Source of the DNA: a virus | UHGV virus genome: UHGV-0209657 | Strand: one strand, 5' to 3' | Length of the DNA stretch: 55,055 nt | Notes under the pieces: model-generated | Databases searched by the model: none | Seen by the model: only the letters and a program-made list of their open reading frames with translations | Told to the model about the DNA's origin: nothing | Shown here: positions 1-55,055 of the stretch, piece after piece | Numbering within the stretch: position 1 is the stretch's first letter | How the letters are laid out: every line of letters begins with the position of its first letter | Translations under genes and position numbers: made by a program

Positions 1-3
1 ATT

Positions 4-207
4 TTAAACCTCGTCTATTACACCGTCTTTCACCCGCTCTTTTATATCCCATACATGAGGTTTGCATATTTCCTGATAATAGTGATCAGGCCTGCTGCCG
101 AAATACCATTTGCCTTCCATATAAAAGTAAACGCCCGAAAAGTTTCCGGGCGCTGCCTTTGTTGCTGCTTCTGGGATTTTCCACTCTTTATAGCGTTTAT
201 ACTTCAT
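4..207 (-). CDS. hypothetical protein (67 aa)
   Basis: Complete ORF in co-directional early-left gene string; no recognisable motif. Confidence 0.3.
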   Translation of the reverse strand: MKYKRYKEWKIPEAATKAAPGNFSGVYFYMEGKWYFGSRPDHYYQEICKPHVWDIKERVKDGVIDEV

Positions 208-388
208 ACATTTTTACCGCCTGTTTTAGATCTTTTAATGTGCAAGGCATCAAGCGAAAATGCTGAACGCCTTTAATGATGCAGATTAGGTAAATGTCAC
301 CGATTGAGTTGTAGTAATAACATCCGCAATAACCGACACCAGCTAATTTGGCGTTGTCCGGTAACTTATATTCTCCAACGCATTTCAT
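197..388 (-). CDS. hypothetical protein (63 aa, Cys-rich)
   Basis: ORF in same operon string; no motif recognised. Confidence 0.3.
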   Translation of the reverse strand: MKCVGEYKLPDNAKLAGVGYCGCYYYNSIGDIYLICIIKGVQHFRLMPCTLKDLKQAVKMYEV

Positions 389-486
389 ATATCACCTCAT
401 ATGGTATTCAATAAACCATCTGATAAACAGGCATAAGGCAATAAAACCCCAGCAACAGCACATATAAAACAATGTGTCGTCCATAA

Positions 487-705
487 TTAAGCCTCAATAA
501 CACCGTAATCAAACGCACCTAAATACCGTTCGATGCTTACAACCTCAATACCATCAATGCACCGTTTCCACACAGACACCTGGCTTTCATTTTCCCGGAA
601 GTGCATATTAGAAAGCACTTCATCGGCTGGATAGCTTTTCCCGGCGACGTAGGCATCATGGCCTACGCCACCCTCAACGCAATAAAGCATGTATTCGCGG
701 GCCAT
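487..705 (-). CDS. hypothetical protein (72 aa)
   Basis: ORF in early-left operon. Confidence 0.3.
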   Translation of the reverse strand: MAREYMLYCVEGGVGHDAYVAGKSYPADEVLSNMHFRENESQVSVWKRCIDGIEVVSIERYLGAFDYGVIEA

Positions 706-804
706 CTTGTTTTCCTCCGTGCCGTAAACCTTTTGATTTCGGTTTACAAAACGGATACGCGATCACAACACAAAATGTATATTTATGTGATCGCAATCAC
801 GCTG

Positions 805-1434
805 TTAATGCAGTACACGTTTTTCCGGTTCAGGCATTGGCTGTGAGTTTTTCCGTGCATCATTAAGCACAGCTATAGCCGCCTGCACGCCGAAATCATT
901 TGCACGCATATCAGTGCCAACCATTTCGCCGTAAAACAATGGCATAAGGTGTTTAACTTCTTCTTCTTCGTAACCGTCATCAACGAACTTCTCTAGCAAT
1001 TTAACTTCAAACAGTTTTTTCATCATGTCACGCATAGTATGCAGTGCAATGCTACCCATATGATTTTCATCCAGCGGGAAGATAACAGCACTTCCGAACG
1101 CCATCGGGTCAATCTCTTCCGGCACTGGCACTCGACCAAAATCCTCTTCCATGCGTTTTACGAAAGTAAGGCAGAAGACATAACGAGCTACAACCGTTTT
1201 TTCTTCAGCGTTTAAAGAAACATAATCGCGGATCGACGCGTCCATCACAATATCAACGATCTGCATAGCCAGGTTTAAATCAGCGTCATACGCGCCAGCT
1301 TCCATATCTTTTAATACTTCGTGATAATCCTTCGTTTCCACTTCATGAACACTTGCGTCTTCAGTGTAGCGAGTGATTAACATGCCATTGCCGCCAAGTG
1401 AATAAGCTGTTTTGATGTCGTTCATGATGTTCAT
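805..1434 (-). CDS. hypothetical acidic protein (209 aa)
   Basis: Long ORF, D/E-rich, co-directional with erf/ssb; function unknown. Confidence 0.4.
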   Translation of the reverse strand: MNIMNDIKTAYSLGGNGMLITRYTEDASVHEVETKDYHEVLKDMEAGAYDADLNLAMQIVDIVMDASIRDYVSLNAEEKTVVARYVFCLTFVKRMEEDFGRVPVPEEIDPMAFGSAVIFPLDENHMGSIALHTMRDMMKKLFEVKLLEKFVDDGYEEEEVKHLMPLFYGEMVGTDMRANDFGVQAAIAVLNDARKNSQPMPEPEKRVLH

Positions 1435-1438
1435 CCTT

Positions 1439-1771
1439 TTATAGTGGGTGATGCCATTTCATTTCAGTTTCTGGGTTGAACGGGTTTCCTTCACTTGAAA
1501 GGAATAAATCACGCGCCCGTTTTAGCTCTTCCTGGCCTATTTCTATTTCATCAATCTGACCGAACGATCCAGGCATCATCCGTTTTAAATCAGATAGCGG
1601 GCGCATAAGGCCGCAACCGCGCAACAACATGTCTAACGCGAACTGTCGCCGCCCTGCTGCATCATTAAAGCGACGCGCCCACGGTACACACACGATCCGG
1701 CGTTCGAACTCAATAAATAGTGATAGCTTATTTGTTTCGCTATCATAGGCCTTATGTAATTTAATTTTCAT
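1439..1771 (-). CDS. hypothetical protein (110 aa)
   Basis: ORF packed 4 nt after neighbouring gene. Confidence 0.35.
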   Translation of the reverse strand: MKIKLHKAYDSETNKLSLFIEFERRIVCVPWARRFNDAAGRRQFALDMLLRGCGLMRPLSDLKRMMPGSFGQIDEIEIGQEELKRARDLFLSSEGNPFNPETEMKWHHPL

Positions 1772-1952
1772 TTAACACCTCAACATATTGTTCAAGATGC
1801 CATTTACCCACCTCGTCGTCTTCTTCATCAAATAATGTTACTTGACCCCCTGACCCGAAAGAAAAGGCAGCGACAATAAATTTATAGCCATACCACGTGC
1901 GGATCTTTTCGCCGCCTTTCAGGTCTTTAACTTTCACTAATTTTATAGCCAT
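1761..1952 (-). CDS. hypothetical protein (63 aa)
   Basis: ORF overlapping neighbours by a few nt (operon-style coupling). Confidence 0.3.
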   Translation of the reverse strand: MAIKLVKVKDLKGGEKIRTWYGYKFIVAAFSFGSGGQVTLFDEEDDEVGKWHLEQYVEVLNEN

Positions 1953-2215
1953 ACGCCAAACATCCCATTCAGTCCGGCGAACAATTTCCGCCAGTGGTTT
2001 TCAACATAAGCACGGAACGGCTTAACGCGAACATTGTGGGCCTTTAGTTCAATCTCATCAAAGTAGCGCGGTTCTATGATTGTTCCGTCCAGGTATTTAA
2101 CCACTAGCGGGCGCTCGAGATCGTTATATATCTTATTCAGTACAACCAGGCCAGGGTCATCACGATATTCAGGCAACACAACAAGATCACCAGCCTTTGC
2201 ATCCCATGTTTTCAT
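1943..2215 (-). CDS. hypothetical protein (about 90 aa)
   Basis: ORF; listed start is GTG at 2216-2218, ATG at 2213-2215 taken instead. Confidence 0.35.
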   Translation of the reverse strand: MKTWDAKAGDLVVLPEYRDDPGLVVLNKIYNDLERPLVVKYLDGTIIEPRYFDEIELKAHNVRVKPFRAYVENHWRKLFAGLNGMFGVWL

Positions 2216-2334
2216 CACGGCAACCCTCTAAAAATAAAGCTAACCAACGCAGCAAATGCGCCACAAGAAACAACCACAAACAGGAAGCAAATAATGCAAA
2301 ACGCGACAGTCACAATATCCTTACCGACTTTCAT
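2215..2334 (-). CDS. small hydrophobic peptide (39 aa, MKVGKDIVTVAFCIICFLFVVVSCGAFAALVSFIFRGLP)
   Basis: ATG-initiated micro-ORF, stop overlaps next start (TGATG); single predicted TM helix; below 60-aa ORF-track cutoff. Confidence 0.3.
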   Translation of the reverse strand: MKVGKDIVTVAFCIICFLFVVVSCGAFAALVSFIFRGLP

Positions 2335-2342
2335 GATTGGCC

Positions 2343-2456
2343 TCACATGTTAGTAATGAGTTTAATGATCGCTACCGTGATATAAAGAGATACACTGAGA
2401 TACAGCACGGCGATAGATAAAGCCGCAAGCAATGCGGCAATTTTTGCAAAGCTCAT
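2343..2456 (-). CDS. small hydrophobic peptide (37 aa, MSFAKIAALLAALSIAVLYLSVSLYITVAIIKLITNM)
   Basis: Micro-ORF whose ATG overlaps stop of upstream gene (ATGA); hydrophobic helix. Confidence 0.3.
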   Translation of the reverse strand: MSFAKIAALLAALSIAVLYLSVSLYITVAIIKLITNM

Positions 2457-2677
2457 TTGCCACCCTCCGCAATTAACTTATCAAGCCATTTGTTATTAGC
2501 CAGCCGTTCGGCATCTTCGCCGAATGATTTACGGTCGCTTAATTCCTGGCGAGTAGGCTTAGGCCATTTATCGTGCCACCCTGCAGACGTTTCGAACTCA
2601 TACAGGCCGCCGTCAAAACAAATAAGCTCATCACAACCGTCAGGAATTTCCTTGTCTACTTCTTTTTCTTCAATCAT
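2453..2677 (-). CDS. hypothetical protein (74 aa)
   Basis: ORF in early-left operon. Confidence 0.35.
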   Translation of the reverse strand: MIEEKEVDKEIPDGCDELICFDGGLYEFETSAGWHDKWPKPTRQELSDRKSFGEDAERLANNKWLDKLIAEGGK

Positions 2678-2689
2678 GATAACACCTCA

Positions 2690-2968
2690 TTAATCGTTAA
2701 TGACCTGGCCCATACGCCCGCGATATTTGCGCATACGTGGATCGACATATTCAGGCCAGTGCATATCCGGTTTTCTTTGCAGCGGATAAAAACTTGCCTG
2801 CCAGTTGTCGAACCATATTTGTTTTGCGTACAGGTCACTAAATCTTTTTGCCATCCGTTCCGCTGCCGTGCCGCATAAAAAAAGCCCGCGATCGATTTGA
2901 TCACGGGCTTCTTTTAATACTTGCTCTTTTGTTCGTGGCGGTGGTGGCGGTTTTAGATAATCAACCAT
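2690..2968 (-). CDS. hypothetical protein (92 aa, poly-Pro near N-terminus)
   Basis: ORF immediately downstream of ssb. Confidence 0.35.
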   Translation of the reverse strand: MVDYLKPPPPPRTKEQVLKEARDQIDRGLFLCGTAAERMAKRFSDLYAKQIWFDNWQASFYPLQRKPDMHWPEYVDPRMRKYRGRMGQVIND

Positions 2969-2983
2969 CGCTAACCTATTGGA

Positions 2984-3388
2984 TCAAAACGGGATATCGT
3001 CATCAAAGTCCATCGGCGGATTATTCCCGTTATTATTCTGCTGCTGCGGAGGCGCTTTCTGCTGCTGGCCTTGTTGGTTAACGTTCATGAATTCAAATTC
3101 GTTAACCGCCACTTCTACCGCCGTTCCCTTCGTGCCGTCGTTCCGGTCATATTGCCGAACATCCAGGCGACCGCTTACCACTATTTTTCCACCCTTGCGG
3201 ATATGTGGCGCTAATTTTTCCGCACGCTCACCAAATACCAGGCAAGTGACCCACATTGTCCGCTTATTATCGCCGTAGCCATTCGTTACAGCTAACGGAA
3301 AACTACCAATCGCTTTCCCGTTTTGTGTGTAGCGAACCTCCATATCATTACCGATATTCCCGCCCAGCGTGATTGAATTTAAACTCAT
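2984..3388 (-). CDS. ssb: single-stranded DNA-binding protein
   Basis: OB-fold-like N-terminus, Gln/Pro-rich linker and acidic C-terminal tail DFDDDIPF typical of SSB; ATG confirmed at 3386-3388. Confidence 0.9.
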   Translation of the reverse strand: MSLNSITLGGNIGNDMEVRYTQNGKAIGSFPLAVTNGYGDNKRTMWVTCLVFGERAEKLAPHIRKGGKIVVSGRLDVRQYDRNDGTKGTAVEVAVNEFEFMNVNQQGQQQKAPPQQQNNNGNNPPMDFDDDIPF

Positions 3389-4032
3389 TAACCCATCTCC
3401 CCGTTAAGCTCTGCTACCCGGATGTCATAAACATCTTTTGCCTTGATTCGATGTTCCGATCCTTCCGGTAGTAATTTCCAGCATTTGCCAAATATTTCAC
3501 GCAGCTTGTTAGCGTCCTGCGCTTTCGCTGCTGCATCACAGAAACGTGCTAATACTTCATCAGGATTTGGCGGCGCTTTCTGCTGCTGTGGTTGTTGTTT
3601 TGGTGGGTTTTTCTGCTGGCGAGGCTGCTGGCCTGTCTGCTTAGCGTATGCGTCAGTATCAGGATCTCGCGCATCATCAATGCAGAATAAACCGTTCAAA
3701 GCATATTTTCGCGCGTAACTTGATGTCGCACCTGTTAGCTGGCTTGCGTCCATTCCCTTCTTGCTTTCTTCTTCCCTGGCGTAAGCCGTTACCGCTATTT
3801 CGTCTTCACCGTCGCTTAGCGTCGCCGTAGCTTTCACATAATAGCGATTGCCGATCAGGACAATTTCATCGCTTACAGTCAGCGTAATACTTTGAAGCAG
3901 TGGTTTAACCGCCTCTAAAATATCCTCCGCCGACCTGTAATTATATCCACCAAAATTATTACGCTGATTTTTCGGCGCGTTCAGCGTTTGCTGAATCGTC
4001 CATAGCTTTTTATGTAACTCTGTTTTCACCAT
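3388..4032 (-). CDS. erf: Erf-family single-strand annealing recombination protein
   Basis: Motif GATSSYARKYALNGLF recalled from ERF-type annealing proteins; translationally coupled to ssb; Q/P-rich C-terminus. Confidence 0.6.
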   Translation of the reverse strand: MVKTELHKKLWTIQQTLNAPKNQRNNFGGYNYRSAEDILEAVKPLLQSITLTVSDEIVLIGNRYYVKATATLSDGEDEIAVTAYAREEESKKGMDASQLTGATSSYARKYALNGLFCIDDARDPDTDAYAKQTGQQPRQQKNPPKQQPQQQKAPPNPDEVLARFCDAAAKAQDANKLREIFGKCWKLLPEGSEHRIKAKDVYDIRVAELNGEMG

Positions 4033-4178
4033 TTAATCTCCCGTGCTGTTAACACTATGTATAAGGCTTTATTCGCGGCGCTCCACATTTCGGCATCGTG
4101 AAGCATTTCCGCTACTGCCAGTTTGAATTGAAGCGCCTGAATAACCATAATGTCACCTCCGGATGTTTACATTTTGTA

Positions 4179-4469
4179 TTAATGGTAGCGGACTTTATCC
4201 AGGGGTTTTTCCCCTAAATGGCGTGGTTGCGTTGCGTGGTAGTAGCTGCCGCTTTCATTTTCCGTATACCATTTTACTGATCCTTTGCGACGTTCTTTAA
4301 TGCTATTTGGTTTGCATCTTTCCTCGTTTGCAAATCGAATAGCTTTATCCACATTGTCTGTTTTATTGATTGCAGGTGATGATTTTCTTTCGTTTTCTCT
4401 TTTTATTTTTCTGCGTTCCCTGGCATTCAGTTTACTGTCACATTTGCCATACATGATTGTAACGCTCAT
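4179..4469 (-). CDS. basic protein with N-terminal arginine-rich motif, possible N-like antiterminator
   Basis: First gene after candidate leftward promoter; NARERRKIKRENERK resembles an ARM; GGAG RBS before ATG. Confidence 0.3.
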   Translation of the reverse strand: MSVTIMYGKCDSKLNARERRKIKRENERKSSPAINKTDNVDKAIRFANEERCKPNSIKERRKGSVKWYTENESGSYYHATQPRHLGEKPLDKVRYH

Positions 4470-4807
4470 AATCTGATCTCCGTATATCCTTGATGATACT
4501 TAATAAAAAATCATCTTCGTTAATTGCCGCACTTCCAGCGGCTGACCAGATTGTTAATGAGCGGCTTAACATCTTTCAACTAATCCCGCAATCATCGCCG
4601 TTCCCGGCGTGACCTTGCTCACTCCAAGCAAGCTGACTCGTCGCCTTGCGTGCGGTTTCGTGGGGGATGTAACGCTTTAAACACCCCATGCGCCTTGTTA
4701 TCAGTGCCGCTTTCGGTCCCCCATCGGGGAGTTACTCCACGGTTGACAAGGTGTTAAGCCTGATTTTTAAAGTGCCAGGAAGTTGCTTTTGTTACCTGCG
4801 ACCTTCC

Positions 4808-4836
4808 TTTGACTCGCAATATACGCCCCGTAAAAC
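4808..4836 (-). promoter_or_regulatory. candidate leftward early promoter (TTGACT - 17 nt - TATATT)
   Basis: Read on minus strand: -35 at 4831-4836, -10 at 4808-4813, between cI and the leftward operon. Confidence 0.4.
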
Positions 4837-4935
4837 ATCGAGTCAATCCATTTTGTATACTTTTTTAAAATATTTTATATGCTATTGATATTTAAACAAT
4901 AAATAACGTTTTCTGTTTACGTTTTGGCGTTTTCC

Positions 4936-4965
4936 AGGCAAAGAAAAGCCGCCATCCGGCGGCTA
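4936..4965 (-). terminator. rho-independent terminator after cI
   Basis: Hairpin AGCCGCC-atcc-GGCGGCT followed on minus strand by TTTTCTTTG. Confidence 0.5.
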
Positions 4966-4969
4966 ATGT

Positions 4970-5617
4970 TTATGGCAGGTTTACGATCTTCGCATCAACC
5001 ACCACGCCTATAATTTTTGATTCTGGATTCATAGGGATTGGCGGATACAGCGGATTGAGCGAACGTAAAAGCCTTTGACCTCCATCAATAATCAACTGTT
5101 TAAACGTCGGTATCTGCCCTTCCTCAAGCTGGGCTATAACCAGTTTGCCGTCAATAGCTGGCGCGTGCGGGTCAACAAGTATCATCGTCCCCGCCGGGAT
5201 GCTCAACCCCTGCGGCGCGTTCATTGATTCACCTTTGGCAACCAGCCAGTAACTATCATCTGAACAAATAACGCTAGTCGTAACGTGTGGTAATGCTGAT
5301 CGCCTTGTGTCATCCATATTGTTTACTGTGTCCTTCCAGTCAATAACCGGGTAACTACCTAAATCACGCGGCGGTGCGGCCTGAAGTGTATTAGAAACAG
5401 AATCATCAATGACCATACCATCATGTGTAACAGTGAACTGCCGACGACCAAGCGCCCGCATAATCCGCGCAATATCTTCAAGATTTGGCTCGCGGCGACC
5501 GTTCAGCCAGTGTGACAGGCCGCCTTTAGTTATCCCCATGAGATCTGCGAGTGAATCCTGACTCATGCCCTGCGCCCGCATGAGCTGCTTTGCTAAGTCA
5601 TACCATTTTGTTTTCAT
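4970..5617 (-). CDS. cI: CI-like repressor (HTH plus S24 LexA-type autopeptidase domain)
   Basis: N-terminal HTH, C-terminal GESM Ser motif and downstream Lys; divergent from rightward operon. Confidence 0.85.
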   Translation of the reverse strand: MKTKWYDLAKQLMRAQGMSQDSLADLMGITKGGLSHWLNGRREPNLEDIARIMRALGRRQFTVTHDGMVIDDSVSNTLQAAPPRDLGSYPVIDWKDTVNNMDDTRRSALPHVTTSVICSDDSYWLVAKGESMNAPQGLSIPAGTMILVDPHAPAIDGKLVIAQLEEGQIPTFKQLIIDGGQRLLRSLNPLYPPIPMNPESKIIGVVVDAKIVNLP

Positions 5618-5676
5618 GTCGCTACCCTATAACCTCAAAAAGTTTGATGCAAGTCACAAAACGTGTATTTTAAGCC

Positions 5677-5704
5677 TTGATCTTAAAATTCCATTTTGTA
5701 AACT
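5677..5704 (+). promoter_or_regulatory. candidate rightward early promoter (TTGATC - 16 nt - TAAACT)
   Basis: Sigma70-like hexamers in cI-cro intergenic region; spacer ends with CCATTTTG. Confidence 0.4.
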
Positions 5705-5741
5705 TGCAGACAAGGTAAGGCCATACTTGCAAAGACGCAAG
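5703..5741. promoter_or_regulatory. candidate repressor operators
   Basis: Inverted repeats CTTG-N4-CAAG (5703-5714) and CTTGC-N6-GCAAG (5726-5741) overlapping the promoter -10/+1. Confidence 0.35.
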
Positions 5742-5922
5742 GAAAAAGATAACTGAAGGCACAAAAAGGCACTTACCTTATGCTCTTTAAAAATCCGGTG
5801 TCGCTGCGAAGCGAAAAACAAATATCACGCAACGGCGGGATCTGTTGAGCGGTCAGTCACTGCTATCTAATGCTAATGGGATGCCCGCCCGCGCGTTCAC
5901 TCTAACCATAGGAGAAAATGCG

Positions 5923-6180
5923 ATGAGTATGAACATGATTAGTAAAGCATGGAACGTAAAACTTAATAGCCCGATTCAAAAACTTGTCTTAATGGCTCTG
6001 GCTGAAAAGGCAGATAACAAAGGACGGGTACATGATGCATCACGCAAAGAAGTAGCCGCAATGTGTGAACTTCCTGTTCATACGGTACATGATGCCTTCG
6101 CCGCGTTAATGGATAAAGGATTTGTTTGTCGTCTTGATGCATTCAGTGATGTCTATGTAGTGATGTTGCCGGAGGGATGA
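5923..6180 (+). CDS. small HTH DNA-binding protein (Cro/CII position)
   Basis: ATG at 5923 with GGAG RBS (listed start 5845 is non-ATG); helix-turn-helix-like segment; first gene of rightward operon. Confidence 0.5.
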   Translation: MSMNMISKAWNVKLNSPIQKLVLMALAEKADNKGRVHDASRKEVAAMCELPVHTVHDAFAALMDKGFVCRLDAFSDVYVVMLPEG

Positions 6181-6183
6181 TCT

Positions 6184-7230
6184 ATGAAGTGGTTTAAGCA
6201 TGACAGCGATGCGAACCGCGATGAAAAACTTCAAAACGTTTTGTTAGATTATGGCCTGGAAGGGTACGGGCTTTATTGGTATTGCCTCGAACTAATAACT
6301 TATGACGTAGATCAGCACAATCTGAATTTTGACCTACGACATGACGCGAGAATCATTGCGCGAAACGTCGGATCTACTGAAAAACGTATAGAAGAAATGA
6401 TGAAATACTTCATCGAAATTGGTTTGTTCGAATGTTCTCAAGGCCACATAACTTGCCTAAAGTTATTAAAAAGGCTGGACCAATCAATGACTTCTAAGAG
6501 CGCTTATAGGGCTGCTATAAACACAGCGAAGGAGCAATTAAAATTAGAGAAGTTAATCAATCCAACACCAAAAGGTCATGATAGGGTCATGACCGGGTCA
6601 GGAAAGGGTCATGAATTAGAAGTAGAAGAAGAAAGAGAAAAAGATATATACACTTCGTGTATTAGCGAAAATGGACAAAAAACGGTCAATCAGGATGGCG
6701 TAAACGAAGCGGCATTGCGTTGCTTGGCCTTCTACAACGACAAAGCTGGATGCAAGTGTCGTGATGCTAAGCCATTTATCGAACTACTGACAGAAACAAA
6801 AACACGTAAGGCATACACGGAGGATGAGATCACATTAGTAATCGAATGGGCTTTGACGCAATGGCGCAGCCGTGGTGGAACACCTAAGCCTATCAACATT
6901 TGCCGGGTAACTAAATTCGATGGGTATCTGGCTGACGCTGAGCAATGGCGCAAGCTATCAGCTACTGTAAACGCTGCCGACGTGGTGGAAGCATTTAACA
7001 GCACGTTTGACGGCCTGTTACCACCTGCCGAACTGGATCGGGATCTTGAACGCAAGATCTATGCGTTCACTGACTACCTGAAAGACAAAAGCATTAACGG
7101 CTTTGTCGCCTACTTCGAAACGTTCAAAAACACGGCTTCAGATTTTTACTTCGGCAATGGCTTCACTGCGACACTTGATTTCCTGCTTAAACCAAAAACG
7201 CTACGTGATACGCGCGCTGGCGCTCTTTGA
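6184..7230 (+). CDS. replication initiation / replisome organiser protein
   Basis: N-terminus MKWFKHDSDANRDEKL...GLEGYGLYWYCLE matches recalled DUF4373 replication N-domain; GGAGGG RBS; upstream of helicase. Confidence 0.7.
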   Translation: MKWFKHDSDANRDEKLQNVLLDYGLEGYGLYWYCLELITYDVDQHNLNFDLRHDARIIARNVGSTEKRIEEMMKYFIEIGLFECSQGHITCLKLLKRLDQSMTSKSAYRAAINTAKEQLKLEKLINPTPKGHDRVMTGSGKGHELEVEEEREKDIYTSCISENGQKTVNQDGVNEAALRCLAFYNDKAGCKCRDAKPFIELLTETKTRKAYTEDEITLVIEWALTQWRSRGGTPKPINICRVTKFDGYLADAEQWRKLSATVNAADVVEAFNSTFDGLLPPAELDRDLERKIYAFTDYLKDKSINGFVAYFETFKNTASDFYFGNGFTATLDFLLKPKTLRDTRAGAL

Positions 7231-7363
7231 CCAACCACGATCCGCAAAAATCCAAAATTACCCACAAAACAACCTCACCAGCGAGCTAAATCGCATGTGG
7301 TGCTACACTTGCTTACCTTTTTGCGATTAGCTCGTTAGAGAGCGTTACAGAGAGGATTTTAAA

Positions 7364-7465
7364 ATGGATAGTAAACACGTTTTCGCCCTGGCTTTCGCCA
7401 TAGCTGCGGCAATAGATGTTAACGTCGTTTTGTTCGGCGGTTTGTACCTTCTCGTTAATCCATAA
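7364..7465 (+). CDS. small hydrophobic peptide (33 aa, MDSKHVFALAFAIAAAIDVNVVLFGGLYLLVNP)
   Basis: ATG micro-ORF with GAGAGGA RBS; below ORF-track cutoff. Confidence 0.25.
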   Translation: MDSKHVFALAFAIAAAIDVNVVLFGGLYLLVNP

Positions 7466-7618
7466 CCTACCTACCAGTCTGTAAACCGAAAATTAGCCAC
7501 CTGATAGCGTCTCTGGCGCAATAAGACACTGCAACCTGTGCAAACGGGTTACGCGGTGGGATTTTTGCGTTGTAGCGCGTCTGAGGCGTTATATAGAAAA
7601 TTAATAAAGGAGGTATAT

Positions 7619-8674
7619 GTGATTGCTACTTATCATATGAAACTCAATTGTAAGGACACGCAATTACTGTCTGTTAATAATCTGGTTTCTGAACTTGAAA
7701 TTGATAGACTTAAATCATTTGTTAAATACTCTGATCTTTACGGATTTGAGGAATACAAGGATTTTATTGTTGATGGTGATGATGTGTATATCACACCCAT
7801 AACGTTTATTAGATTCGTTACACCTGGTAAATATAGACATTATGAATATAATGAAAAATGGGTTAAGCCAGTTATTGAATCTTGTGGATTAGTTGACTTG
7901 CAAGATATCTTTAATAAATATTCAAATAACACCAAAAAAGATAGTCCTTATGCTTATAATTATATTTTATGGTGTAACAATTATGTTGAAACGAGTGATA
8001 CTCCTGGGCGATGTTCTGTGTATGTGTCAAAAGAAGATGCTGAAAAGTACAAAAAATGGTTGTTCGTCACTCGCGGAGTATCAATAGAAAAGCTATGGGT
8101 AAGGTTGTTCCATTCAAGCGATATTGCAGATCCAGATGCGTTTTTAACTGAACACCTCAATAATGATGAGTTTACCATTGATTTAAATATTGAATATTTT
8201 ATAGTTAAAACAAATTATGGGTATGAAAGATATATTAGCGATAAGATAGCAGAAAAGTATCATGCATGGGGTGAAAATAAAGGTCTTAATAATAATTTTG
8301 AATGCGGGAATTATAACGACATAGAAAACTTTATTGAATTAAAAAGCGATAAAAATGTAATTGAAGAAATAAAAAAGGAGTACGACTCGAAATTATCAGA
8401 AATGAGAGATAATTGTAAAAATATGATTAGGAAGCGTTATGAACATGCTGGCTTAACTATGTATGAAAAACTAAAAGGAGTTAAATTAATAAGGCAATAT
8501 CCTGTTGATGTTGCTGGCAATAAGTATTTTATTGATGGCTACGATCCTGTGAATAACGTTGCTGTAGAAATTGATGAGTCACATCACAAACGGCAAGTAA
8601 AAAGCGATGCGATAAGACAAAAACGCATTGAAGATTATTTGGGGTGCAAGTTTTTCCGTTGTGCTATATCCTAA
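7619..8674 (+). CDS. AT-rich hypothetical protein with C-terminal DUF559/Vsr-like endonuclease-fold domain
   Basis: GTG start 5 nt after AAGGAGG; markedly lower GC than flanks; C-terminus YFIDGYD..VAVEIDESHH..D..R..LGCKFFR matches recalled DUF559 pattern. Confidence 0.5.
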   Translation: MIATYHMKLNCKDTQLLSVNNLVSELEIDRLKSFVKYSDLYGFEEYKDFIVDGDDVYITPITFIRFVTPGKYRHYEYNEKWVKPVIESCGLVDLQDIFNKYSNNTKKDSPYAYNYILWCNNYVETSDTPGRCSVYVSKEDAEKYKKWLFVTRGVSIEKLWVRLFHSSDIADPDAFLTEHLNNDEFTIDLNIEYFIVKTNYGYERYISDKIAEKYHAWGENKGLNNNFECGNYNDIENFIELKSDKNVIEEIKKEYDSKLSEMRDNCKNMIRKRYEHAGLTMYEKLKGVKLIRQYPVDVAGNKYFIDGYDPVNNVAVEIDESHHKRQVKSDAIRQKRIEDYLGCKFFRCAIS

Positions 8675-8710
8675 TGTATACAAATTGTAAACCGCAATGT
8701 ATACGATTAG
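8671..8710. repeat. palindromic element at 3' end of AT-rich gene
   Basis: CTAATGTATAC (8671-8681) and inverted GTATACGATTAG (8699-8710); AATGTATAC direct repeat. Confidence 0.4.
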
Positions 8711-8851
8711 TTATTCATTAAGTGGTTATTTCAATTTGCATAAGTTGTTGATTAACCCTACTGGCATTTTTTGACACCGTGAAATCCATGTTAATAAAAA
8801 TTAGTTATTTATGAATAAATACTCATTCCGCGAACCGGAGGTAATAACGTT

Positions 8852-9970
8852 ATGTCACAAAGAAAGATCAGCGATGAGGAACTGATCGCCGAGTACAACA
8901 AGGGGAAAACTTACAAGCAAATAGCAGAAGAATATGGAATGGCAAAACGCAACGTCGAACGCCTGGGCGCACGGTTGGCGAAACGCGGTTTAATATCCAC
9001 GCGTCGCGCGCCGGGCTTTGGCGTCAATGGTGAGTCATTGCTCGTCGATAAGGATGGCAATGTGATTATGCGCTGGATTAAAACAGCCCGTGATCGCGAT
9101 GAAATGGAAAGGCTAATGCAAGCGGCTTGCGATGCTTTCACGGAAGACATGCCACGCGCGGAGGCCGTGCCAGTGCCGGAAATTGATTTCCAAAAAAGCC
9201 TGGCCCTTTATCCGGTATTCGATCTGCATATCGGGGCGCTTGCTCATAAAGCTGAATGCGGTGAGAGCTACGACACCGGGATCGCTGAACGCGTGCTAAA
9301 TGATTTCTTTGACTACGCGGTAGGCGCAGCGCCGATGTCTGAAAAAGCTGTATTGCTTCTCGGTGGGGATGTTCTTCACACTGATGGGCTGTTGCCAGTG
9401 ACGCCATCAAGCAATCACGTACTTGATTGCGATTCACGCTACGCAAAACTTGTTTATGTGGCGATCCGGTCAGTCCGCCGTGCTGTAGGAAAGATGTTGT
9501 TAAACCACAAAGAAATCGAAATCCAGGTATTATCAGGTAATCACGATCAGTCGGGGATGATTTGGCTACGTGCTGCGCTGGCGGCTTTTTACGAAGATGA
9601 ACCGCGCGTAACGGTTGACGTGTCACCTGCTATCGTACACCACACACAGTACGGCAAAACATTCCTTGCTTACCACCACGGACACACCATCAAAAAACCA
9701 GAAAATTTGTTGTCTGCCTGCGTCTCTGACTGGCGGGAAGATTTCGGTAAGTCTGCGGCGGTTTATGCTCATTGCGGGCACTGGCACCACCAACGGTTGA
9801 TTGAATCATCGTTAGGCGTTGTTGAGTATCACGGCACGTTAGCGGGCAAAGACGCTTATTCAACGAATGGCGGCTGGCGGTCGCGGCGTCTGGCGGCGGT
9901 AATAATTTACAGTCCTGATCACGGGGAAATCGGGCGCTTTGTTTATTACCCTGAATATTCCATTTTGTAA
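8852..9970 (+). CDS. HTH-domain protein fused to calcineurin-like metallophosphoesterase (GNHD type)
   Basis: N-terminal HTH; motifs DLHIG, GGDVLHTD, GNHD, GHWHH in canonical order; ATG at 8852 with GGAGG RBS. Confidence 0.55.
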   Translation: MSQRKISDEELIAEYNKGKTYKQIAEEYGMAKRNVERLGARLAKRGLISTRRAPGFGVNGESLLVDKDGNVIMRWIKTARDRDEMERLMQAACDAFTEDMPRAEAVPVPEIDFQKSLALYPVFDLHIGALAHKAECGESYDTGIAERVLNDFFDYAVGAAPMSEKAVLLLGGDVLHTDGLLPVTPSSNHVLDCDSRYAKLVYVAIRSVRRAVGKMLLNHKEIEIQVLSGNHDQSGMIWLRAALAAFYEDEPRVTVDVSPAIVHHTQYGKTFLAYHHGHTIKKPENLLSACVSDWREDFGKSAAVYAHCGHWHHQRLIESSLGVVEYHGTLAGKDAYSTNGGWRSRRLAAVIIYSPDHGEIGRFVYYPEYSIL

Positions 9971-9988
9971 ACCGGAGGTAATGCCATA

Positions 9989-11404
9989 ATGGATTCTGTT
10001 AACTCACTGCGACAAGAACGAGAGTCTGCTGTGATAGGCGGACTCCTGTTAGGCGGGCTTACACCTAACGCGCAAGACGTTCTTGCTACGCTCGATCCTG
10101 AAGTATTCACTATTCCGCTATATAAGCGGGCTTTTGAAATTATCCGGGCGCAAGCCAGAAACAGAAATCTTATCGACGCGTTACTGGTTGGTGATGAGAT
10201 TGGTAATGAAAACTTTGTACCGCTAATGCAAACGGCGCGATCGTGCCCTTCTGCTGCCAACCTGAAGGGATATGCACAGCTACTACGTGAAGAGCACCAG
10301 CGGCGGCAGATGTTGGAACTCATCGACGATATGCGCTACAAACTGGAAACTGGGACACTTGAGGTCGTCAAAGAGACGATGAAAGATTTTGATTCCCGGT
10401 ATTCAAAATTAAAGGTAACAAAAGATCAAATTATCCCGGTGCTGTTGCGCGATGCGGTCCAGGAATACACGGAAGTGCTAAGTAAACGCATGGAGTGTGG
10501 CGTGAACTCTGACAACATCAAAACAGGTATTGACCCACTCGACGAAATGTTAGGCGGCATTAATGCTACTGATCTGGTGCTTATCGCCGGACGCCCAGGG
10601 TCTGGTAAATCGGCGTTGGCGTTGGCAATTGCCCGCGCGGCGGCTGAACGTCCATACCCTGGCGGCGAAGGTCAGCGGGTCGGCGTTTTGCTGTTCACGC
10701 TTGAAATGTCGCTCGATCAGATGACTGAACGTGCTATCGCTGGCGCTGGGAACTTATCAACGGATTGCCTACGTAATCCGGTAAAACTGGATGACGAAGG
10801 TTGGGCGCACGTCACCCAGGGAATGAGTGCCCTTGCCGATCTCGATGTGTGGATTGTTGACGCATCGCAGTTAACGGTCGAGGAAATACGCGCCACCGTC
10901 GAACGGATGAAACAGGACCATCCTAACCTGGGGATGGTAATGATTGACTACATCGGGTTAATGAAGCTGGCTAAGGCCGAACGTCATGATCTCGCCGTAG
11001 GGCAATTGTCGTGGTCATTGAAAATGATGGCGAAAGAGTTGCGCGTGCCAGTGGCGGCGCTGGCGCAATTATCCCGCCGCGTTGAGGAACGACCGAACAA
11101 GCGCCCGAACAATTCTGATCTGCGTGATTCCGGTAATCTTGAGCAGGACGCAGACCGGATCATCATGGTCTACCGCGACGGCTACTACAACGAACAATCG
11201 GTTGCCCGCGAATATATGGAGATCATCGTTTCAAAAAACCGTCACGGGAAAACGGGGACTGTTTACCAGCGGTTTGACGATAACGGCAACATCATCCCAT
11301 GCGACCAGGCCCGCGCGGCGTCCGCTTGCATTCAGTCAATGCAACAACGTCCGGCGGCAAGTAGATTCTCCCCACGAAACAGCCAGAACAACGCATCTTT
11401 TTAA
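9989..11404 (+). CDS. dnaB: DnaB-family replicative DNA helicase
   Basis: Walker A GRPGSGKS and DnaB C-terminal domain layout; 471 aa. Confidence 0.9.
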   Translation: MDSVNSLRQERESAVIGGLLLGGLTPNAQDVLATLDPEVFTIPLYKRAFEIIRAQARNRNLIDALLVGDEIGNENFVPLMQTARSCPSAANLKGYAQLLREEHQRRQMLELIDDMRYKLETGTLEVVKETMKDFDSRYSKLKVTKDQIIPVLLRDAVQEYTEVLSKRMECGVNSDNIKTGIDPLDEMLGGINATDLVLIAGRPGSGKSALALAIARAAAERPYPGGEGQRVGVLLFTLEMSLDQMTERAIAGAGNLSTDCLRNPVKLDDEGWAHVTQGMSALADLDVWIVDASQLTVEEIRATVERMKQDHPNLGMVMIDYIGLMKLAKAERHDLAVGQLSWSLKMMAKELRVPVAALAQLSRRVEERPNKRPNNSDLRDSGNLEQDADRIIMVYRDGYYNEQSVAREYMEIIVSKNRHGKTGTVYQRFDDNGNIIPCDQARAASACIQSMQQRPAASRFSPRNSQNNASF

Positions 11405-11483
11405 TTAACTTGAGCAAACGGCTTACCGGAAAGTTGACCGCTTTCTGGTGGCTGTTTTCGCGCTTAAAACGAGGCGAAAAACA

Positions 11484-12041
11484 ATGAGCATTGAACTTGA
11501 AGCAAAAATTATCAATATCCTTGAACTTGATGGCATCGCAACAATGCACCAGCTACGCCAGAAAACCGGATTATCAGCGGAATACGACGAAGCCGGATGC
11601 TTGCCGGAAACAGTTAAACACCTGATCGACACTAATCTGGTTGAGCGGGTGTATACATATTTTGGCCCGCGCCGCCGCTTGCTGGGCTATCGAATTAAAT
11701 ATTTATACGAACAACGACGCGAGCGTGTAGCCGCGTTATTTACTGACTACAACGTTAGAAAGCGAATGAGAGATATTAGCGCGGAAACTGGTATTCCGTG
11801 GAATTACCTTTCGCGCACGCTGCGTTTAATGGTGCTGGATGAAACGCTTTGCATAGATACCAATAAACACGGCCTTAATTTTTACTCACTGTTTAAACCT
11901 GGTCGCTTTGGTCACGCTAATGATCTCGCGTTTGATTTTGACAGCCGCCTGAATGAATACCGGAAAAATAACGGACTGTTACCGGATAAACCAGTATTTG
12001 AGATCGAAAAACTTAACGGTGAAACGGGGTTAGAATTATGA
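11484..12041 (+). CDS. hypothetical protein with N-terminal winged-helix-like segment
   Basis: ATG at 11484 (listed 11448 is GTG); function unknown. Confidence 0.35.
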   Translation: MSIELEAKIINILELDGIATMHQLRQKTGLSAEYDEAGCLPETVKHLIDTNLVERVYTYFGPRRRLLGYRIKYLYEQRRERVAALFTDYNVRKRMRDISAETGIPWNYLSRTLRLMVLDETLCIDTNKHGLNFYSLFKPGRFGHANDLAFDFDSRLNEYRKNNGLLPDKPVFEIEKLNGETGLEL

Positions 12042-12244
12042 GACGGGTAATCTTTTATTCAGTTGAAACGTTTGTCGACGATACGCGTGTTTATTATCCG
12101 TGGGAAGTATACGACGCAAAGGTGTATACACCGCCACTGATGCGGAAATATAAACACGTAAAATTTAACCGGTTTTTTGTACCAATGCGTGATGCACTGC
12201 GGGTGCTGCGCGGTGAATTACGAAACACAATGCGTATTGTGTGA
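12038..12244 (+). CDS. hypothetical protein (68 aa)
   Basis: ORF overlapping upstream stop. Confidence 0.3.
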   Translation: MRRVIFYSVETFVDDTRVYYPWEVYDAKVYTPPLMRKYKHVKFNRFFVPMRDALRVLRGELRNTMRIV

Positions 12245-12253
12245 GGGGCGATC

Positions 12254-12451
12254 ATGAATAAGGAGTTAGATTTAACCATTGAAGACTTTAGCACTATTGC
12301 GGAATACATGCGCGGTGACGATCCTGATAAACCTGTTGTGGTTGATATGAGATACTTAAAAAGCGCTTTCATGACAAGCTCACGTCTAATTTCTTTGCAG
12401 GCGATCATGTATGCGCGGGCGCAGTGGAAAAACAGTAACGGTGTATTATGA
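12254..12451 (+). CDS. hypothetical protein (65 aa)
   Basis: ORF in operon string. Confidence 0.3.
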   Translation: MNKELDLTIEDFSTIAEYMRGDDPDKPVVVDMRYLKSAFMTSSRLISLQAIMYARAQWKNSNGVL

Positions 12452-12879
12452 GGCAAATTAGATTTGAAATAGTAAACGACGCCGTAAAAGAAAACGCTAT
12501 CAGGCAGATAAGAGAGATCCAGCCTGATAGCAAAAGCCCGATGATAATTACCATCCAGGAGAAAACCCGCTCGCTAAGCCAAAATAGCTTTCTATGGGCG
12601 TTGCTAACCGACATTAGTGATCAGGTTAATTGGTACGGTAAGAAGCTGTCGCCGGAAGACTGGAAAGCGGTATTCACCGCCGGGCTTAAAAAATATGGCG
12701 TCGTGCCTAATCTGGATAAATCCGGCTTCGTTGTATTGGGAACATCTACAAGTCGAATGAGTAAATCAGAATTCAGTGAACTAATCGAATTAATTTACTC
12801 GTTCGGTGCTGAACATGATGTTCAATGGTCGGGTGATACGAAATTAAACGAGGAATTCATAAAACGCTGGGGGCAATAA
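12448..12879 (+). CDS. ninB: NinB-family recombination protein
   Basis: Size and sequence pattern recalled from lambda NinB/Orf family. Confidence 0.65.
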   Translation: MRQIRFEIVNDAVKENAIRQIREIQPDSKSPMIITIQEKTRSLSQNSFLWALLTDISDQVNWYGKKLSPEDWKAVFTAGLKKYGVVPNLDKSGFVVLGTSTSRMSKSEFSELIELIYSFGAEHDVQWSGDTKLNEEFIKRWGQ

Positions 12880-13055
12880 TGGTTGAGTATTTTAAAGCTA
12901 AACCGACCGGGATTTATTACAAGGTAGAAAATGGTAATGTGTTTTATCTTAATCGCGCGGCTAATGAGTGGCGAGAGTGTCAATGCTACTACCTGAGAGA
13001 TATTAGAAATCATCCACATTATTTTATTAAAGTTGACGATGTACCAGTGGCATAA
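12879..13055 (+). CDS. hypothetical protein (58 aa)
   Basis: ATG overlapping ninB stop, RBS GGGGG; below ORF-track cutoff. Confidence 0.25.
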   Translation: MVEYFKAKPTGIYYKVENGNVFYLNRAANEWRECQCYYLRDIRNHPHYFIKVDDVPVA

Positions 13056-13069
13056 TTGAGGATAAACAA

Positions 13070-13729
13070 ATGAGTAAATCAAAAGCAATCGGTGTGATTA
13101 GCCATCGCACTAACCCTGAGTGTTACCCATCGTTTGAGGTAACAACATGCCGCACAGAATATAATTTTGGAACATACTATTTATTGGGTGTTCGCGCTGA
13201 CACTGGCGGCACTTATTCTGTTATGGCTGCGGGCTGGAAATTTGATAAATACGCTAATTTATCTAATAAGGATGATGATGGCATGAATAAAGAAAGTGAA
13301 ATCATTGATGAATTAATCGAAGATGAACGCCATGACTGCGAAACACAACCAGAAAAAACGGAATGGGCCGCAGGTGATAAACCTCCTGTTAATGTATGGC
13401 TTGATTGTGTGGGTCTTACGAGCGGAACGGTTCTCGATGTCGTTAAATTTAAATATGTTGGTGATAAATGGGCTATATGTGAAAGCAAGGAAGATTGCGG
13501 TGGCGAGAGGCCGCTATCATGGAAAACATGCTCTTTCAAGCTGTATATAGATCCGCGCAACCAGGCGTTGGGGAGAATAGCTAAATCTCTGGCTATTGTC
13601 GTTATTGGTAAAGATGCGGCAAAAGAGATTGATTTTTATCATGAAAACGAATGGTCGCATGATTATCGCAACATGGCCTGCGAGATCATTGATGGCAATA
13701 TCCCGTTCACTGAATACAAGGGGGAATAA
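13070..13729 (+). CDS. hypothetical protein (219 aa), accessory position next to alpA/int
   Basis: Long ORF, Cys-containing, lower GC than replication genes; no motif recognised. Confidence 0.4.
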   Translation: MSKSKAIGVISHRTNPECYPSFEVTTCRTEYNFGTYYLLGVRADTGGTYSVMAAGWKFDKYANLSNKDDDGMNKESEIIDELIEDERHDCETQPEKTEWAAGDKPPVNVWLDCVGLTSGTVLDVVKFKYVGDKWAICESKEDCGGERPLSWKTCSFKLYIDPRNQALGRIAKSLAIVVIGKDAAKEIDFYHENEWSHDYRNMACEIIDGNIPFTEYKGE

Positions 13730-13959
13730 TGGATAAAACCGGGACAATTCTTCTTAGTCGCCCTGCCATCTGCCGGATGCTGGGAGGAATTAGCAGGGGA
13801 ACGTTTTATTTATGGCGTAAAAAGTGGGAACGGAACGGAACTCCGTTCCCGGCCCCTGTTGATGTACTTGGTACCGGGCGTGGCGTTATGTACCGCTATC
13901 AGGACGTAATGCAGTTCTTTGATCAGATTGGTTTAACGTCAGCCAAAGATAATACATAA
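13729..13959 (+). CDS. AlpA-family phage transcriptional regulator / excisionase-like
   Basis: Small HTH protein (RPAICRMLGGISRGTFYLWRKK); 3' end overlaps integrase. Confidence 0.65.
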   Translation: MDKTGTILLSRPAICRMLGGISRGTFYLWRKKWERNGTPFPAPVDVLGTGRGVMYRYQDVMQFFDQIGLTSAKDNT

Positions 13960-15113
13960 TCCGCAAACTTATTTAGTGCCTCCTTTTGTTCATCAAGATA
14001 ATCATATTTATCGTACACCGCCAGTATCCCCCTTAATGAATGGCCTAAGACCTTTTCTGCAATATGTACCGGAACACCTATAGCTGAAAGGTGTGTCCGG
14101 CACGTCCTGCGGAGGTCGTGACAGGACCATGATTTACCGCCCATCCTTTTACGCACGAATATTGCAGCTACTTTTATCACTGATGCGTTTACTGGCCTGT
14201 TGCCGCCGTTAATCACTGGCGGGAATACATAATCATACTCATGGGAGGTTAAAACCTCCCTGAGCATTTTTATCGACAAGTCAGATAATCCCCGCCTGAT
14301 TTCACTTCTTGTCTTCGCCACCGCCGCCGGAACGGTCCACACACCGTTGTCCAGGTCTAGGTGTTCCCTTCTCATTTTCTGCAATTCACCAACCCTGCAC
14401 CCGGTTAGCAATAATAGCTTTAAGGCTATTTTGTTCTGCGGATAGATCTGCGAACTGTCTACCGTGCGCCAGAAGTGGCCTATCTCCTCACATGAAAGGT
14501 AACGCTCCCCCACCGCATAATGCTCGCCAACGTCAGCTACACGGATATTGTTTATCGCCGTGTTAGTCATTAGCCCGCGCCTGATTGCGCTGTTAACGAT
14601 GATTTTCATTCGCTTCAATATCAAACCAGCCGTAACCGCGTGACCCGCCGCAGTGATCTCGCCAAATATATCCATCCACTGTTTTGTCGTTACGTCGTCA
14701 GCTATGTAGTCGCCGTACTTGTTGACAACATGGCGCATCAATGCGCTTTTGACTTCTTTATATGCCACCAGCTTAATGATGTTCGGCAGGGATAGATAGT
14801 CTTCCACTACGTCTGTTATCGATCTCTTGCCCTGTTCAAAGGCTATGGCCTGCTTTACGCACAGTGCCGGATTCTTCCCTTTCGCAAGCAACTCCCTGTA
14901 TTCAGCCACCGCATAGCGGGCGTCTTTCAGACTCATTTTCCCGTACTCGCCGATCTTCATTCGCACTGGCTTGCCGTTGAATCTGTAACGGTACTGGAAA
15001 GTAATTTTCCCTTTTGGACTTATCCTGGCTGACAGACCGTCACGATCAGCTATCTCGCTTGGGCCGTCATATGGCTTGTTGGCAATAGTCCTTAACCTGG
15101 TATCCGTAAGCAT
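13923..15113 (-). CDS. int: tyrosine integrase (P4-type)
   Basis: N-terminal arm-binding-like domain, C-terminal HDLRRT box and catalytic Tyr region; ATG with GGGGGTG RBS. Confidence 0.9.
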   Translation of the reverse strand: MLTDTRLRTIANKPYDGPSEIADRDGLSARISPKGKITFQYRYRFNGKPVRMKIGEYGKMSLKDARYAVAEYRELLAKGKNPALCVKQAIAFEQGKRSITDVVEDYLSLPNIIKLVAYKEVKSALMRHVVNKYGDYIADDVTTKQWMDIFGEITAAGHAVTAGLILKRMKIIVNSAIRRGLMTNTAINNIRVADVGEHYAVGERYLSCEEIGHFWRTVDSSQIYPQNKIALKLLLLTGCRVGELQKMRREHLDLDNGVWTVPAAVAKTRSEIRRGLSDLSIKMLREVLTSHEYDYVFPPVINGGNRPVNASVIKVAAIFVRKRMGGKSWSCHDLRRTCRTHLSAIGVPVHIAEKVLGHSLRGILAVYDKYDYLDEQKEALNKFADYVLSLADVKPI

Positions 15114-15126
15114 GTTGCACCCCCAA

Positions 15127-15390
15127 TTTTGGTCACGTTTTGGTACACAGTTTTTGTTGTACGGATATTAACAGTATTGTACGGAATTAGAAACGCGATG
15201 CTGGGTTTTGGTTACAACAGGATGATTTTTAAGTAATTTTAGTGGAGAGATTGAACGGAGTTAAACACCTTTAAACATAGTGCGCTGGTCCTGTCTGGAA
15301 TGATTAGTGTAACGAATAATCATTTATAAAACATAATGTTATGTTGTTTTTGATTTTAGTTTTTGATATTTGGTCACTATTTGGTACACA
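15127..15390. other. candidate attP / integrase arm-site region
   Basis: 22-bp imperfect direct repeats TTTGGTCAC..TTTGGTACACA at 15127-15149 and 15369-15390; TTGTACGGA repeated twice; next to int. Confidence 0.35.
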
Positions 15391-15418
15391 AAAAGAAACG
15401 AGGCGTTAGCCTCGTTTC
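15385..15418 (-). terminator. terminator at end of late operon
   Basis: 10-bp stem GAAACGAGGC/GCCTCGTTTC with T-run on minus strand. Confidence 0.55.
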
Positions 15419-15461
15419 TCGGCGATGCTTTCAACATCACCATGCTATCACTGCCGCATCA

Positions 15462-15728
15462 TTAAGCCCATGCGCGGACGCCTGGATCTGGAACGATGAA
15501 AGGCTCAAGCTGAGAAATATCAACATCGTCACCAGTTATACGCACGTTGACGTAATAACCTTTTTTCCCAATAAGTACAGGTGTCTCGCTTTCTGGATCG
15601 TCGAATACAAGGACAAAACCGATATCATCAATAAACACGGTTGACCAATTGGCATCCAGCCAGCCGCTATTAATCACAATGTCGTTGTATTGCTGTTTGT
15701 CAGTAAATTGCAAGCTAACGTCTTTCAT
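15462..15728 (-). CDS. hypothetical protein downstream of tail fibre
   Basis: ATG at 15726-15728 with AAGGTGG RBS; last gene of late operon. Confidence 0.35.
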   Translation of the reverse strand: MKDVSLQFTDKQQYNDIVINSGWLDANWSTVFIDDIGFVLVFDDPESETPVLIGKKGYYVNVRITGDDVDISQLEPFIVPDPGVRAWA

Positions 15729-15738
15729 GTTAACCACC

Positions 15739-17535
15739 TTAAACAATTTCGCTTAATTGCGCATCAGTTAATGCCTTATGCCATACTCGAAAATTTCTAA
15801 CATGACCAAATAAATGACGTTGTCCTGTCGTTGTCTGACCACCGATACGAATAGTTGCGGAGCTTTGAATATAAGTCCAGGTTGTTTTTGTTTCGCTGCT
15901 TAACTTACCGTTACTGACTACACATGTGGACCGTTCGGACTTTACCCGCATACCAATAAGCATTTTTTCCAGCCCGGCATTTTCATTTATTCGTCGGTTT
16001 GAACCACCTATATCACAATACGGAAAACCGTCGTACCCACCTGATGAACCAAACCCCATTACGATCGCCGCTCCGGTTTGATGACCGCCGGTATCAAAAA
16101 CACGCGGCGCTGCATTTGGCGTTTTATACCAGTTCTTATGTACCTCACAAAGAACCGTAAAAGGAAGATTATAAAGGTTATTCTTGATTGGGACTGTCAC
16201 CATATCGCTTGCCCGCGTTGCTGGTGCCGACCCCGTAACAATAAAAGATGATGCGCCTGCACCAGCCTCAATCTGTGGAGTGGTTACATCGAGACAATCC
16301 CCTGATGCCACCATCTGACCTGTATCCGGAGAATACTGGACGAAACCACCAACCGTATTTTCTGTTGTATCTGCTTTTAATGTAGCCTCAAAAAATATCC
16401 AGCCAGTTGCATCATCCTTAACAGACCTTGCTGTAACACGGCTTGTCTGACCTGTCTTGCTAATTATGCGGGTGGTAAGGTTCAGGTTTGCTGCTCCTAT
16501 TGATGTCCTTACCTCCCCATCATAATGTTCAAATAAAATACGAACGGCGATATTATCAACTTCACTTTTTACCCGACAGGATATAGTTACATGCTTTTCG
16601 TCCCCTGAAGTATCAACCCCTCCGGCACTCGAATACAGTCCGATAATGGTATGCGCTTTACTTGTACCAACAATCGAATCCTGTACGACAAACCGGCCAT
16701 AATTAAACCCAAAACTATCTGTGCCTGTTTCTGTAACGTCCAGTGAAGTTGACTTATTCCACTTCGAAGGGTCTGTACTGTTTATTAACAGGTTTGTGCG
16801 CGTCCCCTCAATCAGTAATCCTTCGCGTTCAAAACGTGGCTCATTAATACCAGCCACAGTTAAAACACCTGATTTGTTAATGTAAGTAGCAGTGCTTGCG
16901 CGTGAGAAAGAAACAACTTTATCTGATGATATTGTTTTTTCTTCCCCATTAATGGTTACTTTTTTAGTACCAGGGCCGTAGCCCGTGATCATATCGAGAG
17001 AATCGTTAAACGGTATCCATACGTCCGGCAGCGGTTGCAAAACATACGCGTAAGGCTGTGCGGTCTGATTGGCGTATTCGTGGGCTTCGTCTCTGTATGT
17101 CTTAGCTGAATCGGCTGCGCTTGTCGCTGTTGTTGCAGCGTTGGTTGCAGTGGTAGCTGATTGTGATGCTAATTTTGAGGCTGAAATCACATCTTTGTTG
17201 TCGCTAAAAAATTCAACTGCGTCCGCTATTTCTGATTCTTTGCCCTGATAGTAACGCAGTGTTTCGGCGACATCCTGAGCAAGACCATCCACAGAGATCG
17301 AATCTGAAAGCAGGATGCTAAATTTAGTTCCAGCCGGAATAGCCGGACTTGCCGCAGGAGTTACCGACAAACTTGTTGCGCTTTTTACCTTTGTGATTGA
17401 AAAAATCTGCACCGGATCGCTAATGGCAATAAGAGTGCAACCCACTCTGATCAGAGATAATGCGGCGTTGAATTCAGTCCCTGCCCCGGTAACTGTGTTT
17501 CCGCTAACAGCTATAGTGCCTGTTGTGTAAATCAT
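15739..17535 (-). CDS. side tail fibre protein
   Basis: 598 aa, Ala/Thr/Ser-rich N-terminal shaft-like region, position after J. Confidence 0.55.
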   Translation of the reverse strand: MIYTTGTIAVSGNTVTGAGTEFNAALSLIRVGCTLIAISDPVQIFSITKVKSATSLSVTPAASPAIPAGTKFSILLSDSISVDGLAQDVAETLRYYQGKESEIADAVEFFSDNKDVISASKLASQSATTATNAATTATSAADSAKTYRDEAHEYANQTAQPYAYVLQPLPDVWIPFNDSLDMITGYGPGTKKVTINGEEKTISSDKVVSFSRASTATYINKSGVLTVAGINEPRFEREGLLIEGTRTNLLINSTDPSKWNKSTSLDVTETGTDSFGFNYGRFVVQDSIVGTSKAHTIIGLYSSAGGVDTSGDEKHVTISCRVKSEVDNIAVRILFEHYDGEVRTSIGAANLNLTTRIISKTGQTSRVTARSVKDDATGWIFFEATLKADTTENTVGGFVQYSPDTGQMVASGDCLDVTTPQIEAGAGASSFIVTGSAPATRASDMVTVPIKNNLYNLPFTVLCEVHKNWYKTPNAAPRVFDTGGHQTGAAIVMGFGSSGGYDGFPYCDIGGSNRRINENAGLEKMLIGMRVKSERSTCVVSNGKLSSETKTTWTYIQSSATIRIGGQTTTGQRHLFGHVRNFRVWHKALTDAQLSEIV

Positions 17536-17732
17536 CGCAATAACTCCGTTTTGTTAATTAACTAAACAATTCTACCATTTTGTGATCTGTGTTACACTTT
17601 GGGCTTATACATAATGTATTTTTTGATCTATATCAACATACGAAATGATAGCTTCTGCGGTGATTTGCTCATCGGATGGGTGGATCATCACGAACAACAA
17701 ATGACAGTAAAACAAACAGTAAGGTGAATACA

Positions 17733-17978
17733 ATGAAAAAACTAATTGTTGCTTGCATCTTATCAGCTCTGTCTTTTGGTGCTTTTGCTTCTGTAAATTC
17801 GACAGATAAGAGTGATGCTGGCACTGCTCAATATGGTGATACTGGCCTTGATAACCAACGTTCGAGTTATTTCAATACTGACTCATGGAAAGAAAAACAA
17901 CTACAAGGTAAAATTATTGACAGTGAATGTAATTTACCTATCCATTTTTCTGGTGTAAATGATGGGTGTAAAAAATAA
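17733..17978 (+). CDS. small secreted protein with signal peptide (opposite-strand moron)
   Basis: MKKLIVACILSALSFGAFA signal peptide; AAGGTGA RBS; between J and tail fibre on opposite strand. Confidence 0.5.
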   Translation: MKKLIVACILSALSFGAFASVNSTDKSDAGTAQYGDTGLDNQRSSYFNTDSWKEKQLQGKIIDSECNLPIHFSGVNDGCKK

Positions 17979-17989
17979 AAACAATGCAT

Positions 17990-18020
17990 AAAAAAAACGG
18001 GGCTTATGCCCCGTTTTTTA
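17990..18020. terminator. bidirectional hairpin terminator
   Basis: ACGGGGC-ttat-GCCCCGT flanked by A-run and T-run. Confidence 0.6.
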
Positions 18021-21000
18021 TGCTGTCGTTGATGTTCTAAATGATCCGGTGCCTCTTGCTACTATCATTGTTGGAGAATACAACGCGGTACAATATGCGT
18101 ATCCTTCAGATGATGATGTTTGAGGACAATATATTTTCCCGATAATATCTGATGCTTTTAAACCAGAAAAAGCGCATTGCACTGTTAATGTGCATCCACC
18201 ATAAGGCACGTAATATGAAATTGTTTTGTTTTTATCTCCGCAACTAAACGTTACGTTATAAGTGGATCTATATTCACCAGACATTAATGAAATAGTCGCC
18301 ATAAGCATAACTGATTTCGTCAATGCATTATCCGTGCTGTCTTTATATGTGATGGTTGCGCTATAACTTCCGTTATGCCCAAGCACTCGATCTGGACCAA
18401 CCCCCATGTTAGCAACGTCACCGACAAATGATTTTGCCTCTACTGTACCTTTAAACTTCCCGCTTGTGGCCTGAATCTCACCAGTGAATTTACCAGATGT
18501 TGCGTACACCGTACCGCGTACAGTGACGTTGTTGAACTCCGCATTGCCGTTTTTATTTAGCATCCAGCCAGCCGAACCAGCTTTATAGTTGGTTGACTGA
18601 ATTTGCTGCGCAATCTTCGCGGTAGTGATTGATGCGTCTCTGATCCACGCATCACGGATGTAGCAAGCACCGTTAGTAACATAGAACGGGGTCTGATAGG
18701 AGCCACCTGCCGCAGTCATAAGCACGAAACGGTCAACGAGGAAAATACACTGCGATTGAACGTTAGTCCCGCTACCAGTAAGGCCGAGCGACATTCCTGT
18801 AGCGTATTTCATACCGTTTTTATCAGTGGCAATCTTAATTGAATATGACGCATCAACGTTACCTTTGAAGTCAGTCAGTGCTTTTGATGTCGTTTCTATC
18901 GCCGTTGTGTTTCCGTTAATAGTTACTTTCAACTGGTCGATTCTGGTTGACAATGCCTCGTCTGCCGTTGCCATAGCCTGTGACCATTCCGTGATGCTTG
19001 AGTTTACATCGTCGAAAGATGCCGAGATCTGGCCAAATTTTTCCGCGCTTGATGTTTCATGCGTAGAAAGTGCAGTTGACACTTCGGATACTTTCGAATT
19101 AATCGTACTGGTAAGCGATGAGTTAAGGCTGCTGATTGCGTCAGTGCGTGCATTCTTCTCATCTGCGATCGCTTTATCCATCCTGGTTACGTTGCTTGTC
19201 ACCTTGCTATCGAGCGTGGAAATTGACGCATTAACCCCGCTAATAGCTTCTGCGCGTGCGCTCGCCTCATCTGCGATTGCTTTATCAAGACGGGAAACGC
19301 TCGCGTCGGTTTTGCTTTCAAGACTACTGACGCTGGCGTTAACGTTGCTAATAGCTTCTGCGCGTGCGCTCGCCTCATCTGCGATTGCTGTGTCTACCCT
19401 TGCTATTTCCGCTTTTGTTTTTGTTTGTCCTTTCCTGTATTTCGCCTCAATAACAGTGCTCATCTTGCTTTGCGCCATTGAGTTATTAATAAGCGCCAGA
19501 GATGCGTTTTGCAGACTTGCTTTCGCCTGTTCTATCTCGTCGCTGTTTTTATCAACCTCACTTTTAACGCCGCCAAGCGTCGCGCTGATACCTGATATCG
19601 CCTGAGCACGTGCGCTTGATTCATCAGCGATAGCTTGATCAAGACGGCTAACACTGGCATTTGTGTTATTTTCAAGCGTTGTTAAATCAGCTTTAACCAC
19701 TGTTATTGCGTCGCTTCTTGCCTGCGTTTCATCTGATATTGCATTATCGAGGCGCTTAACGCTGGCGTCAGTTTTCTTGTCAAGTGTTGAGATACTTGCG
19801 TTCACGTCGCTGATAGCCTGAGTACGCGCACTTGTTTCGTCTGCAATTGCCTGATCAAGACGGTTTACGCTGGCGTCAGTTTTCTTGTCAAGATTGCTTA
19901 TTGAGGCATTTACACCGTTAATAGCTTCAGCGCGGGCGCTGGCCTCGTCAGCTACTGCGCGTTGCACATTAGAGATCTGACCTTTAAGGTTTGTGTCCAT
20001 CACATTCATTTCTGCCGTGATGGTTTCCAGTGATTCCGCTGTCGCTTTTTTCTCTTCAGCGATAACGTTGTCAATGCGGTCAATTTCCGCTTTCGTCTCT
20101 GTCCTGCCTTTCTTGTACTGAGCGGTAAGAGTTACGCGAGTGTTAGTCTGTGCAAGCGAGTTATTAATAAGAGCAAGTGAGGCGTTTTGCAGACTTGCTT
20201 TTGCTTGCGCCAGTTCGCTGCCAACTTTTTCGCTAGACACCTCCAGCGAGTCGATTCTCGACTCATGCTGTCCAATATCATCGGCGTTTTCCTTAACTTT
20301 TTTATAAAGATCTTCCGTTTCTTTTTTGAGCGTATCAGTATCAGCTTTTATTGATCCTGTTTCTATGGTTAGGTTGTCAGTTTCAGTCCTTAAATCGTCA
20401 GTTATGTTGGTCAGATTATCAGTTGCAGTTTTGAGGTTGTCAGTAGCAGTTTTAAGGTCATTCGTAGCGCTTTCGATAAGATCAGTGCGGTCGCCTAGAT
20501 CTTTAATGTCACCAACCATTTCTTTAAATTGTTTGGAATTCATTACGTCTTTGGTGACGTAATCGGTAATTTCATCAAAGTTTTCTGTTGGCTTACCTGA
20601 CGCTTCCACAAAGTCAGACACACCAAAAGCGTTACGCGCGCGCACATAAACGTAATATGTGTGACCTGTATTCATGCCGCCAAACGTCCACTGATGACCA
20701 CGCCCGGTATATTGTGCTTTAGTGGTTATTGATGCCGGATCAGTGATCTGCGTTTCACCTGAGTAATAAAACTCGTAACTGGTATCAGTGGTGAGCGTTG
20801 TTCTGCTGATCGGGTAAACTGTAGCCTGGAATACACCGGGAACCCAATTAACGCCAACTGGGGCCGCTGGTGCGCCAATAACCAGATCGACAATGCTTTC
20901 CGCACCCTTCATGCCCGTGTCATTTCTGCCACGAATGCCTAATGAGTAGTTGCCAGCATCAATGCCATAAAAATCATAACTGTAATTCGTGGTTTCGTAG

Positions 21001-22988
21001 CTTTTAACTACAGCGCCTTCGGCGTTATACACGCGAATCTCAAAGGTCAGGCGACGCGTTGTCGTCTGTGTTTCCCATGTTGCGCGACATTGAACCGTTT
21101 CAGATCCAACGTTTAACACCTTCAGATTTTCAATGTTCGGCACGCGGAAGTGATTAAGCGTGTCGTTATTGATCTCGAAGATTGCGCCATTATCGACTAC
21201 GGCCTGCTTATGTGGATCATGCTGTGCGGCCTCGATGGTGTATACGCTGTTATTTTCTGTTTCTGCTACACTGGTGATTCGACATAAAACGGGTTTTGCT
21301 GCGTTGGTTGATACAGCAAAAACAGTGCCGTTACGAATCCACGCCGGGGCGGCTGCAAGGGTGATAATGTTCCCGTTAACTCCGATGATCTGGTGTTTTT
21401 TAAATTTACCATCGCTATCAAGTAAGCTGATGGTGTCGCCAGCCGCGATATATTCAGAATCAACCTTGTCGACCGTGATCGCTCTGCCATTGTTCGCCAC
21501 GATGCGACCGCCTAAACGAGCGCCTGCGCGATTATTATCGAGGATCTCGATTATATCCCCCGGCGTAAAGTGAATGGCGTCACGGGCCATTTTAAATGTG
21601 AATTTTGACGGCTCGCGTTTCGCTGTTTCGATCAGCCATTTACCAGCGCGGTGCGCTTGCCCGCGTGAAGTGCAACCGAACGCCTCCAACGTGGTTTCGT
21701 TATAACCATCACGGGCGATTAGTTTATCATCTGCGACATATTCTTTTGATTGCTCCCAGCCGTTTTCAGGGTCAGTCCAGGATACGATCACGGCGTTGTA
21801 GCATTCTGCGCGTGCGATACTTGAACGAGTAAACGCGCCATCAACGACGTTTGCATTTGTGATGGTGGCGATTGGATCTTGTGGCGCATCAATCATCACG
21901 GTAAGACGTTGTCCGTCCCATAACGCGATACCACGGAACATACCTGCGATGTTATCCAGTAGGTCGCGGGCGCTCATTTGCTCCGTAATGTAAGCGTTAA
22001 GCGTCATGCGAGGTTCAAGGCCACCATAGCCATCATCAACCAACTGATCGCAGTATTGAGAAAGCACGTACAAAGCGCCATCATCAACATCAATGTAACC
22101 AGCATGTCGAGCAAGTCCAAAGCGCTCGTTTTTAACCAGATACCGGAAAAGCCATGCAGGGTTATTGGTATACGCCTTTTTAAATCCACCAAGCCATAAA
22201 CCTGAATATGTGCGCGTTTCAGGGTTGTAATTGTCAGGCACATCAACAATCAGGCCGCGAAGGTGATAGGTGCGGGTAGGCGTATCAGTATACTGATCAT
22301 GGTCAATTACGGCGCCAGCTACAGCGGTATGAGGATAAGACAGATTATCATCTATTATTTCGCTGTAACTACTCCACCGCGTATCATTCCGCAATAGATC
22401 GCCGTTGCTGTCTGGTGTTATGCGACGAACGCGAATATCAAACGGTTTTTCATCCGGCGCTTTAATGATGTGAGCTTCCAGGTATTCACCGCTTTGTTTA
22501 CCAGGGCCAATGTGTATGTCTTTAATCAGCGACCACGTAGAAGATGATGACGGTTTAACATCAACCATCAACATGACGGATGTATTATATTGATTGCCCT
22601 TTTCATCTGACTGAACGAGAGCATCAACACCAAGATTCAACCTGACGCGGGTAACGTTTGGATCTGAAACAGTCCTGATTATTGGTGTGTCGTGAGTTAC
22701 CTTTGCGTTGACAATAACGGTTGACTCAATGGCGTTAAAACCATTAATCGGCGATTGGTCAGCCGTGCCGTTGCGCCAGGCTATACTAATCCCCGGAATT
22801 GATGTATTCCCGTTTGCGTCAGTAACAGGAGTGTCATTAAGCATCACGTCATTCAATGGCGCTTTCTGGTTTACCGGACCGTATATCGGCCCTTCGCTGA
22901 GAATATCTAAAACACGATAAAACTGTTTGTGATACAGGTTATCGTTCAATAATGTTGGTGTTTTGGCTTTGCCGCCGCCGCTACTCAT
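18018..22988 (-). CDS. J: host specificity protein J-like tail tip protein with expanded coiled-coil repeat region
   Basis: N-terminus GGKAKTPTLLNDNL..ILSEGPIYGP matches recalled lambda J; 1656 aa; central repeats. Confidence 0.85.
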   Translation of the reverse strand: MSSGGGKAKTPTLLNDNLYHKQFYRVLDILSEGPIYGPVNQKAPLNDVMLNDTPVTDANGNTSIPGISIAWRNGTADQSPINGFNAIESTVIVNAKVTHDTPIIRTVSDPNVTRVRLNLGVDALVQSDEKGNQYNTSVMLMVDVKPSSSSTWSLIKDIHIGPGKQSGEYLEAHIIKAPDEKPFDIRVRRITPDSNGDLLRNDTRWSSYSEIIDDNLSYPHTAVAGAVIDHDQYTDTPTRTYHLRGLIVDVPDNYNPETRTYSGLWLGGFKKAYTNNPAWLFRYLVKNERFGLARHAGYIDVDDGALYVLSQYCDQLVDDGYGGLEPRMTLNAYITEQMSARDLLDNIAGMFRGIALWDGQRLTVMIDAPQDPIATITNANVVDGAFTRSSIARAECYNAVIVSWTDPENGWEQSKEYVADDKLIARDGYNETTLEAFGCTSRGQAHRAGKWLIETAKREPSKFTFKMARDAIHFTPGDIIEILDNNRAGARLGGRIVANNGRAITVDKVDSEYIAAGDTISLLDSDGKFKKHQIIGVNGNIITLAAAPAWIRNGTVFAVSTNAAKPVLCRITSVAETENNSVYTIEAAQHDPHKQAVVDNGAIFEINNDTLNHFRVPNIENLKVLNVGSETVQCRATWETQTTTRRLTFEIRVYNAEGAVVKSYETTNYSYDFYGIDAGNYSLGIRGRNDTGMKGAESIVDLVIGAPAAPVGVNWVPGVFQATVYPISRTTLTTDTSYEFYYSGETQITDPASITTKAQYTGRGHQWTFGGMNTGHTYYVYVRARNAFGVSDFVEASGKPTENFDEITDYVTKDVMNSKQFKEMVGDIKDLGDRTDLIESATNDLKTATDNLKTATDNLTNITDDLRTETDNLTIETGSIKADTDTLKKETEDLYKKVKENADDIGQHESRIDSLEVSSEKVGSELAQAKASLQNASLALINNSLAQTNTRVTLTAQYKKGRTETKAEIDRIDNVIAEEKKATAESLETITAEMNVMDTNLKGQISNVQRAVADEASARAEAINGVNASISNLDKKTDASVNRLDQAIADETSARTQAISDVNASISTLDKKTDASVKRLDNAISDETQARSDAITVVKADLTTLENNTNASVSRLDQAIADESSARAQAISGISATLGGVKSEVDKNSDEIEQAKASLQNASLALINNSMAQSKMSTVIEAKYRKGQTKTKAEIARVDTAIADEASARAEAISNVNASVSSLESKTDASVSRLDKAIADEASARAEAISGVNASISTLDSKVTSNVTRMDKAIADEKNARTDAISSLNSSLTSTINSKVSEVSTALSTHETSSAEKFGQISASFDDVNSSITEWSQAMATADEALSTRIDQLKVTINGNTTAIETTSKALTDFKGNVDASYSIKIATDKNGMKYATGMSLGLTGSGTNVQSQCIFLVDRFVLMTAAGGSYQTPFYVTNGACYIRDAWIRDASITTAKIAQQIQSTNYKAGSAGWMLNKNGNAEFNNVTVRGTVYATSGKFTGEIQATSGKFKGTVEAKSFVGDVANMGVGPDRVLGHNGSYSATITYKDSTDNALTKSVMLMATISLMSGEYRSTYNVTFSCGDKNKTISYYVPYGGCTLTVQCAFSGLKASDIIGKIYCPQTSSSEGYAYCTALYSPTMIVARGTGSFRTSTTA
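19000..20560 (-). repeat. intragenic tandem repeats within J
   Basis: Near-identical DNA blocks (19240-19295 vs 19350-19400; 19480-19530 vs 20160-20210) encoding about 33-aa repeats ASVxRLDxAIADExSAR; boundaries approximate. Confidence 0.5.
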
Positions 22989-23001
22989 GGTTTTTCTCCT
23001 G

Positions 23002-23532
23002 TTAACTTACAACGTCTAAGGCGTCTCTATTGTTGCTTGTGTCTATGCCTAACGATCCGACGTTTGAACCTATTTTCATTTCACCTAATAGTATTGGCAC
23101 TGGTCTACCCTGGCCCACCTTGTTTTCAATGCTGGTGTAGGTGTTGTTCGTTATGGTGTTATCTTGTGCGCTTTCTGCCGATGTTTTTATCTTCATGTTG
23201 CGGGACATAAAGATTGAGAACGCAACGCTAACCACCGAAACACCAATCAGGATCCAGCCTACAACACCAATCCCAGCAATACCGCCTTCAACTACTGGCG
23301 CAATAATGACGGTAGTTCCGTCAGGGTATTTACTATTAACCGCTGCCGGGGCCGTCTTTTCGTTATAATCTTTCCCGGCAATCCGTAACCGCAAAGGTGT
23401 ATTTAAAAAAGCCTTCTTGAACTCCTGATTCTGCGCGGTCAATAGGCTAAGTCCTTGTGCTGGCGTATCAACGTTTAAACACACTTTGCCGTAATATCTT
23501 CGAAGATTGCCCGTAAATCTAAATTTGAGCAT
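23002..23532 (-). CDS. I: tail assembly protein I
   Basis: LLGEMKIGS and hydrophobic central segment as in lambda I; follows K. Confidence 0.65.
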   Translation of the reverse strand: MLKFRFTGNLRRYYGKVCLNVDTPAQGLSLLTAQNQEFKKAFLNTPLRLRIAGKDYNEKTAPAAVNSKYPDGTTVIIAPVVEGGIAGIGVVGWILIGVSVVSVAFSIFMSRNMKIKTSAESAQDNTITNNTYTSIENKVGQGRPVPILLGEMKIGSNVGSLGIDTSNNRDALDVVS

Positions 23533-24206
23533 TTGTCAGATCTCCATATTGAATGCGTTTGTCGAACATACGCGGGCCGCATTTGCTCGCGGCGGCTTAG
23601 CAGTCCGGCATTGTCATGATGCAAAACAGTGTTATCGCCCAGGTAAATCATCGCGTGACATGGGTCAGCACCCTTGAACGGCTGGCGAATAATCACGTCA
23701 CCAGGCTGAATGCTTTGCGCATCAACCATGAAAAACCCGTTCAATGGCAGGTTTTTTATGTACAGGTTTTCCCCACGCAGCCACCACCCATCGTGGCGTT
23801 CAAAGTCAGGCAGATCCACGCCGCAAAGGTGATAGGCGTCACGAAAAAGCGAGTAGCAATCTGTTTTCCCGTGTTCAAATTTACGGCCTAACAGGTGCGC
23901 CACCGGGCGGAATTTCCTCACCATGCCACCGGAACATAAAAACCACGGCAGGCCGGAAATAACCTGCTGTTGTCGATCCCGTGCCGACAATACCGGAATA
24001 TCTTCAACGTGAGAGTGGAAAACGGCTGTTATAACGCCCAATTCGTCAGCTTTGATATAATCGTCAGGCGAGATTTTAAAGCTGTTGTGCGGCGTTTCAG
24101 ACACGTTAGCGCACGGGTAAAAATAATCGTTATCTATCACCAGCCCGCACACTTCCTCGCGCGGGTGGGCTGCTGCATAGCGAATCATTTTATCTTCAAG
24201 TGCCAT
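23475..24206 (-). CDS. K: tail assembly protein K (JAB/MPN plus NlpC/P60-like)
   Basis: Strong recalled similarity to lambda K (EEVCGL, FEHGxTDCYxLFRDAYHL); ATG at 24204-24206. Confidence 0.8.
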   Translation of the reverse strand: MALEDKMIRYAAAHPREEVCGLVIDNDYFYPCANVSETPHNSFKISPDDYIKADELGVITAVFHSHVEDIPVLSARDRQQQVISGLPWFLCSGGMVRKFRPVAHLLGRKFEHGKTDCYSLFRDAYHLCGVDLPDFERHDGWWLRGENLYIKNLPLNGFFMVDAQSIQPGDVIIRQPFKGADPCHAMIYLGDNTVLHHDNAGLLSRREQMRPAYVRQTHSIWRSDKCSNLDLRAIFEDITAKCV

Positions 24207-24208
24207 AA

Positions 24209-24913
24209 TCAACCCACCTTGCTCGATCCTGGGAAACATGAAATTGGTAACGGATTCGGGCGCGGGAAACGTAAACGGCAACCGCTCAGGCGGTGGCTGC
24301 ATTTATCCAGCTTTGGATCGCTGGTCGATTCGTCTTTATCAGTAGCTACAGGGCCGCCACTGTATCCGCAACCGTCGCCGCGATATTGCCATTGGCAAAC
24401 GTCAGCAAGGATTGTGCGCCCTGGGATAACCGCCTTGTCAGCATCAATTGGCGTTGACAGCTCATATTGCACCTGGTCGGCTGTTTCTTCGCTCATCGCC
24501 TCAACGACGTAAAAAGACACCGCCTCGATAGACGGATCTGCATCCGGGTTGCCGTTGGGGAAGTTGATGGCGTCCAGGTATTTTACTTCCACCTGGCGGC
24601 GTGTAACTTTCATTCCTCGCAGGTCGTTGAAATCGTTATTCATCCCGGTGATTAGGCCGCCAATGTTGGCTACAACCATTTGCGGGCGTGAATAGACACC
24701 CTCGTTTTTCATTTCGAAGCCAGTGGCCTCGATAGGGTAGCTGTTGTAAGCCACCCCCTTCCAGATAACCGGGCCGTAATAGCCATTCACGCCGGAATGG
24801 AAGCGGATAACCTCGCCACCCAGGGGCGTGAGGTCTAATTCAAACAAGTCAATTACCGCGCCGACTCCGGCATCGACGGAATCAATAATCATTTCTCTCG
24901 GAATATTGCGCAT
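24209..24913 (-). CDS. L: minor tail protein L
   Basis: Recalled similarity to lambda L (TGFE, YLDAINFPNGN, CxxxLSGC). Confidence 0.85.
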   Translation of the reverse strand: MRNIPREMIIDSVDAGVGAVIDLFELDLTPLGGEVIRFHSGVNGYYGPVIWKGVAYNSYPIEATGFEMKNEGVYSRPQMVVANIGGLITGMNNDFNDLRGMKVTRRQVEVKYLDAINFPNGNPDADPSIEAVSFYVVEAMSEETADQVQYELSTPIDADKAVIPGRTILADVCQWQYRGDGCGYSGGPVATDKDESTSDPKLDKCSHRLSGCRLRFPRPNPLPISCFPGSSKVG

Positions 24914-25042
24914 TTTCTCACCTTGTCATTCTGTGATCTGCGTCACGCTAAATCATACCAAAATGGATTGATCGCGGTTTTTACAATATGTATATTTTAC
25001 TCAAACGGAAGCATAGTTAACAAAATGGCGCGGAGGTGCGTT

Positions 25043-25231
25043 ATGACTGAAAAGCTATGGAAGTTGACGGTATTCATGACAGACGGTAGGGAAAAGGTTA
25101 TCGCCCTGTATGACGACGAGGGTGAAGCATTGGTTGACGCGCTTTTACTTGCTGAGGATGACCGCCTTTTGGGATACCAGATCGAACCTGTCAAATATGA
25201 GGCTAACAAAAATGAAAAAATACAGTCTTGA
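25043..25231 (+). CDS. hypothetical protein (62 aa), moron cassette gene 1
   Basis: GGAGG RBS; opposite strand to flanking tail genes. Confidence 0.35.
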   Translation: MTEKLWKLTVFMTDGREKVIALYDDEGEALVDALLLAEDDRLLGYQIEPVKYEANKNEKIQS

Positions 25232-25559
25232 TGTGTGGTTAAGTGGTAGCAAGGAGTGTTTCGGATTATTTGATAGCGAAGAAGTAGCCCTGGAAGAAGG
25301 CAGGATTCTTGAATGTAGTTTAGGCCATCCAGTGAAATATGCTGCTAATCCGGTACAGATAGTTGATGAGGTGGAAGATATGAACCCGAAAGATATTAAT
25401 GGTAGCTTCACTGCTTATTATGCAGATTCTATGGACCAGTCTTGCCCTGGTGAAATACACGCAAAAGGTTTCCCGGCTGACGATCCAGAAGCAAAACGCG
25501 AATACGAAAAAGCGGCGAAAGATTTCTGTATCGATAACCTTTCAGCATTCGATAAATAA
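25212..25559 (+). CDS. hypothetical protein (115 aa), moron cassette gene 2
   Basis: ATG overlapping upstream gene end. Confidence 0.35.
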   Translation: MKKYSLDVWLSGSKECFGLFDSEEVALEEGRILECSLGHPVKYAANPVQIVDEVEDMNPKDINGSFTAYYADSMDQSCPGEIHAKGFPADDPEAKREYEKAAKDFCIDNLSAFDK

Positions 25560-25568
25560 GGCGGCAAC

Positions 25569-25817
25569 ATGGGGCGGCGCAATCACGGTGATTATGTGTA
25601 CACGTTGAAACAGGCCGCCCGCCTCATCGGTTATCATGAACACGAATTTATTGATTTGCTGATTGAGCGCGGGATACTGTACCAGGTCTGTTTAACGCTG
25701 TACCCGAAAGCGAAATACCTACATGAAAAGTTATTCATCATCATGACGGATGAAAACCAGGTTAACCATTCATTCGTCACTGATAAGGGCGTTAATTATC
25801 TGCGTGATAACTTATAG
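25569..25817 (+). CDS. hypothetical protein (82 aa), possible HTH, moron cassette gene 3
   Basis: Segment YTLKQAARLIGYHEHEFIDLLIERGIL looks HTH-like. Confidence 0.35.
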   Translation: MGRRNHGDYVYTLKQAARLIGYHEHEFIDLLIERGILYQVCLTLYPKAKYLHEKLFIIMTDENQVNHSFVTDKGVNYLRDNL

Positions 25818-25940
25818 GTGACTGATTATAAAAATAGAAGTTTTGGCGCTAATAATAATGGGGTTGATAGTATTTGGCGTTCATGCTGTAGATCTGGACT
25901 GGAAAACGATAGCAGAAAATATAGCATTAATGGAAATAGA

Positions 25941-25975
25941 ATAAAAATAACCCCGCTTCGCGCGGGGTCGTGTTT
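25941..25975. terminator. hairpin terminator between moron cassette and tail gene M
   Basis: CCCCGC-ttcgc-GCGGGG preceded by A-run. Confidence 0.45.
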
Positions 25976-26171
25976 ATACGCCATCAACCAAAAATAAAAC
26001 CTCCTTCCCTTCCCGGGATCTACACCCAACGTACCCATCACCAACGTCGTGAAGATACCATATATCGCCGTTGTCAGCTTTTACAGTAAGGTCGTTGATC
26101 TCATAGTCGTCAAACAATGTAAAAGCGTAAGTTTTGTCAACTACACAAGTCCCGTACATAACAACCCCCAT
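25974..26171 (-). CDS. hypothetical protein (65 aa) downstream of M
   Basis: ATG overlaps M stop; same strand as tail genes. Confidence 0.35.
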   Translation of the reverse strand: MGVVMYGTCVVDKTYAFTLFDDYEINDLTVKADNGDIWYLHDVGDGYVGCRSREGKEVLFLVDGV

Positions 26172-26524
26172 TAGCCAACAACTTGCTCAAACGTTGCGTT
26201 TAGCGTGTACAAAGGCCCGTCTTTAGTCATGCTCCATTGCCGACAGACAAAAAGCCTTTGCACGTTATCCATTGACGGCGACCAGTAAAAAGCCTCGACC
26301 GCGCCGCGCGCCCTCAAGAATGCTTCCGCCTGGATTGCTACGTTTCCACCATCACCACATCCGGCGCTACTGCCTTTAAACACCAGGGTGTAGCTATCAA
26401 GCAATGGATTGATACCTTTTACCTGTCTTTGCTCATAACCATCGCCCAGCTTAACAACAGATACGTCTGGCTTCCTGGTCACGCTGTAGCTTCTTTGCGG
26501 CGTCCATCTGAACACTTCCGGCAT
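26171..26524 (-). CDS. M: minor tail protein M
   Basis: 117 aa, position between H and L. Confidence 0.75.
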   Translation of the reverse strand: MPEVFRWTPQRSYSVTRKPDVSVVKLGDGYEQRQVKGINPLLDSYTLVFKGSSAGCGDGGNVAIQAEAFLRARGAVEAFYWSPSMDNVQRLFVCRQWSMTKDGPLYTLNATFEQVVG

Positions 26525-26622
26525 AAAACCCCCACAAGTTACATTTTGTATATATCTTTACGCGCTTCTACGCGAAAAATAAGATCATTGTCACAATGAT
26601 TATAGCTAGTTTACAAAATGGA

Positions 26623-26651
26623 TTCACATAGCACGCAACAAGATGTATATA
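26623..26651 (+). promoter_or_regulatory. candidate sigma70 promoter for moron cassette (TTCACA - 17 nt - TATATA)
   Basis: Hexamers with 17-nt spacer about 40 nt upstream of AAGGAGG RBS. Confidence 0.3.
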
Positions 26652-26691
26652 GAAAGCAAGAAGAAAGTAGTACCAACGAAGGAGGCCCAAA

Positions 26692-26847
26692 ATGAAACGC
26701 TATGTAGTAGTAATGCTAAATAACGCATTCGAACAAGTGGAAATAGCAATCGTTAAGGGTTTCGACGACGCATTCAAATACGGTCAATTCATGATGAATG
26801 CGAAAGAAGATGAATACCGGGACTTCTTCCTGAAGGCACTTAACTAA
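26692..26847 (+). CDS. hypothetical protein (51 aa), moron
   Basis: Strong AAGGAGG RBS; opposite strand within tail operon. Confidence 0.35.
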   Translation: MKRYVVVMLNNAFEQVEIAIVKGFDDAFKYGQFMMNAKEDEYRDFFLKALN

Positions 26848-26864
26848 GGATGATGGGGTGAGTT

Positions 26865-27119
26865 ATGAAACTGGTAGCGATTGACAGAAATCTGAAAGCA
26901 CAGAAAAACGCACAGGACCGGATCATCAAGAAAGGTAAGGAATTACTTAAAGCCTTTCTGAGAAAAGAAGTTTACCCCAAAAAGTTACGCGACGGTTACG
27001 GATACAAAATGGATATCAATCTTGATTGGAGGCTGTTTAGCGAAGATTTGAAGGTTTGGTTAATTGTTGAGCACCATGCCTATAACAAGTTATGTGGCGT
27101 GAAAGGCACTCATAAGTGA
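26865..27119 (+). CDS. hypothetical basic protein (84 aa), moron
   Basis: GGGTGAG RBS; followed by terminator. Confidence 0.35.
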   Translation: MKLVAIDRNLKAQKNAQDRIIKKGKELLKAFLRKEVYPKKLRDGYGYKMDINLDWRLFSEDLKVWLIVEHHAYNKLCGVKGTHK

Positions 27120-27174
27120 GTCGAGATATTCGAAAGGGGATATATCGCGCGGAATGGTCGTTTATAAATACGAA

Positions 27175-27212
27175 AAATAACCCCGGCATTGCACCGGGGT
27201 TTAGTTTATTTG
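27175..27212. terminator. bidirectional hairpin terminator
   Basis: CCCCGG-cattgca-CCGGGG flanked by A-rich and T-rich runs. Confidence 0.55.
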
Positions 27213-29548
27213 CGGCGAGGTTGCAACATTCCGCCTGGTCTTTGAGATTCCCTTGTTATCATTTTCATGGCTACACGTTCCATTGTTAATTCAAGTCTGC
27301 GGCTGTCTTCGTCGCTGAATCCGTTCGTGGTCTGAATGCTGATACTGACAGGCATACTAATACCGCCACCGCCGCCAATATCACGGCCCGGAATAACTCT
27401 GCCGTTCTCGCCAGGGATCATATATTGATTGCCGTTAGATGTCTGGAATAGCTCCGGCCTGTTGTGTTCCCCTACGCGGTACATATTACCACCAATGACG
27501 CTACCACCATTAAAGCGACCGCCGCCGAAAATTGACGTAGCCAGCGACATGATCGCAGTGAGCGCCGCCGAACCAGCCGCCGCCCAGCTACCGCCAGTTG
27601 ACGCCGCAGTTGCCGCCGCTGCTGGGGCCGCCGCCGCAGCAATGCTTCCCTGAGCTGCTACCGCGCTTGCTGTTGTACTTGTTTGCGTGGCCTTGCTTTG
27701 TGTCTCCATCATGATCTGATCTGCTATCCAGTTTGCAGCTATGTCTGAGAGTCTGTTACCGATATTGCCGAGTATATTGCTTCCTAAGTTAGCAAAAACA
27801 TCACTCAATGATTGAGTGCCGTTTAACAGGCCAACAAGTGCATTGCTCATACCACCTTTAAGGCCATTAACGCAATCACCGATAAGGCTGTTTGTGTCGC
27901 TTTGCGCCTGCCATTGCTCCCACTTCAGATCGCGGATCTGTTGCTCATAGGCTAACAGTTCCTGTTTCTGTTGCGCTTCCGTCACGCCCAGGTCGATAAG
28001 CATTTGCTTACGGACGGCCCATTCATTTTGAACCTGCTGAATAGGGTCTACTTCGCCCTTTAGCTGATCCATCGGGCTTACTATTTGCTCCCATTTGTCG
28101 CGCAATTCCTCTACCGGAATTTGTGCTAATTCTTCCTTTAGTTCCTTACCTATCCCTTTTTGCGCGGCGCGGTACTCAAGGAGAGTGATTTTACCCTGGG
28201 CGAATGCAGCATCAATGGCCTTGCCGCTCTCTAACGCTTTGCGCATAGCGGCGGCGTCTTTGTTGTACTGGTCAGAAACGCTTATACCTTTATCGCCAAG
28301 ACGATCAGCTTCAGATTTCTTCTCTTTTTTCTGTTTTTTCGGTTTGTCTACTGGCTTGTCGAATCCGGTAATCGCTCCGTCATTGGCGGCATTCTGTTCA
28401 TTTTTCCTTGCTTCTTCTGTAGCCTGGATTGCTGCGGTCAGATCATCCTGTAGTTGCATGACCTTGCCAACGGTCTTACCGTATTTCTTCTCGTAGTTGC
28501 TGTTATATTCGTCGGTTTGCTCTCCTACGACCTCCTTCATCCATTTGTAGGCATCCATTAGTGCCTTGATTGGCGTCACCATTGCGATGATCTTCTCGGC
28601 TACCTCGCCAGCCTTGATTCTGACATCTTCAAACATGTCGATGAATTCGCCACCAGCCGTCTTCAGGGTGTTAAAGCAGGTTTTAGCGAAATCAGCGCCT
28701 TCACCTAAAGCCTTAACACCTTTCGTTACAAGATCGATACCAGCAACAACCGTATCGGATACACCGAAAAGATCATCCAATTGCTCAATAAGTCCCATAA
28801 CCTCGACTTTAAGCTCATTCAGGGCCATGCCGGATGTGCGCGGCAACTGCGCAAACTTCTCGTTTGTTTCCTGCGTAGCCGCCTGGATTGCGTTAACCAT
28901 CCTTTCTGCCGTGATCTTACCGTCCAGCATTTCGGCGCGGAATTGGCCCATTGATAACCCCATCTGGCGTGCCATTGTCTGTACGATGGTCGGGGTGTTT
29001 TCTAACAGGCTGTTGAATTCTTCAGCACGCAACACGCCACCGTCGATAGACTGACGGAATTGACGCATTGAGTTTGACATCTGCTCCGCTGACGCGCCGC
29101 CCAACGCCCCCATTTTCTGAATCGTACCTACCAGGTTAAGCAATTGCCCTTCAGTGGCGGACGTGTTCTTCAGTGAGATAGCTAAGCCTTGCCACAGATC
29201 CCCGGTATCCTTCATGCTTTGGCCTGTTTCTTTTGATATTGCTTTCAGGCCATCAAAAACCCGTCCGGCGGACTCCGCATCGCCCGTAAGCATTTTGATT
29301 TTTACGCGAAGCATTTTTGCTTGCTCCGCCATATCCATAAATTGACGCACGGCCTCCGCAGCAATTAGCAAATGGATAACCCTGGTCAGTGCCTTGATGG
29401 ATGTTTTCAGGGTGTTTACCTGGCGGTCAGCCTGTTTTGCGCCGCGCTCTATACGCCCAAAGGCCTGGTCTGCCTGTCGTTGTGCAACGAGAAGTTGACC
29501 AGTTTTCGCATCAACTTCGTAATAAATTGTACCTACACTGGTAGCCAT
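27206..29548 (-). CDS. H: tail tape measure protein
   Basis: 780 aa, coiled-coil/Ala-Gly-rich, upstream of M-L-K-I-J. Confidence 0.85.
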   Translation of the reverse strand: MATSVGTIYYEVDAKTGQLLVAQRQADQAFGRIERGAKQADRQVNTLKTSIKALTRVIHLLIAAEAVRQFMDMAEQAKMLRVKIKMLTGDAESAGRVFDGLKAISKETGQSMKDTGDLWQGLAISLKNTSATEGQLLNLVGTIQKMGALGGASAEQMSNSMRQFRQSIDGGVLRAEEFNSLLENTPTIVQTMARQMGLSMGQFRAEMLDGKITAERMVNAIQAATQETNEKFAQLPRTSGMALNELKVEVMGLIEQLDDLFGVSDTVVAGIDLVTKGVKALGEGADFAKTCFNTLKTAGGEFIDMFEDVRIKAGEVAEKIIAMVTPIKALMDAYKWMKEVVGEQTDEYNSNYEKKYGKTVGKVMQLQDDLTAAIQATEEARKNEQNAANDGAITGFDKPVDKPKKQKKEKKSEADRLGDKGISVSDQYNKDAAAMRKALESGKAIDAAFAQGKITLLEYRAAQKGIGKELKEELAQIPVEELRDKWEQIVSPMDQLKGEVDPIQQVQNEWAVRKQMLIDLGVTEAQQKQELLAYEQQIRDLKWEQWQAQSDTNSLIGDCVNGLKGGMSNALVGLLNGTQSLSDVFANLGSNILGNIGNRLSDIAANWIADQIMMETQSKATQTSTTASAVAAQGSIAAAAAPAAAATAASTGGSWAAAGSAALTAIMSLATSIFGGGRFNGGSVIGGNMYRVGEHNRPELFQTSNGNQYMIPGENGRVIPGRDIGGGGGISMPVSISIQTTNGFSDEDSRRLELTMERVAMKMITRESQRPGGMLQPRRK

Positions 29549-29602
29549 GATTTAACCTCATGCAAAAATGTGATCTGTGTATCTATTTTATACAAAATGG
29601 CT

Positions 29603-29631
29603 TTACTTCAACGACTCCATTTTGTATAAAG
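29603..29631 (+). promoter_or_regulatory. candidate sigma70 promoter for lipoprotein moron (TTTACT - 17 nt - TATAAA)
   Basis: Hexamers with 17-nt spacer; inverted repeat TACAAAATGG/CCATTTTGTA overlaps; CRP-like half-site at 29569. Confidence 0.4.
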
Positions 29632-29675
29632 AAGCCAAAGGGAATGGTCAGTAAATCAAGTTAGCGTGGTGGGTT

Positions 29676-30335
29676 ATGAAACGGTTAGCAAAAGTGGCAA
29701 TGATTGCGGCGGTATTGGGTCTGGTTGGTTGCAATGAGGATAATGAAAAAGCGCCTATAGTGACCACTCAAGAACAACAAGCATTAGCAGAGAAAAATGC
29801 TAAATGGCTTGCAGAACAACAAGCAAAACAAGCCGCATATGAGGCACAGTTAGCAAAAGAAAAAGCTGGTAAACAGTGGCTTGTGGTCGAAAGAAAAGAT
29901 GATATGCAGGACACAAAAAACGTGTTCCTTTTCGTGAAAGCAGAACATTTCAGCGGAAGTCTTGATGCTTTCCCTACACTGAAAGCACGGGATGAAAACA
30001 AACCTGTATTAACAATCGCTTGCCAGGGTAATAAAACAAAAATGTTCGTAGCATGGTCAAACCATGTAACTGACGCTGGGGACACTACTTATATTAACTA
30101 CCGGATCGGCGATCACAAAGCTGTAGCTACTGAATGGAGTCGGTCAACTAACTATAAAGCTCTTGGATTATGGAACGGCAAAAAAGCCATTCCAATGATT
30201 AAAAAACTGGTTAACGAAAAACAATTTATCATTGAAGTAGTGCCGGAAGCTGGCGACATTGAGAAAGCAGTGTTTAACATTGATGGTCTTTATAACCACA
30301 TCGACAAAGTGAAAAACGCTTGCAACTGGAATTAA
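29676..30335 (+). CDS. lipoprotein (signal peptide plus lipobox LVGC)
   Basis: MKRLAKVAMIAAVLGLVGC N-terminus; opposite strand between tape measure and tail chaperone region. Confidence 0.6.
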   Translation: MKRLAKVAMIAAVLGLVGCNEDNEKAPIVTTQEQQALAEKNAKWLAEQQAKQAAYEAQLAKEKAGKQWLVVERKDDMQDTKNVFLFVKAEHFSGSLDAFPTLKARDENKPVLTIACQGNKTKMFVAWSNHVTDAGDTTYINYRIGDHKAVATEWSRSTNYKALGLWNGKKAIPMIKKLVNEKQFIIEVVPEAGDIEKAVFNIDGLYNHIDKVKNACNWN

Positions 30336-30344
30336 GGGTGAAAC

Positions 30345-30665
30345 ATGAAACGCGATGAATGGATGAGAAAATGGGAACATAAACAAGTAGCATATAATCG
30401 CAAGATGAACCGCGAATTTGACTTCGGTGTCGCAGAGCGTGATTGTGGGTATAAAGGAAATCTAAATGGTGCATATGTTCAACATGTTGGCGATAAACAG
30501 TATTATTACATTGTCAACTTCAACCATGTATTGCACGCAGATCTGGTTGTTATTGATGGGAAAACAAAAATAGTAGCGAATAAACGCATTAATAAGAACG
30601 CAGCAATCAATATATTAACAGTGATTCGCACCCAGATGAATGTGCTTTACAAAAAAATAGCATAA
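30345..30665 (+). CDS. hypothetical protein (106 aa), co-transcribed with lipoprotein
   Basis: 9 nt downstream of lipoprotein gene; followed by terminator. Confidence 0.4.
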   Translation: MKRDEWMRKWEHKQVAYNRKMNREFDFGVAERDCGYKGNLNGAYVQHVGDKQYYYIVNFNHVLHADLVVIDGKTKIVANKRINKNAAINILTVIRTQMNVLYKKIA

Positions 30666-30677
30666 GCGAACTTAACA

Positions 30678-30706
30678 AAAACGCCCGGATCTACCGGGCT
30701 TTTTCT
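30678..30706 (+). terminator. rho-independent terminator after moron pair
   Basis: GCCCGG-atcta-CCGGGC followed by TTTTTCTTG. Confidence 0.55.
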
Positions 30707-31368
30707 TGCTCGCGATTTTTCATTCTTTTTAGTATCTCCATAGCACCATTCATTCCATCGTCATAAGCCTTTTTATCCAGCAATACATTTGGGCGTTTTT
30801 GTTTGTTTCTTGCTTCTGGCGGCGTTTTAGCGCGTACAACGGCCCTATATCCGGTCATTGTCATATTCCATGCTTCTGATTCTGATAACCCCAGGTGAGC
30901 TACGGCAGAATAAACGAATTCCAGCACGTTAAAAGTCGGCTTATATTCCCCTTCCCGGATCTCTCCGGCGTCTTCTTCTGGCCCGTCACCGATTAAACCG
31001 TGGTACATGCAATGTTGTGCCAGCGTGATAACGTCACTGGTCGGCATCAGTCCGGGTTTTAGTCGTAACTTGCCGGAAGAAGTTAACCTACATTCACCCA
31101 ATAACGGGGCTATTTCGTCGTCTGAGCAACATTTCAGGATGCGCATTGACGTTTGTACTATCTCACCATAACACCGCGCCATAATGCGATTGCGGAGGCC
31201 TGGATCTGTAGGCAATCGTGATGGGTATTTGCTGCCGTGGATAAGTGCGAAATATTCGACAAGCTCACTATCGTTGCCGATTTTAGCCATCGCAGCAAAG
31301 CAAGGATTAAACTCATAGCGCTTACCGTTCACCACAGCCGCAAATTGTCCTGTACGAACATGGATCAT
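30691..31368 (-). CDS. putative tail assembly chaperone (positional)
   Basis: Between major tail protein and tape measure; ATG at 31366-31368 with AAGGTGA RBS. Confidence 0.35.
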   Translation of the reverse strand: MIHVRTGQFAAVVNGKRYEFNPCFAAMAKIGNDSELVEYFALIHGSKYPSRLPTDPGLRNRIMARCYGEIVQTSMRILKCCSDDEIAPLLGECRLTSSGKLRLKPGLMPTSDVITLAQHCMYHGLIGDGPEEDAGEIREGEYKPTFNVLEFVYSAVAHLGLSESEAWNMTMTGYRAVVRAKTPPEARNKQKRPNVLLDKKAYDDGMNGAMEILKRMKNREQEKAR

Positions 31369-31423
31369 AGTATTCACCTTAAAAGAAAAGGGGCCAAATG
31401 GCCCCGATTGTTAATATTGGCTG

Positions 31424-31900
31424 TTATGCTGGCGGAACGTCGCCTACCGTTACCTTGCCAGCGCTTTCGCACTCAATGGACCAGGTGGAAACATCATCGT
31501 GTGGATCTTCTTCTTTAAAGGAAGTGCAAAGGAATGGGCCTTCAGTTACGTCTACAGGAGAAACGATCTTCAGCCATACATAAGGTTGTGATCCGGTGGT
31601 TTCACCTGGCGTAATTACGTGGCGTTTCAGCGCTTTCTGATTATGGATTTCTTCAGTGCGGGACACACCGTCGCCGGAGAAAGAAACGGATTTGTAAGTA
31701 ACCATTGATTCTTTCGTGTAATCGGCTGATTTATCGGCGGTGGCGTCAGCGGTTTCCCATTCAACGGAAAGTGTTTTACCACGCATCATGCCTAACGCTT
31801 TGTACGCTCCAGTTTCCGGCTTCGCATTTGGACAAGCGATAGCGAAGAATACAGCAACGTCACGGCCTGTAAACGTGCCTTTTTCGCAAGTCTGAGACAT
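31424..31900 (-). CDS. major tail tube protein
   Basis: 158 aa, position and beta-rich composition. Confidence 0.55.
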   Translation of the reverse strand: MSQTCEKGTFTGRDVAVFFAIACPNAKPETGAYKALGMMRGKTLSVEWETADATADKSADYTKESMVTYKSVSFSGDGVSRTEEIHNQKALKRHVITPGETTGSQPYVWLKIVSPVDVTEGPFLCTSFKEEDPHDDVSTWSIECESAGKVTVGDVPPA

Positions 31901-31913
31901 GTTAATTTACCTC

Positions 31914-32300
31914 TTATCTTGATATGATGGTTTGAAAAGCTACGGTAAAAATAAAGCGCCCTTCTCTTGTCTGCATTGCAGGGATAGCGCCAACTGGCTT
32001 CATGTGTGTAATTTTATCAGTTTTATATTCTGTTAACATACTTTGACGGATGGCATCGGCAAGGTCTTCCACTTCACTGATATTTGTATCATTACGCGCT
32101 GAAATAACCAGAATGCGGAAATAATCACGGGTTATTGCTTCTTCACCAGCCGCGCCGCCGTTTTGCTGGATTACGATGTATCTGTCATTATTCGAATTGC
32201 TCCGCTCATTCCAGAAACGGGCCTGCAAAATATAGCCCTCATCGTATCCGTGGGATTGAATCCAATCCCTTATTTCGTCGTATACTTCGCTGCGCTTCAT
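31914..32300 (-). CDS. tail completion / terminator protein (positional)
   Basis: 128 aa ORF directly upstream of major tail gene. Confidence 0.35.
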   Translation of the reverse strand: MKRSEVYDEIRDWIQSHGYDEGYILQARFWNERSNSNNDRYIVIQQNGGAAGEEAITRDYFRILVISARNDTNISEVEDLADAIRQSMLTEYKTDKITHMKPVGAIPAMQTREGRFIFTVAFQTIISR

Positions 32301-32761
32301 GTTTTGTAACCTTCTACAATCTCTTTATAAATATCGTCGGCGTTGTTTGGATCTTCGAATGCCTTGCGCAAGAATTCCGGCTCCGCGTTTGGGTCCCAAT
32401 ATTTACCTTTGCCAGTACCGCCGCCGAACTCAATTACCTGTTTCGGCCCGAAATCTGAAAGGTTATTTGTTTTCCCGAAATGTTCACGCGGCTGGCCTTT
32501 TAATGTGCCTGGCATATTGTGCACCCATTCAGCGTAACGGGCTGTATATCCCAGCCGTAACTGCATACCCTCCGCCGTGTTACCTATATATTGAAATTGG
32601 CTGTTAATTAAAAAACCCGTATCAACTGGTGTCATGTTTGCCGCAAAGCCACCAGCCAGCATACCGACGCGCCATAAAACTTCGTGCGTCTTTTTATCGG
32701 TGATTTCCTTTAGCTCCTGCTTTAATCTCTCACGGACGCGTTTAACTCCCCTGATAGGCAT
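32297..32761 (-). CDS. HK97 gp10-like head-tail joining protein
   Basis: Size, position and recalled family pattern. Confidence 0.45.
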   Translation of the reverse strand: MPIRGVKRVRERLKQELKEITDKKTHEVLWRVGMLAGGFAANMTPVDTGFLINSQFQYIGNTAEGMQLRLGYTARYAEWVHNMPGTLKGQPREHFGKTNNLSDFGPKQVIEFGGGTGKGKYWDPNAEPEFLRKAFEDPNNADDIYKEIVEGYKT

Positions 32762-32763
32762 GA

Positions 32764-33153
32764 TTAACCCCCTGTCACGATCTTATAATCCGGCGTGTCG
32801 TTAAACATGCTCATATCCCATTCAACGATCCCGGTTATAACGTTGGCCCCAGCCGCAAGCGGGTCGGCAATAGCAGTAGTGTCACCAGTGGCAAGCATCC
32901 ATCCTTTTTCCGGGCGCTGTACTGGCTGCATCTTGTGAAGCAGTTCGGTATATACGGTTATTGTGTTGCTCACCTCGTTGCCGTTTGCGTCTGTTGCAGT
33001 TCCGTCAGTACGCTCCCATGCACAATCTACCAGGTATGGCGTACCGTATACATCGGAGTTTGTCCAGTCGTCACGCGTTACGGGGTAAATGGTGGCTAAC
33101 GCCTTGTAAGTAAATCTCGATAGCTTACTCATAGCCGTAACTCCATTTAACAA
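32764..33153 (-). CDS. head-tail adaptor protein (positional)
   Basis: ORF in connector module. Confidence 0.35.
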   Translation of the reverse strand: MLNGVTAMSKLSRFTYKALATIYPVTRDDWTNSDVYGTPYLVDCAWERTDGTATDANGNEVSNTITVYTELLHKMQPVQRPEKGWMLATGDTTAIADPLAAGANVITGIVEWDMSMFNDTPDYKIVTGG

Positions 33154-33316
33154 TTTTCGGATGAGTTTTCGCCACGCGCGGGCAAAGAATTACCCATAAG
33201 CCAGCATCATTGAGGTAGGCCGCCACCTGGCGTCCGCTATCCGTTTTAACCCACACGCGGGTAAATGGTTTCGGCAATACTGGATTTGGTAATGTCAGGT
33301 CGTTCCACATTGTCAC
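33125..33316 (-). CDS. hypothetical protein (63 aa)
   Basis: Small ORF in connector module. Confidence 0.3.
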   Translation of the reverse strand: MTMWNDLTLPNPVLPKPFTRVWVKTDSGRQVAAYLNDAGLWVILCPRVAKTHPKIVKWSYGYE

Positions 33317-33699
33317 ATCCTCCTGCTCTTACCAATCCACAGCCCGGCGTGCGCGGTGTTTTCTGGATCTGCTGGAATCAGTTCGGCTGTACAGTGATGT
33401 TTATCAATGGAGTAAAGCAACGAATAGGCCGCCTTCCATCGTTTGTTGAAATCGACATAGCGGTATGACTGACTCGCACCGTTCGGCCCAGTCTGCGAGG
33501 AAACGTATTTATCAGCCTGGCTTAGTCCTAACAGGCCAATCAGATAAAGCTGAATCAATGTTGCAGTGGAGGCCGGATAGTTGGCATCAAGGCATTCATT
33601 AACGCTATTTGCCTGCTCCACCAGCAAAGATAAGATAATGTCTGGCAGGTCAATACCCTGGCTTTCAAGATATTCCCGCGCCTGTTCTGTAGTGACCAT
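33313..33699 (-). CDS. head-tail connector protein (gp6-like)
   Basis: ATG at 33697-33699; first gene after capsid terminator. Confidence 0.4.
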   Translation of the reverse strand: MVTTEQAREYLESQGIDLPDIILSLLVEQANSVNECLDANYPASTATLIQLYLIGLLGLSQADKYVSSQTGPNGASQSYRYVDFNKRWKAAYSLLYSIDKHHCTAELIPADPENTAHAGLWIGKSRRM

Positions 33700-33711
33700 T
33701 TTGTTTGCTCC

Positions 33712-33746
33712 ACATACAAAAAAAATCCCCGGCATCGCGCCGGGGA
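33712..33746 (-). terminator. terminator after major capsid gene
   Basis: Perfect 8-bp stem TCCCCGGC/GCCGGGGA followed on minus strand by 9-T run. Confidence 0.65.
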
Positions 33747-33764
33747 GTTACAGGAAATACGAAA

Positions 33765-34817
33765 TTATTTGTGACCGTAAACAACACCGGAACGGCCCAG
33801 CATGTCGCAGGTGATTTGTAAGCCTTCGGCAGACATGATTTTGAAGTTGTAGTTATCGGTAGGCATGGTGCGCGGCAGAGGCACTACGCCAGTAGTCATA
33901 CCAACCAGCGGGGTAATGACGTTGCGGCGGCGTTGATAGGCAATGAACTCGTTGCCTTTCAGTGCATAGGTCTGACGGATTTCTTTAACCGGAATGAACG
34001 GTTTAACGATATTCAGAACACTGCCTACGACAGTCCCGTTTGCAATGTGCGGCGCTGCCAGGTTAGCCATAATTTCAGGTGACACCCACATGAGATCATA
34101 CTGGTCAACGCGGTTGTTGCGGGCCATAACACCGAATGCACCAGTGGTGAAGAATTTGATGAGAGCATCGAATCCGTCAGTGGTGAGATCTTCGGAGGTC
34201 ATGACTAGTTTCTGGGTATTGCGGTGATTTTTAATACCCTGGCCAGGTTTACCGTTGACGTTGATTTTTGCGTTACCGTTAAGGTAATAATCAACGCGGG
34301 CCTTGTTGAATTTTTGCAGTTTCAGGCGCTGGCTATCCAGTGCAAGGTCAATACCAACAGTTTTCAGACCTTCGGAATGACGCCAGCTGACACCGTAACC
34401 CGCTGCGAACATCGGGATCGGGTCGCCATCGCTGCCATATTCAGTGTGATCGAAGCCATGCGGGGCTTGACCATCGATACTAACGACAACTTCATCGTTA
34501 ATATCACCGGATACGCTGTACATTTTCTCGGTTTTACCGATTGGCAATACGGTTTGCACAGCCATCAAATCGTTTACGATTTCAATACCAGTCTCTTCGG
34601 TGCTCATTTCGATAATCTGGTTATCGACAGCTTTCCAGAACTCCTGATCGAAGCCGCCAACGGCATTACATGCCAGGATGTCAGCGGTCATGTTTGCCAT
34701 ATTTGCGGCAATAAGAGCGCCGTCCTGATCATTGAACATGTTGCGCTGCGCCCAAAGGTGATCCCACTGGGCACGAATGCGGCTGTTGGTAGCAAGGTTG
34801 TGTTTATTAAACAACAT
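33765..34817 (-). CDS. major capsid protein
   Basis: 350 aa, GAGGTGA RBS, followed by strong terminator, preceded by decoration and protease genes. Confidence 0.8.
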   Translation of the reverse strand: MLFNKHNLATNSRIRAQWDHLWAQRNMFNDQDGALIAANMANMTADILACNAVGGFDQEFWKAVDNQIIEMSTEETGIEIVNDLMAVQTVLPIGKTEKMYSVSGDINDEVVVSIDGQAPHGFDHTEYGSDGDPIPMFAAGYGVSWRHSEGLKTVGIDLALDSQRLKLQKFNKARVDYYLNGNAKINVNGKPGQGIKNHRNTQKLVMTSEDLTTDGFDALIKFFTTGAFGVMARNNRVDQYDLMWVSPEIMANLAAPHIANGTVVGSVLNIVKPFIPVKEIRQTYALKGNEFIAYQRRRNVITPLVGMTTGVVPLPRTMPTDNYNFKIMSAEGLQITCDMLGRSGVVYGHK

Positions 34818-34836
34818 AGTTTTTCACCTCTTATTA

Positions 34837-35238
34837 TTATGCAACGCGGACACGTACAAAATCAGCCGCTTCAAGGGTTACAGTTTCCTGGCAGAAAGCG
34901 AAAACAGGTTCATCAGATGTAACCAATTTAAAGCCACCTTCACCAATGGTGATGGCAGCGTCTTTGGTGTAAGCACCTTCAGGAAGCAGAATCGCAAATT
35001 CACGTCCTTCTTCTGCGTAGTCAGCAACCACGGAATGACCAACCGGGATCGCATCTTCAATGCCTAAACCTTCATGGTATGCCGGGTTAACAACATAAAT
35101 ACGTCCTGTGGTATCAGTTGCGGCAGCGAATTTACCAGACGCCATTTTTACCGGAGTACCCGGCTTAAGTGCTGCGGCAGATACTGCTGTTTCAGTAACG
35201 GATTTGCCGTCAATATTTACACGACGAAAACGGGCCAT
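34837..35238 (-). CDS. head decoration-like protein
   Basis: 133 aa ORF immediately upstream of capsid gene. Confidence 0.45.
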   Translation of the reverse strand: MARFRRVNIDGKSVTETAVSAAALKPGTPVKMASGKFAAATDTTGRIYVVNPAYHEGLGIEDAIPVGHSVVADYAEEGREFAILLPEGAYTKDAAITIGEGGFKLVTSDEPVFAFCQETVTLEAADFVRVRVA

Positions 35239-35248
35239 AATTCACCTC

Positions 35249-36535
35249 TTATGCGAAATAGTTGTTAATGTCAGGGGTGGCAGGTTTATTTCCACCAGCG
35301 GCTGAGTTTGCTGCCATTGGTGCTGCTTTACCCAGGGATTTAAACATTGCGTCTAACGCTTCACCACTTAATGCGTTAGCAACAATTTCGCCGTGTACTT
35401 TTGCTACTGCGGCGCGTTTTTCTGCTTCTTCTTTATTTGCGTTTGCTGCGATCTCTTCTTTAATCGCTTTCTGATTGGTCTGTAATTCTTCAACGCTTGC
35501 CTGTACTGGTTTTAATGCCTCTGCTACTGCATTAGCGATATTGGCGGATAAGCCTTCGTTAATTTCTTTTACCAGTTCGGCGCGTTCTTCTTTGGTCAAA
35601 GGCATGGGATCGTCCTCCGATTTATTGGCCTTAATTTTTTCATTCAGGGAGAAAAGATTAGAAAGGTGTTCAGCGAACTGCGTAAACCAGGATTTACTTT
35701 CCTCGTTGGTTGCAAGCTCGCCATTATTGAGAATAATTTTATCAGCCTGTTTTTCATATGCGCAAACTTGAGCACTTTCTGTATTAGTGGCGATCGTCAC
35801 TTCTTTATCAGTGAAGTCCACCACATACACGTAATCGGCATCAGGAAATAATTCACGCGCCGCGTCGGTTAATTGTTTCTCAAGCGTACGGTAACTGTTT
35901 TCTTTCATTGCCACCGCCATTAACGGTTTCGCCTGGTCAGTATTAACCATCAACCCTACACCCTGTTCAGGTGATGCGGCTGGCGGCTCATGCAGCAAAA
36001 TAGCGTCATGGTCGATCGACATAATTTTTACTACATGGTCAGCGCCCTGGGCTTTCATCTCTTCAGTAGCTGGCATACGCTGACGATATACAGCGACGGA
36101 CGACCAGATAGGATCTTTGCTTTCTCCTTTCTCCAGTGCTTCCAGTCGGGTTAATAATTCACGCCCCTGTTCTGAATGGCTGGCTGTTTCAATATCCACC
36201 CATTTTTCCACATAAACACGATTGCCGCGTAATTCAACGTTTCTGTTCCACGCTCCACAAAACCCGGTGTTCAATCCTTCCGGGCTAAATGCGGAAACAA
36301 ATTTACCGTCAACGGTAGGATGACCCAGCGGGGCGAGTGTCCCCTCCAGTGACTGGTAATTAGCGATAATTTCAGCTTCCGGGTAATATTCACGATTCAT
36401 AACGATATTGAATGGCAGCGTATATGATGGCACAACAATGTGCTCGCGTCCGTTATAAGTTTCCCGGCGTATGGTATTAGCGGTTAATTTGGTATTAACC
36501 TGAATCAGTTCTTTACTCACGGTTTTTACTCCCAA
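35249..36535 (-). CDS. prohead protease / scaffold-like protein
   Basis: 428 aa with coiled-coil Ala/Glu/Lys-rich C-terminal half; between head morphogenesis and decoration genes. Confidence 0.45.
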   Translation of the reverse strand: MGVKTVSKELIQVNTKLTANTIRRETYNGREHIVVPSYTLPFNIVMNREYYPEAEIIANYQSLEGTLAPLGHPTVDGKFVSAFSPEGLNTGFCGAWNRNVELRGNRVYVEKWVDIETASHSEQGRELLTRLEALEKGESKDPIWSSVAVYRQRMPATEEMKAQGADHVVKIMSIDHDAILLHEPPAASPEQGVGLMVNTDQAKPLMAVAMKENSYRTLEKQLTDAARELFPDADYVYVVDFTDKEVTIATNTESAQVCAYEKQADKIILNNGELATNEESKSWFTQFAEHLSNLFSLNEKIKANKSEDDPMPLTKEERAELVKEINEGLSANIANAVAEALKPVQASVEELQTNQKAIKEEIAANANKEEAEKRAAVAKVHGEIVANALSGEALDAMFKSLGKAAPMAANSAAGGNKPATPDINNYFA

Positions 36536-37467
36536 TCTTCGCCATATTTAGCGTGCGCAACTTTATAGTTTTCTTGCGCCCGATCTAATATTCGTTCGTT
36601 TAATATGTTACCGTCTTCGTCAACTAATACGGTAATCGTGCTACATTTGCAGTTAATTGAATTAGGGGATCTACTCCACCATTCGCGCTGCTCATCTATG
36701 GTGTATGTTTTACCGTGCCGCTGCGCGTGCGATAGCCTGGTAGTCGGTGATAATGCCGAAATGTGCATTTGCATAGTGCGCAGATTAAATTCTTCTGTCG
36801 CCGCTTCTGCCTCATCCATACGCGCTGTGCGTAACGCTGTGCATATTTCAGTTCGAGCAATACGTTTACACCTGTATAGCGGTAATTGCGTCTCCTGATT
36901 CAATGTGCGCGCTATTTCCAGTGGGTTTAAACCACGGGCCATGCCTTCAGTTAATCGCCGGGCCATATCCTTTTTGATCTGTGCGGTCAGCCCGCGCATT
37001 TCCTCAAATACACGGGTACGGACCAGAGCAAGGCGTGTTCGGTAAGTTGTACTGGATAACACGGCAGATACATCAGGGTAGGCGCTTGAGTACGTGACAG
37101 ACTGGTTAGCAAGGTTGGCATGTTCCTGTGCCGTGCCGCGCTGATAGGCCACCTTCACGTAATTCTGCCAGAACCAGAAGTTTTCCTGGTCTGTTAGCTC
37201 GAATATCTCATCAATCATGTCGCTGGCATCCTCCAGCATGTCGTGAAATTCATCCATGTAAATCTGAAAGGTGTATTTCTTATTAACAGCCAGGCTATAT
37301 TGTATCCTGTCCAATATGGCGATATATGGATCGGCTACTTTTTTCAGGCAGGATTTGAAACGCTTAATAGCGCCAGACCTCAACCTCCCTGTCATGGTCG
37401 GGTCTTCGGTGTTAGATGGCATTATCGCGGCTGGAGGTATTCGCCTGATTATTTTCTTCACCTTCAT
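36526..37467 (-). CDS. minor head morphogenesis protein (Mu F-like)
   Basis: 313 aa directly after portal; recalled F-like family pattern. Confidence 0.55.
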   Translation of the reverse strand: MKVKKIIRRIPPAAIMPSNTEDPTMTGRLRSGAIKRFKSCLKKVADPYIAILDRIQYSLAVNKKYTFQIYMDEFHDMLEDASDMIDEIFELTDQENFWFWQNYVKVAYQRGTAQEHANLANQSVTYSSAYPDVSAVLSSTTYRTRLALVRTRVFEEMRGLTAQIKKDMARRLTEGMARGLNPLEIARTLNQETQLPLYRCKRIARTEICTALRTARMDEAEAATEEFNLRTMQMHISALSPTTRLSHAQRHGKTYTIDEQREWWSRSPNSINCKCSTITVLVDEDGNILNERILDRAQENYKVAHAKYGEDWE

Positions 37468-38785
37468 TGTCGTTTTCCTCGTCGTCCAGTTCTACTTCCT
37501 GCGTTGGCCCTTCATACCCGGCAGCCTCGCGGATCTCGTCACCGTCGAATACTTGTTCACCTGTGGCGAGACATGCCTGATTGATTTGCGCCATTTTGTA
37601 TGCCGCGTCGAGTAGCTCGGCTTTCGTCATGGCGTTAAGGTCGTCCCACAGTACCGACACGTCGACTGGCATACTGATAAGGCGGAGATCTGCCATCTTG
37701 CGGAATAGTTCCTCAAGCTCGCCTCCTATTTCCTCCCGGCGGGTCATACAGCGGTTATTGAAGTAGCGGAGGTCTTCGGTTGATGCACGCTCACCCTGCT
37801 GATTCCCAACCAGGATACGCGTTGGAATGTCGATACCAGCGGCGGCGGTTTGCAGGTTGACGTCATAGGTAGCTGATGGATCCGCCACGGCAGTAACCAG
37901 CGGGCTAACGGTTGCTCCCTGTAATGCCATCATCACATCATTACCTTTATTTATATCCTCTGCCGCTTCATTGAATTTTTCGCGTAGCTCTGCAACGTCG
38001 CAACCGTATGTTGCAGCCAGGGAACGAAAATCAATCTCTTTGTCGAATGAGATAGCCAGTTGACGCGCTGCGTTTTTCAGAAAGGATTCACCGCTACCGC
38101 CTTCCACTTTCTCCAGCGATACAAAAGCGTTATAGGACGGCTCAAGGAAAGCGATGGCATCATCAGAATAATCACCGAAGATAAATATGCGATCTGGATG
38201 TATCTTTCTTGCTATGGTCTTACTGTTAATGCGCTCCTTGTATTCCCACCATGTCGGCAGGCCATAGCTTTCACTTTCCGGATCTTCTTCGAAGTCCTTC
38301 GGTGTAAGAGCACCAGCCCATACAGGGGTAAATTTGGCAATGCCTACACCTTTCGTCACTGGCTGATCCCACGGCTGGTTATCCCTGACGTGAATTAACA
38401 GGCCAGCATAACGACCAATGAGGCGGCGGCGATCGCATTCAGCTATGACGCGCCAGAAACGATTATCAAATCGTTTTTTGATTTCTCTTTCCCACGGCGT
38501 TTCCTTTTTTGCTTTCTCGTCTTCCGTACCTTCGATCAGCGTTGGCCTGGTGCGCCAGCACGTAGTGATGATCTTCTCAATAGCACCGTGAGCGATACCA
38601 CCGCGACGATACAGTTTGTATAAATCGGCATAGGTGATTTCTTCTTTGAATCCGTATTCACTCCACGCAGCATCACGTTTTGCATCAATACCCATTGAGA
38701 ATGGGTTAGCGGCTGCATAGCGGGCAAAGGCCGCCTGTCGTTGTGACAAGGCAGCATTAACCGCCAGTTCTACATTAGATGGCAT
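37412..38785 (-). CDS. portal protein
   Basis: About 457 aa after terminase large subunit; ATG at 38783-38785 with AGGAG RBS; acidic C-terminus. Confidence 0.7.
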   Translation of the reverse strand: MPSNVELAVNAALSQRQAAFARYAAANPFSMGIDAKRDAAWSEYGFKEEITYADLYKLYRRGGIAHGAIEKIITTCWRTRPTLIEGTEDEKAKKETPWEREIKKRFDNRFWRVIAECDRRRLIGRYAGLLIHVRDNQPWDQPVTKGVGIAKFTPVWAGALTPKDFEEDPESESYGLPTWWEYKERINSKTIARKIHPDRIFIFGDYSDDAIAFLEPSYNAFVSLEKVEGGSGESFLKNAARQLAISFDKEIDFRSLAATYGCDVAELREKFNEAAEDINKGNDVMMALQGATVSPLVTAVADPSATYDVNLQTAAAGIDIPTRILVGNQQGERASTEDLRYFNNRCMTRREEIGGELEELFRKMADLRLISMPVDVSVLWDDLNAMTKAELLDAAYKMAQINQACLATGEQVFDGDEIREAAGYEGPTQEVELDDEENDNEGEENNQANTSSRDNAI

Positions 38786-38933
38786 AATGTTTACTCCTGA
38801 ATACATGTTTACGCGTTGCTACGCGAAAAATAGAAAAACTTGCGGGGGATTGTGGGACAGATTTTATGTAGCCAATTGAGAATTATTCTTGTTCATCTTC
38901 GAAAATTTTTCGAAGTTGATAATAATCAATAAC

Positions 38934-40412
38934 TTAAAATCCGCGCAGGCGTTTAGGTAACATAAGACCCATCGCCTGTGGTTGGCTTAATTCAGTGATC
39001 CCCCATACCATCGCATCCATACGGTCAGGGGATTTTTTAGCGGTAGCTGGCACATATTCCATCATTTGATTTTCCAGCGTGTACAGGCTGCCTGTGTGGG
39101 CCACCCTTCCTTGTGCATACAGTGCTGATATTGGCTCGGCGCGGGCGAATTTACCTTTGCTTGCGTGCACCTTAACAATGCGGCCTTTGAATCCGGCATT
39201 ACGCAACGTGGCCTCTGCCATTTCCCCGCCCTGGTTGGTTTCGATAACTATCGCGTCAGCTTCATGGATGTCATATGCTTTCATTGATGCGTGCGCCCAG
39301 TCGTTAGGCGACATGCGGCCCGAATAGTCACCATCAACAGAATACTGAGCATTCTTACCGCCACCATAAGCGGAACACGCCACAATCCCGGTTTCGTCAG
39401 ATTCATCAGATGATGTTGTCGCCGGGTCAATAGCTATCACGGTGCGGATCTTGTCCTGCGTTATCTGCATCCGGTGCGCGGCGGTTATCATCGCTTCAGT
39501 CCATAACGCACCCTCTTCGTCGAATTTACGCGGGCGCTGCATGTACTGGGCTTCAAATGACCGTCTGTGTGCTTTCAGTCCAGCTTCATGGATGTCATTG
39601 TGCTTTTTAGGCCATAGCCAGCCATCTGGCAGGTTGTGAGGAATAGGGATAGCGAACTCGTTTTCAGGGTACAGATCCCAGTAGCCCAGGCTATTGTCTA
39701 TCTTCACTGGCAGGTTAAGGTGATGCCACTTCTCGCCACTGCCACCGCGTAGCAGGTAGCCGGACAAATCATCATAGTGGATGCGCTGCATGATGACGAT
39801 AACAGGCGTTGTTTGCACTGCCAGACGTGAAGCAAGCGTATCGTTATAGTTGGTGTTTACCTGCTTTCTCACCACGTCGGAGTAAGCGTCAGCGGGTTTT
39901 AATGGGTCGTCTATGATTAACGCGCCGTTAAATCCTGATTCCATGTACCCCGCACGGAACCCAGTCACCTGACCAAGTGATGACGTCGCATACACGCCGC
40001 CACCGTATTCGGTCCACCACATCGATTTTGAGTTTGCATCGTTGCGGATCTTCATGGGCCACATTGCCTGATAGTCAGGCGTACAGATCATGTTTCTTAC
40101 AGTAGAGGAATTGAGTAATGCCAGGTTGTTGGAATAGGAAACGTGAAGGAAGCGTGTGCGGGGATTTATTGCGAGGGACCGCGCCATCATGTTGATGGTT
40201 GCGATCATGGTTTTACCGTACCCTGGAGGAATGTTAATGATGAGTCGGGTTATCTCACCATTAATAACGCGTTGCAGTGCATCACGGATGGCTAAATGAT
40301 GGCCTGAGATTAACATCTTCGTTCCGTTCGCTTGCTTGTAGAAATAGCGATTGAAAAACAGGCCGTCGTTTTCACATTTGGACTGAATAACTCGTTCTTT
40401 GATTGTCAACAT
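38934..40412 (-). CDS. terL: terminase large subunit
   Basis: Walker-like ATPase N-domain and nuclease C-domain layout; ATG at 40410-40412. Confidence 0.9.
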   Translation of the reverse strand: MLTIKERVIQSKCENDGLFFNRYFYKQANGTKMLISGHHLAIRDALQRVINGEITRLIINIPPGYGKTMIATINMMARSLAINPRTRFLHVSYSNNLALLNSSTVRNMICTPDYQAMWPMKIRNDANSKSMWWTEYGGGVYATSSLGQVTGFRAGYMESGFNGALIIDDPLKPADAYSDVVRKQVNTNYNDTLASRLAVQTTPVIVIMQRIHYDDLSGYLLRGGSGEKWHHLNLPVKIDNSLGYWDLYPENEFAIPIPHNLPDGWLWPKKHNDIHEAGLKAHRRSFEAQYMQRPRKFDEEGALWTEAMITAAHRMQITQDKIRTVIAIDPATTSSDESDETGIVACSAYGGGKNAQYSVDGDYSGRMSPNDWAHASMKAYDIHEADAIVIETNQGGEMAEATLRNAGFKGRIVKVHASKGKFARAEPISALYAQGRVAHTGSLYTLENQMMEYVPATAKKSPDRMDAMVWGITELSQPQAMGLMLPKRLRGF

Positions 40413-40414
40413 AA

Positions 40415-40900
40415 TCACACCTCGTCTTCTACTTCCTGGACGATGCGGGCGATCTCTTCTTTTGTGACTTCTACCTGTACGGGCGCTTCCTCCCTGTTGC
40501 CGACGATCTCCTGTGTGACGCGTTCACCGTATTTACGCGGTTGCAGTTTTGCCAGTAACCATTTACGCGTTTCAATCATTAGTTGGTGGCGGCGTAATTC
40601 ATCTTTATCAATGTTCTCCGCCGCATCAGCTATATCGATGATCTCATCAGCTAATACCTCAAAACCTATTTCCTTCGCTCTCACATACATGTCCGAAAAT
40701 TCCGGCACATCACGGAACCACTTAAGGATTGTTGAACGTGTTGGCATACCTGGCATCTTCGAAATTTTATTAACGCTATGACCGTCCGCCACCAGTTCAC
40801 AGATCTCTAATGCCTTTTCTTCGGTATAACCATGCGGACGGCCCACCTTTCTAGCTGCTGGCTTTTTATCGTCAGCATTTGCCTTTTTAGTGCGGGCCAT
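40415..40900 (-). CDS. terS: terminase small subunit
   Basis: 161 aa with HTH-like segment, directly upstream of terL. Confidence 0.7.
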   Translation of the reverse strand: MARTKKANADDKKPAARKVGRPHGYTEEKALEICELVADGHSVNKISKMPGMPTRSTILKWFRDVPEFSDMYVRAKEIGFEVLADEIIDIADAAENIDKDELRRHQLMIETRKWLLAKLQPRKYGERVTQEIVGNREEAPVQVEVTKEEIARIVQEVEDEV

Positions 40901-40910
40901 ATTTCACCTC

Positions 40911-41057
40911 TCAATTATCTTTTTCAAATTTTAATTTAAATTCATCCATCATCTTTTCTACTTCCCGTTCGGAAAAGTAGACGGTTTCATTGTTTTCTGC
41001 CGCGTCAAGTGCCTTTCTGATTTCATCAGCCATTTTTAGTTCTTCATTGCTCACCAT
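40911..41057 (-). CDS. small acidic protein (48 aa)
   Basis: ATG with AAGGGGTGA RBS; last gene before terS. Confidence 0.35.
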   Translation of the reverse strand: MVSNEELKMADEIRKALDAAENNETVYFSEREVEKMMDEFKLKFEKDN

Positions 41058-41066
41058 GTCACCCCT

Positions 41067-41150
41067 TTAATATTTATTGATGATATATACGCAAGCCACA
41101 AAACTTGCGCAGTATGTTAATACTTCCAACCAGTCGAATAGCTCTTTCAT
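41067..41150 (-). CDS. micro-ORF peptide 1 (27 aa, MKELFDWLEVLTYCASFVACVYIINKY)
   Basis: ATG, AAGGG RBS, one hydrophobic helix; member of tandem array. Confidence 0.4.
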   Translation of the reverse strand: MKELFDWLEVLTYCASFVACVYIINKY

Positions 41151-41160
41151 TGTTTACCCT

Positions 41161-41241
41161 TCACATAATAGAAAGCGCCCAGGTAATAAGGACGATAGCC
41201 AAAACCATATAGATAAAATCTGACTCTCTCATGTTGTCCAT
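41161..41241 (-). CDS. micro-ORF peptide 2 (26 aa, MDNMRESDFIYMVLAIVLITWALSIM)
   Basis: ATG, AGGA RBS, hydrophobic helix. Confidence 0.4.
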   Translation of the reverse strand: MDNMRESDFIYMVLAIVLITWALSIM

Positions 41242-41246
41242 CCTGC

Positions 41247-41315
41247 TTACTCGAAGAAAACGATAACAACTAACAACGCGCTTATAGCCATAATTAAGAA
41301 ATCACGGTCAGACAT
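41247..41315 (-). CDS. micro-ORF peptide 3 (22 aa, MSDRDFLIMAISALLVVIVFFE)
   Basis: ATG overlaps stop of peptide 4 (ATGTCTGA). Confidence 0.4.
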   Translation of the reverse strand: MSDRDFLIMAISALLVVIVFFE

Positions 41316-41382
41316 TGATAATCACCCCAACGATAATTAACGCAGCGATGCATACGAATAATACGGCTTCGATAACATCCAT
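41308..41382 (-). CDS. micro-ORF peptide 4 (24 aa, MDVIEAVLFVCIAALIIVGVIINV)
   Basis: ATG, GGTGAG RBS, hydrophobic helix. Confidence 0.4.
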   Translation of the reverse strand: MDVIEAVLFVCIAALIIVGVIINV

Positions 41383-41390
41383 TCGCTCAC

Positions 41391-41459
41391 CTATTGAGTC
41401 AGCGCGGTCATGGTAAGAACAATCGCAACGATCAGGAAAAAGAAATCAAGCCATTTCAT
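41391..41459 (-). CDS. micro-ORF peptide 5 (22 aa, MKWLDFFFLIVAIVLTMTALTQ)
   Basis: ATG overlaps stop of peptide 6 (ATGA). Confidence 0.4.
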   Translation of the reverse strand: MKWLDFFFLIVAIVLTMTALTQ

Positions 41460-41536
41460 TTTTTAAACTCCCGATAAACATCTACGGCAATGACTACAAC
41501 TACAGCCACCAGCAATAGCATTTCGTATGCGTTCAT
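41456..41536 (-). CDS. micro-ORF peptide 6 (26 aa, MNAYEMLLLVAVVVVIAVDVYREFKK)
   Basis: ATG, AAGG RBS, hydrophobic helix. Confidence 0.4.
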   Translation of the reverse strand: MNAYEMLLLVAVVVVIAVDVYREFKK

Positions 41537-41547
41537 TGTGGATGCCT

Positions 41548-41622
41548 TCAGCTTTCAATGAATATCATGATCGCCAGCCATACAGCGACGCAGGCAGAAA
41601 GGATAATGAGCGGGTCAATCAT
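41548..41622 (-). CDS. micro-ORF peptide 7 (24 aa, MIDPLIILSACVAVWLAIMIFIES)
   Basis: ATG 1 nt after stop of peptide 8; GGAGGGG RBS. Confidence 0.4.
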   Translation of the reverse strand: MIDPLIILSACVAVWLAIMIFIES

Positions 41623-41623
41623 C

Positions 41624-41731
41624 TTACCCCTCCACCAAATACTTGATATATACGTTTATCAGCGCAACTATAATAGAACCCACCAGAAACACAGAGATAC
41701 CGATTAATCCGGCGATAATGTAATCATCCAT
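41624..41731 (-). CDS. micro-ORF peptide 8 (35 aa, MDDYIIAGLIGISVFLVGSIIVALINVYIKYLVEG)
   Basis: Codon-by-codon translation verified; AGGA RBS. Confidence 0.45.
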   Translation of the reverse strand: MDDYIIAGLIGISVFLVGSIIVALINVYIKYLVEG

Positions 41732-41733
41732 AA

Positions 41734-41823
41734 TCAATCCTGCTTAGACATAGCCACCAGAAACATGCAAAGAATGAATCCAGCCGCCATACCGCCTATA
41801 AACGTTAATATTGATGCAATCAT
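41734..41823 (-). CDS. micro-ORF peptide 9 (29 aa, MIASILTFIGGMAAGFILCMFLVAMSKQD)
   Basis: ATG 2 nt after stop of the HExxH gene. Confidence 0.4.
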   Translation of the reverse strand: MIASILTFIGGMAAGFILCMFLVAMSKQD

Positions 41824-41825
41824 AA

Positions 41826-42368
41826 TCAGCCTCGTTTAAAGCTCATTACACGCGGGACTAACGCATCTTTTTGCTTAGGCTTACGTTTACCTTTCTTCGC
41901 TGGCTTTTCTTCTTCCTTCGGCTGTTCTGCCTGTTCCAGCGCCTGATCGACGACTTCTGCCGCCTGCATTGCTGCAACCTGTGCTTCGTTTGATTCTGCT
42001 AGGATAGGGAAAAACGCATCGAAGATACGGCCTACCATGTAAGCGTAAGTCTCATTCGCCGGATGGGTAGGATCCGTGGTCGCCACGACGCCTACATCAC
42101 TTAAAACGTGGAATGTAGTGTGAGCGCATTCATGGACCAGCGTTCCAGTCTCATTGTTGAATACTGCGATCACGTAGAAATTACCGCCGGTCTCACCAGT
42201 ACAGGTTAACGTCAGACCGCCAGCTAGTTCGAAATCAGGTTCGATTGGTATTCCGGCCTTTTCGCAAAATTCATAGAACATCTCGCGGGTCGGGCAAAAG
42301 AAAACGGTTGTATGCTCAAAGAGCGGGACTTTGAATTGAGGCAACTTAATGCCTTTAGCCTTAGCCAT
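41826..42368 (-). CDS. HExxH-motif protein (putative zincin-like metallopeptidase) with Lys-rich C-terminal tail
   Basis: 180 aa; LVHECAHTTFH motif; between lysis cassette and micro-ORF array. Confidence 0.45.
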   Translation of the reverse strand: MAKAKGIKLPQFKVPLFEHTTVFFCPTREMFYEFCEKAGIPIEPDFELAGGLTLTCTGETGGNFYVIAVFNNETGTLVHECAHTTFHVLSDVGVVATTDPTHPANETYAYMVGRIFDAFFPILAESNEAQVAAMQAAEVVDQALEQAEQPKEEEKPAKKGKRKPKQKDALVPRVMSFKRG

Positions 42369-42636
42369 CAGAATAATCTCCTGTCTGGTTTGCTTTTACT
42401 TCCTGTTTATACAGCGGCAGGAATGACATAAAACACTGAGAACGGCGCTTCATCAGTACCGTTTCCAGAATTTTATAAAATTGGTGAATGGCGCTTTCTT
42501 CTACCCAGGTAGCGCCCGACCTGTTAATGGGACTGTTGATCCGGTATTACGTGTTTTTGAATTTCCGCCGTCGCTCGCGGGAAGGATTGGCCCGGTTATG
42601 GCTGGCTGGCGGAAACGGCGACACGTCCGCGCGCTG

Positions 42637-43107
42637 TTATTCTTTGCGTATGCACTGCGTTTTGATGTAGTCCTGTAATCCGGTGATCTTCGCGTCTTTC
42701 TCTTTTAGTTGTTCTCTGAGGGATAGATAATTTGATTGAGCACTGGCAGTAAGTCTACAGGTGGCTCCATTAATGCTGCTGGCGGTTCCGGTGGCGTCGT
42801 GCACGTACACTGGCTCGGCGTTGACGTGCAACCTGATAGCACCGCTATCAATGCCAGCGCGAAGATCGGCAATGTCAGATCTGATAGCTTTAATCTCATC
42901 GTGATACCTCTTATCAAGTTTTGACAGTTCGGCGTTTCGCTCCTTCATCTGCTGGATAGTGTTACTTGCTGTTTTTAGTGCGCCTTTCGTCACCGTGACT
43001 TCTTCCTGTAACCTTGCCGCCTCACCCTGGTAATAACACGTTACGGCGGTAAGCCCGGCAATAATGCAAACAACAACGGCGATGATTAACGTCTTCACCT
43101 TGTCCAT
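42637..43107 (-). CDS. Rz: i-spanin Rz
   Basis: N-terminal TM segment, coiled-coil periplasmic domain, directly after endolysin. Confidence 0.7.
42705..42899 (-). CDS. Rz1: o-spanin Rz1 (embedded in Rz, alternate frame)
   Basis: Embedded ORF with lipobox LSGC and Pro-rich mature region. Confidence 0.6.
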   Translation of the reverse strand: MRLKLSDLTLPIFALALIAVLSGCTSTPSQCTCTTPPEPPAALMEPPVDLLPVLNQIIYPSENN

Positions 43108-43586
43108 GTTTCACCCCATTCGCAAACGGCATACTCAACATCACGGCGATTAATTAACCCTTGCCACTGCTTACCGCCAGCATATATCCAGCGTTTAAGC
43201 TGTGCGCACGCCTCTGATTTCTTACCGTCATTGAGTAGTTTTAATAAGGTTGATGTCTTAAAGTTGGTAGCGCCTACGTTATAGGCGAATGAATAAAGCG
43301 CCGCGCGGGTAAAATCTGATATTTCGACTTTAATATATGGGTCAATCGCTTTTGCGGTTTTGTGAAGATCTTTGTTTAGTAACGCTTCACACTCTGCTGG
43401 TGTATAAGTTTTTCCCAGCATGATGTCTTTTCCGGTATGACCATAACATACAGTCCATACACCGATAACATCACGATACGGATCGTATTCCACGCCTTCC
43501 AATGGTTTAACCATCACAGCCGCAATAGCGATAGCCCCACCAGCCGCCGCAGCAATAATTTTATTCTTTAGCGATTGGCTAATCAT
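43095..43586 (-). CDS. SAR endolysin (T4-lysozyme-like)
   Basis: N-terminal weakly hydrophobic Ala/Gly-rich segment then E..D..T lysozyme core; ATG at 43584-43586 overlaps holin stop. Confidence 0.75.
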
Positions 43587-43587
43587 G

Positions 43588-43788
43588 TTACTTATTCCCC
43601 ATTCGCGCGTCATGTTCCTCTTGCGCTCGCTTGTTCTCCTGTGATTTGAAGTAATAGTTGACGGCAAATGTGCCTATGGTTGATAAGATACCCACAAATA
43701 CAGCAACATCATTAATGGTTATCGCACCAAAAAAGGCCGTTACGACCCCTACTGCATACGCACATGCCTCCCGTATTTTGTCGAACAT
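43588..43788 (-). CDS. holin (pinholin-like, two TM segments)
   Basis: 66 aa, two hydrophobic helices, charged C-terminus, directly upstream of endolysin. Confidence 0.7.
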
Positions 43789-43804
43789 AGATTTTCCTCC
43801 AACA

Positions 43805-43830
43805 AAGCAAAAACCCGGCGCGGGGCCGGG
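43805..43830 (-). terminator. hairpin terminator upstream of holin (tR'-like)
   Basis: CCCGGC-gcggg-GCCGGG then T-run on minus strand, about 25 nt before holin RBS. Confidence 0.45.
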
Positions 43831-44067
43831 TAATTACAATTTCGCATTGTTAGGAAATATTTTAATCTGTTTGTTTACGCTCTACAAATACGGCTTACGC
43901 AGTTTTGTATATCAGGCCATTATCAAACAACATTTGCATATGCCACCGATCCATGTCGCTTGATTCCCAATGTGGATCGTCATCAGGTCTTATCATCACC
44001 TTATTACCTTTAAGTAAATAGACGATGTTAAATACCTTATGCAAATAGATGCCGTCTTCGATCTCGT

Positions 44068-44250
44068 TCACAGGTCGCTAACCTTCACCACGTCGCCGTT
44101 ATAAAGCATGATTTCAATTATTTCCCGCGTCATATCCATGAATGGCTCTTTCCACTCGCCACCATCGATACTGATACGAATATCATTACCCTCCACGCGG
44201 TAAAACATTTCATCAATGAGGTTCACGGCGTATATACCATCTTCAATCAT
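44068..44250 (-). CDS. island ORF (60 aa), paralogue of adjacent ORF
   Basis: FYRVEGNDIRI/EPF pattern shared with 44251-44475. Confidence 0.35.
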   Translation of the reverse strand: MIEDGIYAVNLIDEMFYRVEGNDIRISIDGGEWKEPFMDMTREIIEIMLYNGDVVKVSDL

Positions 44251-44475
44251 TTAACCGCCCTCTTTAAACATCCTGAACTTAATATCGCCAATCTTGCTCC
44301 AATGTCCGTGATTAAACATCATGATAACTTCTTTCGCTGTCACAGGTAAAACCGTTTCATGCCACGGTTCAAACTGGCGTGATCGCATCATTACGTGTTC
44401 ACCTTCAAGGCGATAATAAGCGCGTGACACCAATGACTGATAAACGCCGTCATATTGATGGTCGCTATTTCCCAT
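44251..44475 (-). CDS. island ORF (74 aa), paralogue of adjacent ORF
   Basis: YYRLEGEHVMM/EPW pattern shared with 44068-44250. Confidence 0.35.
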   Translation of the reverse strand: MGNSDHQYDGVYQSLVSRAYYRLEGEHVMMRSRQFEPWHETVLPVTAKEVIMMFNHGHWSKIGDIKFRMFKEGG

Positions 44476-44665
44476 TTTTACGCTCCTTAATGGCTCGCTT
44501 AATCTGCACTAGCGTTGCATCGAAGAAAGCGATAAACACCGCTACAGGCCAGAAAGGAATCTCAAGGCCACCACGATCGAGATCGTTACATTTGATGAAA
44601 CAAGACATCAGGATAGCGCCAGCGATATAAAGGAGAAATACAGCAAAGATAAGACATTCAATCAT
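44465..44665 (-). CDS. island ORF, small membrane protein (66 aa)
   Basis: Two hydrophobic segments. Confidence 0.35.
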   Translation of the reverse strand: MIECLIFAVFLLYIAGAILMSCFIKCNDLDRGGLEIPFWPVAVFIAFFDATLVQIKRAIKERKNGK

Positions 44666-44798
44666 CCTCTTTCTCCCCGCCTAAATATTGATAGATTTCT
44701 TCAGCATTTTCCCCGCGCTCAAAACAATAATGTTCAAACATGCGCCAGTTCTCACTAAGAAACATAACAATAAAATTTTTAACGTATTCGTCATTCAT
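44658..44798 (-). CDS. island micro-ORF (46 aa)
   Basis: ATG 2 nt after upstream stop; below ORF-track cutoff. Confidence 0.25.
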   Translation of the reverse strand: MNDEYVKNFIVMFLSENWRMFEHYCFERGENAEEIYQYLGGEKEDD

Positions 44799-44800
44799 AG

Positions 44801-45097
44801 TTAATCATCCTCTTCATCGTCTTCATGTTCAGCCAGGAAATCATCAACGACGCGGTAAGTTACTGGCGGTACGTATTCGAAATCATCAGAATCAAGATCG
44901 AGCGTCCTGCTGTCGCCGTCGTCGTCCATCGTATTCATTCCAAGTTCACCGAAAGGGCCGTACCCAATATGGCCCAGGTATTCGCAACCAACCGTAAAGC
45001 CAGGATATTCACCTTTACACCTGACTTTATACAGCTTGTTTGATGCGCTCAATTTCCGCCACTCCGTTTTCTCCTTCAGTGATTTTGTATTCCACAA
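44801..45097 (-). CDS. island ORF with strongly acidic C-terminus
   Basis: Ends DDFLAEHEDDEEDD; listed start is TTG, internal ATG at 44936-44938 may be the true start. Confidence 0.3.
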   Translation of the reverse strand: MWNTKSLKEKTEWRKLSASNKLYKVRCKGEYPGFTVGCEYLGHIGYGPFGELGMNTMDDDGDSRTLDLDSDDFEYVPPVTYRVVDDFLAEHEDDEEDD

Positions 45098-45368
45098 CCA
45101 GTTCAGCGCCGATCAAATCCACTTCGTTTTTAGATGTTTTATGGCTAGAATCAAACATCAGCGAGGCAAAAACGAAGTGTTTAACGTGATTTTCATCTTC
45201 AAGGTGTTTCACATCGAAAGGCGGTTCAGATACATGGAAGCACTTGATGTGAGCGTCGTTATCAGTAGCTACGCGGAAACATGCGCCAGGTTGCCCGGCG
45301 TACTGTCCCAATCTTTCTTCGTTCGGTAAAGTACCACGGAAAACTTTAACGCTGACAAAACTAGACAT
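45027..45368 (-). CDS. island ORF (113 aa)
   Basis: Co-directional packed ORF; start unverified. Confidence 0.3.
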   Translation of the reverse strand: MSSFVSVKVFRGTLPNEERLGQYAGQPGACFRVATDNDAHIKCFHVSEPPFDVKHLEDENHVKHFVFASLMFDSSHKTSKNEVDLIGAELVVEYKITEGENGVAEIERIKQAV

Positions 45369-45371
45369 TGA

Positions 45372-45629
45372 TTATTCCCCTTCGTAAAGAATTGCCACCA
45401 GTTCGGCATCTGTTAGCGTGTTGTGATCTTTATAAGTCCCATAGCGAGCAACGAAAGCTATTTCACCAGCTATCTTCCGCCACATAGGGATTGACTCATC
45501 AAAATAGGTATTCTCCATTCCCTCCCTGTATGCCAGTTCATAAAAACGCCCACGGTTAACATCTTCAATCACGCGGCTATATGTGCCATCAATCTTACTT
45601 ACGCCGCGCCATAGTCTGAACACAACCAT
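45372..45629 (-). CDS. island ORF (85 aa)
   Basis: Co-directional packed ORF. Confidence 0.3.
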   Translation of the reverse strand: MVVFRLWRGVSKIDGTYSRVIEDVNRGRFYELAYREGMENTYFDESIPMWRKIAGEIAFVARYGTYKDHNTLTDAELVAILYEGE

Positions 45630-45631
45630 AA

Positions 45632-45931
45632 TTAAAACTCCGCACCAGATAAGCTACGCGCTTTATTCACCGCGTCATGCTTTAAACATAGGCAGGCGTG
45701 GTAGTTCATAATCCCCATATTGCCTACAGGTATTTCATTATTTTCTGCCTTTATTCTGAATAACTGGTTTTTGGTGAAGATCCTGTCACCATCAGTGATA
45801 TATAACCAGTCTCCGCGCTTACCAACAACAACATGAGATCTGCCTAAACTGTCTTTAAATTCATAATTGCAGAAAACATCACCTTTAGGCACTTCAACAA
45901 AACAGCACGCAATGAATTTATCGCTTTTCAT
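45632..45931 (-). CDS. island ORF (99 aa)
   Basis: First gene after internal promoter-like region. Confidence 0.3.
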   Translation of the reverse strand: MKSDKFIACCFVEVPKGDVFCNYEFKDSLGRSHVVVGKRGDWLYITDGDRIFTKNQLFRIKAENNEIPVGNMGIMNYHACLCLKHDAVNKARSLSGAEF

Positions 45932-45960
45932 GATTTTGCCATCCGTCTTTCAGTGGCTTA

Positions 45961-46022
45961 TATATAACAAAATGGCACTACCGAAACAATGCCATTTCGT
46001 AAACATTGTGATACAGATCACA
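45961..46022 (-). promoter_or_regulatory. candidate CRP-dependent class I promoter inside island
   Basis: Perfect TGTGA-N6-TCACA at 46007-46022; -35 TTGTTT (45984-45989) and -10 TATATA (45961-45966) on minus strand; CRP centre about 61 nt from inferred start. Confidence 0.35.
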
Positions 46023-46023
46023 T

Positions 46024-46248
46024 TTACGTTTCTTCAGTAAAAGTAACCTTCATCGCCCCATCCGAACTACGGACAACATAGCGACCAGCTCCCCGGCGCG
46101 GCTCTGCATACCATAAGTGACCGTAAGTGTCAGTAACGACGATAAACGGCAATTTAGGAGACAATCCCATCGGTTTTTCAGCCGTATACTGTGCGCCTTC
46201 TTCAAAACAGCCTAATTTCGATTCGTTACACGTTAAAATCATTTTCAT
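46024..46248 (-). CDS. island ORF (74 aa)
   Basis: Shares F..G..Y...D..W pattern with neighbours. Confidence 0.3.
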   Translation of the reverse strand: MKMILTCNESKLGCFEEGAQYTAEKPMGLSPKLPFIVVTDTYGHLWYAEPRRGAGRYVVRSSDGAMKVTFTEET

Positions 46249-46481
46249 ACCCCTACATACGAAAACGCAGCAAAAGCACCACCAGCACGCGCATAAACAA
46301 GTGCCGTGCCATACCCCATCTTATAAAATCGCCATAACTGACCCTGGTCGTCAGTAATGGCATGAATATATTCCTGATCCTTTGCGTCAACCAATGCCGC
46401 GTCAACCTCGTAGATCTTGCCATTCTTAAAAAACGCGCTGCATCGTGAGTATGTGCACTGGTATCTATGTTTCCGATTCAT
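46245..46481 (-). CDS. island ORF (78 aa)
   Basis: Putative paralogue family (FKNGKIY...LWRFY). Confidence 0.3.
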   Translation of the reverse strand: MNRKHRYQCTYSRCSAFFKNGKIYEVDAALVDAKDQEYIHAITDDQGQLWRFYKMGYGTALVYARAGGAFAAFSYVGV

Positions 46482-46491
46482 AGCACCTCAC

Positions 46492-46785
46492 TTATTCCGG
46501 TTTACTGCCTTCGCGGGCGCAAAACTCCGCGATCTCACGGAAATCATGCACTATGCGATAAATATACAAACCAGCGGCGTTATTGATATGGCTAACATAA
46601 GCGAAATAAACTTTATCATCATCGCCAGTTATCGCCATTGCACCATCACCGCCCGGTGCGCCGTGGAGTTGAACGCCGCAATAGATCTTCCCTTCTTCAA
46701 AAATATTGCGGTCGCGCGTCTGCAATACCTCAAAATATAAATGTTTCATTGTTGCCCCTTTAATAACGTTCAAAGCTGGCAGCAA
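46492..46785 (-). CDS. island ORF (97 aa)
   Basis: Putative paralogue family (FEEGKIY...VYFAY). Confidence 0.3.
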   Translation of the reverse strand: MLPALNVIKGATMKHLYFEVLQTRDRNIFEEGKIYCGVQLHGAPGGDGAMAITGDDDKVYFAYVSHINNAAGLYIYRIVHDFREIAEFCAREGSKPE

Positions 46786-46972
46786 AACCTACACCGGATA
46801 TTTCACCGCCTTCATAGCTCGGCCTGAATACCCATATTTCGTCATGATTATCAATCAAGGCAAGGCAATTACTCATTGTGTGTGCTTCATTGCCATAAAC
46901 GATGTGAACGTCATAAATACTCCCAATCGTGAAAACACTGTCATTGCTTGAGTATGAGCATTTAACTTGCAT
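46760..46972 (-). CDS. island ORF (70 aa)
   Basis: Putative paralogue family (GSIYDV...IWVF). Confidence 0.3.
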   Translation of the reverse strand: MQVKCSYSSNDSVFTIGSIYDVHIVYGNEAHTMSNCLALIDNHDEIWVFRPSYEGGEISGVGFAASFERY

Positions 46973-47217
46973 CAGAAAACCCCTTTATAATCGACCGTGT
47001 ATTTTGCTATCAGATTCCAGTCGCAGTAATTAAGCATGTCGCGAGGCTGCCAGCCTTTCATCCCGACCGCCCGCCGCGCAGCGTGACGGCGATAATCATC
47101 GTTATAGTCAGCTATGCACCACGGCTGGAGAACAAACATATAATTTGCTTCATTAACCAGGATAGCCACCCGCTTTCCTGTTGCCTTGTCTTTTGCCCTG
47201 AAATAATTCACTTTCAT
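46972..47217 (-). CDS. island ORF (81 aa)
   Basis: Packed ORF. Confidence 0.3.
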   Translation of the reverse strand: MKVNYFRAKDKATGKRVAILVNEANYMFVLQPWCIADYNDDYRRHAARRAVGMKGWQPRDMLNYCDWNLIAKYTVDYKGVF

Positions 47218-47429
47218 TTTAATACCTCGTCGATCAGCATTTCTTCTTCCAGGTTAGCCGGACGTTTACGGAATATCCCGGCAAAAACCAGGTCATCAAG
47301 TAGGTCTTTGCGTTTAAATAGCCACTCTTTCATTATTACCCCGTCATCGCTGCGATATACGACGCCGTTTTTCAAAAAATAAAAAGTGCTGGTATTTGTT
47401 TGAAGGTATAAATCTTCGTAAACGTCCAT
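47214..47429 (-). CDS. island ORF (71 aa)
   Basis: Packed ORF. Confidence 0.3.
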   Translation of the reverse strand: MDVYEDLYLQTNTSTFYFLKNGVVYRSDDGVIMKEWLFKRKDLLDDLVFAGIFRKRPANLEEEMLIDEVLK

Positions 47430-47433
47430 GATA

Positions 47434-47661
47434 TTAACCCTCGACTACTTGCAAGCCGCGCCCCTTATCGCCTACGAAGTCGCCCAGGCTAAACGTATAT
47501 GACCACGCCGGGTTAATGTAGTAATCATCAGCACCGTGAGCGATAAGGTCTTTACCCAAAATGACGCAGGTCACATCATCAGAATGAACAACGTCTACCG
47601 TTTCCCCTACCACGCGTTTTAATGATGGGTAGCCGTGATCGTGCAAGAATTTAACTTTCAT
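47434..47661 (-). CDS. island ORF (75 aa)
   Basis: Packed ORF. Confidence 0.3.
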   Translation of the reverse strand: MKVKFLHDHGYPSLKRVVGETVDVVHSDDVTCVILGKDLIAHGADDYYINPAWSYTFSLGDFVGDKGRGLQVVEG

Positions 47662-47945
47662 ATTTCTTTCCCTTTATAAGTAACAGCATCAGCGATCAAC
47701 AATACCGCCAGCAATTCACCGTCATGTAACGGGTCTGGAATAGCAAAAAATATGTCGCTGTTTTTGTCCGGCACTACTACGCGCATATTTCCCTGTTTGT
47801 CTTCATGCACGAACCACGGCTTTTCGTGTGGCTCAAACATGCCGAAAAGTAATTTAAGATCTATTTCTTCACCCTTCGTGAATAACGACACATCAGTTGT
47901 AGTGATAACTAACGCTTTCTGATCTGCTGTTTTCTTCGCTCTCAT
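47658..47945 (-). CDS. island ORF (95 aa)
   Basis: Packed ORF. Confidence 0.3.
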   Translation of the reverse strand: MRAKKTADQKALVITTTDVSLFTKGEEIDLKLLFGMFEPHEKPWFVHEDKQGNMRVVVPDKNSDIFFAIPDPLHDGELLAVLLIADAVTYKGKEI

Positions 47946-48220
47946 TCCTCTGTCTCCCAGCGGTCTATGCTGATTAAAAAGTCCCGGATAGCGTGTCGCT
48001 CGTCGCGCGTCGGTTTACGCTTCCGGTAAATCTTGAAATCAAACCATTCTTTTTCTTGTTCGAAATCCAGATCGTAAGCAAGCGCCTCGATATATCCGCA
48101 GTCGTGATACTGGTAAGCCACGCCAGCACGAACAAAAAAGCGGGTTTTATCCCGCTTGTGTTCATAGATACACATATTTGCCCCACTATGCAGTTGTGTA
48201 ACTATCAACCAGCTTTTCAT
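47942..48220 (-). CDS. island ORF (92 aa)
   Basis: Packed ORF; preferred over overlapping 47974-48186 frame. Confidence 0.3.
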   Translation of the reverse strand: MKSWLIVTQLHSGANMCIYEHKRDKTRFFVRAGVAYQYHDCGYIEALAYDLDFEQEKEWFDFKIYRKRKPTRDERHAIRDFLISIDRWETEE

Positions 48221-48416
48221 CCTTCATTCTGGAAAGCTGCATGATATTCATCGTGTAGCCGTTGTCAGAGAAAAGCCACTCCGCAGCCTTGCGACGAAAA
48301 ACAATATCATCATGGTTATGCGTCCATGTAGCGATAACCACGCGCTTTCCGTCAGTGGCAAACATTGTTAATTCATTATCAACTACGTCGATAGCCTGCC
48401 AGATTTTTAGCTCCAT
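48186..48416 (-). CDS. island ORF (76 aa)
   Basis: Packed ORF. Confidence 0.3.
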   Translation of the reverse strand: MELKIWQAIDVVDNELTMFATDGKRVVIATWTHNHDDIVFRRKAAEWLFSDNGYTMNIMQLSRMKDEKLVDSYTTA

Positions 48417-48772
48417 GATTTACCCCCGTAAATTTTGAATAATTCCCGTGCCTCCTGATCTCCAAATATCTTCATATGCAGGTCATGCAGTCGTCGCATT
48501 GTGCGGAAGCGCGGTCTAAATTCCTGACTTCGTTTAATGTATTTACCGCCAATTGAATAAATATGCCCGTATGCATACCATCTGTTTCCTACCCATATGT
48601 CATATTCTTTGCCTTCGTAATTAAATTTGATTGTTAGCTCCCCGAATTCCATTATTAACCCTTTGTCGAGGATGTCATTAAGCATTTCGTCCCATTCTTT
48701 CAGGAATGGTTGCTGATAAAAACCGAAAAGCGTATTTGCAGCGTGGCAAAGGTAATCAATGATTATTTGCAT
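48407..48772 (-). CDS. island ORF (121 aa)
   Basis: Packed ORF. Confidence 0.3.
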   Translation of the reverse strand: MQIIIDYLCHAANTLFGFYQQPFLKEWDEMLNDILDKGLIMEFGELTIKFNYEGKEYDIWVGNRWYAYGHIYSIGGKYIKRSQEFRPRFRTMRRLHDLHMKIFGDQEARELFKIYGGKSWS

Positions 48773-48776
48773 ATTA

Positions 48777-48992
48777 TCACCACATCATATAATAAACGTT
48801 ATCGTTAGCTACTTTGTCGGCTCGTTCTTGTGTTAATAGCGGCGCACTTTCCATAAAAGCATCAAAATAATGCCACTTATAAACAAGCATACGCGCCCAT
48901 TTGCGGCGCTGGCGCTTATTGTGTCGCAGATCATCAAAAGCCTTTAACGCTTTGTCATACGCCCTTACCAGGCGTTTACGGTTACTTTTCAT
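48777..48992 (-). CDS. island ORF, basic protein (71 aa)
   Basis: Packed ORF. Confidence 0.3.
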   Translation of the reverse strand: MKSNRKRLVRAYDKALKAFDDLRHNKRQRRKWARMLVYKWHYFDAFMESAPLLTQERADKVANDNVYYMMW

Positions 48993-49197
48993 TTTTCACC
49001 CTTCCTATTTCCTTGATCTCAATATTGCGCAACCGGACGTCGCACGGCGTTTCAGATTTACCAGTAAGCGCCAGCGTCAGGTTTTCAGGTGTCGTGTAAA
49101 GAATTATCTCTTTACCAGTGCTAAATTTAATTTCTATGCGGATCTCGTTTTCATCACCGCACAATACGCGGCTAATTGACAGGCCAGCTTTTTTCAT
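48982..49197 (-). CDS. island ORF (71 aa)
   Basis: Packed ORF. Confidence 0.3.
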   Translation of the reverse strand: MKKAGLSISRVLCGDENEIRIEIKFSTGKEIILYTTPENLTLALTGKSETPCDVRLRNIEIKEIGRVKNEK

Positions 49198-49210
49198 TGC
49201 TCAACAAACC

Positions 49211-49510
49211 TTAAAATCTGTATTGCCAGTAAATATCACACTTTATTGCGAATACCTTCACCGGATCAGGGCCGAATAGTGGATGTTGAATCAACTTGAT
49301 TTCGTACCCCATGTAAGGCAATACGATAATCCGGTCTTTCTCATCATCCGATGGATAACCCCATTTAATGATTAATCTTGTGTACTCCCGCCCCTCCAGG
49401 CGTTTACGCCAGTATTCATTGTAAAGCCGGTATTCTTCCACCTTCTTTCCCGCCCGGATGGCGTGGAAGTATTCACCTTTTAAATTCAAATGTAAGTGTT
49501 TATTTGCCAT
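49211..49510 (-). CDS. island ORF, ASCH/DUF3850-like (PUA-fold) protein
   Basis: LHLNLKGEYFHAIRAGKKVEEYR resembles recalled ASCH-like N-terminus. Confidence 0.35.
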   Translation of the reverse strand: MANKHLHLNLKGEYFHAIRAGKKVEEYRLYNEYWRKRLEGREYTRLIIKWGYPSDDEKDRIIVLPYMGYEIKLIQHPLFGPDPVKVFAIKCDIYWQYRF

Positions 49511-49961
49511 CGCTATGATCCTGTAAACAGTCGTTATAGCCTTCGATGTATCCGGTTAATCCGGTATTACTTACTGACCATTCAGCCGTCCGGCGCTCGA
49601 TGGCCTTATCAACCGTCATTTCGTCACCAGGCCCGCCAGGCTCAATATATTTTTTCAAATCCCTTGCTATCCACGCCAGTAATTGTTGTGTATCACCACA
49701 CAACCGCGCTGATAACGTCAGGTCATTAACAAGTTTTGCAAAAAGATGTTCTTTTAATTTAGGCTTCATTGTCGTTACCCGCCCATAAATATGAACAGGC
49801 TTAATAGGTACGGCGGGCAATTCGCCATCGTTTAATGCGCTTGCCATTCCCAATATTAAACGCGCTTCAGCACCAGTGACTTTCTTACACCATGCACCGC
49901 CTGTTTTATCCTCGAACAAGATAACAGCAAACTGATCGTTTATTTCCAGTTTATCCATCAT
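49500..49961 (-). CDS. island ORF (153 aa), first gene after Q
   Basis: Start overlaps Q stop. Confidence 0.3.
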   Translation of the reverse strand: MMDKLEINDQFAVILFEDKTGGAWCKKVTGAEARLILGMASALNDGELPAVPIKPVHIYGRVTTMKPKLKEHLFAKLVNDLTLSARLCGDTQQLLAWIARDLKKYIEPGGPGDEMTVDKAIERRTAEWSVSNTGLTGYIEGYNDCLQDHSDGK

Positions 49962-50680
49962 TCACCTCGCGTCACTCGTTTAATTTCGTTATCAGCCCGC
50001 GCCTCTTCTTTGAACAATTCAGCGATGGCGTCTTCATAGAAAACCCGGTATTTTTTCCACCATGTTGATCGGCTTACCGGAAATACAAGCTGATTAACCG
50101 CACGCCGGACAAGATCTACAGGGAAACGCGAGTACCCGCGCCCGCCGCAATGCTGGCACGTTTTGAACACTGGCATTTCCGCTGCTTCACTGGCTGCTTT
50201 ATCCGGTATCTCGCCGCGCCCTTTGCATCGTTTACAATGATTGCGAACTTTTCCATGCCCCTTGCATTTTTTGCAAAGGTGTTTTTCTCCGTAGTCGTCA
50301 AACGTAAATTTATATCCGCCGCAATCCATACAAGTTTTTTCTGTCGCGGCACTCTGGCAGTAATCCCGAAACGCGAAAACGGCAACAAGAATAATAAGAT
50401 CATTGCGTTGTTCTTCATTTAATTCCATCACGTATTCGTAATCTTTCGCCATAACCCTTAAACGCTCTGTAAGCAAAATTACAGCCCTGTGTTTTTCAGC
50501 TTGCGATAGCTCCATTTTCCCTAAAAAAGCACTATAGCCAAGCTCTACGCGCGATTGCGCCATACCAGCGGCGGTAAGCGCATCCGTCGTATTAAGTGCA
50601 TCCGGGGATGTTCCCCGGCTTTCGCCTGATAATCGCGGTGATTTGGGAAAGTGGAATTTCAGAATGGATTCTAAATTCAT
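49958..50680 (-). CDS. Q: late-gene antiterminator Q (lambda type)
   Basis: LESILKFHFPKSP, AAGMAQS, ELSQAEK, FAFRDYCQSAAT, CGGRGYSRFP match recalled lambda Q; Cys-rich zinc-binding centre. Confidence 0.85.
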   Translation of the reverse strand: MNLESILKFHFPKSPRLSGESRGTSPDALNTTDALTAAGMAQSRVELGYSAFLGKMELSQAEKHRAVILLTERLRVMAKDYEYVMELNEEQRNDLIILVAVFAFRDYCQSAATEKTCMDCGGYKFTFDDYGEKHLCKKCKGHGKVRNHCKRCKGRGEIPDKAASEAAEMPVFKTCQHCGGRGYSRFPVDLVRRAVNQLVFPVSRSTWWKKYRVFYEDAIAELFKEEARADNEIKRVTRGE

Positions 50681-50862
50681 TATTTGCCCCCATAGCGAGC
50701 AATAAGGCGTTTGCGATCAGAAATGGTTTGCACCAGTTTTCTTTCAAGCTCTTTCAGCGCAAGTAATTCCTGCATGTGAAAAGCCTGGATTCGTCTGACT
50801 GTCGCTAAATCATGCTCGTCACGTTGAACATCTATTTGCAGATCTTTAATTTCGTTTTTCAT
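50680..50862 (-). CDS. hypothetical coiled-coil protein (60 aa)
   Basis: ORF between rusA-side genes and Q. Confidence 0.3.
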   Translation of the reverse strand: MKNEIKDLQIDVQRDEHDLATVRRIQAFHMQELLALKELERKLVQTISDRKRLIARYGGK

Positions 50863-51107
50863 TTCTCTACCACCTTAAACCGAGTTTTAAAATGACCCTG
50901 CAAAAAATACTCATTTTTTGACGGGAAATACTGGACTAATCGCCATGCGTCGGCGTCGTCGAAATCAGATACAAGATCGTCTTGTAGAATGAAAGCAAAG
51001 CACCCATGCTTTATAAAACCTGAATATTTTTTACCTTCAGTGAAAAAATCGACGCTTGATTGAGTGCATTTAACAACAATGTTTATTAGCTCCATTGTCA
51101 CCCCCAC
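50859..51107 (-). CDS. hypothetical protein (82 aa)
   Basis: ORF in nin-like region. Confidence 0.3.
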   Translation of the reverse strand: MGVTMELINIVVKCTQSSVDFFTEGKKYSGFIKHGCFAFILQDDLVSDFDDADAWRLVQYFPSKNEYFLQGHFKTRFKVVEK

Positions 51108-51499
51108 ATATTCGTCGCGTATTCGTCAATATCCGGTAGCAGGTCGCCGCGTTCGCGGATCTTAATAAACAAGCGTCCGCCTTTTACCTTCCGGCAGCGG
51201 ACAATTTTTATTGAGTCAATTTGCCCGTCATCCTTCCAAAATCCGGCATAGGTAAGGCTATCAAAAAGGCATTTAGGGATATTATCCAGATCTCTGATCC
51301 GGTTATCCGGCGGCGCGGCATAGATGGCGATTGCCAGTCGGCAAGGTAGGTTAATGTTTAAATTTAATAGCTCGATGATGTCTCTTACTTGTTCCCGATA
51401 TTCCTTCCCCACTTTGCTTATATAGTGAAAACCGCGCGAATGTCGGTAATAGCGATTGTTCGATGGCGGGTAAGGCAGGCTAAAAGAATATTCATTCAT
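51098..51499 (-). CDS. rusA: RusA-family Holliday junction resolvase
   Basis: N-terminal LPYPPSNNRYY motif and size; nin-region context. Confidence 0.75.
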   Translation of the reverse strand: MNEYSFSLPYPPSNNRYYRHSRGFHYISKVGKEYREQVRDIIELLNLNINLPCRLAIAIYAAPPDNRIRDLDNIPKCLFDSLTYAGFWKDDGQIDSIKIVRCRKVKGGRLFIKIRERGDLLPDIDEYATNMWG

Positions 51500-52101
51500 G
51501 CTGCCTTTCTCCTTAAGGCGTCCAATTTCGCCTGATAGATGTTTATTAGCTCCTTACATTCTGCAATCGTCCATTTGTGAGTTTCGTTGTTGTTCTCCAG
51601 AGCTACCACCCTGGCGAGGCCAATTTTTCGAATCAGCGCCGGGCGATACCCTCCGATGTTGCCGTCTAGTGTCTGGTTGCAGTGCCTGCATTGCTTGTGA
51701 CAATTATCCTCGTTGAAGCGAAGGTGTCCGGCGGCTGCTACCGTCCTGTAATGGCCTGCATCCCACCCGCATTGCTCACCGTAGTAAGTCCCGCATGATA
51801 TGCACGGCAATCGCGCGTCACGCTCGCGTATATAAGCGTTAAAAACGTTTTGCGCCTGTTTAATCCAGTAGCTGCGCGGATTTAACTGCTTCCGCTTCCG
51901 GTTGCGTTCTTCCCGCTGGCTATCACGGTGTTTCTTTCGTTCCATAGCCTTCATAGCCTTTTCACGATCGCGGCATAGCTGATCAAACTTCAGTTCTTCC
52001 AGACATTCATCGCTGCACCACGTTTGATTGTGATATTTAGGCTCAAAAAAAACGCCGCAGCATTTGCAACGGCGTCTTATGGGTTTTTTAGGGTTCTGCA
52101 T
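51496..52101 (-). CDS. ninG: NinG/Rap-family recombination protein
   Basis: Basic N-terminus then Cys-cluster (RRRCKCCG...WCSDEC...CISCG...CRHC); ATG at 52099-52101 with GGGGTGG RBS (listed start is GTG). Confidence 0.7.
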   Translation of the reverse strand: MQNPKKPIRRRCKCCGVFFEPKYHNQTWCSDECLEELKFDQLCRDREKAMKAMERKKHRDSQREERNRKRKQLNPRSYWIKQAQNVFNAYIRERDARLPCISCGTYYGEQCGWDAGHYRTVAAAGHLRFNEDNCHKQCRHCNQTLDGNIGGYRPALIRKIGLARVVALENNNETHKWTIAECKELINIYQAKLDALRRKAA

Positions 52102-52115
52102 AAAAACCACCCCGA

Positions 52116-52292
52116 TTATTTTTGATTCTCTGTTTCGTTCAGCCTTTCGGCGTGTCCGGCCATTAGCCAATGATCTAGGCATTCGTTGCACTCGTTACAG
52201 CCTCCTTTCTTTGTGCTGCATACATTGCACATTGCACGCATGACGCTCTCTCGTTCATAGTCGTCATGCCATTGGTAATCATCAAAAGACAT
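52116..52292 (-). CDS. small Cys-rich zinc-ribbon-like protein (58 aa)
   Basis: ATG with AGGAG RBS; translation verified; CNVC..x8..CNECNEC; below ORF-track cutoff. Confidence 0.4.
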   Translation of the reverse strand: MSFDDYQWHDDYERESVMRAMCNVCSTKKGGCNECNECLDHWLMAGHAERLNETENQK

Positions 52293-52368
52293 AATGCTCT
52301 CTCCTTTTCAGGTGATTTCTACGCATTTCAGCGCTGCCGGATTTTTAAAGAGCATTTCGTTTGCTTGA

Positions 52369-52429
52369 AGTATACAAAATGGATACACCAGAACAAGGTG
52401 AATAGCGCCATTATGTGATCCACATCACG
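52369..52429 (-). promoter_or_regulatory. candidate promoter with CRP-like site upstream of nin genes
   Basis: -10 TATACT (52369-52374), -35 TTGTTC (52391-52396), TGTGA-N6-TCACg at 52414-52429, within nested inverted repeats. Confidence 0.35.
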
Positions 52430-52451
52430 CAATGGCGCCATTTTGTAAATT

Positions 52452-53240
52452 TCAGTCCGGTAAAACGCGGTTAAGCGTAGTGCGATTGATGGCCCGGTCG
52501 TTAGCCAGGAATACAGCACGGGCAAAGCCGCGCGGCGTTAGTGAGCGGATCATCTTAGTGCGTTTCGACTTTCCTCCTAACTTAGCGTGCTGCTTACTGT
52601 CTTCCCATTCATCAGGCATTGGCACAGGCCGGAATAGCGGCTGCTTAAATCCATTCCCGCACCAGATACAAGTTTTCTTCGTGTATGCGTCGCGGGCCGC
52701 TATGTATTCAGGGAAAGCAGGGTGTTTATCGTCTTCCGGCAGGTAGCCACCGTAAGCGCACGGGTTGAAGATAAAATCAGGTTTGCGCCATAACGTTGAC
52801 AGTGCGCCCACCGGATTTTCCACCATCCACGGCACGTTATACATATTCGCCAGTTTTTCTACCAGTTTTGCGTTATACGCCGCCTTTACCTGGAAGGCAG
52901 GATCTTTTTCCCGTTTACCAGCGAACCAGCGAGCGCCTGAAACGGCGAGATCGTCGCACGGCGGAAAGCCCAATATAATGTCAGGTGCTGGATAAGAAGA
53001 CAATTCAGGCGAGAACATTACCAGGAAATGGCTGTCAATCCACACGTTAACGTATTCAATATTAGGATGAATGATTTTAACGCCTTCATAATCGCCGTGA
53101 TTTGCACCGTCATAATTGAAGCAATAGCACTTATATCCCGCTTCCGCCCAATCTTTAACGGCGTACCCGCTGCCGTCGTACAGCGACCACACCACCCAAC
53201 TTCTAAGCCAATTATTTAACCAATGTTTGCCCTTGCTCAT
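52452..53240 (-). CDS. C5-cytosine DNA methyltransferase-like protein (compact)
   Basis: Motif I-like LYDGSG, motif IV-like GFPPC, motif VI-like ENPVG in canonical order; 262 aa. Confidence 0.5.
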   Translation of the reverse strand: MSKGKHWLNNWLRSWVVWSLYDGSGYAVKDWAEAGYKCYCFNYDGANHGDYEGVKIIHPNIEYVNVWIDSHFLVMFSPELSSYPAPDIILGFPPCDDLAVSGARWFAGKREKDPAFQVKAAYNAKLVEKLANMYNVPWMVENPVGALSTLWRKPDFIFNPCAYGGYLPEDDKHPAFPEYIAARDAYTKKTCIWCGNGFKQPLFRPVPMPDEWEDSKQHAKLGGKSKRTKMIRSLTPRGFARAVFLANDRAINRTTLNRVLPD

Positions 53241-53740
53241 TTTCTTCCCTCAAACGTGAAATAGCGGCGCATGATGATAGTGATCACCGTTACCGCTGCC
53301 ATTTTTGAGATGAATTGCATCGCTGATATTTCCGGCATAAACGCCATAAACGATAGTGTAGGGAAAATCAACGCATCGCCTATGGCTGACGCTATATTTG
53401 CAGGCCAGCGTTTCGAATCGAAATCACCAGGTAAAACCCGGTAAACGCCGCCAGAAATAAGCGCACCGGAAACAACCGCGACGAATGAGGCGATCGCCAC
53501 CATTCCGGCGTCGTAATTTATCAGCACCGTGATTGCGCCAGCGGCGGCGCATGTTGTAGCCGACCATTTAAGGCCGCCGTCATATAACAGAAAATCACGA
53601 ATCATCATATTGACACACACGGCGGCTACCGTGGTGATCGGAATTACCCACGGGCCACAGTGGTTAACAATAAGATTGATGATAACGAAAACGGCGACAT
53701 AAACGCAGGCTAATAACCTGTCAATTGCCACCATCTTCAT
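53237..53740 (-). CDS. integral membrane protein, possibly VUT/YhhQ-like transporter
   Basis: 4-5 hydrophobic helices; segment ASFVAVVSG..RVL..W.ANIASAIGDALIF resembles recalled YhhQ. Confidence 0.35.
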   Translation of the reverse strand: MKMVAIDRLLACVYVAVFVIINLIVNHCGPWVIPITTVAAVCVNMMIRDFLLYDGGLKWSATTCAAAGAITVLINYDAGMVAIASFVAVVSGALISGGVYRVLPGDFDSKRWPANIASAIGDALIFPTLSFMAFMPEISAMQFISKMAAVTVITIIMRRYFTFEGRK

Positions 53741-54059
53741 TTAGCTCTTCCTCCCGATACGCTAATATCTGTTCGGCCTTAAGCGCGTTATAAGCAATAA
53801 GGTCTATAAGAGTGTCGAGCGGATCAGTTCCATTAGCGAGAATAGCCCCTAAACGCGCTTCCTTGAGGCAAATCATTAGATCCCATACATCAAGTGGGGT
53901 TAAATTCGCATTCATCTTAGCGTTGAAAATAGTGGCTATTTTTGGCGCTGATTTTTCTTCTTTTCGATCGTATCCGTTTTGCTCCCCTCTTGCCTCGATA
54001 GTTTCAGCCGCAAGTCTCAGCAATTCAGCCGCTTTATTCATTTTCTGCACCTCTTGCAT
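53721..54059 (-). CDS. hypothetical protein (112 aa)
   Basis: ORF between membrane protein and Dam. Confidence 0.3.
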   Translation of the reverse strand: MQEVQKMNKAAELLRLAAETIEARGEQNGYDRKEEKSAPKIATIFNAKMNANLTPLDVWDLMICLKEARLGAILANGTDPLDTLIDLIAYNALKAEQILAYREEELNEDGGN

Positions 54060-54585
54060 ATAGCTCTTTACGTGTTATCTGCGTGAAAATACATTCATGT
54101 CTGCACCGTGGATGCCAGATCAAGAACAAGCTACCCTTATTGTTTCCGCTTGCTGGCTTACCAGTAGCGGCATTGATAAACGCCAGACGCCCGCGCGTGA
54201 TTAATCGGCATTCGTTTGCCGTCTCCACGCCGTTCATAAACCAGCTAACAGAAATGTCAGCGGGCAATAGCATTACACAGCCAATATGATTTCGTTTATG
54301 TTCAAGCGCCGCCTTATCAACGAATGGCCCAGGATTAGAATATGGTGGATTAAGCCAAACATACTCACCAGGCATTGCCACCGCTCCCCACGGATAATGC
54401 AACGTGTCCATTTCTTCGGTTATATATCGCGGAACTAGCGCGTTTGCTTTGTTTGCCGCCACGTCCGCGACAAATTCAAATTCGCGGTCCATTCCTCTGA
54501 AAACTGGTTTAGGCGTCTGCCATAGATCTTTAATTTCCTTTGGAGTGTGACTACCTCCAAAATCATTTTTCATCATGACCCCCAT
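54034..54585 (-). CDS. dam: phage Dam-type N6-adenine DNA methyltransferase
   Basis: NPPY catalytic motif (LNPPYSNPGPF) and size; ATG at 54583-54585. Confidence 0.8.
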   Translation of the reverse strand: MGVMMKNDFGGSHTPKEIKDLWQTPKPVFRGMDREFEFVADVAANKANALVPRYITEEMDTLHYPWGAVAMPGEYVWLNPPYSNPGPFVDKAALEHKRNHIGCVMLLPADISVSWFMNGVETANECRLITRGRLAFINAATGKPASGNNKGSLFLIWHPRCRHECIFTQITRKELYARGAENE

Positions 54586-54833
54586 CAGAAATAATCCTGA
54601 TCAGTACCCCACCGATTATTTAGATACCCAACCAACCACACAAAACGCTCAATGCTGATTAGTGGGGCAACCTTGCGATAATGCTTCTCTAATATCAGCC
54701 GCGTGGCTTTATCGCTGTAGCCGTTCTTCTCTACCTCCGCTTTGCAGGCCGAAAGCGCGGCGCGGGCGGCAGTCTTTACGGCGTTAAATTGCGGCTCTGA
54801 CATATTGAATAAAGCCATAGGATCACCATTCAT
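54585..54833 (-). CDS. hypothetical protein
   Basis: Listed start is TTG at 54950; internal ATG at 54833 chosen; stop overlaps Dam start. Confidence 0.25.
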   Translation of the reverse strand: MNGDPMALFNMSEPQFNAVKTAARAALSACKAEVEKNGYSDKATRLILEKHYRKVAPLISIERFVWLVGYLNNRWGTDQDYF

Positions 54834-55055
54834 CCTAATCACGCGAAACAGTAAAGCAAAAACCGATGAATGCGCTACCAGCCAATAAAGCGCGTACAGT
54901 AAAAAGAATGCTTTCAATGTCGTTAAATTCAGGTACTGACCATGTAACAAAAATCATACCCAGCGTAAATATGACGATAGCGCCACTGAACACCAAAAAA
55001 AACAAAAAGCGTAACCAAAAGCCACGCCTTTAACCAGTTTAAAAAGCTCTTAACC

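Follow-up and report, generated by a model that had tools for sequence, protein, structure and literature searches.

A fixed early gene of mEp021-like coliphages encodes a protein predicted to carry diverged, recombining barrels around a conserved acidic linker

The window, a 55,055-nucleotide stretch of the virus genome UHGV-0209657, belongs to an mEp021-like (mEpimmI) temperate coliphage. The region described here matches the temperate E. coli siphophages mEp021, mEp010, mEp013, mEp044, mEp515, mEp554, and MagusPhagus. Phages resembling mEp021 were approximately as common as lambdoids in one collection of temperate coliphages from human faeces (PMC11893012), and roughly one in two of their genes lacks an assigned function. 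The gene under study encodes 219 amino acids and stands second to last in the early operon, which diverges from the CI-like repressor gene. The operon, its neighbors, and the integration region contain the following features.

4179-4469, minus strand: N-like antiterminator gene.
4970-5617, minus strand: CI-like repressor gene.
5845-7230, plus strand: O-like initiator gene, the first gene diverging from the repressor.
12879-13055, plus strand: g58, the upstream neighbor (58 aa), always present and without a family match.
13058-13062, plus strand: Shine-Dalgarno-like GAGGA, 7 nt before the ATG of the 219-aa gene, read from the sequence.
13070-13729, plus strand: coding sequence of the 219-aa protein, ATG start, orthologue of mEp021 gp03.
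13727-13731, plus strand: TAATG stop/start overlap between the 219-aa gene and the HTH gene, read from the sequence.
13729-13959, plus strand: HTH gene (76 aa), Xis/AlpA-like, orthologue of mEp021 gp02.
13923-15113, minus strand: tyrosine integrase gene, int (Pfam Phage_integrase, 1e-20; Arm-DNA-bind_3, 2.4e-20).
15128-15390, unstranded: attP region, bounded by 22-nt direct repeats at 15128-15149 and 15369-15390.

Downstream of the O-like initiator, the plus strand encodes a 378-aa ORF, rep372, DnaB, a wHTH protein, two small ORFs, NinB, g58, the 219-aa protein, and the HTH protein, in that order. The Erf and SSB genes lie on the minus strand with the repressor and the N-like gene, and further minus-strand genes (methyltransferases, NinG, RusA, a Q-like protein, and late genes) run across the window ends. 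A preliminary description of this DNA had placed a 219-aa reading frame directly before alpA/int, and the placement holds. The TGAGGAT sequence is kept 5' of the N-type-A alleles of the gene in related loci. At its other end, the TAA stop codon (13727-13729) shares one nucleotide with the ATG of the HTH gene. The two genes overlap by 1, 4, or 8 nt in 34 of the 35 unique related loci that reach far enough, and the overlap is kept whatever C-terminal allele or HTH type (72, 76, or 77 aa) is present, indicating translational coupling of the 219-aa gene to the HTH gene. A consensus scan of the plus strand from approximately 8.2 kb to 13.9 kb detected no promoter-like site. Position and junctions together place the gene within the early operon. 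In the published map of mEp021, the operon holding its counterpart is fed by nutL and the Gp17 antiterminator (PMC11893012), and the repressor and N-like gene of the window are placed as in that map.

Several other features of the operon deserve description. A terminator-like hairpin with a 12-bp stem (11423-11451, plus strand) lies between dnaB and g197, the wHTH gene, and may divide immediate-early genes from antitermination-dependent genes, with the 219-aa gene among the latter. The g197 product (197 aa, 11448-12041, plus strand) matches a MarR-like PHROG at 2e-7 and gives a weak Ren-like match. Its relatives fall into two very different alleles, about 35% versus 81-100% identical, making it another swapped gene of the operon. 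The g58 gene is also allelic, with copies that are either ~100% or about 50% identical to that of the window. The 378-aa ORF (7538-8674, plus strand) has the lowest GC content in the window (about 31-33%) and no PHROG match, while its C-terminus resembles a DUF559/Vsr-like PD-(D/E)XK nuclease (Pfam, 2.1e-4; PADLOC 'mREase_II', 1.5e-8, residues 315-376). Elsewhere, the same slot is occupied by a zinc-ribbon and an HNH gene (mEp021), by HNH_3 and ANT genes (locus L003), or by a DUF4379/T5orf172 gene (locus L002).

Downstream of the 219-aa gene lies a compact integration region. The HTH gene matches Pfam HTH_23 (2.2e-6), PHROG 4745 'DNA binding protein' (3e-11), and, weakly, excisionase models, and we infer that it encodes an excisionase. 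The int gene converges with the early operon and overlaps the HTH gene by 37 nt. On the minus strand, 3' of int and within the HTH gene, is a terminator-like hairpin (13850-13826) with an 11 bp stem followed by a T-run. Antiterminated early transcription running into the convergent int gene could lower Int in lytic growth. The two copies of the 22-nt repeat, TTTGGTCACGTTTTGGTACACA and TTTGGTCACTATTTGGTACACA, flank the end of homology to the E. coli M15 prophage. Homology to this integrated prophage, which adjoins dgcM/ydaM, stops at ~15299. The repeats probably serve as arm-type sites for Int on either side of the attP core.

Cargo genes are frequent in the vicinity of int/att, and the preliminary description had viewed the 219-aa gene as an accessory gene at such a site. 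A moron or cargo gene in this position would be expressed from the prophage and would benefit the lysogen through defence, superinfection exclusion, or fitness. The gene has no assigned function, its GC content is below that of the replication genes, and it is highly variable among related phages, as are many defence and exclusion genes. Its location nevertheless argues against cargo. The gene belongs to an early operon under repressor control and lies on the side of int that faces the phage interior, ~1.6 kb from attP, with the HTH gene and int between; the consensus scan revealed no promoter-like site belonging to it, and it overlaps the next gene. The variable cargo slot of the early operon is instead the one at 7.5-8.7 kb. 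The low GC content that had been reported is real (42.0%, versus 50.8% in rep372 and 52.0% in dnaB) but not special, since all six distal operon genes, from g197 to the 219-aa gene, lie at 36.7-44.4%, including the five directly upstream of it; the HTH gene and int have 48%. A base composition distinct from that of the flanking phage genes, which would mark cargo, is not observed. PADLOC returns no match, and experiments have ascribed superinfection exclusion in the mEp021 group to Lpp lipoproteins (PMC11893012).

The distribution of the gene bears most directly on this question. Loci were picked independently of the 219-aa gene, through the rep372 protein encoded 3 kb upstream. Of 53 rep372 loci in IMG/VR, 41 have a rep372 that is at least 88% identical and are counted as members of the lineage. 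The slot of the gene is reached by 39 of them, and all 39 have the gene between g58 and the HTH gene. The order NinB, 58-aa ORF, 219-aa gene, Xis/AlpA-like HTH gene, and convergent int is the same in independent contigs. An orthologue with 46-77% amino acid identity is present in all seven sequenced phage records, and tblastn aligns the whole query (100%) to mEp021 at 61.5% identity. Among 5,426 complete E. coli genomes, 35 carry the gene, each as one chromosomal copy, and 35 carry rep372; the two accession lists are identical. A large protein database holds 375 relatives. A profile search of 1.84 billion representatives returned 9 clusters at 50% identity, which comprise only the family and its fragments (five are fragments), and no relative was found in 185,579 species-representative genomes. 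Because the gene is present in every lineage member examined, in a fixed slot, and absent elsewhere, it is best read as a lineage-defining core gene, exclusive to the mEpimmI lineage. Never missing within the lineage, never found outside it, and coupled to its neighbor, the gene is very unlikely to be cargo, and the accessory assignment is not upheld.

The remaining 12 IMG/VR loci (L082-L091, L094, and L098; 32-53 kb) have only a rep372-type protein in common with the window, at 56-66% identity. Since all remaining operon genes are missing from them, rep372 is a module exchanged between phage groups, and these loci represent a different group. In some RefSeq records, rep372 is labelled 'metallophosphoesterase family protein'.

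The identical 219-aa protein is already public as UniProt A0A376LPW7, an uncharacterised E. coli protein, and its mEp021 counterpart, gp03 (AXN54122.1, locus tag mEp021_03), is annotated 'hypothetical protein', as are all named family members, which come from E. coli. The accessible text and supplementary files of the mEpimmI paper (PMC11893012) contain no statement on gp03. Ipe, the haemolysis protein and the one small mEp021 protein to have been characterised, was considered and is a different gene, of 72-83 aa.

The absence of a recognisable motif, noted in the preliminary description, was borne out by searches of Pfam, PHROGs, NCBIfam, PADLOC, and the PDB. The only Pfam hit to the protein is a sub-threshold DUF5348 match (E = 0.065), which covers 21 residues, occurs in two of the 24 alignment members, and was treated as chance. 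Pfam searches with all 24 alignment members gave nothing usable. PHROGs and NCBIfam contain no match, the defence models of PADLOC-DB v2 give none at E up to 1, and in a profile search against sequences of the PDB no match scored better than E = 0.36. In the profile search of the 1.84 billion representatives, no distant relatives were recovered beyond the family and its fragments. At the sensitivity used, the family appears to consist so far of unnamed hypothetical proteins unrelated to characterised families.

These searches bear on a second explanation, in which the protein helps the replisome or NinB/Erf/SSB recombination and its acidic helix, described below, serves as a docking peptide of the SSB-tail type. 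The gene ends the replication/recombination cluster, two genes past NinB, and is universally kept with it, and small beta-barrels of the OB, Tudor, KOW, and WYL types often bind nucleic acids. None of the Pfam, PHROG, NCBIfam, PDB profile, or representative profile searches, however, revealed homology to a replication or recombination family, which would have spoken for such a role. Moreover, set against rep372, dnaB, and ninB from the same genomes, the protein is 5-9 times as diverse in amino acids (piN), one phage that seems intact has lost half of it, and the allele shuffling set out below is atypical of replisome parts. A replication or recombination helper is therefore a rather improbable identity for the protein.

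The 219-aa product is a soluble, acidic protein (pI 4.9). An AlphaFold2 (AF2) model built on a 24-sequence alignment predicts four modules.

13070-13261, plus strand: module 1 (residues 1-64), a predicted small beta-barrel, basic in the allele of the window (pI 8.6).
13262-13360, plus strand: module 2 (residues 65-97), an acidic linker with predicted disorder and a net charge of -9 over 33 residues.
13271-13339, plus strand: core of module 2 (residues 68-90), DDDGMNKESEIIDELIEDERHDC, nearly invariant and amphipathic.
13361-13549, plus strand: module 3 (residues 98-160), a second predicted five-strand small beta-barrel and the most variable part of the protein.
13550-13726, plus strand: module 4 (residues 161-219), a conserved C-terminal domain predicted to be helical.

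The model has a mean pLDDT of 75, with domains at 70-87 and residues 65-92 below 50. In module 1, also at 70-87, strands are predicted at residues 8-12, 22-24, 28-32, 35-42, 48-52, and 56-60, and in module 3, five strands span residues 110-158. A linker helix is predicted at residues 74-89, within the low-confidence segment. Module 4 contains predicted helices at residues 162-179, 181-184, and 197-207 and the invariant motif D198-x-R200-x-M202-A203. A second model, of an mEp021-type allele that is 59% identical overall and very different in its middle domain, presents the same order of elements, with its domains likewise at 70-87 and residues 65-92 again below 50. Both models have a pTM of 0.41-0.45, so the geometry between domains is not reliable. 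The fold is accordingly read as two small beta-barrels and a helical domain, and nothing more specific. Of the checks proposed in the preliminary description, structure prediction thus yields a modeled layout, while remote homology adds no relatives beyond the family.

A comparison of 35 unique coding sequences reveals differences among these modules. Module 1 has at least three allelic classes and module 3 at least four to five that are deeply diverged, while module 4 has two to four alleles that differ mainly in the tail; the C-terminal allele of the window forms a separate cluster at an 80% threshold among the loci compared. Nucleotide diversity is distributed as follows.

N-barrel (residues 1-64): piS 0.503, piN 0.261, piN/piS 0.52.
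Linker core (residues 68-90): piS 0.425, piN 0.026, piN/piS 0.06.
Middle barrel (residues 110-160): piS 0.667, piN 0.386, piN/piS 0.58.
C-terminal domain (residues 161-219): piS 0.477, piN 0.120, piN/piS 0.25.

Over the whole gene, piN is 0.21 and piS 0.51 (piN/piS 0.42), whereas rep372, dnaB, and ninB have a piN of 0.02-0.04 at a piS of 0.36-0.40 in the same genomes. The gene has the greatest amino acid divergence among the always-present genes of the operon, which would fit a decaying or non-functional reading frame that persists by position only. This explanation is effectively refuted by the selection data. The dN/dS ratio is well below 1 in all modules, falling to 0.06 in the linker, and among close pairs it is ~0.2-0.35 in both barrels; no value above 1 was found in the gene, close pairs included. 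The full-length gene is present in 37 of 38 unique related loci, the remaining one carrying an in-frame deletion variant of 127 aa, and only a few copies are truncated or frameshifted (five fragment clusters). Both AF2 models, furthermore, predict confident domains. Purifying selection and full length in 37 of the 38 unique loci show that this is a real gene under selection and not a chance ORF, and the barrels are under relaxed but real purifying selection.

The conserved linker could in principle be a DNA or RNA element. Its synonymous diversity is as high as elsewhere in the gene, and the window has no Rfam match; this reading was rejected. The constraint on the linker core thus acts on the peptide and not on the DNA.

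The diverged alleles are also combined in many ways. The two main N-terminal classes and the two main middle classes are found in all four pairings, every middle class accompanies more than one HTH or integrase type, and all combinations of middle class and HTH type are seen. The alleles were not seen to co-vary with the type of integrase, HTH gene, or g58. The E. coli M15 prophage provides the clearest example. Its backbone is 98-100% identical to the window, and just g58 (55%) and the 3' half of the 219-aa gene (52-74% identity from ~13400) differ. The difference that begins at this point in an otherwise nearly identical backbone places the breakpoint of a recent exchange inside the gene, at about 13400. 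In the same prophage, g58 has been replaced independently of the 219-aa gene. Taken together, the two barrels and, less markedly, the C-terminal tail occur as old, deeply diverged alleles, which homologous recombination reshuffles independently around a conserved linker.

The 127-aa variant joins the N-barrel straight to the C-terminal domain, without the linker and the middle barrel. It occupies the same position in an apparently intact 53-kb contig and retains the overlap with the HTH gene, so that at least one phage can do without the 'invariant' helix. In this divergent relative (L100 4517-5637; Logan SRR32406413, 53 kb), a 246-aa ORF replaces g58 and precedes the variant. That ORF was considered as the 'missing' part of the protein and proved to be unrelated and antirepressor-like.

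The coupling to the HTH gene and the free assortment of alleles meet in the main rival explanation, in which the protein is a partner of the integration/excision module and works with the co-translated Xis/AlpA-like HTH protein. It could modulate the activity, stability, or DNA binding of the excisionase, or directionality with respect to the convergent int gene, and its acidic helix could occupy the DNA-binding surface of the HTH protein. The gene adjoins the HTH gene and overlaps it, in 34 of 35 unique loci, for every HTH type; its position equals that of the genes just upstream of xis in the N-dependent early operon of lambda; and the int mRNA would end within the HTH gene, making this junction a regulatory hub. 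Against it, the barrel and C-terminal alleles assort freely with three HTH types and with integrase types, and the M15 prophage has the same HTH and int genes as the window with a different 3' half of the 219-aa gene. The protein also has no similarity to recombination directionality factors or to lambda Ea22 or Ea8.5. Weakened by the missing co-variation, a role in excision is unlikely, although it is the explanation that competes most seriously.

The reading that we favor, tentatively and at somewhat less than even confidence, is that the protein is a lytic-phase adaptor or host-interaction protein, possibly acting in counter-defence; the counter-defence detail taken alone is considerably less probable than the statement as a whole. 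Such a role is inferred purely from the architecture of the protein and its evolutionary pattern. The protein would be made only upon derepression of the prophage or upon infection, that is, in lytic or early development. Its acidic helix, which probably folds on binding, and its conserved C-terminal domain would attach to an invariant partner or form an assembly with it; the idea of folding on binding comes from the acidic, amphipathic helix being predicted as disordered, which is typical of such segments. The interchangeable barrels would recognise partners varying from one host or rival phage to the next. The protein would thus serve host takeover or counter-defence rather than lysogenic conversion. 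Several observations temper this proposal. As dN/dS above 1 is not found, the diversity may reflect relaxed constraint and old alleles rather than an arms race, and the universal presence of the gene speaks against an anti-defence role, given that anti-defence genes are usually patchy. The 127-aa variant, which lacks the helix, and the unreliable geometry between the modeled domains also count against it, and the missing promoter is a result of a consensus scan.

A bolder version of the adaptor proposal, to which we assign little probability, views gp03 as a so far unrecognised type of modular hub for counter-defence or host takeover, in which an invariant acidic docking helix and a helical scaffold carry two exchangeable Tudor-like 'reader' barrels. 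Recombination would re-equip the barrels one cassette at a time, fitting them to polymorphic immunity in the host or to the targets of rival phages, an intracellular analogue of the module swapping of tail fibres.

Whichever role applies, the gene moves from random cargo to a fixed, selected, and lineage-defining early gene. Its signature is unusual, combining a 23-residue acidic helix that is invariant at the protein level with flanking beta-barrels that recombine like cassettes. It also presents a small and defined experimental target in mEp021, a phage that is already cultured, non-lambdoid, and equipped with N-like antitermination. Should its function prove routine, the value of these findings lies mainly in correct annotation, as a core gene and not a moron. 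The shuffling of cassettes around the acidic helix is an experimental handle and no evidence for a new type of system.

A comparison with known systems begins with the closest relatives. The orthologues in mEp010, mEp013, mEp044, mEp515, mEp554, MagusPhagus, and mEp021 occupy the same slot, align over their full length at 46-77%, and share the same four-module layout. The window carries a different combination of alleles from the mEp021-group orthologues, all of which are annotated 'hypothetical protein' (PMC11893012). At the level of predicted structure, the best matches to the two five-strand barrels are small beta-barrels of the Tudor, SAWADEE, KOW, and WYL types. Examples of these folds are the tandem Tudor of 53BP1, the C-terminal Tudor of UvrD/PcrA, and the WYL domains of PafBC, BrxR, and CapW. 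Any Tudor/SH3-like likeness of the models would denote a structural class and not a homologous family.

The exo-xis genes of lambda (Ea22, Ea8.5, and orf60a/61/63) offer an analogy of position. Like the 219-aa gene, these small or medium-sized genes are distal in an N-antiterminated early operon and lie directly 5' of xis. Their content differs from one lambdoid phage to another, and they probably affect the choice between lysis and lysogeny. The analogy does not extend to sequence, as hhalign gives probabilities of 0.2% for Ea22 and 0.1% for Ea8.5, with no sequence or profile similarity to either; with values below 1%, homology to these two proteins was ruled out. Two further differences separate the systems. 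The int gene of lambda lies downstream of xis in the same orientation, while that of the window is convergent, and the exo-xis genes are patchy among lambdoids, whereas the 219-aa gene is universal in the mEpimmI lineage. The gene resembles a familiar class, that of lineage-specific, mosaic, delayed-early phage proteins encoded upstream of xis.

Follow-up and report, generated by a model that had tools for sequence, protein, structure and literature searches.

Between the minor-tail gene M and the tape-measure gene of the DNA analysed here, a stretch of 55,055 nucleotides referred to below as the window, sit two plus-strand ORFs, p51 and p84, which on sequence grounds appear to form a genuine but ordinary accessory operon of the moron type, with a phage protein of predicted RelE-like fold. 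The host element is a mEp021-like (mEpimmI) coliphage or prophage of E. coli. A fuller proposal, in which the mEpimmI lineage has a self-contained accessory operon fixed at its tape-measure|M junction, with p84 as effector and p51 dispensable, is put forward tentatively, at slightly less than an even chance. The genes concerned, with their flanks, are:

26171..26524, minus strand: minor tail protein M, flanking (Pfam Phage_min_tail, 96.9 bits; phrog_14)
26680..26685, plus strand: Shine-Dalgarno AGGAGG, 6 nt 5' of the p51 ATG, read in the sequence
26692..26847, plus strand: p51, ORF with ATG start for a 51-aa acidic protein, homologue of mEp021 gp68, phrog_29810
26855..26861, plus strand: Shine-Dalgarno-like GGGGTGA, 3 nt 5' of the p84 ATG, read in the sequence
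26865..27119, plus strand: p84, ORF with ATG start for an 84-aa basic protein of predicted RelE/ParE fold, homologue of mEp021 gp67, PF24732 ParE_like, phrog_1525
27206..29548, minus strand: tape-measure protein, flanking, 780-aa ORF (tape measure by annotation in relatives and RefSeq)

The minus-strand, lambda-type order H-M-L-K-I-J is otherwise intact; the cassette splits H (tape measure) from M, genes that are adjacent in lambda and HK97. This insertion between tail genes, on the opposite strand and with a predicted promoter and hairpin terminator of its own, bears out the moron status given to the region in an earlier sequence-only reading, with the qualification that presence among close relatives is not sporadic, p84 being found in all 54 related loci examined. 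The 51-aa and 84-aa plus-strand genes with strong ribosome binding sites which that reading described are likewise in place, with AGGAGG and GGGGTGA before them (the p51 Shine-Dalgarno being GGAGG or GGGGG in most relatives and GTGAGG in a few) and a gap of 17 nt between the two. Its description of both proteins as basic holds for p84 (pI 9.87) and fails for p51, which is acidic (pI 5.14). Conservation, for want of which that reading was to be given up, is found for both ORFs in relatives: median dN/dS (NG86, hundreds of pairs) is 0.042 for p51, 0.069 for p84 and 0.070 for the tail gene M. To judge from these substitution patterns, p51 and p84 are genuine protein-coding genes under strong purifying selection, beyond what chance would give. 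That they arose by chance as open frames of AT-rich spacer DNA, an idea to which their shortness and the lack of a characterised homologue lend something, has next to no probability left and is regarded as refuted, with dN/dS of 0.04-0.07 over hundreds of pairs, conserved ribosome binding sites and, for p84, a PF24732 match above the Pfam cut-off and a confident AF2 model all opposing it.

Upstream of the pair the following promoter elements are predicted:

26610..26621, plus strand: upstream promoter module TTTACAAAATGG, adjoining the -35 at about -48 to -37, nearly invariant in 46 distinct relatives
26623..26628, plus strand: -35 hexamer TTCACA, 17 nt from the -10, with TTCAC invariant in relatives
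26644..26651, plus strand: -10 region TG-TATATA (TG directly 5' of TATATA, 26646-26651), with TGTATA invariant in 46 relatives

Both hexamers of the TTCACA-17-TATATA promoter claimed earlier are present, TTCAC and TGTATA being invariant in the 46 distinct relatives, and a conserved promoter of sigma-70 type is predicted. The spacer counts 17 nt in each of three sequences counted by hand (the window and the loci L027 and L030); its promoter-distal part is variable among the 46 distinct relatives and differs throughout in two p51-less loci. A consensus scanner passed over this promoter because it demands a T at position 6 of the -10, where here there is an A. The promoter appears, moreover, to be one of four built on a common module, CAAAATGG-N-(-35)-17-(-10): the composite CAAAATGG-N-TT-N21-TATAWW occurs 4 times in the window with 0 expected, and the 9-mer TACAAAATG occurs 12 times against 0.81 expected. 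The other three precede an N-like antiterminator gene and two other opposite-strand tail islands:

4818..4859, minus strand: sister promoter TATACAAAATGG-A-TTGACT-17-TATATT, 5' of the N-like antiterminator gene (motif match)
24955..24996, plus strand: sister promoter ATACCAAAATGG-A-TTGATC-17-TATATT, of the opposite-strand island between L and M (motif match; conserved in relatives)
29589..29630, plus strand: sister promoter TATACAAAATGG-C-TTTACT-17-TATAAA, of the lipoprotein island upstream of the tape-measure gene (conserved in L001, L002, L003 and L010)

The first of these presumably works early, and silencing it would then fall to the prophage repressor. As to the nature of the TACAAAATGG motif, identification as a nut site was rejected, the boxA/boxB-like sequences lying elsewhere (~4540-4570 and 5781-5815) and bearing no resemblance to it; as a CI operator it was unconfirmed, being without dyad symmetry; and the consensus sequences of Fis, IHF, CRP, LexA and DnaA, compared by eye, match it poorly. 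The cassette would, on the proposal made here, be transcribed independently of the late operon, and the common module offers a simple, testable account of how islands embedded in a late operon may be so expressed.

Termination, and elements on the other strand, involve:

26557..26581, minus strand: 25-nt element TATTTTTCGCGTAGAAGCGCGTAAA in the leader of M (TACGCG-N4-TACGCG, or a CGCG hairpin), nearly invariant in relatives
26604-26599, minus strand: consensus TATAAT directed towards gene M, ATTATA being invariant in 46 relatives
27179..27201, both strands: GC-rich hairpin between an A-run and a T-run, a putative two-way intrinsic terminator with a terminator-like score on each strand
38808..38832, minus strand: second copy of the 25-nt element, immediately upstream of the portal start (38806), by sequence match

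The hairpin ends the cassette on the plus strand and, on the minus strand, comes shortly after the convergent tape-measure gene. It scores on both strands, in keeping with the bidirectional terminator of the sequence-only reading, and folding agrees (-16.3 kcal/mol for the minus strand; -13.8 (centroid) to -15.3 for the plus strand); terminators are annotated at the same junction in relatives. Late transcription presumably crosses it by antitermination. The minus-strand TATAAT hexamer to which attention had been drawn is also there, invariant in all 46 relatives, with no convincing -35 on inspection of the local sequence, and the element reported as common to the portal upstream region proves to be a 25-nt match, TATTTTTCGCGTAGNANCGCGTAAA, with 2 copies in the window and 0 expected. 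Its copy in the M leader folds into a small hairpin. An Rfam search gave no match at the gathering threshold, and only chance-level matches at E < 1.

These features allow a view in which the proteins are secondary and the region is transcriptional punctuation, comprising a two-way terminator after the tape-measure gene together with an internal promoter and leader element for M through J. The invariance of the TATAAT, the element in common with the portal leader and, on the minus strand, the strong terminator that immediately follows the tape-measure gene fit this view, which is nevertheless very improbable given that purifying selection acts on both ORFs as strongly as on the tail gene M, so that the proteins are selected, and that the TATAAT is without an acceptable -35; such a role would, besides, be compatible with coding function.

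Turning to the products, p84 matches Pfam PF24732 (ParE_like) with 45.3 bits against a cut-off of 24.4, distant members matching too, and its RefSeq name is 'ParE family toxin-like protein'. The structure prediction that had been suggested as a check was run for p84 and gave a confident RelE/ParE-fold model, with a pLDDT of 86.9 from an alignment of 22 diverse family members, used in place of a shallow alignment of close relatives that gave only 52. The modelled protein is compact alpha/beta, with an antiparallel sheet packed on the N-terminal helix as in solved toxins, and its fold matches, of modest score, are to toxins of the RelE/ParE superfamily only (Foldseek probability 0.97 for YoeB; PDB 5cw7, PaaA2-ParE2, is also among them). 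In BFVD, the matches are 'ParE-like toxin domain' proteins of jumbo phages (TM 0.71-0.85). As far as a model can tell, p84 has a RelE/ParE toxin fold and is a member of PF24732, a toxin-like character that the sequence-only reading had overlooked. Searching PDB sequences with p84 and two profiles gave nothing relevant and no sequence-level link to the solved toxins, and hhalign of the p84 family profile with YoeB (sequence as in 2a6q) aligned 15 columns at a probability of 0.85%, which is not significant. There is no NCBIfam or PADLOC match for p84, and the PADLOC-DB 2.0 defence-system models match neither p51 nor p84 at E <=0.1.

Taken at face value, the Pfam and RefSeq names would make p84 a DNA gyrase poison of genuine ParE type. 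This is improbable. The Pfam family name is based on predicted fold, not assay, and HigB, YafQ, RelE and YoeB, members of RNase type, rank above every ParE in both fold searches. Furthermore, K40, L41, R56 and H70 are invariant in 22 PF24732-family sequences, down to 26% identity, with N74 nearly so, and an invariant Lys/Arg/His pattern is typical of RelE-type RNases, not of ParE. Under the accessory-operon proposal p84 would not be a gyrase poison of ParE type and would act like the RNase-type YoeB, YafQ, HigB and RelE, as a ribosome-associated mRNA endonuclease or translation inhibitor, with K40, R56, H70 and the nearly invariant N74 as candidate catalytic residues. Any such activity may well be weak or conditional.

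Homologues of p51 were found only at at least 76% identity and only in the mEpimmI phage group. Its phrog_29810 is of unknown function in PHROGs, it has no Pfam, NCBIfam or PADLOC model match, and its best PDB sequence match (CagT, E 0.04 over 18 residues) is insignificant. Whether p51 is nonetheless the antitoxin of a classic type II toxin-antitoxin system, a labile protein that binds and neutralises p84 so that the pair keeps the prophage stable or, on p51 depletion, sets off abortive infection, is a question raised by the canonical layout: two small, adjacent, co-directional genes under one promoter and one terminator, with acidic p51 upstream and, 17 nt on, basic p84, a toxin-fold homologue. 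(That a small acidic upstream gene, a basic toxin-fold downstream gene and a 17-nt gap still fit a toxin-antitoxin pair counts against the proposal favoured here.) The PaaA2-ParE2 complex among the fold matches provides a precedent for a small antitoxin, and both genes are carried by 49 of the 54 loci. Truncated p84 next to intact p51, as in E. coli PAR and several short clusters, is also what such a system would allow, and is as expected if p84 is costly.

The p51 gene is present, however, in 51 of the 54 loci. In three independent records (L027, L030 and E. coli UMNK88, the last being the complete genome of a cultured strain) an intact, selected p84 stands directly behind the common promoter with p51 precisely and cleanly absent; between L027 and L030, p84 differs at 10 nt and in only 2 aa. 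Nor is there co-variation where both genes occur: pairwise distances of p51 and p84 correlate with r=0.09, from which the alleles assort independently, one p51 allele occurring with six p84 alleles whose mutual identity goes down to 60%, and identical p51 being found beside p84 alleles only 60-67% identical. Other points against the pairing are that p51 is without a match to any antitoxin or DNA-binding family (Pfam, NCBIfam, PADLOC, PDB sequences), and that no small partner is conserved beside PF24732 relatives elsewhere. The palindrome ATCATTG-TCA-CAATGAT (7-3-7, 26584-26600) at the promoter, considered as an autoregulatory operator, was rejected as unconserved in relatives. Because p84 also occurs in nature without p51, the two are probably not a classic toxin-antitoxin pair, a reading that is on balance unlikely but keeps a real claim to attention. 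In the accessory-operon proposal p51 would not be an obligatory antitoxin; it would be a modulator, possibly a neutraliser, that is specific to the lineage and can be dispensed with. Variable cargo is limited to the stretch after p84, which extends from 86 nt in the window to 1476 nt in mEp021. As the promoter type is common to the putative superinfection-exclusion lipoprotein island, the cassette probably benefits the prophage or its host, for instance when phages compete.

The PF24732 members examined here all come from a phage, prophage or phage-like contig, save one on a plasmid-like contig (L006) beside a ParA gene. In jumbo and other phages, distant members belong to arrays or operons of genes on one strand, and their upstream neighbours vary (38-, 69- and 116-118-aa proteins, and a ParB-like protein). 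A tblastn search with p51 in six contig loci (L004-L009) gave no match, and no p51 homologue lies beside distant PF24732 genes where neighbours were read. An exhaustive representative search yielded 10 p84-family representatives only, a scan of genome contigs gave one spurious locus, and literature searches turned up no experimental study of PF24732. A bolder and rather doubtful extension is that PF24732 is a RelE/ParE-fold branch, almost confined to phages, that works without a cognate antitoxin, coupled in mEpimmI to a regulon of the TACAAAATGG module. Its proteins would then be small RNA- or translation-targeting effectors of temperate mEpimmI and jumbo lytic phages, for host takeover or inter-phage competition, and the module would define a small mEpimmI regulon in which the N-like antiterminator operon and all three opposite-strand tail-cluster islands are co-expressed.

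Prophages of the mEpimmI group are often met in gut E. coli, the locus being present in 33 of 5426 complete genomes, and within the group the cassette is nearly universal. If p84 is an active, antitoxin-free RelE-like effector, phage toxin-fold proteins would not always be a signal of toxin-antitoxin systems, and an active p84 would also give a first handle on PF24732, a Pfam family present in jumbo phages as well. Current concepts are unchanged; the gain is one of useful, ordinary annotation.

With regard to known systems, the toxins of YefM-YoeB, DinJ-YafQ, HigBA and RelBE have no detectable sequence homology to p84, and the cassette differs from these pairs in that its upstream protein matches no antitoxin family and that p84 persists in nature without it, with no co-variation. 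PaaR2-PaaA2-ParE2 of an E. coli O157:H7 prophage (PDB 5cw7, 5czf) resembles the cassette in that a prophage-borne ParE/RelE-fold toxin, ParE2, goes with a very small partner, the antitoxin PaaA2, which is without a DNA-binding domain. The PF24732 proteins of jumbo phages (RaK2, K64-1, Muenster, phAPEC6, fHe-Yen9-04, GAP32) are of the same family and predicted fold as p84 and have its invariant K, R and H residues, though only 26-33% identical; unlike p84, their genes are in long arrays of small same-strand genes, many of them 8-17 kb from one end of the annotated record, and they have neither a p51 homologue nor a promoter-terminator pair to themselves.

In the mEpimmI group, the structural gene cluster includes lipoprotein genes whose products exclude superinfecting phage, a function tested by plasmid expression (PMC11893012). 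Neither gp67 nor gp68 is mentioned in that work on mEpimmI phages, and the cassette is absent too from a review of prophage morons (PMC3594210). The lipoprotein island of the window (29676-30335), on the opposite strand and with a promoter of the CAAAATGG-N-(-35)-17-(-10) family, is inside the structural/tail cluster as the mEpimmI Lpp genes are, a likeness of location. The cassette differs from the Lpp genes in its products, and function has been assayed for Lpp only.

Juhala et al. in 2000 are said to have defined the morons of lambdoid phages. Such morons, which have been reviewed (PMC3594210), include HK97 gp15 by the tape-measure gene and lambda bor and lom, and like the cassette they are extra units that bring a promoter and a terminator with them and separate late or tail genes which in related phages are neighbours. 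They add accessory functions, e.g. superinfection exclusion, and the cassette is classed alongside them as an accessory unit. It is unlike them in its opposite-strand orientation and two genes, in a head that is fixed throughout the phage group and followed by a cargo slot that varies, and in a dedicated promoter module held in common with three other promoters of the same phage.

The cassette, a plus-strand two-gene unit between tail gene M and the tape-measure gene, lies in a region (26400-27350) that has 81-93% identity to mEp021, five other mEp phages and phage MagusPhagus, and a 99.9% match in an E. coli M1/5 prophage. The locus is present in 33 of 5426 complete E. coli genomes, in every case on the chromosome. 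The mEp021-like phages make up the ‘mEpimmI’ group, which is Nus-dependent and non-lambdoid (PMC11893012). Their lambda order of tail genes (tape measure, M, L, K, I, J) is kept on the minus strand, where a conserved 65-aa ORF directly after M (25974-26171, minus; phrog_3249, function not known), annotated in relatives, is an extra small tail-operon gene absent from lambda. The features relevant here, with promoter and ribosome binding sites as read in the sequence, are:

26171-26524, minus: tail gene M, in lambda order
26623-26628 and 26646-26651, plus: promoter, TTCACA and TATATA with a 17-nt spacer
6 nt 5′ of the p51 ATG, plus: Shine-Dalgarno AGGAGG
26692-26847, plus: p51 ORF, 51 aa
3 nt 5′ of the p84 ATG, plus: GGGGTGA
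26865-27119, plus: p84 ORF, 84 aa
27179-27201, both strands: terminator-like hairpin
27206-29548, minus: tape-measure gene, in lambda order

Both ORFs, with the ribosome binding sites attributed to them, are present as the sequence-only reading had it. Its description of the products as basic is wrong or ambiguous, as it applies to p84 (pI 9.87) only, p51 being acidic (pI 5.14). Among 59 related loci, comprising L001-L003, L010-L012 and 46 IMG/VR contigs, median Nei-Gojobori dN/dS is 0.042 for p51 (25 distinct alleles) and 0.069 for p84 (36 alleles), with 0.070 for neighbouring M, which shows both ORFs to be coding sequences under selection. Their mEp021 counterparts, gp68 (p51) and gp67 (p84), are annotated as hypothetical. 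A hydrophobic 40-aa minus-strand ORF overlapping the cassette promoter (26568-26690), whose MagusPhagus equivalent is annotated (CDS0032), is probably a gene-caller artefact.

The product of the second gene, p84, belongs to the RelE/ParE fold and to Pfam PF24732 ‘ParE_like’ (45.3 bits, cut-off 24.4); it also matches phrog_1525, and its existing RefSeq PGAP name is ‘ParE family toxin-like protein’. The family is narrow: when 1.84 billion representatives were searched exhaustively by HMM, 10 proteins reached E <=1e-3, and all five full-length representatives scanned match PF24732. Structure prediction, suggested along with the sequence-only reading, gave a poor model from a shallow alignment (pLDDT 52) and a confident one from a 22-sequence alignment reaching down to 26% identity (pLDDT 86.9, pTM 0.74). 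The latter matches HigB1 (score 5.5), YafQ, HigB and RelE (5.3 each), YoeB (5.2, 23% identity) and ParE structures (4.0-4.4); Foldseek agrees (YoeB probability 0.97, E 0.07, TM 0.49), and BFVD matches are jumbo-phage ‘ParE-like toxin domain’ proteins (TM 0.71-0.85). These scores are modest, yet consistent; sequence and profile searches found no sequence-level link to any solved toxin. In the 22-sequence alignment K40, L41, R56 and H70 are invariant and K23, G44 and N74 nearly so, a pattern typical of RNase-type members and not of ParE. For p51, the sole family match is phrog_29810, function not known; Pfam, NCBIfam and PADLOC models gave no match, the best PDB sequence match is insignificant, and no homologue was found outside the mEpimmI lineage, all matches having at least 76% identity.

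A small gene followed at 17 nt by a toxin-fold gene is the textbook layout of a toxin-antitoxin operon, and that p51 and p84 form an obligate pair of this kind accords with both genes being intact in 49 of 54 loci and with the occurrence of intact p51 beside truncated p84 (E. coli PAR; short clusters). However, p51 is precisely absent from two related loci, L027 and L030, and from the complete genome of cultured ETEC UMNK88, where the same promoter leads directly to an intact p84 gene with its own RBS. The p84 genes of L027 and L030 differ at 10 nt and only 2 aa, so p84 stays under selection without p51. Despite their proximity p51 and p84 do not co-vary: their pairwise-distance correlation is 0.09, whereas that of p51 with M or the tape-measure C-terminus is 0.42-0.46, and a single p51 allele is found with six p84 alleles whose mutual identity is as low as 60%. 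In jumbo phages (phAPEC6, K64-1, Muenster, GAP32 and others) distant PF24732 genes are part of long arrays of small genes that all run on one strand; other phages have them within early operons. The proteins encoded before them are unrelated (38, 69 and 116-118 aa, and a ParB-like protein); tblastn gave no p51 match in six contig loci (L004-L009). Nor do relatives conserve the palindrome that the window has in its promoter region. The pair lacks three tested traits of type II membership (partner family, strict co-occurrence, co-variation). Because of the p51-less loci, the selection on p84 there, the absence of co-variation and the PF24732 contexts, counted as four independent observations, plus the palindrome, the reading of p84 as an effector that suffices by itself, with weak or conditional activity, and of p51 as a dispensable lineage-specific modulator is rated above the obligate pair.

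Truncated p84 (40-61 aa) occurs about a dozen times in public data (e.g. E. coli PAR, L011, 2254-2442; proteins P0033-P0040, P0042, P0045) against about two truncated p51, a ratio exceeding that predicted by length. The surplus could reflect a costly p84, or assembly errors. In jumbo-phage-like contigs (L004, L005, 3257-3853; L008, L009, 2248-2529) the gene after PF24732 is 4-9 nt away or overlaps by 4 nt and encodes either a 198-aa protein whose match to protein kinases is sub-threshold or one of 93 aa; upstream, the neighbour encodes a conserved protein of 116-118 aa, family not known.

The cassette promoter proposed earlier is present, and TTCAC and TGTATA are invariant across 46 distinct intergenic sequences aligned from relatives; a simple promoter scanner, which demands T at the last -10 position, omits it. 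Across the 46 the spacer varies in its promoter-distal part, and in the two p51-less loci it differs throughout; hand counts in three sequences (window, L027, L030) put its length at 17 nt. Hexamer conservation with a varying spacer lends comparative support to a real promoter. Adjoining the -35 is a 12-nt module, TTTACAAAATGG. There are 12 copies of the 9-mer TACAAAATG, extended consensus T(T/A)TACAAAATGGA, in the window, where 0.81 would be expected (4170, 4849, 5692, 9961, 26542, 26612, 27003, 29591, 29618, 37592, 52373 and 52439). Four copies adjoin the -35 in promoters whose geometry is identical; other copies are arranged as inverted pairs (29589-29628; 52371-52449) or precede a start codon by 20-28 nt (that of M, and that of a small ORF following the N-like gene). 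The composite CAAAATGG-N-TT-N21-TATAWW is found exactly four times, with none expected, and the same architecture is repeated at equivalent sites in relatives. The four sites, as read in the sequence, are:

4818-4855, minus: upstream of the N-like antiterminator gene
24959-24996: island between L and M
26614-26651: cassette
29593-29630: lipoprotein island upstream of the tape-measure gene

The module has no dyad symmetry and may be a UP-like element or a regulator site. That it is a nut site was ruled out, boxA/boxB-like sequences being located elsewhere: at about 4540-4570 (minus), GCTCATTAACAA then a GCCGC...GCGGC stem, and at 5781-5815 (plus), TGCTCTTTAAAAA then a stem. These flank the CI-like repressor gene (4970-5617) and the N-like gene (4179-4469), and agree with the nut sites reported in mEp021.

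The hairpin bears out the proposed bidirectional terminator, being terminator-like on both strands (-16.3 kcal/mol minus, -13.8 to -15.3 kcal/mol plus). The stretch from p84 stop to tape-measure stop, a cargo slot, is minimal in the window (27120-27205, 86 nt) and reaches 1476 nt in mEp021 with several extra small genes. Relatives have up to about 5 further small plus-strand genes there, or none (L001, 4708-6183; L021, L058); examples are a protein of 56-61 aa that recurs, one of 95 aa, an insertion of 121 aa in L021 and, in mEp021, a zinc-ribbon protein. The consensus minus-strand TATAAT, also claimed previously, faces M at 26604-26599, perfect and invariant in 46 of 46 relatives; no acceptable -35 for it was found. 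This hexamer, and the strong terminator that follows the tape measure directly on the minus strand, raise the question of whether M through J are transcribed by antitermination read-through or from an internal promoter. The element said to recur upstream of the portal gene proved to be a 25-nt match, TATTTTTCGCGTAGNANCGCGTAAA, at 26557-26581 (minus) in the leader of M and at 38808-38832 (minus), immediately 5′ of the portal start (38806); these two matches compare with none in 100 shuffles. It is readable as TACGCG-N4-TACGCG or as a CGCG hairpin, and upstream in both leaders a -10-like hexamer follows GCTA (GCTATAAT for M, GCTACATAAAAT for portal). The element could be a late-operon control signal.

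The tail cluster contains two further opposite-strand islands. The last gene of that between L and M (24923-25817, plus) encodes an 82-aa KilAC/antirepressor-like protein; that upstream of the tape measure (29676-30665, plus) encodes a lipoprotein (lipobox LVGC; PGAP: TagO) and a 106-aa protein. Because mEpimmI structural-cluster lipoproteins, when expressed, exclude superinfecting phage (PMC11893012), analogy suggests that the three islands may be fitness or exclusion modules.

Searches found no paper discussing gp67, gp68 or PF24732, and p84 and its cassette are uncharacterised, of known kinds; the persistence of a toxin-fold gene without its neighbour is mildly unusual. The moron interpretation holds structurally in the Juhala and Hendrix sense, of which HK97 gp15 and lambda's bor and lom are examples (PMC3594210; references in PMC10884400), but the cassette departs from sporadic presence, since its head is fixed in the mEpimmI group.

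Follow-up and report, generated by a model that had tools for sequence, protein, structure and literature searches.

Why does the late operon of this phage carry the same short sequence just before two of its structural genes, and in what form would that sequence act? The window analyzed here (the whole stretch of DNA, 55,055 nt) is an mEp021-like (mEpimmI) phage and belongs to a family of E. coli phages; in it, TTTACGCGYTKCTACGCGAAAAATA occurs exactly at 26557-26581 (+) and 38808-38832 (+), a 25-nt match with two occurrences in the whole window. No further site was found in the window with up to 3 mismatches allowed, and none appeared in 100 dinucleotide-preserving shuffles; the repeat upstream of gene M and the portal gene, first pointed out in a preliminary description, is real. 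Likewise, a covariance model built from the family copies and run with filters off recovered the same two window sites only (68.3 bits at the M site and 63.3 bits at the portal site), the next-best match in the window scoring 14.6 bits (E 1.6). Of the two intervals originally given, 26548-26584 covers the first copy, whereas 38811-38847 lies approximately 10 nt too far right, its equivalent being 38799-38835. The sense strand of the late genes is the minus strand, on which the element is a 27-nt imperfect palindrome with the consensus A-UUUUU-CGCG-U[AGNN]R-CGCG-(U)-AAA-S-AU, and ~16 more bases 3' of this core are common to both copies. The flanking similarity noted earlier is thus present, but it extends further than then claimed, the copies resembling each other over 43 nt of the sense strand (26538-26580 and 38789-38831). 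The features concerned are as follows:

26554..26580, minus strand: M-site putative hairpin core, 27 nt (sense ATTTTT-CGCG-TAGAAG-CGCG-T-AAAGAT)
26538..26553, minus strand: M-site 3' extension common to the portal copy (sense ATATATACAAAATGTAAC region; one TACAAAATG box overlapped)
38805..38831, minus strand: portal-site putative hairpin core, 27 nt (sense ATTTTT-CGCG-TAGCAA-CGCG-T-AAACAT)
38789..38804, minus strand: portal-site 3' extension (sense GTATTCAGGAGTAAAC), including the portal Shine-Dalgarno (SD) sequence AGGAG (38794-38798)
26171..26524, minus strand: tail-tip gene M (Phage_min_tail; PF05939, E 1e-27), the first cistron after the M-site copy (SD GGGGG, 26530-26534)
37412..38785, minus strand: portal gene (DUF1073/PF06381 family), the first cistron after the portal-site copy
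38934..40418, minus strand: large terminase gene (Terminase_6C), the cistron upstream of the portal-site copy

Consistent with the original account, both copies lie upstream of minus-strand structural genes, the core being 33 nt from the ATG of gene M and 21 nt from that of the portal gene, for which ATG 38785 (with AGGAG 8 nt upstream) is the likely start rather than 38806. A 70-nt insertion, found in about one-fourth of relatives, separates the large terminase stop codon from the element in the window. Within the 3' extension, columns A37, T38, T40, A41, T42, C44, A45, A48, A52, A53, and C54 are (nearly) invariant at both sites, and these columns had been left unconstrained by the search pattern used to collect copies.

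A search in related phages, as had been proposed, showed that both copies are kept in all family loci sampled, 31/31 of those fetched via the M protein and 50/50 of those fetched via the portal protein, in each case without reference to the motif; mEp021 also carries both copies. The element was absent from 43 loci of portal relatives at 50-62% identity and from ~49 loci of M relatives at 67-71% identity, and it is unmentioned in the only paper on the mEpimmI phage group. Variable columns numbered 9/27 and 5/27 in the element versus 83/147 and 19/51 in the flanks, so that, judged from these alignments, the core is under constraint and far less variable than its surroundings.

We also detected a third copy, identical at 34/36 positions, in 13 E. 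coli genomes; it belongs to a CPZ-55-like island of 10.6 kb, where it lies in sense orientation in the untranslated gap between alpA and orf830. We infer that this island is a satellite; it encodes homologues of the small terminase (terS), the tape measure (C-terminus), and Xis of this phage. The island copy is an isolated 36-nt patch at a mosaic junction, with mosaicism on both sides, and therefore the module travels alone; on this comparison, the element is able to move between genetic elements. Its hairpin is altered by a G>A change: the outer C-G pair is lost, and the predicted stability falls to -4.4 kcal/mol.

The preliminary description had also proposed that paired repeats within the element could form a short hairpin, and in predicted folds the two CGCG blocks indeed pair. 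More specifically, the M-site core is predicted to form a hairpin of 11-12 bp in which a single U bulges out (-8.5 kcal/mol; when 46 nt are folded, -10.6 kcal/mol with z -2.6), and the portal-site core a 5-bp CGCGU/ACGCG stem with an AGCA loop and an A-U extension (-6.1 kcal/mol), a fold no better than that of shuffled sequence (z -0.7). The hairpin is weak overall (-6 to -8.5 kcal/mol for the window copies), and folding the antisense strand instead gives equal stability. Among family copies, 95.1% of alignment cells pair on the sense strand versus ~84%, by hand count, on the antisense strand. Six stem pairs carry a one-sided change yet remain standard pairs, five of them by a new G-U, and there are no double compensatory changes. 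In the Watson-Crick stem columns, 5/6 substitution types left the sense pair intact, where the flank spectrum would predict 0.28 (binomial P 0.008, or 0.02 with the island G>A added). Within the loop, the last three bases vary freely, and the loss of 1 nt is tolerated (L114/L115). Since the family is shallow (at least 84% identity), this structural evidence amounts to about 6-7 one-sided events, and sense base-pairing may have been maintained in evolution.

These substitutions bear on the form in which the element is recognized. It might be a duplex-DNA operator, read either as the inverted repeat TTTACGCG-N6-CGCGAAAA or as a direct repeat of CGCGTAR with a 10-bp period, for a dimeric or tandem DNA-binding protein of the phage that coordinates head and tail-tip expression; the island would have acquired its copy as a means of sensing the helper phage, as P4 shares the late-activator sites of P2. 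The 7-mers CGCGTAG and CGCGTAA are near-invariant while the 3 bases between them vary freely, the CGCG blocks stand one helical turn apart, base-specific contacts explain the invariant TAG more easily, and the element is common to the phage family and to an island with terS, tape-measure C-terminus, and Xis homologues. Duplex recognition, however, does not predict strand-asymmetric stem substitutions (5/6 keeping the sense pairing, P about 0.008), and a 9-bp spacing variant persists (L114/L115). Moreover, the portal copy leaves no space for an activated promoter (16 nt to the SD), the window search found no further copies near early promoters, late promoters, or int, and no candidate binder emerged: some 30 small ORFs have no Pfam DNA-binding domain, and the AlpA-like protein of the island is ruled out, since the element is missing from islands whose alpA is near-identical. 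We consider an operator somewhat unlikely.

The same data bear on the idea that the element is a recombination linker, or a relic, that mediates or marks block exchange at module boundaries and has no function in expression. It does lie at mosaic junctions in three contexts (the portal N-terminus with the 70-nt indel, the variable morons before M, and both sides of the island), and loop sequences have been swapped between the portal and M copies in L109 and L171. But selection would disfavor such a role, because lethal deletions would arise between two direct copies separated by 12 kb; the core is far more conserved than adjacent noncoding DNA, substitutions appear filtered for pairing, and both the start-codon distance and the orientation relative to the downstream gene are maintained, the latter being identical in the portal, M, and island contexts. 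A linker is, by our estimate, very unlikely.

We then have to consider transcription initiation, for which the region preceding gene M adds the following features:

26599..26604, minus strand: sense-strand TATAAT, preceding the M-site core by 18 nt
26692..27201, plus strand: reversed moron between the tape measure gene and M (51-aa ORF, ParE-like toxin, and bidirectional terminator)
26865-27119, plus strand: ParE-like toxin (PF24732, E 9e-12)
27179-27201: bidirectional terminator of the moron, after the tape measure gene

A sigma-70 promoter would have hexamers 16-18 bp apart, at least 9/12 matches, and a -10 whose second base is A and whose sixth is T; in the promoter scans, no site on either strand overlapped either copy. 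The plus-strand hexamers TTTACG-17-TAAGAT/TAGAAA singled out in the preliminary description are present, but as a promoter they fall below the scan threshold and were not called, this plus-strand pair matching at 8/12 positions. As an antisense sigma-70 promoter, they would serve the moron at the M site and produce antisense RNA against terL or alpA elsewhere. The 17-bp spacing in the window, the moron lying downstream on the plus strand at the M site, and the island reading of TTTATG-17-TAGAAT, with its good -10, are in keeping with such a role. The conservation pattern is nevertheless the reverse of that of a promoter: the supposed spacer (CGCG..CGCG) is invariant, and the supposed -10 is the least conserved part, reading TGAGAT, TGAGAA, TGATAA, or CGAGAT, with G at the critical position 2, in most M-site relatives. 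In addition, no gene follows at the portal site, the sense-strand-specific substitutions would be left unexplained, and a better-conserved candidate promoter of the toxin-antitoxin moron, spotted by eye, lies on the plus strand at 26623-26651 (TTCACA-17-TATATA; 65 nt past the hexamers), its hexamer blocks conserved and its spacer variable, although the promoter scan did not call it. The conservation pattern does not support an antisense promoter, which we regard as highly improbable.

The other promoter function suggested earlier was an internal late promoter. Placed on the gene strand, and whether or not an activator takes part, it would start the portal and M transcripts. A terminator follows the tape measure gene, and therefore M could need its own promoter; the TATAAT at 26599..26604 is invariant in 25 unique sequences with variable neighboring bases, and an internal promoter may use it as its -10, which would place the M-site element in a 5' UTR. 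However, this TATAAT lies outside the common element, has no matching -35, was not called by the promoter scan, and has no portal-site counterpart. No sigma-70-like -35/-10 pair was found within or after the element, where the candidate hexamers TATNCA and TAAASA vary and lack T at position 6, and at the portal copy the 16 nt from hairpin to SD cannot hold a -10, a start site, and a leader, so that transcription would start on or after the SD. The phage encodes a lambda-type Q (PF03589) and has a late promoter-terminator unit before the holin gene that is conserved in the family; internal promoters are therefore not needed, and the portal copy lies inside a terL-portal cotranscript. We judge a gene-strand promoter extremely unlikely, and these comparisons indicate that the element most likely acts on late mRNA rather than as a promoter.

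Known RNA and transcription signals were compared as well. No intrinsic terminator was called at either copy; whichever strand is read, the T-run comes before the stem and the A-run after it. Rfam gave no match at the gathering threshold in the whole window, and permissive scans of both regions reached at best 14.6 bits versus gathering scores of at least 46. The phage's own nut sites (boxA plus boxB) serve the N-like Gp17 (PMC11893012); both boxA and a GNRA-like boxB loop are present in its genuine sites at 5781-5830 and 52300-52353. Like that boxB (CGCU-GNRA-AGCG), the element (GCGU-AGNN-RCGC) has a predicted 4-5-bp GC stem closed by U-A and a 4-nt purine-rich loop. In contrast to the nut sites, which lie downstream of early promoters, it belongs to the late operon, there is no GCTCTTTAA-like boxA within 40 nt of either copy, and its loops (AGAA and AGCA) start with A rather than G and are not GNRA-like. 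A Q-binding (qut) site does not fit either: the late-promoter spacer of the window and mEp021 (containing GTAG-A-GCGTAAACA) resembles the element, but its counterpart in mEp554, mEp044, mEp010, and MagusPhagus is CGAAAAC or ATAAAAA, even though the family keeps the element.

These comparisons also weigh on a signal to elongating RNA polymerase, in which the hairpin (in nascent RNA or the non-template strand) and the next 11-13 nt would pause the polymerase or load a factor, keeping transcription processive or coupling it to translation where the head and tail-tip blocks begin. The constraint is specific to the sense strand; the conserved 11-13 nt after the hairpin (TAAASATRTAT, containing the -10-like AAAGAT/AAACAT) correspond to the length of an RNA-DNA hybrid; a comparable -10-like AACAAT comes after the -10 in the genuine late promoter region; and the long untranslated stretch ahead of the M copy would attract Rho. 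Yet relatives that keep the element do not conserve the late-promoter-spacer resemblance, the element has neither the boxA nor the GNRA loop of the phage's nut sites, the island copy reads AAACAA after the hairpin and so lacks the T that ends the -10-like hexamer, the phage genes searched included neither a NusG/RfaH-like gene nor a second antiterminator, and a Q-modified polymerase should need no help. Such a signal seems to us quite unlikely.

In all three contexts (terL-portal, tape measure/moron-M, and alpA-orf830), the element occupies an untranslated intercistronic gap in sense orientation. Intercistronic stem-loops set differential mRNA stability or processing in polycistronic operons, as in the REP of malE-malF, papB-papA processing, and the ompA 5' stabilizer hairpin. 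Like these, the element would be a portable sense hairpin in an untranslated gap with AU-rich single-stranded flanks and no U-tract terminator tail, for which host factors suffice. Unlike REP, it is much shorter and weaker and has two or three occurrences rather than a genome-wide distribution, and it has a conserved AGNN-type loop and a conserved 3' tail. The PeSL of T4-type phages, reportedly described by Arbiol and colleagues in 2010 as "mobile regulatory cassettes," are said to combine a stem-loop with an early promoter at gene boundaries. They share with our element a short conserved stem-loop just before genes at mosaic junctions, exchange between copies, and movement to another genetic element, but PeSL have a recognizable sigma-70 early promoter and dozens of copies, whereas the element sits in a late operon and has no detectable promoter. 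The SAS/ESAS motifs (start-associated and extended start-associated sequences) of cluster K mycobacteriophages are inverted repeats before some start codons that are thought to act on translation. The element is likewise a family-specific inverted repeat that precedes the start codons of a gene subset by a short and variable distance; in contrast to SAS, which abuts the start codon, it ends 16-29 nt before the SD, and sequence, host, and copy number differ.

We tentatively favor a portable RNA hairpin that acts in cis, posttranscriptionally, on late mRNA, with a processing/stability boundary as its most likely role; we infer both RNA as the active form and this role, and the reading is possible rather than probable. 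Among the three functions first suggested, RNA processing or translational control fits best, on the grounds of sense orientation, untranslated gap, and stem substitutions compatible with pairing only in the sense direction, but these data would be matched just as well by a translation enhancer or insulator. The active strand would be the sense strand, as late mRNA or possibly as the non-template DNA strand, folded into a GC clamp (CGCG/CGCG) with an A-U extension, a U[AGNN]R loop cap, and AU-rich single-stranded flanks. It precedes two cistrons needing their own translation start, portal (opening the head block) and M (opening the tail-tip block), and would mark a boundary within the long Q-antiterminated late transcript. 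A host endonuclease may cut the AU-rich flank; the hairpin would then guard the end so created and would keep RNA from further upstream away from the ribosome-binding site of the next gene. Ahead of the M-site copy, such RNA would comprise 0.7-2.6 kb of antisense moron transcript; late transcripts have to cross the oppositely oriented moron in antisense to get to this copy. Expression of the downstream block would thereby be uncoupled from the preceding RNA.

Several observations run against this preferred hairpin. The first three loop bases (UAG) are nearly invariant; a specific binding partner would account for this, and a plain protective hairpin leaves it unexplained. The pattern can also be read as a direct repeat with a 10-bp period, CGCGTAG-nnn-CGCGTAA, of the kind that tandem DNA-binding proteins typically recognize. 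Furthermore, the island G>A disrupts pairing, and the tape measure gene and gene L are likewise preceded by gaps that follow reversed morons, but neither gap has the element.

Finally, the element occurs in both the phage late region and the island, with SD distances of 16, 27, and 29 nt and no -10. This recalls the Ogr/Delta sites of P2 and P4, where the same cis element serves a phage late region and a small integrative element depending on related phages; those sites, however, are dyads at about -55 of real promoters with a known activator, whereas the element fails promoter geometry at its portal copy and no binder was found. It is conceivable, though unlikely, that the element is the recognition site, in RNA or the non-template strand, of a hypothetical phage late factor that coactivates the head and tail-tip blocks, and that the island captured the 36-nt signal before its own small-terminase operon so that an mEpimmI helper turns this operon on. 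If so, it would be a posttranscriptional counterpart of the late-promoter cross-talk between P2 and P4.

Two plus-strand intervals, 26557-26581 and 38808-38832, match a 25-nt consensus without a mismatch, which bears out the repeat claimed in the preliminary description. Allowing up to three mismatches, no further match to this consensus was found in the window (and 0 in 100 shuffles), nor did a search across the window reveal extra or degenerate copies. Of the two intervals first assigned to the repeat (26548-26584 and 38811-38847), the second lies ~10 nt too far right, but the repeat itself is present at both sites. The late structural genes of the window are on the minus strand (here, the sense strand), along which the two copies are alike over ~43 nt, so that the shared similarity is longer than the 35 nt originally reported:

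26580 down to 26538, sense (minus) strand: M-site copy, ATTTTTCGCGTAGAAGCGCGTAAAGATATATACAAAATGTAAC
38831 down to 38789, sense (minus) strand: portal-site copy, ATTTTTCGCGTAGCAACGCGTAAACATGTATTCAGGAGTAAAC

The ATG of the Phage_min_tail gene M (PF05939) follows the M-site copy after 33 nt, and the portal gene, whose ATG at 38785 is preceded by an SD, starts 21 nt after the portal-site copy, in keeping with the proposed spacing of 20-60 nt to a gene start on the opposite strand.

The 27-nt core (26554-26580 and 38805-38831) is an imperfect palindrome, A-TTTTT-CGCG / TAGNNN / CGCG-(T)-AAA-S-AT, and the hairpin that had been proposed from its paired CGCGTA repeats is indeed predicted on the sense strand, with 11-12 bp, a single bulged U and, at the apex, U[AGNN]R. 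The predicted folding energies are -8.5 kcal/mol (M site) and -6.1 kcal/mol (portal site) for the sense strand and -5.0 and -6.8 kcal/mol, respectively, for the antisense strand. To guard against ascertainment bias, family loci were collected by their M and portal proteins rather than by the motif. As a search in related phages had been suggested, we note that the element is present in 31/31 family M loci and 50/50 family portal loci. In unbiased alignments, 9 of 27 element columns vary at the M site and 5 of 27 at the portal site, as against 83 of 147 and 19 of 51 surrounding non-coding columns, respectively. Within the loop, the last three bases are free to vary and UAG is near-invariant; the length variants seen are a loop shorter by 1 nt and a T-run shorter by 1 nt, and some genomes have the GAAG and GCAA loops exchanged between the M and portal sites.

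The substitutions in the stem bear on the strand of action. On the sense strand, pairing is retained in 95.1% of cells; one-sided changes occur at six pairs, all of which still form standard pairs, and two-sided changes at 0 pairs. The substitution types in the Watson-Crick stem columns are as follows:

A>G, 3 types: outermost A-U pair (M site) and second A-U pair (M site and portal site)
C>U, 2 types
U>C, 1 type

Five of these six types keep the pair on the sense strand only, via G-U, and one does the opposite. About half of the substitutions in the flanks are transversions, without an excess of A>G or C>T, and the pair-preserving fraction expected from this flank spectrum is 0.28 (P = 0.008; P = 0.02 when the pair-breaking G>A of the island copy described below is added). 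The case for an active form that is single-stranded and of the sense strand, most simply mRNA, rests mainly on this sense bias, which is suggestive rather than more, because the events are few and the family is shallow.

The M and portal regions of the window match only seven sequenced coliphages of the mEp021 group ("mEpimmI"), at 81-92% identity. Phages of this group are temperate, non-lambdoid and Nus-dependent (PMC11893012), and that paper makes no mention of the element. An IMG/VR scan with the exact pattern returned 85 stretches, essentially two per ~53-kb contig and always at the M and portal positions, and metagenomes scanned with a pattern confined to the flanks yielded ~43 true copies, among which there were no new stem variants. 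The element is absent from homologues of M (67-71% identity) and of the portal gene (50-62%) in Citrobacter, Enterobacter, Serratia and others; at these distant loci, M or the portal gene either is coupled to its upstream neighbor or has a true terminator before it. Likewise, a covariance model trained on 30 unique family copies recovered the element twice in the window, twice in mEp021, once in an island and nowhere else, with 0 matches in 95 loci of distant relatives, and since the element is absent there, deeper covariation cannot be obtained from them. No Rfam family matched the element and we found no paper reporting the motif in a phage context; the element is undescribed in the literature, and its kind, a short conserved stem-loop cassette at phage gene boundaries, is familiar. 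A sensitive search of 5,426 complete E. coli genomes detected the phage in 31-35 of them, and the 31-48 E. coli genomes with the phage include no standard transcriptome strain with transcription-start maps.

The surroundings of the portal gene vary within the family. The first ~10 portal codons of mEp021 (record L002, 1780-1807) differ from those of the window (38765-38806) and most relatives, placing a mosaic junction directly 3' of the portal-site element; mEp021 also lacks the SD-spaced ATG, its annotated start being an upstream ATG without SD. The window and about a quarter of relatives, mEp021 not among them, carry an insertion that holds a palindrome, CTTCGAAAAATTTTCGAAG, and, on the plus strand, a weak promoter-like site (TCGAAA-16-AATAAT):

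38855-38930: 70-nt insertion after the terL stop codon and ahead of the portal-site element

In Enterobacter and Citrobacter prophages, many portal homologues of the DUF1073 (PF06381) family (our records P0009-P0120) bear the NCBI name 'anti-CBASS protein Acb1 family protein', which, for genes in the portal position, looks like a naming artefact.

A third context was found by the search of the 5,426 complete E. coli genomes, in which 13 E. coli genomes without the phage contain a 36-nt copy identical to the portal-site version at 34 of 36 positions. In strain KSC9 (NZ_CP018323.1, 144.5-154.7 kb), this copy is part of a 10.6-kb CPZ-55-like island that occupies the CPZ-55 locus (eutB on one side, eutA on the other), in the order intZ, two ORFs, a gene for a 63-aa HTH_17 (AlpA-like) protein, the element and an operon. 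As in the phage, the element is oriented toward the downstream genes, and its hairpin ends 29 nt short of the following gene's SD. Encoded on the island are an Sf6-type small terminase (38% identity to the window TerS), a protein of 726 aa with a C-terminus 63% identical to that of the phage tape measure protein, an Xis-like protein (51% identity to that of the window phage) and a CI-like HTH protein. Because no capsid, portal or large terminase gene was found in it, we infer that it is a satellite-like or defective relative. It is a candidate satellite of mEpimmI-type phages; we found no paper linking CPZ-55 to satellites. More than 100 E. coli islands carry an alpA gene 88-95% identical followed by an unrelated spacer, and the O157 PV15-279 island carries a homologue of the same downstream gene (orf830) with an unrelated spacer and no element. 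Thus, the element (36-50 nt) sits at a mosaic junction and moves as a module; the AlpA-like protein is excluded as its dedicated binder, as islands with a similar alpA lack the element. An alternative in play is that the element serves a specific binding partner, of RNA or of duplex DNA, and the near-invariance of the loop UAG, a possible reading of the core as a 10-bp direct repeat (CGCGTAG-nnn-CGCGTAA) and the helper/satellite parallel all speak for it.

Several other identities were rejected. No hexamer pair on either strand passes a sigma-70 promoter scan. The plus-strand promoter hexamers of the preliminary description are further contradicted by conservation, the -10 being the least conserved part and the "spacer" invariant, and its internal late promoter on the gene strand by the portal site, which leaves no room between hairpin and SD. 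The element is also not the promoter of the moron (the reversed gene set that separates the tape measure gene from M), a role better suited to TTCACA-17-TATATA at 26623-26651 (by eye; not called by the scan), with conserved hexamer blocks and a variable spacer. A terminator is discounted as neither strand has the T-run on the side where a terminator needs it, and a nut/boxB site for the N-like protein Gp17 as boxA is missing and the loop is of the wrong class. Two clear nut-like sites and a weaker boxA-like sequence lie elsewhere:

5781-5830, plus strand: boxA TGCTCTTTAAAAA then a small hairpin
52300-52353, minus strand: boxA TGCTCTTTAAAAA then a small hairpin
~4765-4776, minus strand: weaker third boxA-like sequence GCACTTTAAAAA

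The first two have the hairpins CGCU-GCGA-AGCG and CGCU-GAAA-UGCG, one each, and the three together agree with the report of three nut sites in mEp021. A Q-binding site or Q-loading copy was also dismissed, since the likeness of the late promoter (~43870-43905, minus strand) to the element holds for the window and mEp021 and is missing from four relatives that have retained the element; GCGTAAA is common in the window (18 matches). Long-range pairing with a 14-nt exact complement in the portal gene (37977-37990) is attributed to chance, because synonymous sites there vary freely in relatives. To our knowledge, none of the host sites for CpxR (GTAAA-N5-GTAAA), OmpR, PhoP, Fur, CRP or dif/Xer accounts for the invariant CGCG blocks.

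The phage encodes a lambda-type Q (PF03589; gene at 49961-50680) ~6 kb upstream of a probable late promoter unit, with ~25 small ORFs lacking a Pfam match in between:

43800-43910, minus strand: probable late promoter unit before the holin gene, TTGTAG-17-TAAAAT, then -10-like AACAAT, then terminator CCCGGCCCCGCGCCGGGTTTTT

This unit (TAAAAT -10, downstream AACAAT, strong terminator) is conserved across the family, and together with the lambda-type Q it indicates that the late genes are probably transcribed as one long antiterminated transcript. The AACAAT is reminiscent of a lambda-like sigma-dependent pause element. The late gene run is broken by oppositely oriented morons with bidirectional terminators on their flanks:

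26692-27201, plus strand: moron in the gap from the tape measure gene to M, 51-aa ORF and ParE-like toxin (PF24732), perfect bidirectional terminator at 27179-27201

The 51-aa ORF and the toxin form a putative toxin-antitoxin pair; mEp021 has a different, larger moron set in this gap. A 10-nt box is strongly over-represented in the window (21 matches with at most one mismatch vs 6.1 expected; 0 of 100 shuffles had as many), at positions that include:

4848-4857, 5603-5612, 5691-5700, 9960-9969, 25019-25028, 26541-26550, 26612-26621: 10-nt box CCATTTTGTA/TACAAAATGG
27003-27012, 29591-29600, 29617-29626, 37591-37600, 45966-46001, 52373-52382, 52438-52447: 10-nt box CCATTTTGTA/TACAAAATGG

The box forms inverted pairs in regulatory gaps: ahead of the tape measure gene and of gene L, around the M-site copy, next to the probable nutR2 and adjacent to the gene for the CI-like repressor. 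Read on the late-gene strand, it often stands directly 5' of a -10-like hexamer (TATAAT, TATAAA/TAAAAT, TATACT, TATGAT). The box probably serves a phage regulator as operator or promoter motif and would mark internal promoters behind each island of reversed morons.

For the element itself, we tentatively favor a cis-acting RNA module within the late polycistronic mRNA, a possible role in which it would mark a processing and stability boundary or insulate the downstream ribosome-binding site. Such a module would fit the sense-strand constraint, the fixed orientation, the portability into another genetic element, the location in untranslated gaps before independently initiated cistrons and the AU-rich single-stranded flanks, and internal promoters would be unneeded under Q antitermination. 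RNA processing or translational control was among the options first listed, and constraint, orientation, position and portability would make it the preferred one, as judged from sequence. If merely a stabilizing hairpin, the element would be an ordinary feature, mainly of use in annotation. If functional, it would be a compact transferable 5'-UTR or intercistronic module (~30-45 nt), used by the phage family at exactly two points of a lambda-like late operon, and late blocks under Q antitermination would be further tuned after transcription. The island copy would then testably tie the newly described, gut-prevalent mEpimmI group to a possible satellite with which it has packaging and tail genes in common, and it is this copy that holds the most interest, since phage-island cross-talk could be tested on it directly by experiment.

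Follow-up and report, generated by a model that had tools for sequence, protein, structure and literature searches.

Gp15 of phage HK97, the product of the original moron, is a superinfection exclusion protein encoded in the slot between the tail chaperone and tape measure genes; it blocks DNA entry, and its action depends on features of the phage tail (Cumby et al. 2012, as summarised in PMC3594210). In the mEpimmI phages, the lipoproteins Lpp021 and Lpp010 have been found experimentally to exclude phages (PMC11893012). SDIC4B, a protein from Serratia defence islands with a VasI-like fold according to HHpred, gives a 10- to 200-fold anti-phage protection alone (bioRxiv 10.1101/2024.01.28.577318). 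The function of TagO/VasI, an accessory protein of type VI secretion (VCA0118 of V. cholerae, ECs_0222 of the E. coli T6SS-2) is given as unknown in a 2026 review (PMC13584744).

The locus described here lies in a virus sequence of 55,055 nucleotides, the whole of which we call the window. The source of the whole window is the M1/5 prophage of E. coli, which is of the mEp021-like (mEpimmI) type. Over 29400-30800 the window is 99.9% identical to E. coli M1/5, and RefSeq calls the same two genes there. The preliminary description had placed two plus strand genes between the tape measure and tail chaperone genes, and we find both open reading frames, of 219 and 106 aa, with the following features around and within them.

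27206-29548, minus strand: tape measure protein gene, the left flank (Pfam TMP_3, 1.3e-48; phrog_1538, 6.7e-156)
29566-29571, plus strand: TGTGAT element upstream of the repeat, the invariant columns T50-T55 in the alignment of relatives
29587-29600, unstranded: inverted repeat, left arm TTTATACAAAATGG, containing the 12-mer TATACAAAATGG at 29589-29600
29602-29630, plus strand: candidate sigma-70 promoter TTTACT-17-TATAAA, hexamers at 29602-29607 and 29625-29630, 9 of 12 consensus matches
29617-29630, unstranded: inverted repeat, right arm CCATTTTGTATAAA, overlapping the spacer and the -10 of the plus strand promoter
29676-30335, plus strand: 219-aa lipoprotein with a VasI/TagO domain
29676-29732, plus strand: signal peptide and lipobox, aa 1-19
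29766-29864, plus strand: A/Q/K-rich helix (stalk), aa 31-63
29871-30332, plus strand: VasI beta-sandwich, aa ~66-219
30345-30665, plus strand: 106-aa basic protein, pI 9.8, without a signal peptide; an orphan
30683-30699, bidirectional: intrinsic terminator closing the cassette, overlapping the stop codon of the DUF6246 gene
30691-31377, minus strand: DUF6246 gene in the tail-assembly-chaperone position, the right flank (Pfam DUF6246, 7.5e-54)

The DUF6246 gene is a putative tail chaperone gene, a role assigned from its position alone. The terminator, which had been proposed as the cassette's own, consists of GCCCGG-ATCTA-CCGGGC followed by a T run; it is detected on both strands, with predicted stabilities of -13.1 and -14.6 kcal/mol.

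Judged from its sequence, the region is a probable moron in the sense of Juhala and Hendrix, i.e. an accessory, horizontally exchanged transcription unit inside the tail operon. It is extra DNA between otherwise adjacent genes: in a more distant relative (L026) the DUF6246 and tape measure genes directly abut, with no insert. The base composition is deviant, with a G+C content of 39.2% in the cassette vs 50.4% in the tape measure gene and 47.0% in the DUF6246 gene, and a GC3 of 0.36 vs 0.45-0.53 in the flanks. By comparison of the mEpimmI phages, the DUF6246/tape measure slot is a cargo-exchange hot spot; it is never empty in these phages, and the cargo varies between otherwise collinear genomes. 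The first gene of the slot encodes the TagO-like lipoprotein, a periplasmic protein of 160 aa or a periplasmic protein of 137/138 aa. All of these cargoes start with MKRLAK and all are exported, which points to an envelope-directed role of the slot in general. Another cargo module of the slot is a BamE-like lipoprotein of 124 aa.

The product of the second gene had been described as the partner of the lipoprotein, and this claim does not hold. The 106-aa gene is found also behind the unrelated 160-aa periplasmic protein, where the TagO-like gene is absent. The latter in turn is accompanied by the 106-aa gene, by the gene of the 124-aa BamE-like lipoprotein, or by none. Between the window and one homologous locus (L033) the synonymous divergence is 0.067 for the 106-aa gene vs about 1.5 for the adjoining TagO-like gene. 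On these comparisons the 106-aa gene is an independently exchanged module with no fixed partner. A sequence search of the PDB gave no match for the 219-aa or the 106-aa protein.

The signal peptide of the 219-aa protein is MKRLAKVAMIAAVLGLVG, followed by the lipidation cysteine, C19, of the lipobox LVGC. The protein had been read as a lipoprotein from the start, and conservation agrees, as G15, L16, G18 and C19 are unchanged in 12 out of 12 close homologues. Residue +2 is Asn here, which makes the outer membrane the probable destination; across the homologues N, R, D, G and E are found at this position. The signal sequence is followed by a conserved helical stalk of ~33 residues. Pfam PF11319 (VasI) matches residues 55-218 with 60.8 bits vs a gathering cut-off of 26.5, and the match covers profile positions 25-184 of 184. 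The family-invariant residues W68, D79, C116, N119, T121, R143, S157, G164, W166, P173, P190, F200, G204, C216 and W218 are kept, and four of them (C116, C216, R143, W218) are 100% conserved across 129 distant relatives. According to these alignments, the C-terminal 150 residues contain a complete VasI/TagO beta-sandwich including the two invariant cysteines.

The VasI/TagO domain was missed in the preliminary description, where a structure search was proposed. Among solved structures, the closest folds are those of IalB (PDB 3dtd) and of the MotY N-terminal domain (PDB 8z5n), both at an identity of 7-9% and from a model of medium confidence (pLDDT 70.8), i.e. the predicted likeness is at the fold level only.

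Compared with two homologues that are 76-78% identical (L033, L027), dN/dS is 0.09-0.25 overall and 0.04-0.09 in the stalk, values that place the TagO-like gene under purifying selection. Word-indexed homologue searches with the single sequence and then with the alignment gave the same 12 close clusters and no others, and a scan of species-representative genomes gave no relative; in the searches made, the gene was met only in this phage lineage. Of the 5426 complete E. coli genomes, only 13 unique strains carry the gene, and most of these are human isolates. A BFVD structure search returned uncharacterised phage proteins only, phrog_1848, a family without an assigned function, was the sole significant match in the PHROG search, and PADLOC gave no defence-system match.

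Our preferred reading, held tentatively and by analogy, is that this is a moron whose lipoprotein most likely excludes incoming phages at the periplasmic or DNA-injection step. TTTACT-17-TATAAA would drive a separate transcript of the cassette, running counter to that of the late tail genes. Q-type antitermination probably carries the late transcript through the terminator, as a putative Q-like regulator is encoded in mEp021. After export the lipoprotein would be anchored on the periplasmic side of a membrane, probably the outer one, and the stalk would keep its VasI domain in the periplasm, in reach of an envelope component or a trans-envelope machine to which it may bind. The beneficiary of exclusion would then be the lysogen or, with an early promoter, the infected cell. 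The missing final T of the -10 and the variable +2 residue are points against the exclusion reading.

HK97 gp15 is similar in that it occupies the same siphophage tail-operon slot and is an envelope protein derived from a bacterial family. It forms an independent unit with a promoter and a terminator, to which the candidate promoter and the terminator of the present cassette would correspond. However, gp15 is a small YebO-like inner-membrane protein and not a lipoprotein with a VasI domain, and it has no sequence kinship to the protein studied here. The present cassette also differs by running opposite to the tail genes and by having two genes, and exclusion is proposed for it by analogy only.

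Lpp021, Lpp010 and the Cor/Llp-type lipoproteins are, like the phage protein, lipoproteins of this phage group whose genes lie within the tail region, on the opposite strand (PMC11893012). The region upstream of the Lpp021 gene has the same arrangement of TGTGAT and TATACAAAATG as the cassette. Lpp021 and Lpp010 are however only ~70 aa long, are unrelated to the TagO-like protein (E 5.9 for Lpp021, no detectable similarity), are encoded downstream of J and track the receptor type (OmpA, LamB), whereas the TagO-like gene does not track J. Near-identical TagO-like genes are combined with no fewer than three or four different J C-termini, and with several receptor-binding ends a receptor-specific self-exclusion is unlikely. 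Receptor blocking, which the preliminary description had named, receives no specific support; further, the position downstream of J, which the tested exclusion lipoproteins use, encodes another exported protein in the window.

SDIC4B is, like the phage protein, exported and encoded outside T6SS clusters, and its gene is one of two in the locus, the VasI-like protein being protective by itself. We took its sequence from the plasmid table of the preprint (bioRxiv 10.1101/2024.01.28.577318); a signal peptide can be read in it, and Pfam VasI gives no match. The signal peptide is of type I and not a lipobox, and the gene is chromosomal and associated with BrxR, whereas the cassette here lies in a tail module with no BrxR or defence island. 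When SDIC4B was aligned with the TagO-like protein, the hhalign probability was 0.1% with both the 12-sequence and the 130-sequence profiles.

The main rival to phage exclusion is that the lipid-anchored TagO/VasI protein acts on the type VI secretion apparatus, which we regard as unlikely. It may displace the chromosomal TagO from the host T6SS-2 membrane complex, by substitution or by competition, and so alter the firing of the lysogen, or it may blunt an incoming attack in the periplasm. The domain is a true VasI/TagO domain, RefSeq names the protein TagO, and with the TagO/VasI proteins it shares the homologous C-terminal beta-sandwich, all family-invariant residues including both cysteines, and export to the periplasm. 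The T6SS-2 of E. coli has a chromosomal TagO beside tssH (Sakai ECs_0222; 179 bits to Pfam VasI) that is 33% identical over 113 residues, with both cysteines matched (PMC10562709). However, the phage gene belongs to a tail module: its neighbours are tail genes at every locus examined, and never a T6SS cluster. Its score to TIGR03360 is 47.3 bits, below the equivalog cut-off of 124.2. The N-terminal Cys...RLxCYD motif, which follows a type I signal peptide in 57 of the 129 relatives, is absent here, with the lipobox and the helix in its place. The VasI family is also wide, with 1878 representatives at E <= 0.001, the nearest from diverse environmental taxa, and VasI-like proteins outside T6SS clusters are documented. 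As TagO is without a known role, no mechanism can be specified for an action on T6SS.

The preliminary description had assigned to the cassette a promoter of its own, overlapped by a perfect inverted repeat. Both sequences are present, and the repeat, TTTATACAAAATGG-N16-CCATTTTGTATAAA, is longer than first noted, with 14-nt arms that are 100% complementary. It is however the best-conserved intergenic stretch in six phages with different cargo, and this alignment assigns the inverted repeat and the candidate promoter to the conserved backbone of the phages rather than to the cargo. TTTACT-17-TATAAA was not called by the promoter scanner, as the second hexamer lacks the final T; the last positions of the -10 differ among relatives (TATAAA, TATAAG, TATAGA). 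Support for the candidate promoter is indirect and comes from its layout. The same order, i.e. the 12-mer, 1 nt, the -35, 17 nt and the -10, is found at three other promoters, both in the window and in mEp021; these belong to the early-left operon beside the repressor gene (repressor at 4970-5617 of the window), a ParE-like cassette and an antirepressor cassette, so the family has four members. In the window the cor-position gene, and in mEp021 gp81 (Lpp021), likewise have the arrangement of TGTGATCT(G/A)TGT and the 12-mer upstream.

Two other explanations of the repeat were rejected. A cargo-specific operator does not agree with its conservation beside unrelated cargo. An RNA hairpin, a terminator or another structured RNA does not fit either, as changes in the arms are confined to the inner ends and are not compensated, and no T run follows. 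The predicted fold is -14.3 kcal/mol on both strands, and an Rfam search of 29300-30900 matched no RNA family. The evidence is in favour of a DNA element rather than an RNA structure.

The 12-mer CCATTTTGTAWA has 14 copies in the window (at most one mismatch) vs 1.0 +/- 1.06 expected, the maximum in 100 shuffles being 5, and the genome of mEp021 has 14 copies too. It is not palindromic, paired copies are 16, 55 and 57 nt apart, and in the four promoters it lies upstream of the -35, with its centre at about -42.5 relative to the plus strand promoter of the cassette. Apart from A/T runs, it is the only 9-mer or longer common to the repressor-cro and early-left regions. The 12-mer may be a CI-type repressor operator, but these patterns are mixed: it is the sole element common to both regions, yet it is non-palindromic, its paired copies are unevenly spaced and it lies upstream of the -35. 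CRP-like TGTGAT-N4-ATCACA sites show a borderline enrichment, with 7 found vs 2.7 expected, and 3 out of 100 shuffles reach 7.

Because the 12-mer is common to the cassette, the early-left promoter and the repressor-cro region, the cassette may be repressed in lysogens. The lipoprotein would then belong to the early gene set and act in infection or induction, a reading to which we give a low probability. It might bar superinfection of the infected cell, avoid the loss of progeny on cell debris, as is prevented by Llp of phage T5, or condition the envelope for tail or lysis functions. The layout of the promoter argues for such a role, since the early-left operon and the antirepressor cassette have it too and both must be off in a stable lysogen. 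So does the right arm of the repeat, whose overlap with the -10 puts it in a repressing position. On the other hand, a 12-mer upstream of the -35 is in an activating or UP-element-like position and not a repressing one, and its lack of a palindrome is unlike typical CI-type operators. The opposite orientation, the separate terminator and the low G+C content fit a classic moron that is expressed in the lysogen.

A role in host fitness or virulence apart from phages and T6SS, such as adhesion or invasion, stress tolerance, or organisation of the outer membrane and peptidoglycan, is improbable: the stalk weakly resembles Lpp-type helices (NCBIfam alanine-zipper lipoprotein, E 0.097), the carriers are mostly human isolates and the sister cargo includes the BamE-like lipoprotein, but the identity to IalB, whose own molecular role is unclear, is 9%, no virulence-family match was found, and the gene is rare and found only in this phage lineage.

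The chaperone/tape measure slot is a classic place for morons by which prophages protect their host, and here it carries the VasI/TagO family. A broader reading joins the exclusion proposal to the 12-mer, and we consider it doubtful as a whole. The lipoprotein would be a T6SS VasI/TagO module captured by a phage, re-tethered by a lipid anchor and a constrained stalk, and interfering with a trans-envelope machine, and the cassette would be an output of a phage regulon, new to description, that the 12-mer TWTACAAAATGG defines. If the machine is the injection conduit of a rival phage, the protein would represent a new periplasmic exclusion family and open the VasI fold to functional study for the first time. 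If it is the T6SS membrane complex, the prophage would control contact-dependent killing or protect from it. The 12-mer TWTACAAAATGG marks the early-left promoter and three accessory-cassette promoters in the tail region. Should the gene be without a measurable effect, the locus would be a moron like many others, and too much would have been read into its database name.

One gene in E. coli K-12 together with plating assays would be a simple system to learn what the VasI fold binds. The cargo swap, anchored in the MKRLAK start, supplies diverse exported proteins to the envelope of the lysogen. The recurrence of the 12-mer suggests that several accessory cassettes are controlled together in these phages, a group common in the human gut.

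Within the window, 29400-30800 matches the E. coli M1/5 chromosome (NZ_CP053296.1) with 99.9% identity; the RefSeq annotation there lists, in order, tape measure protein, 'type VI secretion system-associated protein TagO', hypothetical protein and DUF6246 family protein. Due to partial matches to the phages mEp021, mEp013, mEp044 and MagusPhagus, we assigned the prophage to the mEpimmI group. These are Nus-dependent, non-lambdoid temperate coliphages, and M1/5 is named in the paper describing the group (PMC11893012). Both plus-strand ORFs of the preliminary description have the coordinates given there. They are flanked by the tape measure gene and the DUF6246 gene, and we call this interval the slot:

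27206-29548, minus strand, tape measure gene, left flank of the slot
29676-30335, plus strand, TagO-like lipoprotein gene (219 aa)
30345-30665, plus strand, 106-aa gene
30691-31377, minus strand, DUF6246 gene, right flank of the slot

The unit has its own terminator, as proposed, detected on both strands at 30683-30699 and overlapping the DUF6246 stop codon. A putative Q-like late regulator is encoded in mEp021, and with it late transcripts would cross this bidirectional terminator. The G+C content of the cassette is 39.2%, compared with 50.4% and 47.0% for the flanking genes. The features of the preliminary description are confirmed and extended here, and its interpretation is supported in part: the unit is a moron with a lipoprotein as cargo, and exclusion of phages is plausible. 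The TagO-like gene is rare; in a set of 5426 complete E. coli genomes it has 13 unique carrier strains, and it was found in this phage lineage only.

Judged by gene content, the slot is a hot spot of cargo exchange, since collinear relatives differ in the genes that it contains.

Cargo of the slot (L numbers denote related phage or prophage loci)
TagO-like + 106 aa: the window plus nine further loci
TagO-like + 124-aa BamE-like lipoprotein: ten loci
TagO-like alone: L025, L027
160-aa periplasmic protein + 106 aa + 124 aa: L029-L032
59 aa + 124 aa: mEp013
Conserved ~27-aa ORF + 137/138-aa periplasmic protein: mEp021, MagusPhagus, MFDS1019527

All the longer first-gene products start with MKRLAK or MKRLIK, so that the conserved left boundary extends from the tape measure gene start, through the repeat and the ribosome-binding site, to the first signal-peptide codons. 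One relative that is less close (53% identity) has the DUF6246 gene directly next to the tape measure gene; its VasI lipoprotein gene diverges from these two and has a different upstream region.

Another module that recurs in the slot encodes the 124-aa lipoprotein, which carries the BamE-like motif GMTCEQV (L002 3947-4321, L006 1801-2175, L029 5345-5719); the scores of this protein against Pfam BamE and DUF7738 are under the thresholds. In L004 (2839-2925), L005, L003, L011, L012, L021 and L022 the inverted repeat is separated from the cargo gene by an unannotated 27-28-codon ORF (MKNVNYRPNEHERYADFIEEMLKALKK) that the window lacks. All inspected differences among its copies are synonymous.

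The 106-aa gene had been described as a partner of the lipoprotein, but each is found without the other across the slot loci, and it is therefore no dedicated partner. This is confirmed by the synonymous divergence between the window and L033, which is about 1.5 for the TagO-like genes (saturated at synonymous sites) and 0.067 for the adjacent 106-aa gene. The comparison indicates a recent independent exchange, possibly with fast protein evolution. Between 30345-30665 and L033 2449-2769 there are 20 nonsynonymous and 4 synonymous changes (dN/dS 1.24), and against L029 dN/dS is 0.25; the counts are too small to conclude firmly. The protein is basic (pI 9.8), without a signal peptide, and its homologues form three clusters. 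Family, defence-system and solved-structure searches gave no match, and its low-confidence model gave no fold match.

The perfect inverted repeat upstream of the cassette was recovered, with arms of 14 nt at 29587-29600 and 29617-29630, 16 nt apart. For the proposed promoter, TTTACT-17-TATAAA, the hexamers are present and a layout common to four sites is supportive, but the scanner made no call because the -10 is without its final T. Repeat and promoter do not, however, belong to the cassette: they are part of the phage backbone. In the intergenic alignment TCTATTTTATACAAAATG...TTTTGTATA is the best-conserved stretch, regardless of cargo.

A 12-mer, CCATTTTGTAWA (T[AT]TACAAAATGG on the other strand), has 14 copies in the window with up to 1 mismatch, versus 1.0 expected (743, 4848, 5691, 9960, 25017, 26541, 26610, 27001, 29589, 29617, 37591, 45992, 52371, 52438). 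mEp021 likewise has 14 copies (0.77 expected), and most of these lie at positions equivalent to those in the window. The intergenic copies, which are the majority, are located in the repressor-cro region, downstream of the repressor gene, upstream of dnaB and ahead of the opposite-strand cassettes among the tail genes; in two early intergenic regions they form inverted pairs. Nested palindromes occur in early intergenic regions at 52366-52454 and 45967-46022. In the first, a 12-mer pair flanks a 19-nt inverted repeat with TGTGATCCACATCACG (52401-52442). In the other a second pair, with N16 spacing, adjoins a perfect TGTGATACAGATCACA (46007-46022).

At four sites, in the prophage and mEp021 alike, the 12-mer is followed by 1 nt, a -35 hexamer, 17 nt and a -10 hexamer:

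4820-4860, minus strand, early-left promoter beside the repressor gene: TATACAAAATGG, A, TTGACT, 17, TATATT
~24962-25010, plus strand, antirepressor cassette promoter: ATACCAAAATGG, A, TTGATC, 17, TATATT
26610-26651, plus strand, ParE-like cassette promoter: TTTACAAAATGG, A, TTCACA, 17, TATATA
29589-29630, plus strand, TagO-like cassette promoter: TATACAAAATGG, C, TTTACT, 17, TATAAA

Relative to the candidate promoter of the TagO-like cassette, the left repeat arm is located near -42.5, and its counterpart on the right overlaps the spacer and the -10. A/T runs aside, the 12-mer is the sole element of at least 9 nt common to the repressor-cro and early-left regions, which makes it a possible binding site of an immunity-region protein. 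Such a protein may be an activator or a repressor, and the cassette may accordingly be expressed in the lysogen or early in the lytic cycle. TGTGAT followed by the 12-mer is also found upstream of the cor-position gene in the window and of mEp021 gp81, which encodes Lpp021, an experimentally tested exclusion lipoprotein (PMC11893012).

The cor-position gene (17730-17978, plus strand) encodes a small exported protein of 82 aa (MKKLIVACILSALSFGAFA...) with no family match. It lies just downstream of the gene for the J-like tail receptor-binding protein, on the opposite strand, where mEp021-group phages have their Lpp exclusion lipoproteins. Two further opposite-strand cassettes are present in the tail operon. 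The one at 26692-27119 (plus strand), with the tape measure gene on one side and a minor tail gene on the other, is kept in relatives. Its 51-aa ORF is followed by an ORF for an 84-aa ParE-like toxin (Pfam ParE_like, 9e-12), and the cassette resembles a toxin-antitoxin moron. The third (24923-25817, plus strand) includes a KilAC/antirepressor-domain gene and is preceded by a palindrome, TGTGATCTGCGTCACG. The replication-initiator gene and dnaB are separated by an insertion of two large ORFs (7538-9970, plus strand; 378 and 372 aa), at a place where mEp021 has different genes. The first ORF has weak DUF559 and PvuRts1I-like endonuclease matches, and the two may be defence or homing cargo.

The lipoprotein signal holds: the N-terminus, MKRLAKVAMIAAVLGLVG before the C, has a standard lipobox, invariant in 12/12 close homologues. 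Apart from this protein, the window encodes one lipoprotein, the Rz1-type spanin. Residue +2 is Asn (N, R, D, G or E among homologues), which under the +2 rule predicts sorting to the outer membrane. Residues 55-218 match Pfam VasI (PF11319; 60.8 bits, cut-off 26.5), and the PHROG family, phrog_1848, is of unknown function. An exhaustive profile search gave 1878 representatives at E <= 0.001, of which just five are below 1e-30; this makes the phage clade a small and isolated one. In place of the type I signal peptide and Cys...RLxCYD motif of its typical relatives, the phage protein has the lipobox and an A/Q/K-rich helix. The beta domain keeps all family-invariant residues, including C116 and C216. 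The AlphaFold model (pLDDT 70.8, pTM 0.62) has a helix (31-63) and a beta-sandwich. In comparisons with L033 and L027, homologues of 76-78% identity, the lipoprotein gene has dN/dS values of 0.09-0.25 as a whole and 0.04-0.09 for the helix; the protein is therefore functional and its stalk is constrained in sequence.

The main rival to phage exclusion is an action on the T6SS, suggested by homology to the chromosomal T6SS-2 TagO of E. coli Sakai (ECs_0222, adjoining tssH; 33% identity over 113 residues, both cysteines aligned). However, the genomic context of the gene speaks against it, the lipoprotein fails the NCBIfam VasI equivalog test (47 bits, cut-off 124), and the role of TagO itself is unknown (PMC13584744). 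Exclusion tied to one receptor is disfavoured, since the TagO-like gene, 95-100% identical, is combined with the J C-terminus of the window in eight strains, whereas STEC306-308, MLI107 and GF66.2 have it with J C-termini that clearly differ, and one strain with the same J type is without it. SDIC4B, an exported VasI-like protein with reported anti-phage activity (bioRxiv 10.1101/2024.01.28.577318), could not be linked to the phage lipoprotein by sequence or profile comparison. Taken with this activity, the slot, the export of nearly all its cargo, the HK97 gp15 exclusion moron in the identical slot (PMC3594210) and the exclusion lipoproteins described for mEpimmI phages (PMC11893012) favour envelope-level exclusion of phages as a plausible function of the lipoprotein.
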